A stretch of 64,000 nt of DNA from Azolla caroliniana (lineage: Eukaryota > Plantae > Polypodiophyta): contig JBHGNT010000005.1 in NCBI GenBank assembly GCA_043228905.1, positions 15,190,001 to 15,254,000 of the forward strand, in the 5' to 3' direction. Position numbers and translations under genes: made by a program. The notes beneath the pieces were generated by a model. The model was not told where the DNA came from. It ran no database searches and was given only the letters and a program-made list of their open reading frames with translations. Below, one piece after another: positions 1 to 64,000 of the stretch. Each line of letters begins with the position of its first letter. The first letter of the stretch is position 1.

Positions 1-1187
1 TATTTTTCAGCTCAAAATTTGTGGTGAAATGGCCTTAGATGTGGAAAGAGAGTGGCATTCTTGTAGAGTATGTTCATTGTGACAATTTAAATCAACGTTT
101 CGAGGTGAATCAAATGTAACGTAAACATTAGCAATATTTTAATATTAAAAAATACATGCTCGTCCTGGTGGTATTGGGGCAGCCACTCTACCTAATGCCT
201 TGCCCACAATGTCGAATGCGTTAGGTAGGTTTGATCTTGTGCTGAGGCCACACTTGTTAGTCTGGCTTTCCATGATCGAAGATACCGTACTTTGTTTGTT
301 TTACTAAAAAATGATGGGAAAGGGAAATCAAGTAAAAAGTTTAGCTTCCTTCTATTTAAGAAAAAGCATGTATGTTATCATCATTTTATTAGATAAAAAA
401 AGGATATTTGAGCCGTATAAGAAGACTACTTTTTCTTTTCTCCGTTGAAAAGTAAGGTTTGAATTTCTTGTAGGTAAATAAAATAGTATACCATGTAAAG
501 ACTTATGTTTGTTTCAAGCACACTAGGTGAGGGTGAGGCAGCATCATCATGAAGCTTGCATCCATGCGTGCTCTTTCATATACATACTTATTAGTATTAC
601 TATACATATATATAGGGAGCAAATGTACTTAACTCAATTGAAGTTAATTGGTGTAGGATCGACCCACACCACCCACACACCGTAGGAGAAACACAATTCT
701 CAATTCATTGTGTGTTAGCAAGGCCCACACACTTGCTATAGTCTCGACTTTCTCCATAACGGGGAAGCGGGCTCCTCGGGCCGGGGGGGGGGGGGGGGCT
801 GGCTATATGGCATATGGCATGCCATCTCAGCTTGTTCCTCCATCACATCACATCGAGGCCCTTGCACGGTAATATATATATATATATATTGAGATGGAGA
901 GCTGCTCCTCCTTAGGGCCCCGCCATCTCATGCTGATGATGTTGTCCCTTGCCTTGCCTTACTAATAGTAACAATATATACAACAAACCTATGTAAGTAT
1001 GTCTATGTGTATATATGTATGACATATGTGTATGGGTGGTGGTGATGCCTTGTGTTGGCCCACTTTTAGTAAACCTGGACGACGATAACTGAGCGGAATG
1101 CTTCTTTCCTTCTCTCAAACTCCCCCGGCCGCCCCCAACACCCTCCGCACCGCACATTTTAGTCAAAACAGCACACGTTAATTATAT

Positions 1188-1231
1188 CTGACGTGGCAGC
1201 GCCATGTCAGCAAAACTGTATGCCACGTGGC
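1188..1231. promoter_or_regulatory. ABRE/G-box cluster upstream of the PP2C gene
   Basis: CTGACGTGGC (1188-1197) and perfect palindromic G-box GCCACGTGGC (1222-1231), followed by CT repeats, about 300 bp upstream of the ATG. Confidence 0.45.
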
Positions 1232-1519
1232 GAGTCTGTCCTGTCTGTCTGTCTGTCTCTCTCGCTCTGACTTTTGTATCCATGCTTCCAGTCCCTCTCT
1301 CTCTCTCTCTCTCTCGTGTAATTAATTTGTTTCGAAATGGACTATACATACATACATAATATTTGGCCTCTAGCAGACGTGATCCATCTAGACCTTGTCT
1401 GTGTGACTCCTCCTCTGTTTTTCTTAGCAGCTATGGTGGCCATCCATCTGTGTACCGCTACAGGAGCATCGATTACGCACAACCCATGAGAGAAAGCTTC
1501 TCTCCAAAATTACTATGCC

Positions 1520-4500
1520 ATGGGGGCAAACATTTCTTCTCGCGCAGCCGGTTGCTTTGCGCCCCACCCCACTGAGGATAACTTCTTATCCGATCACGAT
1601 CGCGATCACCAGGGCCTGGGCCATTCCTTCTGTTATGTCCGCCCGGACAGTGTAAGCACGCCCACAAATGCCTTTGGCCCGGACATCCATACACTTGGGA
1701 CAGCAGATGCGGTCATTGGCGGTGGCGGCAGCGGCCGGGACATAGTACAACGTGCGGACCATGATTCCTGGGACTCATGTGGCCGTCATCACGAGACGTC
1801 ATTCAAGAGCATCTCGGGCGCTTCGGTGAGTGCCAACACATCTACGCCAAGGACAATGGCCTCATTCAATCATATGGTGGCCGGCTTCGAGGACGATCAG
1901 AGGGCAGCCGCATTTGAAGGCACATCTTCTTTTAATTCGCTTCCACTCCAGCCTGTGCCACGGAATAATAATTACTACGCGCCTACAGCTGCTGCAGGAC
2001 TCTCACAATCTGGACCCATCATGGGTGGGGGAGGAGGAGGTACATGTCAGCAGGGGATCCCAGTGGCATTTGATCGTGCGTTCTTGTCCGGCCCAATCGA
2101 GAGAGGATTTATGTCTGGGCCCATGGAGAGGGGTTTCTTGTCTGGGCCGCTGGAGCGGGGCTGTGTCTCGGCTCCCATGCCCACTGCTGCTGCTGCTGCT
2201 TGTGGGGCCAATCATAACGGAGGAGGAGGAGGAGGAGGAGGAGGAGGAGGAGGAGGTGTGGCTTATCTCAAACGAAGCCGAACCTCACTAGCCCATCTCG
2301 TGAAGAAAGCCCTCTCCAAAAGCCTCACTTTCAAGGCCAGAAAGCACAACTCAACGAAGCTCCTCCATAACACTGCCACCACAACTATAACATCTACTAT
2401 CACAAAAGATTTAGATGGTTCAGCTCCAAACGAGACTCCGCTTGTTGTTGTCGATGATGATGATGATGATGATGATGTTGATGATGTTGATGAGGAGAGA
2501 AATTCCCTTCCTCGTAACTCTGATGGTGATGGTGATGTGTCGTCCAGTGCCTCAGGCCTCTCGTGGGACGGTGCAGCCCATAACTTGCAATGGGCCCAAG
2601 GTAAGGCTGGTGAAGATAGGGTCCATGTGGTCCTTTCGGAAGACCATGGCTGGCTGTTTGTAGGAATTTATGATGGCTTCAGTGGCCCTGATGCACCAGA
2701 TTTCCTCATGAGTAATTTGTATAGGGAGGTATACAAGCAATTGCGAGGTCTTCTTTGGGATAGGAAAGAGTCTGCTGCCATTGACATGCCAACAACTCAT
2801 GGAGATGCCTCTCGCCTCCTCGATTCTAAATCTAATAGCCAACAATGCTGCCACGAAAAAGATGATGATGATGATGATGGTAATGAATGCCGCCACGAAA
2901 AAGATGATGATGATGAAGATGATGATGTTAATGAGCAGGGGATTCGTAATTCTTGCAAGAATGTTAATGGGGATATTGGTATGCATAGTTCCTTTTGGGA
3001 AAACCTTCATCAGCAACGGTTAAAATCGGTCGGTTGCAATGATGATGGCAGCCCTAATGGAGACCATCTCGACCCCCACCAGTTTCCACAGGATGTATCA
3101 GATTGTCGATCTGATAGTTGTGATGGAAACTCAACGAATGATGATCCTTCTGTCCTGACATGCTTAAAGTGTGGAAACAGTGATAGTACTATTTCAAAGG
3201 GCATACCAAACCCACATAAGTTACATGGGGAAAACACCTTGTTTTTGGGTAAAGTGCAGCATATTAAGAAGAAGAAGAAGAAGAAAAAGAAGAAGACATG
3301 TCTTGCAGCTCAAGATAAAGAACCGCCAAGTCCAGATGTGGATCGCCGTTCAAACACAAGACATGGAACATGGCTTGTAAAGAAGGTTGCCACCGACCAT
3401 TTTGCAGTCTTAAAAGCTCTAGAAAATGCCCTTGAATTGACTGAGCGATCCTACTTACAAATGGCCGAACATTCCATGAAGGAAATGCCGGAGCTTGCTT
3501 TGATGGGATCTTGCGTGTTAGTGATGCTAATGAAAGGTGCTGATGTGTATGTGATGAATGTGGGTGATAGTCGAGCTATATTGGCTCAAGTGAAACACAA
3601 TCAAGATGATGACATGCCAAAATGCCACAAGATCTCTAAGTGCTCCAATGTGCCATCGACCTATGATCCCGAAAGGATCGGTGGAAGAGATTCCCAACTC
3701 CGACAAGAACCTGCTTTTGAATGTCCACATGCTTGTATGAGTACTAAGCCACCTCCTACAAGTATGCTATTAAGTGCTCTACAATTGTCAAGTGACCACA
3801 GCACAAATATCAAAGAGGTAAGGTCTATTTCAAGAACTCAAACCTCTCGTTTTGTTGGGAAGTTGTTATACTAGAGAGCATATGACATGACACCAAATGG
3901 TGCTATGGAACAAGATACGTTCAAGATTTTCGGTATACATGTACCTTTTTCCTAACTCTGATGTTGGCTATATTTCTAGGAGGTTCTTCGGATTAAGGCC
4001 GAGCACCCAGATGATGGCACCTCCATTCTAAACGATCGTGTCAAAGGAAGATTAAAAGTTACCCGTGCTTTTGGCGCCGGCTTCCTAAAGACGGTAAGAA
4101 GAGGTAGTAAATTGGGGTATAACACAAAACTACCCCTGCCTAACTTGTTATCGGGTGTTTACCAAGATACCCCTCACCGGGATGCCTGATTGTAGTAGGT
4201 AAATGTTCGTAATAAGGGAGGTATAGTATTCACATAAAGTTCCACAACTTAATGGGCATTTTGGTAAACATACCGACCACATCAGGGGCACCTTCATTTT
4301 TTTCCTCTTGAATATGTCACAAAATTGAAAACCCGTTGTGAGTGCTAGGGGATATGTATATGTTTCAAGGTAGCCTCTTGCACCAAACTTTTCTTATCAA
4401 ATTTCCTTTTGATTCTGCTTTCTGCTTAGCCAAGATGGAACAATCTTCTTCTTGAGGTTTTTCGGGTCGATTATGTGGGCAACAATCCATACGTGACATG

Positions 4501-4938
4501 TAAACCTGCTCTACACCACTACTCCCTCGGCCCCAATGATCGGTTCTTGGTTCTCTCCTCTGACGGCCTGTACCAATACCTAAGCAATGAAGAAGTTGTT
4601 TCCCAAGTAGAATGGTTCATGGAGAACTACCCCGATGGTGATCCGGCACAGTATCTCATCGAGGAGCTTCTCTTTCGAGCCGCAAAGAAAGCAGGTATTT
4701 CTCTACTCCCTCTTACTCATCCTTAGGGGAAGGCATTTTGAAGCTTGGTTTCCACCTTGTTTTCTGGTTGAATTTGATTGTGTTCATCTTTTTTTTTTTG
4801 GGGGGGGGGGGGGGGGGGGAAGGGATGGACTTCCATGAACTATTAGATATTCCGCAAGGCGATCGTCGAAACTACCATGATGATGTGTGTGTCATGATTA
4901 TCTCTCTCGAAGGAAGAATTTGGCGATCATTTGGTTAG
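1520..4938 (+). CDS. Protein phosphatase 2C, POLTERGEIST/PLL (clade C) type; exons 1520-3817, 3980-4093, 4430-4694, 4823-4938
   Basis: N-terminal MGxxxS...GCF acylation motif, [25 protein letters not shown], repeated SGP(I/M/L)[83 protein letters not shown]. Three GT-AG introns join the exons in frame. Confidence 0.95.
4114..4307. mobile_element. Degenerate MITE-like (Mutator-type) foldback in intron 2
   Basis: GGTGTTTACCAAGATACCC (~4164-4182) is inverted to GGGCATTTTGGTAAACATA (~4254-4272); the outer CCCCTG/CAGGGG also pair. No clear TSD. Confidence 0.5.
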
Positions 4939-5879
4939 AAAAGAAAATCTTGATCTCTCTGCATTGTTTTATGGGTTATAATCTCATCCCTCTTGTTTGT
5001 TTTGAGCTTTAAATAGTGACGTTGTCAATGTTTGTATTTATACATAGTTTCTTTTGTCTTATGCCAAGGCTCAAATTAACCCTTGGTGCCAAAAATTAAA
5101 AGTGTAATATGAACTATGGAATATAGACTTCTCTATACTTTGTCTAATTTACTAAAAAAAGACATGCTTGTTTAGTGGCTCTTGTAGCTATTCTTATGGG
5201 TACATTTATGGAAGACATGTTTAATCATGTATGTATCCTGATATACAAGGAAACTACACTCTCAAGATAAAAAAGACAAACAAGCATATGTTCAATCAAT
5301 TGTATACCTTATATTCCCCATCCTCCGGTTACAACATTTTTTCTCGTATAACTTTTCATGATATGGATGGTTTCTTTTAAAAGGAGCTTCCCAAAATTAA
5401 CATAATTGTAATCTTGATCCTTGAACAATATTTCTCTACCTCTTTCTTTCTAGTCTCTCTTTTGACTTTTCGCCATGAAGAATCAAAATATTTAGTTTAT
5501 TGGAAGAACAATGTTTTCTGACACTATGATGTGAAACTTTTCCTTGGTCATGTACCTTCACCGAGGACGTGTGGAAGGTTTGTGTTGCTATCCTTAATGG
5601 TAGGAGCTAGACCTTTGGAGTATTGCTAACCATGCATTAATGTTAACATAAGAAATCAACATATTTATATGAAAATTGGTATCCCATGGGTTCTTACATT
5701 CAAATATCATTGTACAATTATAGACACCATCCAACTTTTAGGGCTCAATACTCTCGATCAGGCAAAGTCAATTTTTATGAGGATTTTCAATTGTTTTTTT
5801 TTTAAAGTAAAGTTCTTTATCCTTGAGTTTGAAGAAGTTGATATATACAAAATATGTTCTAGGTCTATATAGTGGAGCT

Positions 5880-6799
5880 TTGTGCAGCATAAATATTACA
5901 CATGCACACATATGTTGCACCATCATCTTCATCAATTGTAACTTATATTCAAAGACCAATATTCTAAGTTGGGGATCACCCAATTTCCAACAAGCACCAC
6001 ACCAGAAGATGGGAGAAAAAGGCATGACCTTGATCAGCATTATGGCTTTGTCTAAACAGCCTGCTTGAGCAAGCAACTAAGATAGTATTCCACACTAGAA
6101 GATTGGGAGAAAAAGGCACGACCTTAATAAGCATTATGGCTTTGTCTAGAAGTCCATCTACCACATCATCAGACTTCTCTAGCAAGCCTTGTTTTATGAT
6201 CTCAACATGTATGCCTTGGCTCCTATTAGAGTCTCATGTATGGTAACATACTTTCAAGATGCCTACAAACGTTGCAACATTTGGAGTATTGCCAAAGAGT
6301 TGCATCAATTCAAAACATATCAATACAACCTTATCGAGGCCATGCCGTGGAACATCCAAAGATAAATGCATTCCATGCAATGACATCCCAAACTAGGAGC
6401 TCATGAAATACTTCTACAACTTTTTCTATAGAGGTGCATTTTGCATACATATCCACCAAAACAGTACCAAGTACAAGATGTTTTTCCACAAATCCTTGCT
6501 TAAGAAACTCACAATGTACATTGTGACCTTTATCCAAGGCTGGACCTCTCTTTCCACGTGCTTTCAATATGTAAATGAAAGTCATAACATCTAGAGAGAC
6601 ACCACTAGATTGCATTTGTTCAAAACAATTAGTGCTTCATCACCATCTTCTTTTTGGACATATCCTTTTTCAACTGCTCTTAGTCTGCTACAAACATACA
6701 TATCTCCCAAAGCATTGGAAAGTACAGTTCAACATGTTTTTCTAACAGTCCCTTGTCGACGATCTTCTCATGAACTTCCTTTCCCTTATCAACTGATTG
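5880..6799 (-). pseudogene. PLS-class PPR pseudogene fragment (C-terminal repeats and E domain)
   Basis: DKGKEVHEKIVDKGLLEKH, LGTVLVDMYAKC, DVIAWNAFI, DKAIMLIKVMPFSP (present twice); frameshifts and deletions; truncated by an LTR at 6800. Confidence 0.85.
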
Positions 6800-9171
6800 T
6801 GTCGGTGGAGGAAAAACCGAGAAAGGTGGTTGATACCTCCAACGTATACAACCATTAAACGTGACGAAGACATTTAGTCTTTCCCTTCTCTTCTTAAAAA
6901 CTTATGGCTTTCAAACACTACATCTGAATCACCCTTGATAGCATCATATTATCCTTTTAGTGTCTGCAACCAAATCTCCCTGACTAAATCCACAACATTC
7001 CATTGAAGTTCTTGAAATATCCTTCAACATCTACTAGTACACAAAACCCATAAGACTATTGAACTAATCATCTCCCAAATCACACCATTCTGTACTAAAT
7101 TAATAGACATACATAGCGACAATTCCTCAGCATATCGACCTCTTGTATACAATGCACAATTTAACTTTTCTTTTTCATAATCTTGTAGTTCACCCTAAAT
7201 ATCTACCCACATCATTGTCCCTTATTTATATACTCTAGAGCCATATACCTCATGCAAGATATGCAAAAACATTTTCCAAACCAATAGTTGCAGAGGGCAG
7301 GTACACAAGATAGAATAATAAAGACTTATATTACTCGCTCCTTAATCCATACAATCCGGACCTCTTGTATAGGTATCCGGTTCTGATACAAAACAATGAC
7401 TTGCATGTCCGTGGGATAGTGCCTTGCATGTCGAACCCACGTGCCCTCACCTCTCCTCCGGCATGTCCAGTATACTTTGCTGATTGTCTGCCGTTTGGTC
7501 TGGTGGCATACTCCTTTGTTGTGCTGGTTCTTCCTCTTCCGTTTGAGGTTGCGGTTGTGCTTGATTCTCTGGCTGTTTCACCCATTGTTGTTCATCTTGT
7601 GCACTTTGCGGTGCGTCCTCCTCATTCGTCCTCTACTGCATCGGCTCTTGCTCCCTTGGTTGCTCCGGTTGTGTCTGTTCCCTTTCGTCCTCTGGTCATT
7701 CCTCATCACTCAGATCTACCTGCTCGGCTTGGTTCTCCCCAATCTGATGCTTCCTCTACTGCACTCTTTCGCGTTCATATGCCTCCAAGTCCAATGTCAG
7801 CTGCAATTGATCATCTTCAAACGCTTCCAAAATCTTCCGGATTTCGTCAATTTGTAGTTGGGCCATTGCCTAAAAGTCTTATCGAAATCATGGTGATACT
7901 TTCTTCATCCATCTTATAGAAATTATCCCTGACTTCTGCCCTATTTTCTACATCTGCCCCGAGCACCTGTAGTTCTCCCGCCTATGTCATTCCTTCCATA
8001 TCGCAACCGAGCATTCTTGAAGTTTTTCCTACATCAGCTACCACCGATTATCTACAATTATCCGGATTCTCTTTATGCCAATTTCTATCTAGTCTTCTCG
8101 GGCCTGCTTTTCTTGTTTGAGCTGCTTAATTTGCTGTATTGTTGCCTTGGATTGAACCTCATATGTTGTCAGCTGAGTTTGATACGTCGTTTGGACCTTT
8201 GTCAACACTTCTTTAGAACATTCAACCAACCGGTCCTGATCCTCCAACAATTTCATCTTTTCGTTGTAGGTTTTTCTCTAATCTTTTCCTTCATTTCGTC
8301 AAAGAATTTCTCTTGCGACTACAGGTCCTCGATTTTTTCCTTTAATTCCTCCCGCACCTCCTTGAGCTTCTCCCATTGTCGGTCAAACTCCTTTTCCATC
8401 TCCTTATGATCTCTATATAATTTCTCGAAATCGGCATGCTTGTCCTTTAAGCGTGGGTTGAGTTGTGCTCACAACCAATCATCCCGCTCCTTCTATTGTT
8501 GGAGCTCTTCCTGCAGCCGTTCGATCTCTATTTCTGCCATCCGTCAGAGTTTCTCCCATTCATGTTGCATCATCCCCTTTTCTTCTTTCCTCTAGTTCAG
8601 ACTTTCTTGAACCATTCAGAGTCCTTCCTCAAGCTTCTTCTTTTCCTCGTTTGCATTTCCCCACAACTGTTTCTAATTCTTCACCATCGCTGCTTGCACG
8701 GTGATGTCGTCCCTTATGTGTGCTACTTCTTTTTCCGCCATTTCTACTCGTCCGACTAGATTCTCTTTTTCTTCCTCCATTGCTTCTGCCTGATCCAGAA
8801 TCTGTTTTCCCGGTTCCGGCGTTGTCGCCTTGCCCTGTCTCCTCCTGTACATCCATTAATTCTTTGGCATGCTTCAACTCCTTCACCAGTTCTTCAATTC
8901 AGCCCTTGGCCTCCGTCAACTTTCTGGTCATTTCCGCCGTCTTGTTTTGAGGTGTCGTTATGGCAAACCGTGTCCTTCGTTCTTCAGCCATTTGTGCTGC
9001 GGCTTTAGTAACCTGCACCCCCAACCATTCGACTAATTGTTGGCAAGTTCTGTGTTGCGTTATTGCGGTGAATGCCTGCACGACTTCCGGTAACTCCGAC
9101 CCGGAACCTCCGACTGCTTGCAACACCGTCCCTCTTTCGTTTTTCCAAGGAGGTAGAGAGGCTACTAAGCT
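6800..9171 (-). mobile_element. 3' part of Athila-like gypsy element O: decayed extra coiled-coil ORF (~7447-9171) and 3' LTR (6800-~7395)
   Basis: Minus-strand E/K/Q-rich ORF ends QSILDMPEER*, like the extra ORF ends of elements A (SLLDILEED*) and C (SILDILDEE*). It has the same 3' hairpin motif. The LTR ends ...CCGACA at the PPR junction and has a minus-strand TATATAAAT near 7225. Confidence 0.7.
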
Positions 9172-10540
9172 TGTAGTGACCTAACCGGCTCGTGTGCCAA
9201 AGTTCTTCACTGAGCACACGGGCATAGAGAACCTGTATTCAATCCGGCCCTATCGCCAGATTCCAGAAATGAGCACACGGGCTCGCAGACTCAAGTAGAA
9301 ACATGTGGAATAGAGCGGGAGAGGAGAAGCAATGCCTCCCGAACACAGAAAGAGAGTTACGAATGTAGATCCAACATAGAAAAAGAGTCGGATACAACAA
9401 ACCAAGATGAAATTGACAAACAGAGAAGAATACAGCTAGACTTGGCCGGTTACAGGGATTTGAGCTCCACACACGCACACACACACACACACACACTAGT
9501 GAGCCTCTGGTCGGGAGCACACGGGCTTTCTACGCCAGTAGTGGCCCCACACCTACTCAAAACAAAAATCTGACAATGCTGGAGATCACAAAACGACAAC
9601 ACCTTCCCCTCGAAAATGATGAATCCTTGTAATGTTCTTCCTTCCCTTCTCAAGGAGGGTCGATTACATCAGCATTCATGACATCTGCTTGTGTCAGCGA
9701 TTCTTTCCCTTGATTTCCTTCCATCAAATCCTATTATTCCCCTCTTTTTGGGGGATAATTAAGTACCTATTTAAATCACAATGTCTCGTACTTATTATAC
9801 TCTGTATTTACATTTGTTTTTATACAAAGACTCCCTTTTATGTGCATCCGTGCACACCCTTGTTCACACGCGGTCGGCGAGCTTTTCTCCCCTTTTGTCG
9901 GAATCTTCCATGACATCCACCCCCACCAAACCACACATCCTTGGGCATGTACCGAAAGCAGTGAAGATTCCAATATAGCCCTTACTTGTCTTCCTCCGAA
10001 CTGTCGCCAATGCGGTCCTCATCTGGCTCCGCGTCCCAATCGCCCTCTTCGATCTTCATCGGCCGCAATTGGTGCATCTAGTCGAATCTTTCCTTGTTCT
10101 TCTGTCTCTCTTCCTTCACCTTTGCCTTCGCTCGCTCCACGCTCGAGTTGTCGAATCCTCGCGGCCAACAACTCCTCCCGACTCATCTCTTTCTTCTAGT
10201 TGACTGCCATCCATGAAGTGATGGTCTGCTCTCCTAGCATGACCGGCTTCTGCCCGAACATGAGGACAATGCATCCACCGTCATCATGCTTAAGAACCTC
10301 CCGATCAGGAGCCACTCCCCTTCATAGTCGTCTTCGTTGAACTTGTGTAGCGTCGAAATGCTTTGTTTGTTCGCCGACGATTGAGCTGACTCGAAGAAGT
10401 CCACATCGACTTCTTTGTCCTCTGATACCATACCATCTTCTCCTTCAAACTGCACACTTGATAGCATATCGTCTATGGCATTGTCTTTCCCAGAAATGTG
10501 TAGGACGGGTTCAAGGACTTGATGTACATGATCCACCTGA
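9172..10540 (-). mobile_element. Deleted gypsy family-B element: 3' LTR 9172-9915, PPT, integrase and RNase H remnants
   Basis: PPT GGTGGGGGTGGA followed by TGTCATGG; the LTR shares GAAAGCCC(G/A)TGTGCT...AGAGGCT and (TG)n with LTR 48318-49098; HISGKDNAIDDMLS remnant. Confidence 0.75.
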
Positions 10541-10559
10541 GCATCAAGTCGAAAGTGGT

Positions 10560-12572
10560 AAGCCCTAACATTGAAAAAGGTAAGGAATAGAAGAGTCCCT
10601 CATTCAAATTATTATCTGATATTGAATCTTCAACTGATTTAAAAAAAGTATTGGAAGAAAGAATTTTAGATAACAAAGTGGAGCTTTCCTTGAGGGAACT
10701 TTTAGGCATAGTGAAAAAGGGATGTCATGAAGCAATAATAGATGGAATTAAAGGAAAATTGCAGAGTATTGAAGTTGCTGAAAACCCAGGAAGTGAAGTG
10801 AAGAAAGCAACGGTGGAAGTTATCAAAGGTGAACCAAGCTCTTCCATTGTTGGTACACAAGCTATTGCGACGACAATTTTTGAAGAGAAGCCGAAAGAGC
10901 TAAAAAACTACTATGCTAAGAAACATTGGGCAAGAGCAAAAACTGAGACACTTGTGAAGATCCGATCGTGGCCTTAATCAACCACGGCTCCGAAATTAAT
11001 CTAATTTCTTATGAGAATAATATTTACAGGAAATGTCATGAGTAGATGAAACCCCATGAGGTTTAAGGGTGACTCGAACCCATGACCTCCTAATGAGAAG
11101 CACTCAGCTCTAGCCATTAGGTTATATATGTTGTACATAAAGATATTATAATTTACTTTATTATAATATTGATAATGTAACCCTATAAATATCCAAAGGG
11201 TGCCATGACCCTTCAATATCCCAAAGGCTATCATGACCCTACAACATCCCAACGGGTATCATGACCCTACAAACATCCAAGGGGCACATACTACTCCTAT
11301 ATAAATAGGACATATTGTATTGTTAGAACCATTTTGGTTCAACACCAGTATTTGGCAAATATTCTAGTTCTTGCTCTTGTATATTTTCCTATTATAATAA
11401 AATATAGCCATTGTTCTCTCTTTCTTTTCCTTTCTTGTTAAATCTTCTTTTGTCAAGCTAAGGCCTTGACAGCCAATGGAAACAAATCATGGGTGGAGGG
11501 TAAAATCGGCTAATTCAACGATTAAGGAACTTCATGGAGCTTGCCCAAACATCAAAGTTACCATTGGAGATATGCCAATGGAGCAACATTTCTTTATCCA
11601 AAAGACCTCTTCGTACCTAGTGATTCTTGGCCAACCATATATCACATCTTCTAGGATGGAGACGAAGGTGCTTGAAGATGGCTCGACATATGATAGGATT
11701 CGAAGTATTGATAGTAAAAAGAGTGTTCAAATTCTTACTATTAAGCGGGAGCGTGATAGAAATAAAGAAGAATTACGAATTAACTCGTGCGGACATGATA
11801 TGTCAACTTATGGGTCAGATTTTGAAAAGGGAAGATCAAAGCGCTAACTTCCTCAACAAAGATGACATCCATGAAGCTGAAGAAGGAGATGTCCGTTGGC
11901 GCATGCCAGAGGATGCACAGGTCTAGAGGGGGAGGACGTCGTGACGTTTTCGTGCCACAATGAGAAAATAACCTCTACCAAATTATATGAAGTGAATCAA
12001 ATCTTTGTAAATGGTTGTTTAGCTAAGTGATAGCTAATAACTTGATAAGAACACTCACCATAGGATGATAATAGCTAGTTGAATCTACGATAAAACATAA
12101 TATCGAGTAAAATATTTTAAAGCTAAATACCTATTATCAACACACTTGTTATTATCACTGTTAGTTATTAGAGCTATTACCCACTTATTACATTGAATAC
12201 TTATTCAAAGTACATTTTTATCAAGTAAATTTTCTATTGAAGCGATTACCGAATATTGTAGGTGCCTCATATGCATGGGTTACACTTGGCACTCATGCAC
12301 CCACCTTCCTCATGTATAAAAAGGGGAAGAGTAAACTTATCAAGAGGGGAATAACGATAGATGTCAAACACTATTGTAATAAGATAGGCAAGAAATACTA
12401 TTGCAATCATCTTGATATATCAATACAAGCTATTTTCATTTCTCTTCTTTCTTTGACAAGAAGCCCGATGCTTACTTCCTAGATTCGCATTTTCCTTTAC
12501 CGTTGCATGCATACGACGAGATCGGCATCACAACGTACCATACCTCGTTCGGTTTCAAGGTGTTTGTCTTCA
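10560..12572 (+). mobile_element. Gypsy family-B element with gag tail and protease joined directly to PPT and 3' LTR (~11937-12572)
   Basis: EERILDNKVELSLRELL, HWARA, LINHGSEINL, VILGQPYI match 27262-27837. The ORF ends at 11847, then AGAGGGGGAGGA and (C)GTCGTGA follow; TATAAAAAGGGG near 12315. Confidence 0.7.
11034..11471 (+). mobile_element. Solo LTR of chromovirus family D, inserted in the protease region
   Basis: TGTCATGAG...CTTGACA; closely matches the reverse complement of 60076-60511. Confidence 0.9.
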
Positions 12573-13110
12573 TTGAGTTAGCCCGATCCATTTCCGGAAC
12601 CGCATCCTTCTAGTCCTTCCGCGTAGTGCGAGCTTTGCGGCTTCCCCATCCAACCTTGCCAGATCCGGACTTGTCTGAATCGGCATGCTTTTTCCAACAC
12701 TCGCTCTCCCTGTGGCCCTTCCAGCCATAGTACCAACATTCTGTTGCGGTCTTCTCTTGCCGGTTTCTGGCGCCGCCTTGACTCCCCTTGCTTCCGGAGA
12801 GTCCGGAACTGTTATCGACACCATCCTTGTGCGGTCAGTTCAACTCTTGTCGGCCGCTTCCACTGCATGCCGATCCGCCTCTTCCACCACGACCACGGCG
12901 CCAATGTGCCTTTGTGTACAACATCTTGTTGTCGGTGTATGTGCTCGTTGACGCGCCCATGAAGTTCTCCTCTACTAGGAGCATAGATTGTAAGTAAAAA
13001 AACGAGGGCGTATTCTCCCTTGTACAGATCGCCGTCCGGAATGCTCTGAACTTCGACGTCAGGCCCCTGAGACAGACCTGCACCATCTCATCTTCCTGGA
13101 CAGTCACGTA
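12573..13110 (-). pseudogene. Copia gag fragment (UBN2-like region and zinc knuckle)
   Basis: TVQEDEMVQVCLRGL...LQSMLLVEE and a CWYxGxKGHRESEC knuckle; homologous to 29080-29560. Confidence 0.8.
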
Positions 13111-16100
13111 TAGTGCCTTTCGGCGTCAGATCGTTGCATGAGTCGGGTGGGAACCGTTGGGGTTTTGGACTAGGAGGAGGAGAGTTTTAAGGCTATTAAA
13201 AATATAAATAGATTATAATAAAAAGATATAGGAATTCGTGAATCCCACGAAAATAGTGATCTAGTTTAACTTAATATTTAAAATCATAGTAATAAATTAA
13301 AATTGTTTAGAGTGCATTAGAGTAGATTGAGAAAAGAGATCAAGACTTGTGAATCCCACAAGTATTATATTAATCAATATTTAGAACATAATAAAAAACC
13401 CAAGAATAAACAACCTTATTACAATTTGCTCCCCATCCTTATATAGTGATGAGAGAGTCTTCGCAATCCATGCTTTTTCTATCTATAGATTATATGCTTT
13501 CTCTAACATGCTTTTTCTAACCTCATGCGTTTTTCATTGACTATTGTGTTTATGCACGCTAGATGTGCATGCGTAGCTTTTTTCTATCATGCGTATTTCT
13601 TCTAACTAAAGTTTTTTTTATAGAAAATATTCATGAACTTACCTTTCTATGTGGGATATCCATTTATTTAACACTCATTATGTGTTAGTGTAATGGTAAG
13701 ACTTTAATTTATTAACATGGAGGTGCAATGTTCAGAACTTGCCCTATGCATGTAACATGTATTCTCATAACTTTTATTCGTTTTCTTCATATTTATTTAA
13801 TCGGGTACTTTATTCGTTTTTAACATAGTGTACGAAATACACTACGACACTCACCCCCTCTGAACCCGCACATCCTTCGGAATGTGCCAAAGTTGCCGAT
13901 GCTTGTTATTCTCCTTCATCCGTAATACCCTTTGTTTCTTCCCCTATGTCAATTATTAAATCCAACTCATTTTGCTCACTTTCTGCACCTTCAGGATTTT
14001 TATTTGATTGCTCCATTGTGTTGGGTTTGTCTAAGACTTTGTAGGGTTCATTGTTAATTTGCTTCTTGAAAATCTTCACCCGCTTCCCTGCTATAGGCAC
14101 TTGAAGAATTGTTCCATCTAGCTCACTTAGCCGGTAAGTTTCGTTGTCGAATGCTTTTCGAAATTCCTATGGTCCGAACCAGCTTTTAACAAATTTCCGT
14201 GTTGAGCTATGTTGATGATCCAGACTACTGTGGTAGACTATCACCCAATCCCCTTGTTCAATCTTCCATGGTCGAAGTCAATGCTTTTTATCGAATCGAT
14301 GTTTGTTCTGAAATCACGCTTCTTGTTGTCGGTGCACCACTTCCGCTATGTCTTCTGGTCTTCCTTCTAGTTGTCATATCCGAACCGTCAACAGTTCTTC
14401 CCAACTCATCCGGTCATAAGTTCCGCTGGCATTATTGAAGGTTGTCCGGTCATAAGTTCCGTTGGCATATATCTGGTCACGGAACTATGTGTTGTGCGAT
14501 CTGCCCATAGTGCATACGGAAGCATTTGCGGCCAATTCTTCACCCTCCCATCGCACGCTTTTGCAAGTGCTTTCATGATTGAACTATGTCCTCGTTCAAT
14601 CTTCCCGTTTGGTTCTAGGTTGTATCCCATGGTTAGTGTCAGTTGTACTCCATGTTTAGCAAAGAATTCCCTAGCTTTATTAGAGTAAAGTTCTCCCCGA
14701 TCTGCAATCACTTGTCCTACGCACCGGTACCTGCAGAGCACTTCTTCCAGGAGAAATTGGCATACTGCAGAACATGTTTTTCTACGTAGCGCCCGACCTT
14801 CTACTTGGTTCGTCAGATCCTCTCGAGCTAGCACCAAATACTTCATTTGCCCGATCCCGGTTGGCATGGCACGATGTCGACCATCCATTTAAAGTTGATT
14901 GTCGATGAGAATGTCGGATGTAATTCGTCCCGATGTCGAACTCCGGAGTAGATTTGACATTTCTCATAGCTTACGGTGAACTCCGCTACATCCTTGTACA
15001 TGTTCTTCCACCAATATTTTGGCTTGATCTTTGCAAATGTTTCCCATGTTCCCCGATGTCCAACCCAATCGGATTCGTGAAATTCAGATATTACTTGTTT
15101 CTGTTGTTCGTTTGTGCCTACTACCCCGAGTGGTATACCATCCGTTCTTTTCGGCTCCCTCCAAATTAATCCATTGATCAAGAAGAACTTTCGAACTTGT
15201 CGTTTCTTCCTTCGGATCTCGGCTCTCTTTTCTTTATTGTCAAATGATTTCTCGATTTCTTGTAGCACTTTCCCGATCAGTAAGTTTTCCCCCTCATATT
15301 TGTCTTCCCGAAACTCCCGAATCCTGTTCACCCGGCATATGTGTTCCGAAGTAAAGTAGTCTTCGGAAACTTCTTCATTATCTGATTCGACTATGTCATC
15401 TTCGAACCGGGCCTTTGATAACATATTTGGTACCGGGTTGTCTTTTCCCGAGATGTGTCGAACCTCTGGATTAAGTGACTTTACATATGCAATCCATCTT
15501 AGCATAGCAACATCTGGTCCCATGCAACATCGCATCATCCCGAGTATTGGAAGACAATATGTTTTGATCACTACTTTGGCTCCGATCAAATAATCTCGAT
15601 CCGATTTTAATGCCGACACAACTAGCCTTAATTCTCTTTTAACTTGTGCATATCCACGTTGCCTTTCGTTGAGAACCTTTGCTCCGAATTGAATCGCGTA
15701 TCGTGAACCATCCGAGTCGATTTGGTTGATGACCCATCCGATCCCGGGTGGACTTGTATCAACCGTCATTATGATCGGTCGGTCATAGTTCGACTTCTTA
15801 AGTGATTCAACTCCACGTAGTGTTTTCTTGAGCTTCTTTATGGCTTTGGTATGTTCCGGTCTCCATTCAAACTTCTTACCCTTCCGCAGCAAGTGATAGT
15901 GGGTCCGGAATGTGTGCATAGTGTGGAATAAATATGTGATAAAATGCACCTGCACCAAGGAATCTATGGACTTCAGATTGTGAATCGCATATTTCTTTCA
16001 TAGCTTGAACTACATCGATCTTGATTGGTGACGGTCTTCGATCGTAGGGCCCAAATAGATGTCCGACTACCAATATCTCTTCTTGTCCGAATGTCGATTT

Positions 16101-16478
16101 CTCTCCGGAGCGTGTTAAGTGCAAATCTTCTAACCTCTGTAGCACTTTCTCACAATCCTGAATATAGTCGACTATAAACTTTCGGCATCTCCAATCATCC
16201 TTAGTCTAATTCTTTTCTTCCACCGCACATCCTTTCATCGGAATGTCATCTAAGAACAACATCGTTATCTTTGGAATGTAGTCTCGGAGCACCTCGTTCA
16301 TCGCATTCATCATATGTGTGACCGAGTTCGTCGCTCGTTGTGGTAGCATACACATCCGGACTAATCCTATCGGTGTCCGCATTGTGGTCATATCTCGGCT
16401 CTTCACGGCTAGTTGGAATTGGTTATACCCGGAGTATAGGTCTCCGATGGAGTATATCACCGTCCGGCAAACGCTTCC

Positions 16479-16822
16479 GCAAATTCATCCACTATCGGAC
16501 CGACTCCGGAGCTCTGGATCGTGACCTTGTTCACCGGTTGCAAATCTTGAATAAACCAGAGTGACCCATTCTTCTTCGGAACCGTAAACCATCGATTTGA
16601 GTACGGAGCATTTGATGGCTCGAGAATCCCCATCGCCACCTTATCCTTGAGCAAATTCATCCACTATCGGACCGACTCCGGAGTTCCGGATCGTGACCTT
16701 GTTCACCGGTTGCAAATCTTGAATAAACCAGAGTGACACATTCTTCTTTAGAACCATAAACCATCGATTTGAGTATGGAGCATTTGATGGCTCTAGAATC
16801 CCCATCGCCAACTTATCCTTGA
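16479..16822. repeat. 172-bp tandem duplication within RT
   Basis: GCAAATTCATCCACTATCGG starts at both 16479 and 16651; GCAA microhomology at the junction. Confidence 0.9.
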
Positions 16823-17520
16823 GCAAGTCAATAATTTTCGGAATTGCACCCGTGGCACCAGAATCAGCTTCAGGTTCCACGACACATGTTCTATCGTGAA
16901 GATCACCATTGGCTCCACTTTCTTCGGATCGACGCACCCTATCTCCGAGAGATCACACTTGTTTCACTCCGAGAGTTTTCTTCCTATGTGGGGTATCAGG
17001 GCTTCTCGGACTATCACTTCCCCACTCCGCAATAGTCTGCTTTAAAAATCCATTTTTTTTTGGGACAAGAGCTCTCTCTTGTTCCTTTCGTGATTCGATG
17101 GCACAATTAGGAATTGGACGGTTTTTGTTGGCCGGTCAGAAGAGCAAGGACAAGTGGGAAGGCGGAGTCGGATCGGATAATAGGAAGTAAATAATAGTAT
17201 ATTTATTATTCGGAGGGACAGATCCGGTACAGTGGTACCGATCCGGATCCGCACCGATTCGGATGCTGGTTGCCTAAGCGCACCGATTGTAACCTTGCCG
17301 GATGCCTATAAAAGGATCCGATGATTTGTAAATGCTTTACGGAAGTAATACAATTATACTTATTGCGTGTTTATCGTTGTCTTTGTATTGTTTTACCGTC
17401 TGTGCTTAGTGTAATCATCTTACGCGTGTAACCTAGCATCCAATCCTTACCACCCCTTTGGAGAAGTGTCGGATAGACACCTGTGTTGAGGCTAGTCCGG
17501 CCAGGCATACAACACTATTT

Positions 17521-17530
17521 TGGCGACCAC
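17521..17530 (+). promoter_or_regulatory. Primer-binding site, tRNA-Arg(TCG)-like
   Basis: TGGCGACCAC lies 6 nt after the 5' LTR and is identical in element C (59074-59083, minus). Complementary to the recalled 3' end ...GUGGUCGCCA. Confidence 0.75.
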
Positions 17531-17566
17531 GATTCCTGCAAAGTGCAGAGGACAACCGAGGGATGG

Positions 17567-20500
17567 ATGTCTAGACCAAACGACGACCACATCACCGAAT
17601 GAGGGAGACGATACACCGAACGAGAGCAACGACGGGAAGCCCTGCAGCAAGCCGTCGACGAGATCCGGCGAGATCGGTCATTCTCCAGAACTCTTCGGAG
17701 AGTCGTAGAAGAAGCACTGCAGTTCCGGGTTCCGCAAGTTCCCGACGAAGGCAGTAGCATAACAAGCCTGCAAGAGGCGGAAACGATACTACAGACGCTC
17801 GCCGGTGGCGACAGGGACTCGGAAGCAGTCGCAACACTCGAGGCGGAGTCGGAAAGCGACAGAAGCGTTGCGTCCCGGTATAAAAGCAGCCACGACACAC
17901 CAAACGACCCGGGGGAAGAGGAGTCGGAAGACTCAGTAACACTGGAGCCAGAGGAAGAAATAACCTTGGAGTTTGGTGACCGGCAATCGCCGAGGGAGGC
18001 TGACCGGATACCGACAACACCCGCGAAGGAACCGAAGGACCGGACACCGACAACAACCGCGGAGGAACCGAAGGAGCGGATACCGACAACAGCCGCGAAG
18101 GAACTGAAGGAGCGGATACCGACACCAACCGCGGAGGAACCGAAGGTTCTCACACCGACGCCAACAGCGGACAGAGAGCGGAGAGAGCAGGAGAGTCAGT
18201 TGGACGACACGATGCCGTACCCATACCCAAAGTACCGGGATGAGCCCGACGCGGAGGCACACGTGTACGCATTCCTCCAAACATGGGAAGCCAACCATGT
18301 TTCCCAAAGACTGACGGAGCCCGAAGCCGAACGATCCAAAGTCGCTGAATTCGGCATGACCTTAGAAGGACCGGCGGCCCGATGGCACGCAAAGCACTTA
18401 CCAGGCAGCTTTGCCACATTCGATGCCTTGAAGGCCAAATTCCTCAGGCTTTTTCATAGACAAGTTGAGCAAAGGGAATTGGTCGGGCAGTTCTACACCA
18501 CCCGGTAGGAAGAGAACGAGACTGTGCCACAATTCATCATTCAGTTTCAGACCCTGCACAGCCAACTGACGAGAGCACCACCTGAAGACGAAGCCAAAGC
18601 AGTCTTTTTGGCCGCGCTAAAAGAGCCACTTCGAACGATGTGCGGAGTCCTTGATTTCCGCACCAGCACAATGGACCAAGTTATTGATCGGGTCTTAGAA
18701 ATGGACAAGACTAGCTCCTTCTTGTCGATGGGGATGTTACACCGGGCACTCCCGAAGGAGGAAGACCTGAGGTTCCGACAGGCCTTACAATGCACAACAT
18801 GCCTAAATTCGGGCCACTCAACGGTAGACTGGAACCTGCGGACACAATGTATGATTTGCAACTCTCGAGCCCATACAACGGACCGATGCGAATATAACTT
18901 GTTAAATCGGCAGGCAGCACCGCTTTGACACATAGAACCGCGCAATCAGGACCTGGATGAGGATCGATTCCGGAGAGACGGCTGCTACCAACGCGAACGC
19001 GGTACAGATACGCTGATAGAAGACGCGATAACTATGACCAAGAGGAGAAACGCAGAGATAGCTACCCCCGGGACCGGTACGATCGAGACGAATCCCCGGA
19101 ATACGAATGACGCAGAGAAGAGAGACGACAAGGGAACCGGAATTTCCGACGGAATTAGAAGCGTGGATTTTTCCGAAGAGAGGAACGTCGGGAGGCAGCA
19201 AGGAATGACAACCCGGTATCGGTACCAGATAACCGAAAAACCGAAGACGACCGCCGAAGTATACCCACCCCCCAAACCGGGGACAAAGGAGAAACGAGCA
19301 ACAGTCACAAGGTGTACTGTTATTACTGCCGTAAGGAGGGCCATTATAGTAACCAATGCCCAAGCAAAACCAATGACAAGCAGCCGGCAGTCAACATGGT
19401 TACAGCCGAAATAACGGAAGTGCAGCAGGTCATAACCCGGTCAAAGGGGAAGGCCGCCGAGTGGGAAGCCCAGGAGGCAATCAGAAAACAAGCGGCGCAA
19501 TGGATCAAGAAGGCCAATGAACAGAATGCGGCAGAAGTAAGAGACCAAAATATGCCAAAGGACGAAGAAATCATACAGCCAGGAGAAAACCCGACGTGGC
19601 AAGCGCTCCAGGACTGTCAAATCGTGCTGCCGTTAGCACGGCTACTACAGTTGGTGCCACGGTTTACGGCAGACATACAGGCATCCGTGAGCAAACCGAA
19701 GCCGATGCCAGCACCGGCATTCTTCTCCAACCCGGAGGAAGGACCAGCTGTGGTTGATACAAGTAGCCCGGCGATCACGACAATCGTGAAAGGAAAGGAA
19801 ATTTCCGGAACAATTATTGACGGAGGCTCCGGGGTAAATGTCATCAGCCGACAGACATGCGACAACCTGGGCATCCGGGAATGGGAACCATGCCCCTTCT
19901 GGTTACGCATGGCGGATACCAGCTCAGTCCGACCGACCGGGCTTATCCGGGATTTGGAAGTAACGATCGGAGGCCACGTATTCCGGATATCGGCCGTGGT
20001 GCTGCAGCTAAATGTACAAGGCGCGTACCCCCTACTGCTAGGACAACCATGGCTGCGAACGGCGCATATCAAGCAGAATTGGCAAAAGAACATGATCACA
20101 TTCCGGCGAGGGAAAACAAAGGTACGAGTAGCGACGCAACCACGGGTGATCGCCAGTAAGGAAGCAACTCCATTGTATGCGGAAAGCATCAACATGTTGG
20201 AGGGATTACCGGACGGGAAGTCGATCGGTACCTCGAGGAACACCCACGAATCGTCCCACTATTTGAGGTGGATATCACGGCGGCAGTAGAACCGTACATC
20301 ACGACGCCGGACGAACCAGACCAAGCGGCGATCCGGGAACTGCGACAAGCGCAGGAATCCCTAGAGAGGGAGATGACGATATCCTAGAGGGTAAAAGCAT
20401 CCCAACTAGAGGAGGTGGACCTCGGCACAACAGACAAGCCCCGACTGCTAAATGTCGCAAAGGAATTGCCGAAGGAAGAAAAGAAGGCAATGGTAGCATT

Positions 20501-23410
20501 ATTAACAAACTTCAAGGATGTGTTCGCGTGGTCATACGAAGACATGTGAGGGCTGGACCCCCAGCTCTATCAGCACCAAATTCACCTAAGTACGGACGCG
20601 AAACCGATCGCTCAACGCAGGTACCGGATGAATCCGAATTATGCAGCGAAGGTGAAGGAGGAGATTGATAAGCTCCTCCGGGTCGGATTTATCCGACCGG
20701 TCAAGCAGGCAACCTGGCTGAGTCCGATAGTGGTGGTCCCGAAAAAGAACGGCAAAATCCGGGTATGTGTGGACTACCGGAAACTAAATGCCGCAACGGT
20801 GACCGACGCGTTTCCACTACCATTTATGGACGGGGTGTTAGATGCGGTAGCCGGCCACGAAGTTTACAGCTTCCTGGATGGATTTAGCGGTTACAACCAA
20901 ATACGAATGAACTCGGCCGACCAGGAGAAGACAACGTTCGTTACGGAATGGGGAGTGTTCGTCGCGGTCGTGATGATGTTCGGACTAAAGACGGCCCCAA
21001 CGACCTTTCAAAGGATAATAATGGAAATTTTCGGGGAATATATCCCCAGTTTTATGCAGGTCTTCCTTGACGATTTTGCGGTCTACAGCCGGCACGGAGA
21101 GCATCTTGATCACCTCCGGCTGTGCTTAGAGAAGTGCCGCGAGTACCGGTTGAGTCTGAACCCGGCCAAGTGCGTCTTTGGAGTGGCAAGCGGCAACTTG
21201 CTAGGGCACGTGGTGAGTAAGGAAGGAATCGCGGTAGATCCGGATAAAGTAAAGGCGATTCTTGAGGCACCAACACCAAATAACGCAAAGGCTTTAAGGC
21301 GGTTCCTGGGCCAAATAAGGTGGCATAGCCGGATGATACGGCACCTCGCAGACTTCGCTACACCATTGCATGCCGCCGTACACAGGGTACCCTTCCTATG
21401 GGCAGAGACGGAGGAGAAAGCCTACCAAGCGCTGAAGGTTATGCTGTCACAAGCTCCGGTGGTGCAACCGCCGGATTGGAGTAAAAGCTTTCACGTCTTC
21501 GTCGACGCGTTGGATGTAGCAATCGGCAACGTTCTGATGCAACTCACGGAGCCGAAATGGTACCGGCCGATGTACTACGCAAGCCGGAAACTCTCAAAAG
21601 CCGAACGGAACTACTCTACGACGGAACGAGAGGCATTAGGAATGGTGTATAGTGTCACAAAGTACAGGAACTATCTGCTCGGAAGGAAGTTTTCCTTCCA
21701 TGTCGACTATTCGGCACTACTCTACCTGGTCTCGAAGGCATCCCTGACGGGAAAAATTGCACGATGGACACTGCTGTTACAGGAATTTGAATTCGACATT
21801 TTCCACCGACCCGGGGCGCAGCATGCGGTAGCGGACCACCTAAGCAGACTCGAATCCGGAGAAGCAGGGGACGGCGTAGAGGATGAGTTCCCCGGTGCCG
21901 AGTTGTTCCGGATCACGACGGAACCGGCAACGGATGCAACGGTAGCCGATGAAGACAAGTGGCTAACCGAGATGCATCAGTTCCTGAGCACCGGAGTTCC
22001 CCCGGAGAACATGGACCGCGATGAAAGGAAAAGGGTAGCAGTAAGAAGCAGACATTTCTGCTTGGTTGGAGACACCCTCTATCACAAGGGGGCAGATGGC
22101 ATCTGGAGACGAGCAGTGCGGAGCGATGAGAAGGATCTAATCCTCAGGGAAGCCCACTGTGGAATTGCCGGCGGGCATTATGCCGGCGACGCAATCGCTC
22201 GGAAAATATGGCAGAGCGGACTGTGGTGGCCCACCACCCTAAAAGATGTCGTGAAGTATAGCAGAGAATACGATTTGTGTCAACGACTGGGCCAACCCAT
22301 GGAGCAGGCCCGGATGCCACACCACCCGGTCTTGCCATTGGACCATTTCAAAAGTGGGGTTTGGACTTTGTCGGTCCCTTCAAGCCACCGGCAATGCGAA
22401 CCGGAAATCGGTATGTCATAGTGGTGACCGACTATTGCACCAAATGGGTGGAAGCGAAGGCCTTACGGGACAACACGGCCGCTTCCACGGCAAAGTTCCT
22501 GTACGAGTGCATATGGTGCCGGTATGGATGCCCGATCGAGCTTATAAGTGACCAAGGAGGACACTTTCTCGGGTAGGTAGTAGAAAGCCTGACGTCATTT
22601 TACGCGGTGGTACATAAAAGGAGTACTCCCTAGTACCCTCAAGCCAATGGACTAGCGGAATCGACGAACAAAACTCTGCAGAACATCCTACGAAAAATCG
22701 TCAACGAGAACCGGACTAACTGGGATATGAAATTGCAGAGCGCGCTATGGGCGTACCGAACAACGTACAAAACCAGCATCCGGACAACCCCGTTCCAACT
22801 AGCATTCGGCTTAGAAGCGGTCATGCCGGTAAAGTTCCAGATCCCCAGCTTACGGATCCAAGTAAAGGAGCGCTTAAGTGAGAAGGAGTCCGAACGAATC
22901 CTGCTGGCGACGTTGTTGGAACTAGAAGAAAACCGAATAGCCAGCTTACTACAACTCGAACTGGAGCAAAGGAGGAGAAAAGCTTTCGTGGACCGACACC
23001 GGCGTGGCAACGAAAAGGAGTTCGAAGTCGGAAAACCGGTGCTACTGTTCTAGACACGGATGGGGAACATGCCGGGAAAGTTGCGGTTTCGGTGAACCGG
23101 ACCGTTCTGGATCACCAAGGAGTACAATGGGTCGTATCAGCTCGGCACGTTGTCTGGAGAAGTCATCGGTAAGTGGGCAAATGGGTTTCGGCTAAAGCCG
23201 TATAAGGGACATATGCCAGCCAACCCGTTCAAGTAAGACCCGGAAATCCGGCACGATGAGGAACTGACACCGACAGACGCTGCTGCAGAAATCCAAACCG
23301 AGGAAGAACCGACACCGATACCGACAAAGACTATCCCAGAAAACCGACAGAAGGAGATTCCGGTATCAGCGCGAACCGACCCGAACAAATCGGGCGGGAC
23401 CGGAAAATGA
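17567..23410 (+). pseudogene. gag-pol polyprotein of element A (premature stops, frameshifts)
   Basis: Retrotrans_gag region (LEGPAARW), CCHC knuckles, IIDGGSGVN, FLDGFSGYNQI, FLDDF, NYSTTEREAL, HAVADHLSRL, GGHY...C, WGLDFVGP, ANGLAESTNK. Confidence 0.9.
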
Positions 23411-23868
23411 CGTGGTCCAAAAATAAAAATAAAAATAAAAATAAAAATCAAAGTAATGATGATGGGGAGATCACAAGAGGTGGGAGCGCCACCATTCAAT
23501 GAAGAGGCGCCATGAAGTAAAGGAGGACGTGCGTGTACTTGCTATTTAAAGCATAGAACGTGGGCACCGACGTACGAGGTATTATGCACGCGCGGCAATC
23601 AAGAGAAGAATTGCTAATGATGACAGGAGATATGCACACGCGGCAACCAAGAAAGGACATACTAATTATGGCGGGAGATAGACATGCGCGGGAACCGAAA
23701 AACGGCGGCTCGAGGCAAAAGCCACTATATAAAACACAGGCCTGCGAAGGACTTACTTTTTACGAATTTTCCTACACACAGGCGCAGAAGCACAGAAGAG
23801 CGATCCGACGCACAAAGCACACACATCCCGATCCCGAACAACAGACAACAGAAGAAGAATCCGAACCA

Positions 23869-26796
23869 ATGGCACTGTCGGAAGAGGCACGCCAATGGAT
23901 GATAGAGAACAGGTTAGAAGGATTGCTACGGATCACCGACGCTCCACCACACGCAGAACCGGAGTAGGCGGCAGCATCGCTTGATTTATCAGAAGTCACG
24001 GAAGGAGCGGTGCAGGCGCTCACGGGGATAAAAGCAGGAGGACTTCAAACGATCGAAAACCCTTCAAGTCAAATCCTGTTCGAATATTTCGGTGAGTATT
24101 CCATCAGTAGCAAGGCGTACCGAACACAGGGCGGAGAGAACCTGTTATTCGGAGAAGTGGCCCGCGCCATGATGGAGTACGGATTCGTGAATTCTCGTGC
24201 CCCGGCCATAGCCAGGTACCGGGCAGCATTCGTAATTGCAACATACGAAGGATTACAAGTGGACTGGCTCCATTTCATAACCGAAGGATTGAAGGAGGCC
24301 ATCAAGAACCTTGTGGAAGGAAAAAAGCCATGGGCCGGGATAGCACAATGGCTAACGGTGTTAGTCCCACTGGTGCTCCCCATCAAACAAAAGAAAAGAG
24401 GTCGGCAGGAGACGACGCCGAAAAAGGTCACAAAGCGCCGACAGATCCTGGAGAAACACACCCCCGGATGGACCCAGGAAGAAGCAGAACAACGGGAGGA
24501 AGGACCATCCCGACAACAACAGGAACCAGCAACAAAGGCAAAACCGGCAGGAAAAGGCAAAGGAAAACCGGCGAGGAAGACCAACAAGGAACCGGCCGAG
24601 GAAGAACCGGTAGCGCTCAAACCAATCAATATAACGCTGCAACGGCCGGAACCGGAACTGGAACCAGAGGTAGCCGCACCGGAGGAGGAAGCTGAGACGG
24701 AAGAAGACTCATCCGAACCACTGGTAAGACTCCCAGCAAGACAAGGTCGGGAGAGACGGGCGAGAGGACCGGCTCCACCAGTTGACAGAACTCAGCAGAG
24801 GGCACAAGGACCACCTCCAGTAGCCGGGGCGGAAGCAGTACCGGAACCCGCACCGAGGGAAGCAATACCGGAACCGGTTTTGCCGGACTTCAGAGAACCG
24901 GTCATTCCGGAGAAGAGGAAGGAACAAGCACCGGAGCCAGAGAAAAGATCGGAAAAACAGCCTGAGTTAAGAAGTAGAAGTGAGCAATGCTACTCCGACA
25001 CAGGAAACACAAAGCCACAATGGCTGAGATGGCTTTCGGAGCAGGTGTCGGGAGTAGCGGACCAGTTAGAGGAAGAAGAAACGCGTAGGCAACACCTGAC
25101 GCATACAACAACCCAGGAGTTGGTCGCACTCCGAACACAGATCCAGGAGTTGCAAGGGGAGTTGTTGCAGGCGAGGGAAATAATTCAACAAGCACAAGTT
25201 GTCACCGAGCCGGTCGGGACAACAAGGAAGCAACCAGAACCGGAACCGGAACCGGTAGCCTTGCAAACCGGCCCTGAGACCGAAAAAATAATAGAAACCT
25301 TGCGAGAGGAGTTAAAAGCTCAGGAGGCATTAAGGGACAAAGAAAGGGAGCAGCGGAAAGCGGTGGAGGACGACAGACGAAGAATGGAAGAAGGCCTCCG
25401 GAAAGGCCGAGCCACTAATGACCGACTGCAAGAAGAAAAAGAAAAGCTGCAAAAGGAGAAGGACCGACTACGTCGACAGGCTGAGCAGGAGATAGAGTGA
25501 CTGCAGGAAGAACTCCGACTACAGAAGGACCAGGACGACCGGTTAAGAGCTCAGGTGAGCCGACGCCTGAAGCAGAAGACGGAGGACTTCGACCGACTCT
25601 ACCGAGATCACAAGCAGGCCGAGTCGGACAACAAGAAACGGGGAGCAGACTACGACCGGCAAATAGAGAAGCTAAAAGAACAACTCAAAGAGACCCGATT
25701 GGACCTGGCTAAGACAATGGACGAGGTCAGTACCAAAAAGGAAGCATTGTCGGCGGAAATAACCCAAGCGACGGAGAGGAAGGAATTAGAGGCGCTAAGG
25801 CGGGAAAAGCTGGATCTGACCAAGATCCGGAATGAAGAAAAGGAAAGATCGACCTTCACGCTCAACAAACTGCAAAGTGCCTATGAAAAGCAGAGAGCGG
25901 ATTACGAAGCCCAGGCTAAGATAATGGCCGACATTATAAAACGGGCAAGGAAGGAAAAGCAAGAAGCTTATGCGCATGCTAAAGCAGGGGTTGACCGGAT
26001 CAAGCTCATCATGTCATGTTGGAGTACCTGAGCTCAGGCAAGCATCAACAAAAGTACGGAAAAGCTATGGAAGGAGTGGTCACAACAGGCAGTCGAGCTG
26101 CAGACACTCCGAGTTGATGCCGAGAATCGGAGGAAGACCGGTGACAAGTTCTACAAGATGGATGAAGAAAGTATCGTCGCCATTCGGGAAGAATTATCGG
26201 AGGATTTCTACGCTTTAGCGGAAGAACATCTCAAAGAAATCTGAGGGTTGGTAGAGAGGTTGGATGACGGGCAGCTCGCAACTCAGTTGGAGTTGGAGAA
26301 ATACGAGCAGGACCGGTTACGACAGGAAGCCGAGGGAAGAACGATGCCAATCACTATAAGTGAGGGAGAGCGACCGGCTAAAGCTGAACCAACCGACACC
26401 GAACAACCCCGACAAGGAATACCCGAAGAAGAACTTCCGGTCCAAGAAAATCAAGAAGAGCAGGTGCAGACCGATGCCGGGGAAGAAGAAGAGCTGAGAC
26501 CGGAAAACACCGGAGCAGAGGAAGAAGACGCACCGAACCAACCAGTCGAGACCGGAGAAAGAGACACTGGTAACAGAACAGAGCCTGGAATGGAGGAAGA
26601 ACAGGAAGAACCCGGACGGAGCGGTGAGGAAGCACCGGCACCACAGAATCAAGCAGAGCCGGAGCAACAAATTTTTACGGAACAGCCAACCCAACCGGAG
26701 GTCGGAGACCAGGCAGGCAAGGAATAGGAATTGGAGGAAGAGGCACCACTTGACACCTTCGAGCGGAGTTTGCTCGATATTTTGGAGGAAGACTGA
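23869..26796 (+). pseudogene. Extra ORF downstream of pol (~975 codons, one frame, 5 internal stops): globular N-terminus and long coiled coil
   Basis: ORF-track pieces 24010, 25555 and 26248 share the frame of ATG 23869; the stops are TAG/TGA, consistent with transitions; TATATAAAA at 23726-23734; homologs in elements C and O. Confidence 0.8.
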
Positions 26797-28293
26797 GGCC
26801 GGGAGTGGGTTCGAAGTGCAAGGCACTTTCCCACGGGCGTGCCATGTGTTGGCTGGTCAGAAGAGCAAGGACAAGTGGGAAGGCGGTGTCGGATTGGATA
26901 ATAGGAAGTAAATAATAGTATATTTATTATTCGGAGGGACGGATCCGGTATAGTGGTACCGATCCGGATCCGGACCGATTCGGATGCCGGTTGCCTAAGC
27001 GCACCGATTGTAACCTTGCCGGATGCCTATAAAAGGATCCGATGATTTGTAAATGCTTTACGGAAGTAATACAATTATACTTATTGCGTGTTTATCGTTG
27101 TCTTTGTATTGTTTTACTGTCTGTGCTTAGTGTAATCATCTTACGTGTGTAACCTAGCATCCAATCCTTACCACCCCTTTGGAGAAGTGTCAGATAGACA
27201 CCTGTGTTGAGGCTAGTCTGGCCAGGCATACAACAGTTTTCCCTCAGCTTTGGCTCTGAATCTATGCAAAAGCCGCTCCGCTATCGAGCACCTTTGTTTC
27301 CATCCGTGAAGCCGTGATAAAGGGTTGCCCAATGATCACGGAATGTGAGACCTCATCTTGCGCGAAGAAATTTTGGTCAATCTCCACATCTCCAATCTTC
27401 ATCGTCACATTCGGACAAGCTGCAGATAGGTGTTCCGTTGCTTTAGGGTTTAGCCGCAAATAGGTCTTCCATCCATGATTGGTGTTAATAGGCCACTTCC
27501 CCTTCTGGTAGAAATCCTTGGTTATCAGATTGATCTCCGATCCATGATCGATCAATGCAACTACAGGATCTTTGATGTTTCCAATTCGGACCGGAGTCTC
27601 CGTAATTGCTCGTGCCCAGTGTGACTTTGTGTAGTGAGAGTTTGGAATCGCATCCTCCACTTCCGTGTCATTCATTACGATATTCACATTCACCCTTGGA
27701 GCATTCAATTCTTCCGTAGCTTGCCTCTTTCTCTTCACGAGGTCCACGAGGAGATCGTGGAACTCTTTCTTTGCTATTCCGAGCAATTCCCGTAGAGAAA
27801 TTTCCACCTGACTATCAAGGATTCTCTCTTCGAACACCTTCTTTAGATCCTTCTATTGTTTGATATCCGATGCGAGTTTGAATGCCGGAATCGTTTTCCC
27901 TTTTCCTTTTCATTCGGAATTCCAACTCTCCGATGTCTTCGATGGTCCAGCTACATCATCCATGCATCGTCGTTTCTCATCTACATACACCTCATGTAAT
28001 TGGCATAGGGCGTAAATATTATTCTTGTCTACGGGGCACTCCCATCCCGTAGCCTCTCGGATGCCTTCCGCGATGGTTCAGATCTCATCAGAGTTGGTTT
28101 TCTCGGAGATTTCTAGCATTTCCACAATCGTCACATAATTGCTTTTTGCCGCAATCTCCTCCTCTAGGACCTTCTTCATGCCACCCTTTCGGAAGTTTGA
28201 TCGAAGTGGCTTCCGGGAGTCCATTGAATAGATCCGATTTCCCTCATAGTAGATGAGATCCCGTCGTAGAGCCTCATTGTGCTCATCGCAATT

Positions 28294-29580
28294 TGTTGAG
28301 CGACCAAGCTCAACCGGATCCGGATCGGAGAGCCGGGTTCAAATGCGAACCGGAAGCCTAGTAGTAGCCTAGACTACTAGGTAATCATTGTCTCGTAGTT
28401 AGTGTCAGTCGCTCGTATGAGCATTGAAGTACATAGTACTTCTATCAGTCCTTTTGAGGATTTGTATAAATAGTGTTGTTTAGCACGATGTGTGTACAGA
28501 GTGTTACAGAGTGTTATTATTATTTTTGAATCTATGTTTACGTTTTGCTCTCTCTATCTCTCCCGCGTATACTCTCTATGTATTAAGCTTCTCCATTAAA
28601 CCTTCATCTTATTCTCTGTTGCTATCCGACTGGGCCAGTTCTGTCTAAACGGTTCCACACATTAACATTAACATGGTATCAAAGCGAGAGGGTTGAGAAC
28701 CTCTGCATCCAACACTTGCTTTCGTAGACGAACCCTAGAACCCGGTAACAACAGACAAAGAGAAGATATGGACACAAGAATGACGAGTTCACTTCCAACA
28801 TAGAAACTCGACCGGAGCAACTACACGTCATGGTCATACAAGATGCACCAGTACCTGTTGGGGCATGGATGTTGGAGCTTCGTGGAAGGAATGAACGAGG
28901 CAGCGCCGGAGCTGGCCCACGAGGACTTCCCGGTATGGGAGCAAGGAGCAAGCCGAGTATTGTACTGCCTCGCGTCCTATGCACACGACTAGATGCTCGG
29001 CTACATAAAGGATGGAAAAATGCCGAAGGAGGCCCGACAAGAGCTGAACAACATCCGGCAAAGAGACATGTCGGTTACGGATTACACCACCAAGATAAAG
29101 GAGATTTGTAACGCACTCAGGTCAATCAACGTGACGGTGGACGAAGATGAGATGGTACAAATCTGCCTCGGTGGTCTAGCACAAAGGTACGGGCCAATCC
29201 GGACAACGATATGCACCTGAGAGAAGACACTGACTTTCTTCGACTTGCAATCGATGCTGATGATCAAATAAAACCACACGAGTGGGTCCAGGACCACTCA
29301 ATTGGATGGTCAGATGTTGTATACGGAGACAGATCGGCCCCATGGACGTGGTGGATGTGGTGGGTCGGCACACAATGGAGGCGGTCGGCAAGAGTAGAAC
29401 CGAAGGCACAGAGATGGTGCCGACAGCAGTTCCGGACCCTCCACAAGCAGGGGGAGTCAAAGCGGCGCTGGAAGCTGACAAGGAAAAGCTGTCACGGAAT
29501 GCTGGTACTGTGGCAAAAAGGGCCACAGGGAAAGTGAGTGCTGGAAGAAGGGTGCCGATTCGAACAAATCCGGATCGGGC
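28294..29580 (+). mobile_element. 5' part of a copia element: LTR 28294-~28673, tRNA-iMet PBS, deleted gag
   Basis: TGTTGAGC start; TGGTATCAAAGC at 28674-28685; gag motifs LNNIRQRDMSVTDYTTKIKEIC and CWYCGKKGHRESEC. Confidence 0.85.
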
Positions 29581-29947
29581 AAAACATTCATTCCCCATAA
29601 GGGGGATAAATAGCTACAAGAGTGCTAGATACATAGGGGTGCAAGCCCCCTTGGCCATGCACTAATCACTCACTCACACCTCTTCTTATCTATCCACATG
29701 CACACACACATACGTATCTACTCACACTCACAATTACACTTATAATCGTATACATAATTTACATACATACAACAACATTAGGTTTCTTCACCCTCACTCA
29801 ACTCCCCGTACATCTCATACGGTAACAACGACCGGATCGGTTGCTACAACCAGATCAGCTTCCTCTTTGACCCATTGTCTTTTGGCCCACGTTCGCTTAT
29901 GACTCACAGATAATGTTAGGGTTTCCAACTGCTAACCCCGAGATCAA

Positions 29948-31021
29948 TGTAACGGTTAACTTGCGAATATGGACTAAACATGAGATGAAGACCAAAACCT
30001 TGGGGAAACAAAATGTACAAGATTTATTATACAAGATAAAATAGGGTTTACAATGAACCAACTTAATGCCATGATTCCAATGGCTTTTACAAATAACAAG
30101 CTAAGGTACAACAGAGGGCTAAACGAGACCAATGAAAGTGACTCGAGTGAGCCGCTGGGATCGCGACTCCCACCATTGGTCAAGCCCCGAAGATGGTGTA
30201 GTGTTCCCGTGTCACTCCAGGTCTCCCTTCGACGACCGGCCACCAACTTAGTCCGCCTTTGTGAAAACTATCGCCGCACCAAACAAAGTCCGTTGAGAAG
30301 AGGACGGCCAAACCACCGAGAATGCCACCACCGGAATGCCGAAAGAGCCACCATTGTATAAACCCCAAACCAAACCAAAATCTCTCACGAAGAAGAAGAA
30401 GAAGAGAGAAACACCTGAAACTCTACCATGACCCTAACTCACACGAAAACGAAGGACCCAAAACCCACAAGAAGAAACCCTAAAACTCCCCACCAAGACG
30501 ACAAGGTAGAAGAAACCCGAAACCCTAAAACTGAAATAGGGAGAAGAAGAAGTCTAGAACAAACGAAACCCTAAACGAGAAGAGAGTGGAGAACCAAAAG
30601 AATTCCTAAAGCTTCACTGAAAGAAGAACCCCAAAGAAAGAAGAAGAAGAAGAAAACTACCAAACCATAGAGAAGGGGAAGGAGGAAAAGAAAACCCTAG
30701 ATCTAAGTGGGGCGTGCCCTAATGTCTGAGTGAAGGTCGACGACGTCGACATCGACAGTTCTAGGTTCCCCTTTCTATGATTTGCCTTTCTCTCGATTAG
30801 GGTTTAGTTCTTCTTTTTCTTCTTCTTCTTCCTATCTGGTTAGGTTTTCTTCTAGTTGTGCTCGAGTTCGGCCTAAATGACTATGGTTGTAAATCATATT
30901 CTGGCTTTCGTGCCTTATAATGGAATTCACTTGATGAACCTTGTCTTGCTCTAGTTCTTTATCTTGTTAATCTTTTCACATTGTTCTTCCCCTTTTGTGC
31001 TAGGAAGCTTGTAAGGGTTAA
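29948..31021 (-). mobile_element. Probable ~1.07-kb 3' LTR of an unidentified element
   Basis: Minus-strand purine tract AAAAAGGGGGAATGGGAG precedes T(-)TAACCC; the other end is ...CCGTTACA; many AAACCCTA telo-box motifs inside. Confidence 0.45.
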
Positions 31022-31916
31022 GCTCCCATTCCCCCTTTTACTCCCTAGTCCAAGACCTTTGTGGCCCCGCACAAGACGACAACGTGCAAAGAGGAAAAGA
31101 AGAAGAAGACGAAAAGAAATGCTTCTAGAGAAGAATGAATCCTAGCTTGAGAACAAGAAAACTTCCTGACCTTACTTTTGCCATGATTCCTTTCCTTCAT
31201 CGTTCCTTCAATCGTGGCTTGTTGAGTTGTGTTCATGGAAGAATAAAATCTTATTCTCTTTAGTTGTATCAATTGGTCGATTTACAGATGGATGACTGGA
31301 GAGAGTTTTTCTGGAGAAGATCACTCAGAAAGTCTAGAAAGTACAGAAAACACACAAATTTGAATGGTAACCACTCCTCGATCATTGCGAAGTATAATAA
31401 TGGGATGGAAACAAAGAGGAAAGAATATTTGGCTAGAAGGGCATAAAGTATTCTTTTAGGCCTAAAATAGAAATTCCCAAATCTACGACAATCACTACTT
31501 GGCATGACAACAATCCAATTTAATAGGGATGTAGGCCAATCTATTCTTGAAAGTTACTCGAGAACACAACTAAGGAATTTACTACAAATGGATCCCCTTA
31601 AATTTCAACGTTAATCCTCTCCCTAATTCTTATTCATGCATCCTATAACGTGGCCTCAAGCATGTCAAGGTTTGAGTGGGAAGATCTAGAGGTTGGGAAG
31701 TGTGCATTTGCAGTTACAAGAAATGCAAATTGATACCTTTTGGAGAAGACTGTGAGGTAAGACGGTGCATTTGATTACGAATGCTAGACATCAATGGTGG
31801 CTATAGAGAAGCGAAGGTAGTGGATTGAGAGAAACATGGATATAAAGGTAATGCGGATGAGGAGAAAGATAGATAGACCGGTTGAACGAACAAGATGAAC
31901 AGATAGCCAGACTATA

Positions 31917-34900
31917 GGTCTAGGTCTTGTACAAGTCAACCTTCCATTATTTGTACTCCTAGTTTAGGTCTTTTAATGAGAGATTGTTATACATGTACCC
32001 CTGATACATGCTAAGTGTGAAAAGGCCAAAAACTTGTCTTCCACTTAGTAGTGTGGGGAGAGAGAGAGAGAGTTAGTGAGTGTGACTACATAGCAAAGTA
32101 GATGCCTATAGTTTGTGATTTAGGAGATGTATGCTAGTTAATATCGTTGCCACATTTGGAAGAAAGATTTGGGGTCAGTGTGAATGTATCAAAGCAAATG
32201 CCTACAACTTGTGATTTAAGAGATGTATGCTAGTCAGTATTGTGGACATCTTGGAAATTATGTATTTTAGTGATGCTTATTATATGCAAGAGTGGTATCA
32301 ATCCTCTATGACAGTTTACAGTTGATATTTTGGAAGTTGTATGCTTTCAGTGGTGCGTGTTGCACGAAATATTGGGTATCAATCTTTGACAGTTTGCCAT
32401 AATCTAGTTGGTTACTAGTTTTTGTTGCCCAATCATTGCTTGATACTGTCGTTCACTCCCATGGAGTCTGAAATGTTGGATGTATCTAGTAGCACTTATG
32501 TTGCTCGCAATAGTTCAAGTAAGAACTATTCATTTTTGGGAAAAGATCATATTGAGATCCGGAAATTTGATGGATCTAATTTTGCTTTGTGGAAGAATAA
32601 GATGCGTGATGCATTGGTTCAAAGAAAGCAAATGAGACCCCTAGGTGGCAAAACGAAGAAGTCGAATGACATGGGTGATGATGATTGAGAGGAACTTGAT
32701 GCCTTGACCATGTCCACTATAAGACTACACTTGGCGGATAGTGTCTACTTTACTGTTTTAGACAACAAAAACTCCGAAGAACTTTGGAAAAAGCTATGCA
32801 ATACCTATGAGAAGGAAACTGCAACTAACAAGGTGTATTTTATGAGAAAGCTATATGAACTTCGTATGAAGGATACAGATAGTATTGCGTCTCATTTAAA
32901 TCAGTTTGATGCATTATGGTCGCAATTGCAAGCTCAGAAAATGACCATGGATGATGAGCTGAAAGCTATATTTTTGCTATGCACATTGCCTAGCTCATGG
33001 GACATATTTTGCACCGCTATTAGCGCCAGTGTACCAAACGGGAAATTGGTGTATAATGACATAAGTGGAACACTATTGGACGAAGAAATACGTAGGAAAT
33101 CTATGGTTTCCTCACAAGTTGGAGAGGCATATAATGTTCGAGATTCTGGTTATGGTAAAAATCAGCAACATGGTAGAAGCCATACCAAAAATAGTCATGG
33201 ATATCATGACAAGAGAAGAAGTAAGTCTAGGAAGAGACTTATGGAATGCCATTATTGCCACAAGAAGGGTCACATCAAGAAAGAGTGGTATGCCTTGAAG
33301 AACAAAGAAAAGGAAAAGGGCAAAATTCATGGTGATGGGCATGTTAAATAGTTGACTAGTTCATCATCTTCGCTGAAGATAGAGGAAATAAATGTCGCAT
33401 GCGATGATGGTGTTGACATCTTGGTCATGGATGATGATGCTACCTATGTTGAGGCTAATATTGCTCATGCGCTTGCTCATACATGGTTGTTGGACTCTGG
33501 TGCTTCATTTCATGTGACTCCACATATAGAGTGGTTCACACGATGCGAAGCTAAACCACTTGGTACACTACGACTTGGAGATTCACATCAGTGTGATGTG
33601 ATTGGCATCGGAGATGTCATGGTACAATTTTCTGATGGCTCTTAGTTTACTGTACAAAATGTACTCCATGTGCCTGAGCTAACTCGTAGCTTAATGTCTA
33701 TTGGACAACTTGATAACATTGGTTTTAAAGTGATTTTTGCTGCCCAGTCCTTTCATATTATGAAAGGAAATATGGTTATTGCCAAAGGGAACAAAGTTGG
33801 TTCACTTTATCCATTAGTTGTCCATCAAAAGGAGCATCTTTTGACAGTCACAGAACAACCTATGACTTGTGTTTGGCATGTTCGTTTAGGTCACATGTCT
33901 TGTACTGGAATGGAAACATTATCACATTCTGGCTATTTACCTGTGTTATCATTTTCAAATTTATCTGTTTGTGAGCATTGTCAATATGGTAAACAAATTA
34001 GAAGTGTGCATCAGAATATTAATTCTGATTCATTTACTCAACCCTTGGATCTAGTTCATACATATGTATGTGGCCCTATGCCTACTAGATCATTGGGTGG
34101 AGCTTTGTATTTCGTTACATTTATTGATGATGCCACAAGAAAGGTGTGGGTGTATCCCATAAAGGGAAAGGGTGATGTATACCCCATTTTTAGAAAATGG
34201 CTTCCCTTGGTTGAGACCGAAAAAGGAATAAAGCTTAAGGCTTTACGTTCTGATAATGGAGGTAAGTATACCTCTCATGAGTTCAAAGCTTTTTGTGAGT
34301 TTATGTAGAGAGTTCATGCGTAGAGAGTTAATGCCCCTTACACTCTGGTACAAAATGGTGTGACAGAAAGGATGAATAGAACCATCCAAGACAAAGTTGT
34401 TTCTATGTTGCATCATGCAAATCTGCCGCAAGGTTTTTGGGCTGAAGTAGTTTGAACAGCAGTCCACATGATAAACCTATCACCTAGTACTACGAAAGGC
34501 TTGAAAGTGACACAAGAGTTGTGGACAGGACAAAACCCCAAACTATGATCATCTTAGGGTATTTGGATGTGAAGCGTATGTTCATGTTCCAAAACAATTA
34601 AGGCAAAAGCTAGATTTTAAGAGCAAGAAATGTATTTTCCTTGGCTATGGCGTAGATGGTCAATTTGGATATCGTTTGTGGGATCCTGAAACGCGCACTA
34701 TAGTTAGAAGTAGTGATGTTGTTTTCAATGAAAAGATTATGCATAAGTAGCCAATTAAGGAAGTGGAAGTGAGGAAAGTGGAATTTCAAGATGTTAAACC
34801 CTTTATTAGTGTGCAAAAGGATAACCCCACACCTATATTGAACAGTCCTATAAATGTTCGCCCACATGAGGAAGTTCAAAATGAGGATGCATATGGAGAA

Positions 34901-36958
34901 CCTAAAAACAGTCCGACTCCGGTTTAGCAACCAGTGAGATGATCTACTCGTGTCTCTAGGCCACCTACTAAACTCATGGACTATGTGATGTTAATGGATG
35001 TTGGTGAACCCTCTTGTTATAAGGAAGCTATTTGGCCAATGATCATGCTAAGTGGGAGCGTGCCATGCAAAGTGAATTGGATAGTATTCATAAGAATGAT
35101 ACTCGGGATTTAGTACCTTTGCCAATGGATAGGAAAGCATTGCCATGCAAGTGGGTATACAAGCACAAGTATACATCTGATAGTGTTTCCCCAAAGTTTA
35201 AAGCACGCTTTGGAACCAAAGGTTTCAAGCAAGAACATGGAATTGATTTTGATGAAACCTTCTCTCCTGTAGTTAATATGACCACATTACATATGTTGCT
35301 TTCATTGGTTGCAAATCAGAATTGGGAATTAGTTCAAATGGATGTGAAGACTGCCTTTTTACATGGGGACCTTGATGGGGACATCTATATAGAACAACCA
35401 GAAGGTCATGAAGTCTCGGGAAAATAACATTTGGTTTGTAAACTCAAGAAGAGTTTGTATGGGCTTAAATAGTCCCCTAGATTGTGGTACCATAAGTTTG
35501 ATGCTTTTATGAAGACTCAATGATATACTACAAGCAATGAGGATGCATGTCTTTATATGAAATCTATTCAGATGGGAGTTTTATCACATTGATACTATAT
35601 GTTGATGACATGCTTAATGTTGGTAAAAACAAGGATGAGTTATCCTTGTTAAAGAAAAACTTGGCCCAGAATTTTGAGATGAAGGATTTGGGAGATGCAA
35701 AACATATTCTCGGTATGTGTATTACTCGTGATAGGAGTAAGCGATGCATTTACTTGTCTCAGGCTGAGTACATATCGAAAGTGCTCAAGAGGTTTAATAT
35801 GGAGAATGCAAAGCCGTTGAATACTCCATTGCCTACATATGTAAAACTGAGCACATGTGATTGCCCCACATCTGATGAGGACAAGGAATTCCAGTCCAAG
35901 GTTCCTTATCAATTTGCACTTGGGAGTCTTATGTACACCATGGTGGCTACTAGACCAGACATTGCATTCGCTGTGGGAGCCGTAAGTCGATTCATGTCAA
36001 ATCCTGGTAAGAAACACTAGGATGCAGTCATGTTGAAACTGAGATATCTGAGTGGCACTAAGGATAAGTGCCTTTGTTTAGGCAAAGGGGATACCTCTAT
36101 CATTGGATACACAAATTCAGATTATGCCGGATGCGCTGACAGTAAGAAATCTACTTCAGGGTACATCTTTCAAATTATGGGAGGTGTTATTGCTTGGAGA
36201 TCTCGTCTTCAAGATTGTGTCGCATTGTCAACAACAGAGGCTGAGTATGTTTCAGCCAATGAAGCATGTAAGAAAGCAATTTGGTTGTCCCGATTAGCTA
36301 GTGGCATGGGTATACTGCAATATGTACCCAAATTGTTTTGTGATAGTCAGAGTGCCATTGCTTTGGTTAAGAATTCGATATATCATACGAAGACCAAACA
36401 TATTGGAGTGCGATACCATTTCATTCAAGAATGCATAGCTAATGGTTGTATTAGCCTTGAGAAGGTTGTTTCTCGCGAAAATGCTACAAATGCATTGACT
36501 AAGGCCTTACCACCAGATGCGTTCGAGCATTGTTATTACTTGATGGGAATTACTTAGTGCCTTATGTTACACACTTGTCATGTACATCGTGTAACATGCC
36601 CATCAGGTGGGAGGTATATGTCTAGGTCTTGTACAAGTCAACCTTCCATTATTTGTACTCCTAGTTTAGGCCTTTTAGTGAGAGATTGTTATACATGTAC
36701 CCCCGAGACATGCTAAGTGTGAAAAGGCCAAAAACTGGTCTTCCACTTAGTATTGTGGGGACAGAGCGAGAGAGAGAGTTAATGAGTGTCTGCTTCCTCT
36801 CAGATGTGGCTTTTTTCTGCCCTTTTCTCTGTTGCAAAGATTCGCTACCCCCATTCCATCTCTGTGGTAACCTCCACCTTGTTGTATTGAGAGTTTATTT
36901 ACTGTCCTTGTATTACGATCAAGAACAGAACATACCAATTGTCTCTTGATTTTCTGCT
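31917..36958 (+). mobile_element. Near-complete copia element F (gag-PR-INT-RT-RH ~32461-36557, many stops); truncated 5' LTR 31917-32083; 3' LTR 36619-~36958
   Basis: KFDGSNFALW, CHYCHKKGH, WLLDSGASFH, LRSDNGG, QMDVKTAFLHG, LYVDDML, YHTKTKHIGVRYHF; PPT AGGTGGGAGG; shared LTR start GTCTAGGTCTTGTACAAG; candidate TSD CTATA/CTATT. Confidence 0.9.
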
Positions 36959-38039
36959 CTATTGACTGACAACGCGTATAGGGCTAGAGAAACAGACGGG
37001 ACGAACAATGGTGACACCGAAGCCAAAAAATAGACGGAGACGACGACAATGATGGATAACCGGCCGACGAGTGGAGGAAGCATGGAAAACGATGTCGTAC
37101 AAGGGAAACAACGGCGGTAGCAGAAGGAGAGGACGTAGAACTAGTGGCGGCAATAGAAGGAAAAGATAGAAGAGGTGAGAAGGAAGAAGGGGAATCATAA
37201 GGAGGAAGATGACGAGAACGAGAAAAAAGAAATAGAGCAAGAAGAGAAAGATAGGAGAAGCATGGATAGAGAAAGAAGCAAGCGAGAGAGACAGCGGCAG
37301 AAGTAGAAGGAGACACGGATGGATAGACAGGAAGAAGAGAAGAAATGAAGAGAAAGAGGAAGACAAAACAGAAAGGAGAGAGTGAAAGGAAAATATAGGG
37401 GCATGTGACAAATTTCAGAAACCTGAGGGTACCGGATCAAATTTCAAAAAAGTGAGGGTATATAATACAATTTTATGAACCAAAGGGCAACGACGAAATT
37501 TCAAAAACCCATCAACCTGAAAGAAATGGACATGAATGAATCATGACAACTCACAAAAAATTAAAGTAAGAACAAGCATACACACAACAGGATTTTGGAC
37601 ACATGACGAAGTTCGTGTGCCGACGAAACGAGATGTTCGTGTTGTTGAAGTTGTGTCGATAGAACGGGAATATTTGTGTCGATGAAAATTTGCTGACTTA
37701 AGGAGATGTTCGGGTCAAGCATTCCAATAGAGTGGGCCAATCACAAAGAAGACGGATGAAGTTCTTGTTGAATAGAGATGATGATCAAGGCATGTGGGAT
37801 CCACATGCAATGCATTGTCCCACGGGCGTGCCATAATGTGTTACCGTACGAGATGTACGGATATTTGAGAATGACAAGTGAGGATGAAAGAGTAAAGTAT
37901 TGATGTGTATGTGTAAATGTGCACAAGTGTAAAATTTGTGAGTGGGAGCAGATGTGTATGTGAACACATGCACACGTGTGTGCATATGGACTAACTGATC
38001 GGTCTAACCAGATAACTAAGATATGGTCGGGTGATCGTT

Positions 38040-39120
38040 AAGTAGATGTGGATTCCGACAATTTTTCGGAATCTGTATCGTTGCAAGCTGTTCACCGAAT
38101 TATGGCAAAGCTTCAGTGTTATATCTAGAGGAGTTGTGACAAATCGTCAATTCGTCATGCCGAATTTGTATAGCATATTCAAAACATAATTCCTTTGTGT
38201 TAACAATATGTCATCGGGGGTTCATATCACTTCAATCTTGAGGAAGTAATGAAGGTCCCCAAGATCCTGCATCTCAAATGTTGCCGATAATTGAAACTTC
38301 AATGTCGGCAAGGTCGGCCCTTGTGATGACCAAGTCATTGACATATAGGACTATGCATATTGGGCTTTGTCGTCCTTTTCGGATGAACAAGGAAGTGTCG
38401 AATATTGACGCTTGAAACCCAATCTTACGCAGTCGTTGCATGATTTTTCCATTCCAAGCTCGAGGGGCTTGCTTGAGGCTGTAAATCAACTTCTTTAGCT
38501 GGTAGACTTCTGACTTGTTAAACTCCGATTGAAATCTGGGTCGTTGAATCATATAGACTTGTTCCTCAAGATTTCCTTGCAGGAATGCATTCTTTACATC
38601 CATCTGATGTATATGTCATCGCTTTTCCGCCTAGCAGTACGTGGACCATAGTCATCTTCGTGGTCAGCATGAAGGTCTCGTTGTAGGCGATCCTGTACAT
38701 TTGCACGTAGGATTTGGCCACCTTGACCATGTACGCATAATGGTGGGCCAAGTTCTTGTTGTACCCATATTGATGACGGGGTTCTTGTGGCAAGTCGATT
38801 GGCATAACATCTCGTTTGTCGAGTTCAAGTCCCTCATGGCCGAATCCGACCTCAACTCTTGAGGTCCGCAATCGCTACTCATGGTTCCATCAGATTCAAC
38901 CCGATCCGATGTGCCCTCATTAGTGTGATGCTTTGGCATCTTCTTCTTGCCCTTCTCCATGTGAGAGAGCCTCTTCTTAGGATTCCTCTTCAACAACATC
39001 ACTGTGGATTCTTCCTCTTTGCTTTCCCGCTGGCGGTTTCGGCTTAGCTCCTCACTCGGCCCGCTTAGCCGATATGAAACCGGACTCTCCTGCTGAGTGT
39101 TGATTTCTTCATCAATCGAG
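38040..39120 (-). pseudogene. Copia RT fragment and INT-RT linker
   Basis: MDVKNAFLQGNLEEQVYMIQ, LKQAPRAW, IVLYVNDL. Confidence 0.85.
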
Positions 39121-41507
39121 GCGGCTATACTGGTCTCTTATTCGGAAGATCCAGACACCTTGGAGGAACCCCACACGTGTACTATAAGTAGGAAGTTTTG
39201 GTTCTCCGACATTGGAGGTTGTAAGATAACTGGTGTCAGCAGCAGGGAAAAGAAACAGGTGGAGGAGCGTCTCAGGGAGTGCAGAGCCCTCAATCTTGAC
39301 GAGGAAATCAGCAACGCCGTGGAGGCAGTCTCTTTCAACGAAACCCTTCGAGAGGTGGGAAAGGTGCTCGAGGGTGGCCTCAGTGAAGACCGGGTGATTC
39401 TCGTTGGTTTCGTGGAAATGTATGAAGTCATTGCGGGCTTCGGGAAGAGGTCGGGTCAGATCGGATCGGATGGCCCGCGTAAACATGATATACAAGACTG
39501 TGGAACGGAAGGTGAGGCCGGTGGTGGCTCCCTTGCCGGAGGGAAGCGAGGAATGGAAATAGGGGGTTGCATCGGACCCAAGTTTGCAGAATCCGGCCGG
39601 CATAGGACACCGGTTCACCGACAAAACGCTACGGGACCTCAAGATTGGTGGGGGTGGCTTTCTACTGCCAGCGGAGGAGAACCGGTTTCGGAGGATGCTC
39701 GGGAGACATGGAAAGGCCTTCACATTCTTGCTGGAGGAGATCAGGTGTGTGGACCCGACGATCGTGGAACTAATGGTTATCTTCACGGTACCACATGTGT
39801 CGTGGAACCTCAAACCGATTCCAGTACCAAGAGCACACATCTCGAAATTGATGGAGCTACTGAAGCAGAAGGTAGAGATGGGCATCCTCGAGCCGTTGAG
39901 TGCCCCGTATTCGAATCGGTGGTTTACGGTGCAGAAGAAGAACAACACATTGCGCTTCATTCAGGACCTGTAGCCAGTCAACAAAGTGACCATCCGAAAC
40001 ACAGGAATCGAACCGACCATTGACAAGTTCGTGGAGGCCTTCGCTGGAAGGTCGATCTATTCAGTTGGTGATCTATACTCAGGATACGATCAATTCCAAC
40101 TAGCCGTAGAGAGCAGGGATATTACGACAATGCAGAATCCTCTCGGTTTAGTGCGGATGTGTACCTTGCCACAAGGAGGCACCAACTTGGTGGCGCACAT
40201 GGTGAACACAATGAACAATGGCTAAGGGATTGTATCCTGGACATCACTATGCCATTCTTGGACGACATCCCAATCAAGGGGTGTCCGGTGGAAGATAAGG
40301 ATGATTCGGTCGGGCCAGATGGATGCTGGAGGTTCGTGGCGGATCACATCGACGATTGCGAGAAGGTGCTACGAAGGCTCAAGGGTCCGCCGCTCACCTT
40401 CTCCGGGGAGAAGTCGGCTTTTGGGCAGTCCGAAATCTTGGTGGTTGGGCACTTGTGCCGTTCTTACGGCCGGAAACCGTCTTCAACAAAGGTAGAAGCC
40501 ATCTCCGTAATGAAAGAAGAATGCAAGTCGGTTACGGAGGTCCGGAGATTCCTGGGCGCATGTGCGTTCTACCACATCTAGATTCTGCACTACGCACACG
40601 TCGCAGAACTGCTCTACGGGTTGTTAAAGAAGGGGGGGCGTAAGTTCGAATGGAGTGAAGAGCACACGGAGTCGGTCCGAAGGTTGAAGGAGGCGCTAAC
40701 CGCGGCACCAGCACTCCGGAAAGCGGTTTACGAAGGGGGCTTCCTGATTTATGTGACCGTGGATACAAGTCCGACCGGGATTGGATGGGTGGTCAACTAG
40801 GAGGACAAAAACGGCACGAGGTTCCCCATCTGGTTCGAAGCAAAGGTACTAAGTGAGCGGCAACGAGGATACACCCAGGTTAAGCGCGTACTCTGGGGTA
40901 TCGTTTCGGCAGTCAAGTCCGACAAAGACTATCTAATCAGGACAGAGGTAATAATCGAGACGAACTACCTACCGATCCTCGGTATGGTTTTTGGATGCGC
41001 GACGCCGGACCTATCGATGCTCAGGTGGATCGCATACATTAAGTCCCTCAGTCCGGAGATACAACACATCTCTGGGAAGGACAATGCCATGGTCGACATG
41101 CTTTCCAGAGCACGGTTTGATTACGAAAACGGCATGGTTTCTAAAGACGAAGAAGTCAGCGTAGACTTCTTTGAGTCGGCACGCGTAGCGGTAAGAGAAT
41201 GTCATGATATGACAAGACTTGAACCCATGACCTTATGTTACATGGGTCGAGCTCTTGACCATTACACTATCTATTGTAATACGCAAGAAATTATTTTTAT
41301 TTAAGTTTACTATAGAAAATTAATGTATATTCCAAATTTCTCTGGAACATTCTAGAAGCTTCAGGATTACTCCTGAGAACACTATAAAAGGAGGCACAAG
41401 GCATTATTTCGAACCAAATCGGTTCAATGCCAGTCTTAAGCCTCCTAACCTTCCTTGTATATTCTTCTCACATAATATATCGTGGTCATCATCATTTTCT
41501 CTCCCTT

Positions 41508-41541
<34 letters not shown>

Positions 41542-44500
41542 TCTCTCAAGTGTTCTACACCCTCTATTCCTCTTACTACTAATATTCCTCTCTTAGTACT
41601 AATTTCTTCTCTGTCCCAGTACTATTTCTGATAGTTTGAACCGATTTGCCTCCTTCCATCTCCTCCTTTCCTCCTCTTCCTTTTATCTTCTTACATATCC
41701 ACTTTTTTCCGGTCTTCTTTCCGGTTTCCCTCATCTTCTTACCCCTTTTTTCCCTTCATACTAATCCTCTTATCCTCCCTAGTAAAATGGAAATTGTTAG
41801 CACTCACGAATACCAATCTATTTTCTCAGAGCTCTAGTGCTTAAAAGAGAAATTGGTAGCACTAGAACAAGAAAATCACTGTTTGTTGGGGGATCTTCAA
41901 CAAATAGCGCTGGAAAAACAACAACACGGGGAACTGACGTTACGTGTACAACAGCTTGAAGCGACTATTGTATAACTACAACAACAAGGATCAAGCACTC
42001 AAGGGATTCACAAAGAACCCAAGATCGGTCTTCCTGCAAAATTTGATGGGACCCGATCACAATTTAGAGGTTTTCTGAATCAAGTATGTTTAGTGATTCA
42101 AATGCATCCTTCTCGATATCCCACCGATGCATCACGAGTGGGACTGGTAGGCACTGTACTTAGTGGCTCAACATTGACATGGTTTGCTCTGTTGTTAGAA
42201 AAGGAATCTCCATTACTAAACAATGTTGAAGACTTTTAAAGTGAGTTTAAAGCCTGTTTTGGAGATACTGACAACATAAGGACAACAATAAACAAAATCC
42301 GACGATTACGCCAAGGTGATCGTCCAGCCTCCGCATACGCTGCAGATTTCTACTCGCCGCTGATATCTCTTGGGATAATCAAGCATTGATGGAGCAATTT
42401 CGTTATGGTTTACGCGACGATGTCAAGGATTTACTCTTGACCTTCCCTGAAGAACCAAAGTCATTAACAGAAGCAATCAGTCACGCGGTGAGATGCGACA
42501 ACCACCATTTCGAACGATGTTCGAAACGACAATTCCAGATGCCGAGGGCAAGATTAGAGCCCACCTATGCCTCATTGGTAGCAAAACTTTTTCCAAGGGA
42601 GTCATATAATGTGTCTCGAGTGAATACTCCAACTCCGATGGAGATTGACACTACACGTCGTCACAGACCATTATCGAAAGAAGAAAAATAGTGACGTCGA
42701 GCAAATCCACTATGTCTTTATTGCGGTGGACCAAGGACCAAGGCATATTGCAGTAAATTGTCCCCATAGGACAAGAAGACAGGTAAACCAAATAGTTGCT
42801 AGTTCTAATTGTACTAAACCCAAGTCTATTTCAGTAGGAATATCTGATAGTCCTAATAGTACTAATAGCCCAAATCTAGCGAACAAATTTGATGTCCTTA
42901 GTCATTTAGAAGAAGAGTTAAACGACTAAGTCTAGCCAAAATAGGAGGTGTTTGGTTAGACAACCCTAGATCTGTGAAGCCCATTAGAGGTTCCATTCCC
43001 TCTAAGTTAGCAATGAGTTCGTAGCCCAAGTAATAGTTAGTACTAAAAGTACCCCTCCAGTACATGTCTTAGCACTTCTAGATTCCGGAGCAAATTCTTG
43101 CTTATGGATAGGAATTTGGCCCAAGATCATCAGATATCTCTCATAAAACTCCCGTGTCCAGTCTCTATAGTAGTCATTGATGGTCTTCCCATTGCTTCCG
43201 GAAATATCATAGAAGAGTCAGAGCCCGTTAATATTGTCCTAGATAATCTAGCGTGTGTAGTATCATTTAATATAATTAGTATCCCAAAACATCCCATTGT
43301 TTTAGGATTACCATGGTTCAAATTACATAACCCAGAAATAGATTGGAGAACAAGAGAAATCCAATATCAACAAGCCTGAGGATCTACTTGTAAGATTGCA
43401 ACCATTTCGCTACATCAGTTGCGGGAAGAAGGACGCAAGGAAGAAATGTTTCTCTTCGCAATATCAGTAAAACCCTCCGACACCACTAAAGAGGAGTCAA
43501 CCGTTCAACTTCCAAAGAAGTATCATCATTATGCCGATGTGTTCAATAAAGTACAAGCCAATACGCTTCCTCACCATCGACTGTATGATTGCCCCATCGA
43601 TTTACAACCGGGAAAAGAGCCACCATGGGGATCGATTTACAATTAGTCACCAACCGAGCTAGAAGTCATTCGAGCCTATATAGAGGAGAATTTGGAAAAT
43701 GGTTTCATTCGGCATTTGAAATCTCCATTCGGCGCACTCATTTTCTTCATCAAGAAAAAGGATGGATCACTTTGTCACGTTGTAGATTATCGTGGCTTGA
43801 ATAAGGTCACCATCAAAAATATGTATGCACTTCCCCTTATCTCAAGTCTTTTAGAACGGATCAATGGTGCAAGGTTCTTCATGAAGATCGACTTACGGGG
43901 AGCATATAAGCTCGTACGGATCCGATTAGGAGATGAATGGAAGACCGTGTTTCGCACTAGATATGGGCACTTTGAGTATACGGTCATGTCGTTCGGCCTC
44001 ACTGATGCGCCAATAGTCTTCTAGCACATGGCAAATGATATATTCCGAGATCTCTTGGATGTTTGTTTGATCATCTATTTGGATGACCTACTGGTTTATT
44101 CAAAGACCCAAGAAGAGCGTGATTCTCATGTACTGTTAGTACTAAAACGACTTTGAAAACATGGTCTTTATGCAAAGCTGGAAAACTGTAGTTTCAGGTG
44201 CAACCATGTGGAATTTCTAGGCTATGTCATCTCCTCGGAAGGCATCTCCATGGATCCAGCTAAGGTCAAAATGGTGGTAGAGTGGCAAACTCTGCATTCG
44301 TTGCGAGATGTGCAATGCTTTTTAGGCTTTGCTAATTTCTACCGCAAGTTTATATAGGATTACTCAAAGCTTGTTCTGCCTCTCACACAACTTATTAAGA
44401 AGGGACAATTGTTCGTTTGGTCTGAAGAAGCGGACATGGCTTTTGAGAATCTTAAGAAGGAATTTACATCGGCTCTTATTCTAGTTCACGTTGATCCGGA

Positions 44501-47500
44501 AAAACCATTCATCATGGAAGCGGACACATCAGATTTCGCATTGGGTAGCATTCTGTCACAATAAGGTAATGATTAAAAGCTACATCCTATGGCTTTCCAC
44601 TCATGCAAATTTGATGCCGCCAAAATCAACAATGAATTTCATGATAAGGAGCTATTAGTAATAGTGGACTCTTTTACACAATGGAGACATTTTCTAGAGG
44701 GATCCTCTCATCAAGTCATCGTATTCAGTGATCACAAAAACCTTGCCTACTTTCAGAGTGCTCGTGTGTTAAATCGACGTCAAGCTCAGTGGACCCAATC
44801 CCTCACACATTTCGACTTCAAAATTACATATCGTCCGGGGAAGCACCAAGGGAAGGTAAATGCATTATCACGGAGTTCGTATCTAGCACCATGTCCCGGC
44901 GAGCTAGGTTTCGATAACCAAAAGCAAGTAATCTTGGGACCGGTACGACTGCAAGCAACACAGGTCTTCGGCATGCCCTTGGATTCCCACGTTATCGATA
45001 CCATACATGAGGACTTGAAAACAAATGCTTTCGCCCAAGCCATTTTAGCACAAATTGATCCCTCTCGAGCATCTTCTTCACAGTCGCAACAACCGAGTAC
45101 GAACTATCGACAATTCGAATGTCATGATGGATTACTATTCTTTAAGAAACTCTTGCATGTTCCTAATGGTTCTTACCACCTTCAAGTAGTCCAAAACTAT
45201 CATGACACATATATAGTTGGGCCATTTGGTAGTACTAAGACAGTAGATTTAGTGCAATGATCATTCTGGTGGCCCTGTATGCGACAATTTGTCTAGGATT
45301 TTGTTCAGACTTGTGATACATGTTGCAGAGCAAAAAATCCAAGGCATCATCCATATGGTTTATTAGAACCATTACCAATTCCAAGCAAGTCGTGGCAATC
45401 CATTGCTCTAGATTTCATCATAGATCTTCCAGTCTCTAAGGGATTCAATGCGATTTTAGCAGTAGTAGATCGATATACGAAGATGGCTCATTTCCTGCCA
45501 TGTACTAAGGAAATCTCCAGTGAAGAAACCGCTAAAATTGCCATGCGTGAAGTATGTCGGCATCATGGCCTTCCTGATAATATCATTAGTGACTATGGAG
45601 CCCAATTCGTCTTGAAATTCTGGAAGCACCTTTTTTAAATGCTCAAGGTCACTTGTAACCTCTCCTCCGGCTACCACCCGCAAACGGACGGCCAAGCAGA
45701 ACGAAAAAATCAAACATTGGAGTAGTATCTTCGGTGCTTTCTAAGCTATCATCAGGATGACTGGTCGAATATTCTCCACTTTGCCGAATTTGCCTATAAT
45801 AATTTTGTCCATTCATCGACTAAAGTTACGCCATTTTATGCTTATACAGGTTGTCACCCCCGATGGTGTGTATTTGAAACCCCAGAGTTACCCACAAATC
45901 CTTGCGTAGAGGATTGTTTGGAACGGTTACGCAAGATACAAGCTGATTTATCTACTCATCTACAACAAGCTCAACAAACACAAAAGGTTTACGCGGATCG
46001 TCATCGGCTCCCATCCAGTTTTAACATTGGAGATCAAGTATGGCTAATACGACGTCACATCAAGACTACTCGCCCATGCGAGAAGTTGGATTATCGACGA
46101 TTAGGTCCTTTCCGTATTATTAGAAAGATTAATGATGTCGCTTTTCTTCTTGATCTACCCCCGCAACTTCGCATACATCCGATGTTTCATAGTTCTCTCC
46201 TCGAACCCTATCAAGACAACACCATCCCAGGACGTATTCCACAACCTCCACCCCCGATCGAACTTGAAGATAGACTGAGTACGAGGTTGCCGCCATCCTC
46301 GATTCCTGTACACAACAAGCTCTACTATTTACTCAATTGGCTAGGATATAGTCCCAACGAGCGTACTTGGGAACCAATAGAGAATGTGATCAATGCTCGT
46401 GCTCTTCTTGAAGACTTCCATCGTCAATATCCAGATAAATCAGGTCCTCAAGCCAAACGACTCGTGTCATGATATGGCAGGACTCGAACCCATGACCTTA
46501 TGTTACATGAGTCGAGCTCTTGACCATTACACTATCTATTATAATACATAAAATATTATTTGTATTTAAGTTTTACTATAGAAAATTAATGTATATTCTA
46601 GATTTCTCTAGAACATTCTAGAAGCATCAGGATTACTCCTAAGAACACTATAAAAGGAGGCACAAGGCATTATTTTGAACCAAATCAGTTCAACGCCAGT
46701 CTTAAGCCTCCTAGCCTTCCTTGTATATTCTTCTCGCATAATATATCGTTTTCATCATTAATTTCTCTCCCTCGATCTCTCACTCACTCACTCTCTCTCC
46801 TTGTCTTGAGTGTTCTACACCCTCTATTCCTCTTAGTACTAATATTCCTCTCTTAGTACTAATTTCTTCTCTGTCTTAGTACTATTCCTGACAAAGAAGG
46901 GCACACTCCGGCGCTTAACGGATTTAACAAAGGCGAGTACGACGGGGAGTGGCTCCAGATCGGCAGATACTTGAAGATGATGACACTAAACACGACATGG
47001 ACGAAAGACGAGGCAAACCGGATCCGGAATAAGGCGTTCCGGTTGTTCCTGTAGGACGGGAACTTATGGAGGAATCCAATGAAGCGAAACGGTGTCCCGC
47101 TCTATGTATTTGAATGAGTAGAGGAATAGAAGGCATTGATAATGGCGTATCCCGAGAGCCCTCGGGCTGAACACCACGGAACGTGGGCTACATTCGAGAA
47201 GCTGAAGGAGAAATATTGGTGGCCGAGAATGTACCGGGATGTGCACCAATTCGTGACGACCTGTGAAAACTGCCAAGTGTATTTTGCGATCCGGCACCGA
47301 GACGAGTTGCACCCGACCTACCCACTAACTGTTGTCCATTCCTAGTGGATGGTGGACTTAGTGACAATGTCGATGGGGGTAGGGCAGATGCGGTACCTGG
47401 CGCTTGAATGAGAGGACCTGACATACCGAGCGGAGGGTCGTGCGCTTTCGGCCATCTGTCGGTTCCTGATCAAGGAGGTGATATGCTAGTACGGGTGCCT

Positions 47501-49098
47501 ATGGAAGATCATGGCTGACCAGGGAGAGTTGGATGTGTAGGAAGCCGAGGAGTTGTTCGGCCGATTAGGGGTTAAGCTCTTTCTCACTACAATGTACAAT
47601 CCGGAGACGAATAGGAAGGTGGAGCGCGGACACGGGCCAATCGTGAAGGTGTTAGTAGCATGCGAAGGACAAGTCGGTAACTGGCCACGACTCCTACCTT
47701 ACACGTTATGGGCAGACCGAATGACGCATAGTTCGGTAATCGTTTCATGCTACCAGAGTTGATGTATGGGCAAAACCCTCATGGGTAGCAGTGGACTGGA
47801 GAGGCGAGATGAACCGAGAAGAGCTATTGGTGGCGCGGATTCGCCAGCTTGAGCGAAGACAGGAGGACGTGGACCGGGCAAAGGTGAAGCTGCATGCAGC
47901 GAGGGTGAAGAATAAAGGTTGGTTCGACCAGACGCACCGGCTACAACTGAAGAAGATCGAGGCAAGCGATTGGGTCCTGGTTTACGACAGCAATCTTGAC
48001 AAACAACACAAGGCAACGCGTAAGTTCGCGAGGAGGTGGTTCGGGCCCTACGTCGTAACGGGCGTGAATAGCAACGACACCTACCATCTCATGGAGCTCG
48101 ACGGAACACGGATACTAGTACTGGTAGCCTGGAAGAGGATCAAGGCATTCAAGAAATGGCACGAAGATGAACTAGACCCAGGGAGCGCAGATGACGATGA
48201 CGACCGGGACGGAGCGGACGACGAATCCGAGAGCGATGAGTGAACACGGGCCAGTTTTTCCCGGTATTCGTCTCTTTTCGGCGCATGCCAGTGGATGCGC
48301 GGTTTGGTGGGGGTGGATGTCGTGGAGAAAAGCGGCCATAGGAGGAATTGGGAGTCCTAGCGTGTGAACGGGTTTTACACGGATTCGTATAGATTTAAGT
48401 TAATGTACCTTATTTAAGAATAGTTTGGCGTGATATAAATATAAACATGCTAACAAGTTAGCAAATCAAGGCATATCTCTGTCCGAAGGGACTGAGAATA
48501 AAGGTGATGTAACAAGGATGTAACGGCCCACCCTCAATTGGCCTATAAAAAGGGGAAAGAAAGACTAATAGAGGGGTCATTTTTGAAGGGGAGAGGAGGA
48601 GGTGTTGTCGAACTGGGAACCGAGCACCAATTTCTTTTGTTATCTCTGTAGGATTCTTGGGTGGATGCCTCTGTTCGCGAGGAAAGCCCATGTGCTTCCG
48701 GCAGAGGCTACACAACGCATTTTGGACCTGGTGTGTGTGTGTGTGTGTGTGTGAGTGTGAGTGTTTGGCGAGGACGTCGGCATGCCGGTTGTAATATCCG
48801 TTTAGTTGTAATCAACTCTTCTTAAGTTGTAATCTCTGATTAGTTGTAATCTCTGATTAGTTGTAATCGATTCTTCCTAAGTATCATCTTTGCTCAGTTG
48901 CAATCTTCTCTAAACCGTTGCGACTCTTTATCTATCTTGGTGTGTTGCCGTGTCATTGTCTGATTCAGCAAGCTCTACGACTGCCAACATCTGTCGCTTA
49001 CCATCCCACTCTTTCTCTTTCTTGCCATCTACCTTCGCACACTCCTCGGTTCAGGGTCCCCATGGTCCCACCTTAGTTTCCCATGCGCAATCGTGACA
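39121..49098 (+). mobile_element. 5'-truncated gypsy family-B element (RT-RH-INT; 3' LTR 48318-49098), split by element E
   Basis: DLYSGYDQF, FLDDIPIKG, HISGKDNAMVDMLSRA, KVERGHGPI, RRWFGPY; PPT GGTGGGGGTGGA before TGTCGTGG...CGTGACA. Confidence 0.9.
41200..46893 (+). mobile_element. Full-length chromovirus (Tcn1-like) element E; gag-pol ~41787-46472 with C-terminal chromodomain
   Basis: LTRs 41200-41633 and 46465-46893; TSD GAGAA/AAGAA; [55 protein letters not shown] chromodomain; many stops. Confidence 0.93.
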
Positions 49099-51250
49099 AC
49101 ACAACAACGCATTGAGCGAGGTGTTTCCCAATTTAGAACTGTCTGCACCTTGGATGGATCCATAGATATACCTTGTTGTGAAACCACATACCCTAGAAAC
49201 TCCACGTGGTTTTGATCAAATCTACATTTCTCGAGTTTGGCATGGATCCCATATTCTCGTAAGCGTTGGAGGACTTGGCAGACATGTGTGTCATGCTTTT
49301 TTGGACTTTTTGAGTAGATCAAGATGTCATCAAGATATACTATGGGAAATGAATCCAAGAAGTCGCGAAAAATATCATTCGCCATGTGTTGAAAAACTGC
49401 GAGCTCATTTGTGAGACCAAAAGGCATAACCGTGTACACTCGAAATGTCTGTATCGAGTACGGAATGTTATCTTCCATTCATCTCTTGGACGTATCCGAA
49501 CAAGGTTATATGCGCCTCGAAGGTCTAGCTTTGTGAAAACTTTACCTCTGGACTAAGACACTCTAGTAAACTCAATATCAAGGGTAGAGCATATCGATTT
49601 CGAACTGTGATTTTGTTTAAACCTCGATAATCCACGACCAATCGTAAAGACCCATCTTTCTTCTTGACAAAGATTATGGGTGCACCAGTAGGGTTTTTAG
49701 AATGTCGAATGAATCCATTTGCTAAGTGCTCATGTATATACTCTCGAAGGGCCTTGAGTTCAGAAGGTGATAGAATATATATTGGGCCCCATGGTGGTTC
49801 TTTCCTAGGTTGTAGATCGATCGGACAATCATAAGGAAGATGGTCTGGAAGAGAACTAGCTTTAGTTTTGTTGAAGATGTCTTCAAAATCCAAGTACTTC
49901 GTAGGAAGGTGAGTACATGCCCCTTGTGAACTAGAGGATGGATTTGTCGTTACTGCAAAGACAAACATTTCGTTTCTCCACCCGTCTTCTCGTAAGTTTT
50001 GTAGAGATATGAGTGAGATTTGGTGAGGTTTTGAATCTTGGTTGGTAATAACAAAGCTGTTGGATTTAGGTTTCTACTGGAAATCATTGATTGCTCGATT
50101 TCTCCAGTCAATTTCAGGCTTATGAAGCTCAAACCAAGGCAAACCAAGGATAACCGGATGCTCAGGGCTACTAATTATATTGAAGGAAATCACACAAGCA
50201 AAGCTACCAAGGACTACTCGAATTGGCTTGGATTCTTCGACTATATCCCTAGATGCAATAGGGTGACCATCAATGACTACAACGGATGTAGGATAGAGGA
50301 GGTTTCTCAATAGGATGTTTTGGGATAAAGCAAATTCTTTGTCCATAAAACAAGAGTTGGCTCCTGAATCTAAGAGAGAAGATGCAAGAACTCGATGACA
50401 CCTAGAAGTGCTAACCTCAACTTGTGCTGAAAAAACTTTGCTAACATGATTCAATAAAATGGAACCACTACTTGGGGCTGACTTTACGTATTCTGGTTTG
50501 TCCAACCAAATGTCTCCAAGCTGACTCAAGACCTCAAAACTATTGGATTGGCCTAGACATGTGGGGCTACTAGGGATAGATAATCTAATTGGGGAATTGG
50601 AATTAAGTTTCTCACTAGTACTTACTTGATTTACTTGTCATTTTGGCCTATGTGGGCAGGTGATTGCTATGTGTCAAGGACCACCACAATACAAACATCG
50701 ACGGTTTGCTCGGCGTTGTTGCTTCTCAACTTCAGACAAAGGCCCTCGAACAACATGTTACATCGATCTCCATCGGACTTGAACCAATTGATGGAATCAT
50801 GTGTGAATTTTGGGTAGTGCTCGTAGGTGTCGAGGCTACTACTAAAGCATATGTTTTAGTCGTTCTTGGTCGTGACATTAGTTGACGTTTTGAACGTTGC
50901 TCGAATAAACGATTGTCACATCGCACCACATGATTTATTACTTCTGTAAGAGATCTTGGATCTTCGTGGAAAGTTAATAACAAATATTTTGTACATCATT
51001 TCGTAGTCCATGGCGAAACTGATACATTAATGTTTCTTCATCCCATGGAATATCACAAGCTAGGATGCGGAAATTTGCGGCGTACACGGAGGCGGGACGA
51101 TCCCCTTGACACAGTCTTCGAATTTTATTGATCGCCGTTCTAACACTATCAATGTCTCCAAAGTTTGCTTGAAATTCTTTAATAAAACCTTCAAAGTCTT
51201 GAAGGAGAGGAGATTTCTTTTCTAGCAGTGGTGCAAACCATGCTAATGTC

Positions 51251-52704
51251 GTTCCTGTTAAGAGGGTTCCTACTAGTTCAACTCGAGTTGTATCGGTTGG
51301 ATATCTATTAGAATACATATGATTACTAGACGCACCTGATTTAGAAATCCTCAAAACTATGATCGATTACCCTCGAAATTTCCGGGCAAACAAATCTTTG
51401 GCTCTTTGGGAGAGCTTTGTTGCATCAAAGGTTGTTGATGAAGAGACCGCAATGTTGTTTCAATTTGCAATACACGTGTTGATAACTCATCATATTGTTG
51501 CACCTTTTCTATGCTCACTTGTTGTAAATCTCCAAGCAATCGTTGATTCTTTTGCTTTAGAGCCAGAAACGTTTTTGTGAGATGCTTGAGCTCGGAGACG
51601 ACTTGAACATACTCTTGCTTGCTAACGGACTCCATGGCGACGATAACGCTTGATAGGATTCTCAAGAAAAAGTGTTAATCCTTAGGGCCGAACAACAGCC
51701 TAACACAGGGTGTCCACTTAAGACACTTCACCAAAGGGTGTTACAGCAAGATGACTTATGACACAACACCTAATTAGACCTTAATTGGTTACTTAGCAAT
51801 ACGTCATTACACGCGTAAGATATAACAATGAGTACAGAACGGTAATCAATACTAAAAGGTTAAGGCCATAAGTTCTATTAATTATCCGCTGTCAATTACA
51901 TTGTAACCGGGCCTTTATATAGGTCTCCAGTGCAAAGTACAAAACGGTGCCAACCGGCACCTATTCGGAATCGGTTCGTTCCTGTTAAGAGGGTTCCTAC
52001 TAGTTCAACTTGAGTTGTATCGGTTGGATATCTATTAGAATACATATGATTACTAGACGCACCTGATTTAGAAATCCTCAAAACTATGATCGATTACCCT
52101 CGAAATTTCCGGGCAAACATATCTTTGGCTCTTTGGGAGAGCTTTGTTGCATCAAAGGTTGTTGATGAAGAGACCGCAATGTTGTTTCAATTTGCAATAC
52201 ACGTGTTGATAACTCATCATATTGTTGCGCCTTTTCTATGCTTACTTGTTGTAAATCTCCAAGCAATCGTTGATTCTTTTGCTTTAGAGCCAGAAACTTT
52301 TTTGTGAGATGCTTGAGCTCGGAGACGACTCGAACATACTCTTGCTTGCTAACGGACTCCATGGCGACGATAACGCTTGATAGGATTCTCAAGAAAAAGT
52401 GTTAATCCTTAGGGCCGAACAACAACCTAACACAGGGTGTCCACTTAAGACACTTCACCAAAGGGTGTTACAGCAAGATGACTTATGACACAATGCTTAA
52501 TTAGACCTTAATTGGTTACTTAGCAATACGTCATTACACGCGTAAGATATAACAATGAGTACAGAACGGTAATCAATACTAAAAGGTTAAGGCCATAAGT
52601 TCTATTAATTATCCGCTGTCAATTACATTGTAACCGGGCCTTTATATAGGTCTCCGGTGCGAAGTACAAAACGGTGCCAACCGGCACCTATTCGGAATCG
52701 GTTC
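51251..52704. repeat. 727-bp tandem duplication spanning the D gag / C LTR junction
   Basis: 51251-51977 is nearly identical to 51978-52704; TCG microhomology at the junction. Confidence 0.92.
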
Positions 52705-55700
52705 GGATCCGGATCGGCATATTGATTCCGGTTCGTCTATCCACATTAACAAAATAATTACAACAATTCCTGAATAAACTATTCCTTTCACACTCTAGTC
52801 TGGACATCCTTAAGCCTTCTTGCCGGCCGGGTAACACATGGTAGGCTCGTGGGACAGTACCTTGTATGTCGAACCCATTATCCGGCCCTGCTACTCTTCG
52901 TCCAAAATGTCCAGAATGCTTTGCTCCAAAATTTCCAATGGCTCGTCGGGAATCTGTTGTTGTTGTTGTGGCTGTTGTTCCGTTTGTGGCTACTGCAGTG
53001 GCTGCTCTGTTTGTGCCTTCTCCGTTTGTCGCTCTAGCACCGGCGTTTCCTTCGTTGTTTCCTCTGTCGGAGTTGTCTCTAGCTGACTAACCCCGGCCTG
53101 GTCCCCGTCTAGTCCTTGTACCAGCAACGGTTCCTCATCACTAAGGTTGACCGTTGCTGCCTTCCTTGCTTTTTCTTCCCGAAGCCGGGACCGCTCATAG
53201 CTCTCAAACTGGATTTGAGCCTCCAGCCGATCGTCGTCCAATTGAGCTATGAGTTGCCGGACCTGCACCAATTGTTCATCCAGCTCATCGCTTATGGCGG
53301 TGAAGTCCTCCGATGTCAGCGTATAACAGTCGTCACCTTCCTTCCGCCAGTTTTCCATGTCCGCCCTAAGCAATTGGAGTTCCGCCGTATTCTGCGCCCA
53401 TTTCGTCCACCATTGCACAGAGCTCTCGTCAATCAAGAGTTTGGTCTTGGTGAGCCATGCCTGGAGGATGCACTAGATCCGTTCGGTTCCATTCGTGATT
53501 TATTCTCCGCGGCTTGTCGCTCCTCTTTCAATTGCTTGATGATTCTGACCGTGTCCTCCTCCTGCTCCCTATAATGCGACAATTGACTTTGATAGGTTGT
53601 TTGCAACCTCTGTAACACCATTGTCACCCTTTCCTTTTCTTCATGGTTCTGCTTGTGGAGCACCATCCGGTCCCTCGCCGCTTCCTCCAATAGCTTTGTA
53701 TTTTCAGCTCGTTCGTCGGCGAGTGCCGTTGTGACCCTATCAATTTCCTGCCGGAACTCGGCCATCCTTTCTTGCTGTTGCTTATACTCTATGTCTAAGC
53801 TCTTAAAGTTCCGGTGCAGGTGGTCGAAGTGCTCTGTCTTCTGCTTTAGCCTCTGGTTGATTTGCCGGCGAGCGCGGTCTTCCCGGTCCTTTTGTTGACG
53901 GAGTTCTTCTTTCAGCCTCTCATTGGTCGCTTATCAGCTCTATGGGGCATCCGTACAGGCACCAAATGTATTCGTAAAAGAATTTTGCCGTCGACGCCGC
54001 GGTGTTGTCTCGTAGGGCTTTGGCTTCCACCCATTTAGTGTAGTAGTCCGTCGCGACGATCACATACCAGTTGCCAGTTCTCATTGCCGGTGGTTTAAAT
54101 GGTCCGACAAAATCCAGTCCCCATTTCTGAAATGGTTCTAGCGGTAGAACTGGCTAGTGCGGCATCCTAGTTTGTTCCGTTGGCTGGCCCATTCGCTGGC
54201 ATAGATCACACTCTTTCATGTACCGGACTGCGTCTTTCAATGTAGTCGGCCACCATAGGCCACTTTGCCATATCTTCCTTGCCGTAGTATCCCCAGCATA
54301 ATGGCCTCCGGCGACTCCGCAGTGTACTTCCCTTAGTATTACCTCTTTCTCGTCGTTGCGCACCGCTCGTCGCCATATACCATCCACACCTTTGTGGTAT
54401 AGCGTGTCCCGTAATAAACAGAAGTGCCGGCTTTGTACCACCATGCGTTTCCTCTCGTCCCGGTTCATCTTCTCCGGAGGCAATCCGGTGCTCAGAAATT
54501 GGTGCATATTTGTTAGTCACTTATCTTCTGGTGTCACCGTTTCATCTGTTGCCGTTTCCGTGGTGACTCGAAATAGCTCAACATCCGGAAACTCGTCCGG
54601 TACTCTGTCGCCGGTTTCGCCGGAATCTGACCGGCTTAAATAATCTGCTACCGCATGTTGTATGCCGGGTCGGTGGAATATCTCGAATTCGAATTCCTGT
54701 AATAGCAAAGTCCACCGGGCCAACTTACCGGTAAGTAACGCTTTGGACACTAGGTAGAGGAGTGCAGAATGATCTACATGGAAGGAAAACTTTCTTCCTA
54801 ATAAATAATGCCTGAATTTTGTTACGTTGTAGATCATGCCTAAAGCTTCCCTTTCCGTGGTGTTATAATTTCATTCGGCTTGGGATAACTTCCGGCTTGC
54901 GTAATATACGGGCCGGTACCATCTTGGCTCCATAAGTTGCATCAGTGCACTCCCGATTGCAATGTCGGACGCATCCACGAACACATGAAATTCCTTCGCC
55001 CAATCCGGAGGTTGCACTACCGGCGCTCGCTACAATAGAACTTTGAGTGCCCGGTACACCTTGTCTTCAGTGTCGGTCCACTGGAACGGTGTTCGGTGTA
55101 CCGTAGCATGCAGTGGTGTAGCTAGGTCCGCCAAATACCGGAGCATTCGGCTATGCCAACAGATTTGGCCTAAGAAACGGCTCAATGCCTTTGCCATTGT
55201 TGGTGTCGGTGCCTCCAGGATTGCTTTTACTTTGTCCGGATCCACGGCGATGCCTTCCTTGATCACAATGTGCCCCAGTAGCGTTCCGCTGGACACGCCG
55301 AATACACACTTCGCCGGATTCAGGCTTAGCCGGTAGGCCCTACACTTTTCTAGACACAATCGGAGGTGCTGTTGAGGAACACCTGCATGAATGCTGATAT
55401 GAATTCTCCGAATATTTCCATGATGATCCTCTAGAACATTGTCGGCGCCATTTTTAGTCCGAACATCATCACTACGGCAACAAACACTCCCCATTCAGTG
55501 ACAAAAGCCGTTTTCTCCTAGTCATCGGGGTGCATCCGGATCTGGTTGTATCCGCGGAATCCATCTAAAAAACTATATACCTCATGGCCGGCGACTACGT
55601 CCAAAACTCCATCCGTAAATGGAAGTGGAAATGCATCAGTTACCGTCGCCGCATTAAGCTTCCGGTAGTCGACACATACTCTAATTTTGCCATTTTTCTT

Positions 55701-56254
55701 TGGTACGACTACTATTGGGCTCAACCATGTAGATTTCTTTACGGGACGGATAAAGCCAACCCTCAGCAACTTGTCGATTTCCTCCTTGACTTTGGCGGCG
55801 TATTTTGGATTCATCTGGTACCATCGTTGTGCTACCGGTTTGGTGTCTTTGCTCAAATGTATCTGATGCTGATATAGCTGAGAATCGAACCCTCTCATAT
55901 CCTCGTAGGACCAGGCAAACATGTCCCGAAACTCTTTGAGAAGTGTAATCATCGCCGTTCTGTTCTCCGTAGTCATTTCCTTGGCTATCTGCACCGGTCT
56001 CGCCTCTTCCGTAGTTCCTAGATTTACCTCCTCTAGTTGGGATGCTTTAACCCGTTGTGATACGACCATTTCTCTTTCCAGCGCTTCTTGTGCTTGCCGT
56101 AGCTCCCGGATCACTTTTTTATTTGGTTCTTCGTCCGCTCCGTCCGGTGGGACTATGTATGGTGATACGGCTTCAGCTACGTCGATTTCGAACAGAGGTG
56201 CTATCTTCGGATTATCTTGCAAGTATTGATCCACCTCTTTGTCTACTAATCCGT

Positions 56255-56625
56255 CCAGCATATTGACACATTCAGCATATAGGGGTGTCAATTCCTTCCC
56301 GGTACTCATCCGTGGTTGTGTCGGTACCCGTACTTTTGCTTTTCCCCGCCGGAAGGTGATTATATTCTTCCTCCAGTTTTGTTTAATGTGCGCCGTTTTT
56401 AGCCACGACCACCCCAACAATATGCTGGCACTCCTTGTGCCAGCATATTGACACATTCAGCATATAGGGGTGTCAATTCCTTCCCGGTACTCATCCGTGG
56501 TTGTGTCGGTACCCGTACTTTTGCTTTTCCCCGCCGGAAGGTGATTATATTCTTCCTCCAGTTTTGTTTAATGTGCGCCGTTTTTAGCCACGACCACCCC
56601 AACAATAGCGGGTAAGCTCCTTGTG
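56255..56625. repeat. ~185-bp tandem duplication in the PR-RT linker of element C
   Basis: CCAGCATATTGACACATTC occurs at 56255 and 56440. Confidence 0.9.
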
Positions 56626-59114
56626 CCTGTAATTATAGCACTACTGCTGAGATGTGAAATGTGTGGCCACCGATTGTTACTTCCAAATCTCGTATCAAGC
56701 CGGTCGGTCGCACTGAGCTTGTATCCGCCATCCGTAGCCAGAACGGGCATGGTTCCCACTCTTGGATTCCCAAAGTTGTGCATGTTCGGAGGCTAATCAC
56801 ATTGACGCCAGATCCTCCATCTATTACTGTTCCGGGTAACTCCTTTCCCTTCACGATGGCTGTGATCGCTGAACTGTTTGTGTCGACCACCGTCGGTCCC
56901 TCCTCCGGATTTGAGAAGAATGTTGGTGCCGATGGTGTTTCTCCTGCCGTCATGCCTATCTTGAGTCCTTCTGTGAATCTGGGCACTAGTTACAAGAGCC
57001 GTCCTGATGGCAACGTGATTTGGCACTCCTGCAATGCCTGTCATGTCGCTTTTTCGGTCTGACTGCCGTCGGCGAGCTCTTCGGTGTTCTCCTTTTGTTG
57101 CGCAAGTTCTGCTACGTTTCGCTCATTTGCCTTTTTCACCCATTCCGTTGCCTGCTTTCGGATGGCCTCTTGTGTCTCCCATTCCGTCGCCTTGCCCTTC
57201 GACCTTGTGGTAACCTGCTGCAGGTCTGTGACTTCGGCAACTACCATGTTTACTGCCGGTCACTTGTCATAACTCTTTGCCGGACATTGATTACTATAAT
57301 CTCCTTCTTGCCGGCAATAATAGCAATATGCTTTCCGAGTATTGCTGGATTCGGCATTGTTTCTTGTACCCCGTGGAGGACCTGTGGTAACCACGGGGCT
57401 TTGGTCCGGTTAGCTGCCTGAGGCACCTTTTTCCGGTTCACGTGGGTGGCTCCCTTTTTTGAAATGCCGTTTTTTATTAAAGTTCTTTTTGTTGCGGTAC
57501 CCTTGACGGGGTTGGTCGTCATATCTCCCGTAATCTTCCCGTCGTTGGTGATACCCGGGGGAGTGATCCTGGTTGTAATGCTTGTACCGTCCATTGTAAT
57601 CTCAGTACCTGTCATATCTCTCGTACCAGTCATAGTTGTCTCGCCAATCGCCGTACCGGACATACTGTGCCGGTCGATATCTCTCCTCTCGCCACTAGCG
57701 TTCGTCTTCTTCGTCTCGGTTGCTACGTGGCTCGATTTTCCGGACTGGTGGTGCTTGCTGATTTAATAAGTTATATTCGCACCGGTCCATCGTATAGCTC
57801 ATAGATTGGCAAAGTAAGCAGTGCATTCGCATGGTGCACTCCAGTGCTGAGTGTCCGGAATTCAAGCAGGTCGTGCATTGGATTGCTTGCCGGAACCGGA
57901 GATCCTCATCGGTTGGTAACGCTCGTTGGAGGGCTCCCATTGTTAGCCAAGAGCTCGTTTTCACCATTTCTCTAACCCGGTCGATGACCTGGTCAACGGT
58001 GCCTGTGCGAAAGTCGATGACCGTGCATACCGTTCGTAGAGGTTCCCGGAGCGCGGCTAAGAATATAGCCCATGTTTCTTCCTCCGGAGGTGTTCGGGTA
58101 AGCTGACTGTGCATCCGTTGAAACCAGATGACAAACTGCGGAATGCTCTCCCCAGGGTCTTGCCGGATGGTATAAAATAGGCCCACCATTTCTCGTTGGT
58201 CCACCTCCTTCTGAAAGAAGTGCAAGAATTTATCTTTCAGGTCCGCAAAGGTGGTGATGGTGCTGGGGTCCTGCGTCCGGTGCCATCTGGCGGCCGGTCC
58301 TTCCAATGTCACGCCGAATTCAGCTATCTTAGATCGTTCCTCTTCGGCCGCGGTTAACCGTTGTGACACATGGTTCGCCTCCCATGTTTGTTGAAACACG
58401 TGAACATGAGCCTCCGTGTCCGGGTCATCCTTATACTTGGAGTACTGGAATGGCATGTCGTCGTCCGGTGTCGGTACGCGGGTTGGCGGTGTCGGTGGTC
58501 TTTCCTGTTGTTCCGTCGGCGTCGGAGGTCTTTGTCGGTCTTCCTTTGCTGTTGTCGTCTCGACTTCCGGTGTCGGAGGTCTTTCTTTGTCTTCTTCCGC
58601 CTCCGAAGGTTGCTCCACGTCTAGTGGCGGAGGTTCTTGGTCTGACAATTCTAGTTCCGGTGTCGGTAATGTATCCGACTCCTCGTCCTCCGGTCCTCCT
58701 GGGGTGTCGTTACTGCTGTGATAGTTCGTGTGCGTGTTGTAGCCCCCTTCCGAATCCGATTCCAACACCAAAAATGCTTCAGATTCGCCGTCTCTTCCGG
58801 CCAAGGCCTCGAGAAGGGATTCCGCTTCCCGGAGGCTGCTTAAGTTGCTTCCTTCGTCCAGGTAAGCATTTTGTTGCAAATAGAGCGACTCCTCCGCCAC
58901 TTTCCGGATCACTTTGGAAAATGATCGATCCGATCGGATTTCTTCCGCCGCTTGCTGGAAAGCCTCTAGCCGCCTTCGCCGTTCAGAAAGTCTTCGTGCT
59001 CTCTCCGTAACCGGGTCGTCTGTTGGCCTAGTCATCCATTCCCGCCGTTGTTCACTGCGATTGTGTAGGAATCGTGGTCGCCAAAAACTGTGTTAATCCT
59101 TAGGGCCAAACAAC

Positions 59115-59540
59115 TGTCATGATATGGCAAGACTCGAACCCATGACCTTATGCTACATGGGTCGAGCTCTTACCATTAGACTATGAATTGTATTTTGTAG
59201 GATATTATTTTCATTTATGCTTTATCATCGAAAATTGATGTATATTCCATATCTCTCTGGAACATTCTAGAAGTTTCAGGATTATTCCTAAAAACACTAT
59301 AAAAGGAGGCACAAGGCATTGTTTTGAACCAAATTGGTTCAACACCAGTTTTAAGCCTCTTAGCCGATTTGTACTTATCTTTCATATAATATAAGAGCTG
59401 TTGTCATCATCCTATTTCTCTCTCTCTCCTCTTCTCACTTCCTCTCTCTCGGGAATCTTACGCAGTCTCGTCCTCTTAGTACTAATAGTACTACTCTTCT
59501 TAGTACTAATTCCATCTCTGCTTTAGTACTATTCCTGACA
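59115..59540 (+). mobile_element. Solo LTR of family E inside the 5' LTR of element C
   Basis: TGTCATGATATGG...TTCCTGACA, homologous to 46465-46893; perfect TSD ACAAC. Confidence 0.93.
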
Positions 59541-59970
59541 ACAACAGCCTAACACAAGGTGTCCACTTAAGACACTTCACCAAAGGGTGTAACGGCAAGA
59601 TGACTTACGACACAACGCTTAATTAGACCTTAATTGGTTACTTAGCAATACGTCATTACACGCGTAAGATATAATAATGAGTACAGAACGGTAATCAATA
59701 CTAAAAGGTTAAGGCCATAAGTTCTATTAATTATCCGCTGTCAATTACATTGTAACCGGGCCTTTATATAGGTCTCCGGTGCAAAGTACAAAACGGTGCC
59801 AACCGGCACCTATTCGGAATCGGTCCGGATCCGGATCGGCATACCGATTCCGGTCCGTCCGTCCATATTAATAAAATAATTACAATAATTCCCGAATAAA
59901 CTATTCCTTTCACACTCTGGTCTGGACATCCTTAAGCCTTCTTGCCGGCCGGGTAACAAAAAGAAGGAAA

Positions 59971-59983
59971 GAAGAGAGAGAGA

Positions 59984-60028
<45 letters not shown>
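59971..60028. repeat. (GA)n microsatellite in the element D leader
   Basis: Directly visible GA run with one GT interruption. Confidence 0.9.
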
Positions 60029-60030
<2 letters not shown>

Positions 60031-60511
60031 AGCGAGAAAGAGAGAGAAAAAGAGAGAAGATATTTTGGTTCAAACTGTCAAGGCCTTAGCTTGACAAAAG
60101 AAGATTGAACAAGAGAGGAAAAGAAAGAGAGAATAATGACTATATTTTATTATAATAGGAAAGTATACAAGAGCAAGAACTAGAATATTTGCCAAAGACT
60201 GGTGTTGAACCAGAATGATTCTAACAATACAATATGTCTTATTTATATAGGAGTAGTATGTGCCCGTTGGATGTTTGTAGGGTCATGATACCCTTTGGGA
60301 TGTTGTAGGGTCATGATACCCTTTGGGATATTGAAGGGTCATGGCACCCTTTGGGATATTGAAGAGTCACGACACCCTTTGGATATTTATAGGGTTACAT
60401 TATCAGTATTATAATATCTTTATGTAGAATATATATAACCTAATGGCTAGAGTTGAGTGTTTCTCCTTAGGAAGTCACCCTAAACCTTATGGGTTTCATC
60501 TACTCATGACA

Positions 60512-63500
60512 GTTGGCTCCTCCCACGGGAGGGACATATTCCCAACAAACTCCCCCTTCACTCCTGTGGGAGGGATTCAGTTAGTCCTATCTTTTGTCGA
60601 CAGACTCTAAGTCTGTCCATAGGTAGGTTCTTCGTCAGCATGTTGGATCCATTATCCTCAGTATGGATCTTCACCAGAGTAATATCTCCTTCTTTGACTT
60701 TCCCTCACAACCAGTGATACCGTCTCTATATATGCTTGGTCCGGGAATCGTATGCATTCTTGGCTAGATGTATGGTAGTCTGGCTATGACAGTGAAGCAA
60801 GAACTCACTTTGCTTCATCCCTAACTCGCGACGAAAATTTCTCATCTAAATCAACTCTGTGACGGCCTCTACCGCCACCATGTATTCTGCCCATGTGGTC
60901 GACAAGGCCACAGATTTCTGTAGTCGTGACTGCCATGACACTGCTCCCCCTGCATAGGTCATCACGTACCCTGACGTGGATCGGCTTGATTCTACATCCC
61001 CTGACATATCCGCATCAATAAACCCTTTGAGCATGGGTTTTCCGGCACCATACCTTAGGCACACCCCCAAGGTTCCTTTTAAGTACCTTAGTATCCATTT
61101 CACTACTGCCCAGTGTTCTCTTCCTAGATTACTCATATATCGGCTTACTGCCTCTACAATAAAGGTTATGTCTAGTCTCGTGCAGACCATAGCATACATA
61201 AGACTGCTGACGACCGAGGCTATGGTACCTTCCTCATCTTGGCCTTTCCCTTCTCCCCTCTTGGGCACTACTTAGCATTAAACTTGCAGTTTGTCGACAA
61301 TATTGAGCCGACTGGCTTTGTGTCCAACATGTTGAACCTCTCTAAGATCTTCGTCACATACTTGTGTTGTGACAACCTTAGCAGCTTCTGAGTTCTGTCT
61401 CGAACTATGTGCCTCCCCAAGATCTGTTCAGTTGGTCCAAGATCTTTCATGGCAAACAATTTTCCTAGACCTTTCTTCAAGCTTCCGATCTTCCTTGTAT
61501 ATTGACCGACTATCAACTTGTCATCAACATATAATAAGAGAATCAAGAAGTCACCATCATCATACCTTTTGACGAACACATAGTGATCGGCCTATGTTTT
61601 CTGGAACCCATGTTCTACCATGAAGGATTTAAACTTCTTGTACTATTGGCGTGGAGCTTGCTTCAAACCATACAAGCTTTTCTTCAGCCGACATACTAGG
61701 TTCTCTTTCCCTTTCTCCTCCAAACCTTCGGGTTGTTGCATGTAGATTTCTTCATCCAACTCATTGTGCAAGAATGTTGTTTTGACATCCAATTGTTCGA
61801 TCTCCAAGTCCATGCTGGTAGCTATGCTCAAAACAATTTGGATTGATGTCATCTTCACGACTAGAGCAAATATTTCATTGGAGTCAACACCCTTTTTCTA
61901 TTGAAAACCCTTCACCACTATGGGGGCTTTATACCTGGGCTCACTATCGGCTTCTCCAATCTTCACCTTGTAGACCCACTTATTCCTGAGTGCTCTCTAA
62001 ACTTTCGGCAGCTCTACTAGGTCGTAGGTGTAATTCTCATGCAAGGAGTCCATCTCATCTTGCATCGCGTTCAGCCATTTCTCCTTGTTCTTGTCGATTA
62101 TAGCTTCATCATAGCACTCTGGTTCACCTTCATCAGTCGTGAGGATGTATTGACTGGCATATGTTGTCGGTGCTTTTATTTCTCTGAGTGGGTATCTCCT
62201 TCCACTCATTGTCGGCTCTCGTTCGGGTGTCTCTCCTGACTCTCCTCATTGCTCGTGTTCATATATGTCGATCAACATCTCCTGGATGGACGACTCCAAC
62301 TCATATTCCTCGATCGACCTTAGCAGTTTTGCCGACTCAAACTCATAATCAATCGGTCTCTCTAAGTAGATCGACTCGGATTTGGTTGTCTCCGATCAAC
62401 CGACAAAGTTAGTTCACTTGACCTCAGGTCGATAGTAGTGGAGGTTGACTGGTTAGTCGATTCCGACTTCTATCGCTTCCAGTCCTCTATTGTCTTGTCT
62501 TCCAAGAAGACCACATCTCGACAACCCAATAGGATTTCAACAGTTTAGCATGAGAGAGCATGCTCCTCACTCTCTCCATGATTGTTCGATTCATCCTCTC
62601 TACAAGCCCGTTCAACTCAGGGGTCTTTGGCACTTTGTATTCGACTCGAATACCTTGGGCCTTGTATTCCTCAAACTGCCCTCTATATTCACCACCGTTG
62701 TCGGTTCGAACCGCCTTCAACTTCCGACCCGACTCTCGTTCGGCTCTTGCCTAGAACTCCTTGAAGAATGAAAGTACTCGATCCTTCAACTTTAGTACAA
62801 AGGCCCATGTCTTCCGACTATCGTCATCTCTTCTTTTTGGTGGTCTTGCATGGAATGTTGCTCTGTTTTACTTACCAACTAAGTAGTTGACACACTTCTC
62901 CAAGTGCACTCCCTTGACTTCTAGTAGGAGTTTCTGGTTGGCTAACAGATGCAGTCCCTTCTCGCTCATGTGGCCTGGCCTCTTTTGCCATATCTCTCCT
63001 ACTGAATCAGTTGCCACGTTCACATCCAACTTGCACAGTCAGACATGCATCATATATAATGTGCCTTCTTTCTGTGCTCCGGTCACTATAAGATTTCCTC
63101 GGTAGAACTTCCACTTGCCATTCTGAAAGCTACCACTATAGCCTTCATCATCCATCCTTCCTGTCGATATCAAATTCAATCTTATCTTAAGGACGTGTCG
63201 AACATCCTTCAGAGTTAGCTGACACCCTGTCGACGTCGTCAAGTGGACACTTCCGACTCCGGCTATTTTCCAATCTCCATTGTCACCCATCTTTACATTG
63301 CCATGATCCCCGGCTATGTAAGTCGAGAAATTCTCTCTCGACGGAGTTATGTGGAAAGATGCCCCGGAGTCGATCACCCAAGTGCATTCTTATCTTGCAA
63401 GGTTTGCACTTCTCTGTTCACAAATAAACAACAATTCTTCATTGCTTGTAGCAATGGCTGAAGTCTTCTTCTCATCAAGAATCTTCCTGGGTTTGACATT

Positions 63501-64000
63501 GTTTTCGACACCCTTGTCTTTACTCATCTGTCGACAGTCCTTTTGGAAATGTCCAGGTTTTCCACAATAAAAGCACACAAGCTTACTTCTGACTTCGATT
63601 TGGATTGGGACCTTTCCCTTCGTTGTGGGCTTCTTCATTGGTTCCTTCCTTTGCCAATATGTTGGGTCACGTTCGACTCCGAATGGGAAAAGACTCCCTT
63701 GTCCTTCCTCCTTGCTTCCTCATTCAAGATGCTTATCTTCACCGCTTGTAAAGACAAGTTCTAACCACCAGGTTCTCCTAGCTATCCGGCAATGTGTACA
63801 TCAGTAGAATGGCTTGCATCGCATCATCAATTGGAAACTTGGTTGCAACCAGTTGAATCACATAGCCCATGAAAGTATTGATATGTTCGATGAGGCTCTC
63901 ACCATCTCTATATTTCAGCCACACGATCTTTTCTCATTAGTAAGATTTTATTAGGGGCATTCTTCCTCTCATACAGAACCGACAACTTCTACCACATCTC
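60512..64000 (-). mobile_element. Copia element G (gag through RH, internally deleted; runs off the window); its 3' LTR starts at 60547 and is interrupted after 36 bp by element D
   Basis: CFYCGKPGH, WVIDSGASFH, VRTDNGGEY, QLDVKTTFLH, LLYVDD, SRSTSGY; PPT GAAGGGGGAG before TGTTGGG. Confidence 0.9.

Follow-up and report, generated by a model that had tools for sequence, protein, structure and literature searches.

tRNA-derived A and B boxes facing outward in the long terminal repeats of chromoviruses from a fern genome

Introduction

The Pol III promoters known from long terminal repeats (LTRs) belong to short non-autonomous elements and transcribe the element that carries them. The locus described here raises a different question. 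Within the window, by which we mean the whole 64-kb stretch of fern DNA analysed, the LTRs of a retrotransposon contain an A box and a B box that face away from the element; such a cassette cannot transcribe its element and must serve another job. Does it derive from a tRNA, has selection maintained it, and what might that other job be?

Results

A self-priming chromovirus with paired boxes in its LTRs

The element carrying the cassette, which we call F1, is about 5.7 kb long and has the Ty3/gypsy domain order, ending in a C-terminal chromodomain (Table 1). Its 5-bp target sites, GAGAA and AAGAA, are alike at 4 of 5 positions, and its 3' LTR copy lacks the preceding purine tract found in relatives. 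The primer site is complementary to the R region of its own LTR, in a sequence lying about 30 nt past the TATA box; this complement measures 13 nt in the window, 12 nt in the related loci L008 and L010, and 9 nt in L015. Among plant chromoviruses, such self-priming is typical of Tcn1 (Neumann et al., PMC6317226; statements about cited papers draw here and below on part of the text of each). Close relatives have an intact group I aromatic cage (Y..W..Y) with a full-length Pfam Chromo match, the first cage residue being unreadable in the broken chromodomain of the window. Given self-priming and the intact cage in close relatives, F1 is likely a Tcn1-type chromovirus; the trees described below compare unnamed integrase-chromodomain relatives. 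"E-family", the name used for these LTRs in a sequence-only reading that preceded this analysis, was that reader's own label, and we found no published use of it.

Table 1. Positions of the LTRs, cassettes and element features in the 64-kb window
Feature	Position	Strand	Remarks
F2 LTR	11034-11471	plus	U3 unlike that of F1
F2 cassette	11070-11124	minus	Profile 16.7 bits
F1 5' LTR	41200-41633	plus	90.3% identity to 3' LTR
F1 5' LTR cassette	41215-41269	minus	B box 41215-41225 GGTTCAAGTCT; A box 41259-41269; profile 13.3 bits
Predicted 5' end of element RNA CAAATCGGTTCAA, self-primer	41415-41427	plus	13-nt complement of primer site
Self-priming site TTGAACCGATTTG behind 5' LTR	41636-41648	plus	Complements the LTR, not a tRNA end
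Broken gag-pol of F1	41976-46472	plus	Starts with gag-like DUF4939
F1 RT	43647-44021	plus	
F1 RNase H	44577-45257	plus	
F1 integrase	45297-45635	plus	
F1 Tf2-type SH3 and chromodomain	45726-46469	plus	
F1 3' LTR	46465-46893	plus	TGTCA...TGACA ends
tRNA-derived cassette, F1 3' LTR	46470-46541	minus	tRNA positions 1-72 by spacing; profile positions 7-68
B box GGTTCGAGTCC, F1 3' LTR cassette	46480-46490	minus	33 nt after A box
AGGTC, F1 3' LTR cassette	46494-46498	minus	tRNA variable-loop positions 44-48
A box TAGTGTAATGG, F1 3' LTR cassette	46524-46534	minus	T8-G19
AT-rich stretch upstream of A box	46549-46584	minus	89% AT; putative landing zone for TFIIIB
Heat-shock-element-like GAAnnTTCnnGAA, U3 of F1 3' LTR	46611-46623	plus	
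TATA box, LTR Pol II promoter	46649-46655	plus	114 nt from T8
F1 solo LTR	59115-59540	plus	Perfect target-site duplication ACAAC
F1 solo LTR cassette	59130-59183	minus	B box 59130-59140; A box 59173-59183 TAGTCTAATGG; profile 16.6 bits
F2 element 5' LTR	60076-60511	minus	Self-priming site then adjoins

On the minus strand of the F1 3' LTR, the letters of both boxes and the gap between them are as the sequence-only reading had given them, and the further pairs it placed in the 5' LTR and the solo LTR were both located, again on the minus strand. A strict A+B pair pattern, searched on both strands of the 64 kb, matches solely at these three F1 cassettes. The A-box pattern by itself is not enriched in the window (90 matches against 82.5 expected); the B-box pattern is (6 against 0.79), and three of its six matches are the F1 copies. 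LTRs with the cassette share one layout, running from the LTR end through a variable spacer of 16 to 49 nt to the B box, the A box, an AT-rich zone, an enhancer and the TATA box. The zone upstream of the A box is 69-97% AT in 21 of 25 copies, namely those long enough to measure, and the TATA of the Pol II promoter sits 113-183 nt from T8, a range that omits F2, whose TATA match was wrong. The outward, antisense orientation first claimed for the cassette holds in 25 of 25 aligned copies.

The U3 also contains a motif like a heat-shock element; its pattern has 6 matches in the window against 1.2 expected, and the three F1 LTRs account for five of the six. Reads of the F1 LTR are abundant, with 2,400-4,504 contigs per run in all four DNA runs, which come from three studies. 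Depth of read contigs peaks over the B-box half of the cassette, although depth cannot rank the parts. A PP2C gene in the window clusters with fern proteins. The CpG observed/expected ratio is 0.76-1.07, so the elements are hardly CpG-depleted, and an argument from CpG retention was abandoned because depletion is almost nil.

The window holds a second LTR family with the cassette, F2, which the earlier reading overlooked. Pol identity between F2 and F1 is 64%. The two cassettes match in LTR position and strand and are identical at 18 of 18 nt over AGGTC and the B box, with different inter-box DNA. The 5' LTR of the F2 element has kept its A box (60436-60446), and a 14-nt deletion took its B box. 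One probable RNA run (X21) gave no F2 LTR contigs, a single run that we do not count as evidence.

Distribution among related elements

A search with an integrase-chromodomain alignment yielded 83 related loci, 24 of them from one assembly set (names beginning ERZ). Three of the 24 end before enough LTR is reached, and all 21 others carry the cassette. Of the 59 remaining loci, 41 show a purine tract together with 110 nt or more of LTR and could be judged; none of these 41 LTRs, which amount to about a dozen families with many near-copies, has the cassette. As all 41 of these related LTRs lack it, the cassette is not a general Tcn1 feature. In nine of the 21 carrier loci, pol is an open frame of 868-1,235 aa that continues as far as the LTR, and two of the nine have gag too; the cassette therefore belongs to autonomous elements. 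Viral contigs, searched by pattern and by protein, gave no match.

According to our trees (a quick one for 84 rows and a careful one for 26), carriers form two clades, A and B. The careful tree shows two changes and rejects a single clade (p-AU 0.0065), which means either two gains or one gain and a loss, the latter in the sister group of clade B that has no cassette. Position 17 in the A box is extra in clade B and missing in clade A, a hint, not proof, of two tRNA donors for the two clades.

tRNA origin and loss of the tRNA fold

For an independent comparison, we used a profile of 31 distinct short tRNA genes, chosen from 63 real ones found. The F1 3' LTR cassette matches it at 16.5 bits over the positions given in Table 1, against a maximum of 9.0 bits in 1,420 dinucleotide shuffles. 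Four of the five window LTRs score 13.3-16.7 bits, and 14 of the 21 carrier loci score at least 5 bits, a level reached by 0.35% of the 1,420 shuffles; the match is on the minus strand every time. The tRNA origin proposed from the letters is thus borne out: the cassette consists of tRNA-derived A and B boxes inside the LTR.

It had also been said that this is not a functional tRNA, and here ARAGORN and Rfam agree. ARAGORN called 0 tRNA genes in the 64-kb window and in the 60 of the 83 related loci that were scanned, and four Rfam scans, including one of 141 nt around the F1 cassette, gave no tRNA match at E<=10. A 5S rRNA match was likewise absent from the Rfam scans. The cloverleaf is lost. 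Pairing is 37% in the acceptor stem, 39% in the anticodon stem and 63% in the T stem, against 39%, 38% and 66% in shuffled columns and 97-99% in real tRNAs. The degenerate acceptor stem noted earlier is therefore real, but it understated the loss, the anticodon and T stems being gone too. The D stem pairs at 70% against 60% in shuffled columns (p 0.016, for the best of 7 registers and with relatedness not controlled).

Conservation of the boxes and their spacing

Comparisons between families used 14 representatives from the 25 copies, after near-duplicates had been removed (L001, L003, L004, L008, L012, L013, L065, L067, L077 and two window copies); cassette alignments were anchored on motifs. 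Between clades A and B, identity is 0.27 at fourfold-degenerate sites, which are saturated, 0.28 between the boxes and 0.27 upstream of the A box, versus 0.59 in the A box, 0.88 in AGGTC and 0.67 in the B box. AGGTC is the most conserved segment between families, with a mean pairwise identity of 0.87 over the 14. T8, G18, G53, T54, T55 and A58 are invariant in the 14 families and position 57 is always G or A, counts that the motif-anchored columns inflate. When the A box was searched for freely, without assuming a spacing, G18 and T54 came out 36 or 37 nt apart in 21 of 25 copies, where 3.4% would be expected; 26 of 29 real tRNAs have the same spacing.

The idea that the boxes outlast neighbouring U3 thus holds between families and fails within close subfamilies, where divergence is 0.15 in the boxes and 0.14 between them (F1-like copies) or 0.31 and 0.16 (L072-like copies). 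GTTCRA has survived in 8 of the 9 contigs with deep coverage, which are the same nine carriers that have long pol frames, versus 5 of the 12 single copies with low coverage (Fisher p 0.04). Box variants include A58C, common to L067 and L077, C61T in L006, and A14G, common in two of the four DNA runs. Because of these variants, some lineages have probably moved with weakened boxes, and the box requirement is probably not absolute. Among the variants listed for the sequencing runs (40 of 78 and 40 of 70), none falls in the B box or AGGTC.

Other features of a Pol III gene are not kept. A terminator of four or more T behind the B box is not conserved: the first T4 lies at 0-531 nt, or none occurs within 600 nt. 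Four loci have it 1 nt behind the B box and one has it at 0 nt. Such an unconserved stop signal speaks against a functional RNA product. The plant-type CAA start motif directly upstream of T8 occurs in some families only and is not conserved over the 14. A long alternative hairpin, unlike that of a tRNA, forms in the F1 branch and in two clade B families, L053 and L062; in 8 of the 14 families it does not.

Judged by the conservation seen in these alignments, maintenance of the cassette by selection is well supported, and we think it probable that a Pol III-type promoter is what has been selected.

A candidate barrier role and its rivals

The A box, the B box and their spacing are the features that TFIIIC reads. 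The cassette likely works at the level of DNA, as a type 2 Pol III promoter, and the complex bound to it would shield the Pol II promoter of the LTR from neighbouring heterochromatin; the barrier role, taken by itself, is a tentative proposal to which we give slightly less than an even chance. TFIIIC would occupy the A and B boxes and then place TFIIIB on the AT-rich zone. Pol III would start outward into the DNA flanking the LTR and end at the first T run, so that its RNA would be a by-product, and the assembled complex would behave as a tDNA barrier, holding the LTR Pol II promoter open. The RNA would have no fixed end, fold or sequence; we infer that the assembled complex itself would be the selected thing, and selection would act on transposing progenitors rather than on every inserted copy.

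A barrier would fit these elements because group I chromodomains reportedly target H3K9-methylated chromatin, where an LTR needs protection. The MAGGY chromodomain binds H3K9me2/3 (PMC3350952). The fission-yeast tDNA barrier requires both TFIIIC and Pol III, and its orientation does not matter (PMC2040200); a review ascribes tDNA barriers to animals and yeasts, the part of it cited here giving no plant example (PMC9540200). Several observations count against a barrier. D stem pairing is above chance, and a purely DNA-level role needs no D stem; the F2 5' LTR has no B box, and 41 related LTRs have no cassette. The long hairpin of the F1 branch and L053/L062 and the variability of the boxes in close subfamilies also count against it, as do the A58C, C61T and A14G variants.

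Alternatively, the Pol III product itself may matter, as an antisense RNA that starts in the 3' LTR, passes the purine tract, enters the chromodomain coding sequence and regulates the element, with copy control, siRNA or interference with plus-strand priming as variants. Both boxes and the AT-rich upstream zone are kept, pointing to real initiation, and any transcript from the 3' LTR would run antisense to both the purine tract and the integrase end. However, we consider this unlikely: beyond the unconserved terminator, the transcribed parts between and behind the boxes match between families no better than random sequence, and half of the LTRs would fire into unrelated flanks.

The cassette could instead act in plus-strand genomic RNA, annealing the T arm and D arm of a host tRNA at the start of U3. 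A tRNA-Lys3-like sequence is said to have been described in HIV-1 U3-R by Piekna-Przybylska in 2010. The conserved parts of the cassette are the D arm, the variable loop and the T arm, AGGTC exceeds the B box in conservation, and in Ty3 the 3' part of the bipartite primer site, located in U3, binds tRNA T and D arms (PMC5371799). Against this, the elements self-prime, so no primer tRNA is tied to new DNA. The substitutions also fit poorly, wobble-tolerated changes being found in 0 of 84 cells (T8, G18, G19, G53, T54 and T55 in 14 families) while C56 and C61 together show untolerated C-to-T changes in 5 of their 28 cells. Moreover, the sense-oriented Helenus elements, discussed below, retain AGGTC though unable to pair with a tRNA. 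Annealing is thus quite unlikely to be what maintains the cassette.

Two further rivals are very unlikely, to about the same degree. According to the first, a hairpin directly behind the purine tract is selected, as RNA or as a DNA cruciform, and the tRNA likeness was its raw material. F1 copies do fold (minus strand, z -3.1 to -5.7; plus strand, z -3.3), and the solo LTR cassette doubles as a near-perfect 21-bp inverted repeat (fold z -5.7). The two halves of a cassette also pair better with each other (-11.8 kcal/mol) than with halves taken from other families (-9.5 kcal/mol), at a permutation p of 0.01 that does not control for relatedness. Yet 8 of 14 families retain the boxes while having a weak hairpin (-4.7 to -8.9 kcal/mol), the register of the hairpin differs between F1 and L053/L062, and the F2 fold is no better than shuffles (z -1.2).

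According to the second, TFIIIC bound at the U3 end of the cDNA guides the pre-integration complex to the nucleus, to Pol III clusters or to the nuclear periphery. The B box lies just 16-49 nt from the LTR end, and Ty3 integrase is reported to work with Pol III factors. A lone B box would do for this purpose, yet the A box and the fixed spacing are kept, and with 0 tRNA genes in the window or the 60 scanned loci nothing points to integration next to Pol III genes.

It is highly improbable that a tRNA or SINE once inserted in U3 and that the cassette is merely its neutral remnant. Single copies decay without sparing the boxes and related LTRs lack the cassette, but between clades the boxes and spacing persist although fourfold sites are at 27% identity and the inter-box DNA is random, so that the idea is largely refuted; a recent LTR swap between clades would have preserved the inter-box DNA as well.

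A second self-primer site in the B-box core was also considered and rejected, as 11 of the 14 families have G at position 57, a mismatch to the primer, and the A box and AGGTC would be left unexplained.

If the barrier reading is true, the cassette would give a retrotransposon a cis-acting route of escape from silencing and would offer a simple, mutable test case for plant chromatin insulation by TFIIIC sites. Given the abundance of the family, the host genome would hold many fold-less Pol III promoters overlooked by tRNA finders. More doubtful is the full scenario, in which two chromovirus clades of one fern lineage each captured a tRNA promoter, their A boxes being of different tRNA types, as an outward TFIIIC insulator; elements that seek heterochromatin would then carry their own barrier, and their many solo LTRs would spread portable Pol III-type boundaries through the host genome.

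Comparison with known systems

The sequence-only reading had offered Cassandra as a parallel; Helenus, a tRNA-derived TRIMp3 (Kojima 2024, PMC10886601), is nearer, as Cassandra is 5S-derived and a 5S match is absent here. Like F1, Helenus keeps tRNA-derived A and B boxes in its LTR while the tRNA fold decays, has AGGTC before the B box, and shows 5-bp target sites and solo LTRs; Helenus-1_SMo of Selaginella has the same 36-nt spacing as the cassette (PMC10886601). Since AGGTC is kept in sense-oriented Helenus and the 36-nt spacing in one from Selaginella, these traits go with tRNA-derived promoters. Helenus elements are, however, non-autonomous, 311-1,263 bp long and tRNA-primed (PMC10886601), whereas the elements here are about 5.7 kb long with gag-pol and self-primed by the R region of their LTR. 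In the Helenus consensus sequences compared, the cassette is in the sense orientation near the LTR 3' end and can drive the element's own RNA, whereas here it is antisense at the 5' end of U3 and the Pol II TATA promoter is kept. Because three defining features fail, namely non-autonomy, a sense cassette and tRNA priming, F1 and F2 are not Helenus elements, though the same kind of promoter is likely at work. The Helenus paper states that "not a few LTRs" in Repbase resemble part of a tRNA, and it analysed short elements only (PMC10886601); its restriction to short elements means that unanalysed Repbase entries may include a case of an antisense cassette.

Cassandra does share a Pol III promoter within a plant LTR (PMC10886601; PMC10946416). 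Cassandra and the Ajax TRIMs have 5S-derived type 1 promoters and are non-autonomous, whereas the promoter here is tRNA-derived and its elements autonomous. Among chromoviruses, the Tcn1 clade, related to Tf1/Sushi, has the same RT-RH-IN-chromodomain order and self-priming, with LTRs of about 430 bp, a length of 5.7 kb and, in relatives, a group I chromodomain (PMC6317226, PMC2864245). Tcn1 is reported from mosses, lycophytes and basidiomycetes, the cited parts of both papers leaving any tRNA-like LTR sequence unmentioned, whereas the host here is a fern.

Outside LTRs, the cassette resembles the cen1 tDNA-Ala barrier of fission yeast in having a complete type 2 promoter, and the orientation-independent action of that barrier would suit an outward-facing cassette (PMC2040200). 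The yeast barrier is a host tRNA gene whose function was tested, whereas ours is a fold-less mimic on a mobile element with a putative barrier function. The bipartite primer site of Ty3 offers another likeness, its U3 RNA being complementary to tRNA T and D arms (PMC5371799); Ty3 and HIV-1 are tRNA-primed, whereas the present elements are self-primed and their substitutions depart from a wobble-pairing pattern.

The literature searched, which left most subscription papers outside and took in a small part of the Helenus supplement and the fern genome paper PMC6786969 without its supplements, yielded no description of an antisense tRNA-derived promoter in autonomous chromovirus LTRs. The finding extends to a whole group of elements, beyond the first cassette, with a function that we infer. 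Overall, tRNA-derived LTR promoters were already known from Helenus, and what appears to be new here is an antisense one in autonomous elements.

Organization of the F1 LTRs and U3 motifs

In family F1, the cassette, an antisense tRNA-derived A and B box unit at the outer end of U3, doubles as a long inverted repeat in which the T-arm side pairs with the D-arm side (59119-59190 in the solo LTR, z -5.7); this repeat is weak in the majority of non-F1 families. The L046 and L067 contigs contain additional cassettes of the clade B type, one of the two carrier groups, within LTR pieces that inserted at other places in them, and the A box of the L046 copy is the classic TAGCTCAACTGG.

By pattern count, the three F1 LTRs all contain heat-shock-element-like matches, holding five of the six in the window, where 1.2 are expected. 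The LTR's Pol II promoter may therefore respond to heat. By eye, TTCTAGAA repeats at loci L002 and L017 resemble these arrays.

The self-primer motif GGTTCAAYRCC, located at the RNA start on the plus strand (41421-41431 and the 11336-11346 region), looks like a sense-oriented minimal B box, a likeness that is probably coincidental. The F1 pol frame extends past the 3' LTR boundary and ends within that LTR (46440-46472), an arrangement shared with several relatives; the purine tract is missing from this copy.

Features of the window and of related loci
Feature	Position	Strand or basis
Heat-shock-element-like array, F1 U3	41345-41362	pattern match
Heat-shock-element-like array, F1 U3	46611-46623	pattern match
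Heat-shock-element-like array, F1 U3	59260-59277	pattern match
F2 chromovirus, split by large non-chromovirus Gypsy element	49147-60511	minus
LTRs of that Gypsy element	52418-52836 and 59540-59958	
Tandem duplication, 727 bp	51249-52705	
PP2C phosphatase open frame, 794 codons	1490-3871	
Clade B-type cassette	L046 143-195	
Clade B-type cassette	L067 290-318	

Genomic setting and bacterial records

The F1 solo LTR sits within an LTR of the large Gypsy element, which itself lies inside the chromovirus of the second family, F2; F1 and F2 share 64% DNA identity in pol. The window's PP2C phosphatase clusters with fern proteins (SH-aLRT 99), and the placement of the host, likely a fern, was based on it.

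Chromovirus integrases are also present in bacterial genome records, namely, L080, L081, and L083 (all from genome G001) and L082. On reading, G001 holds eukaryote-like tRNAs, and eukaryotic contamination of these assemblies is likely.
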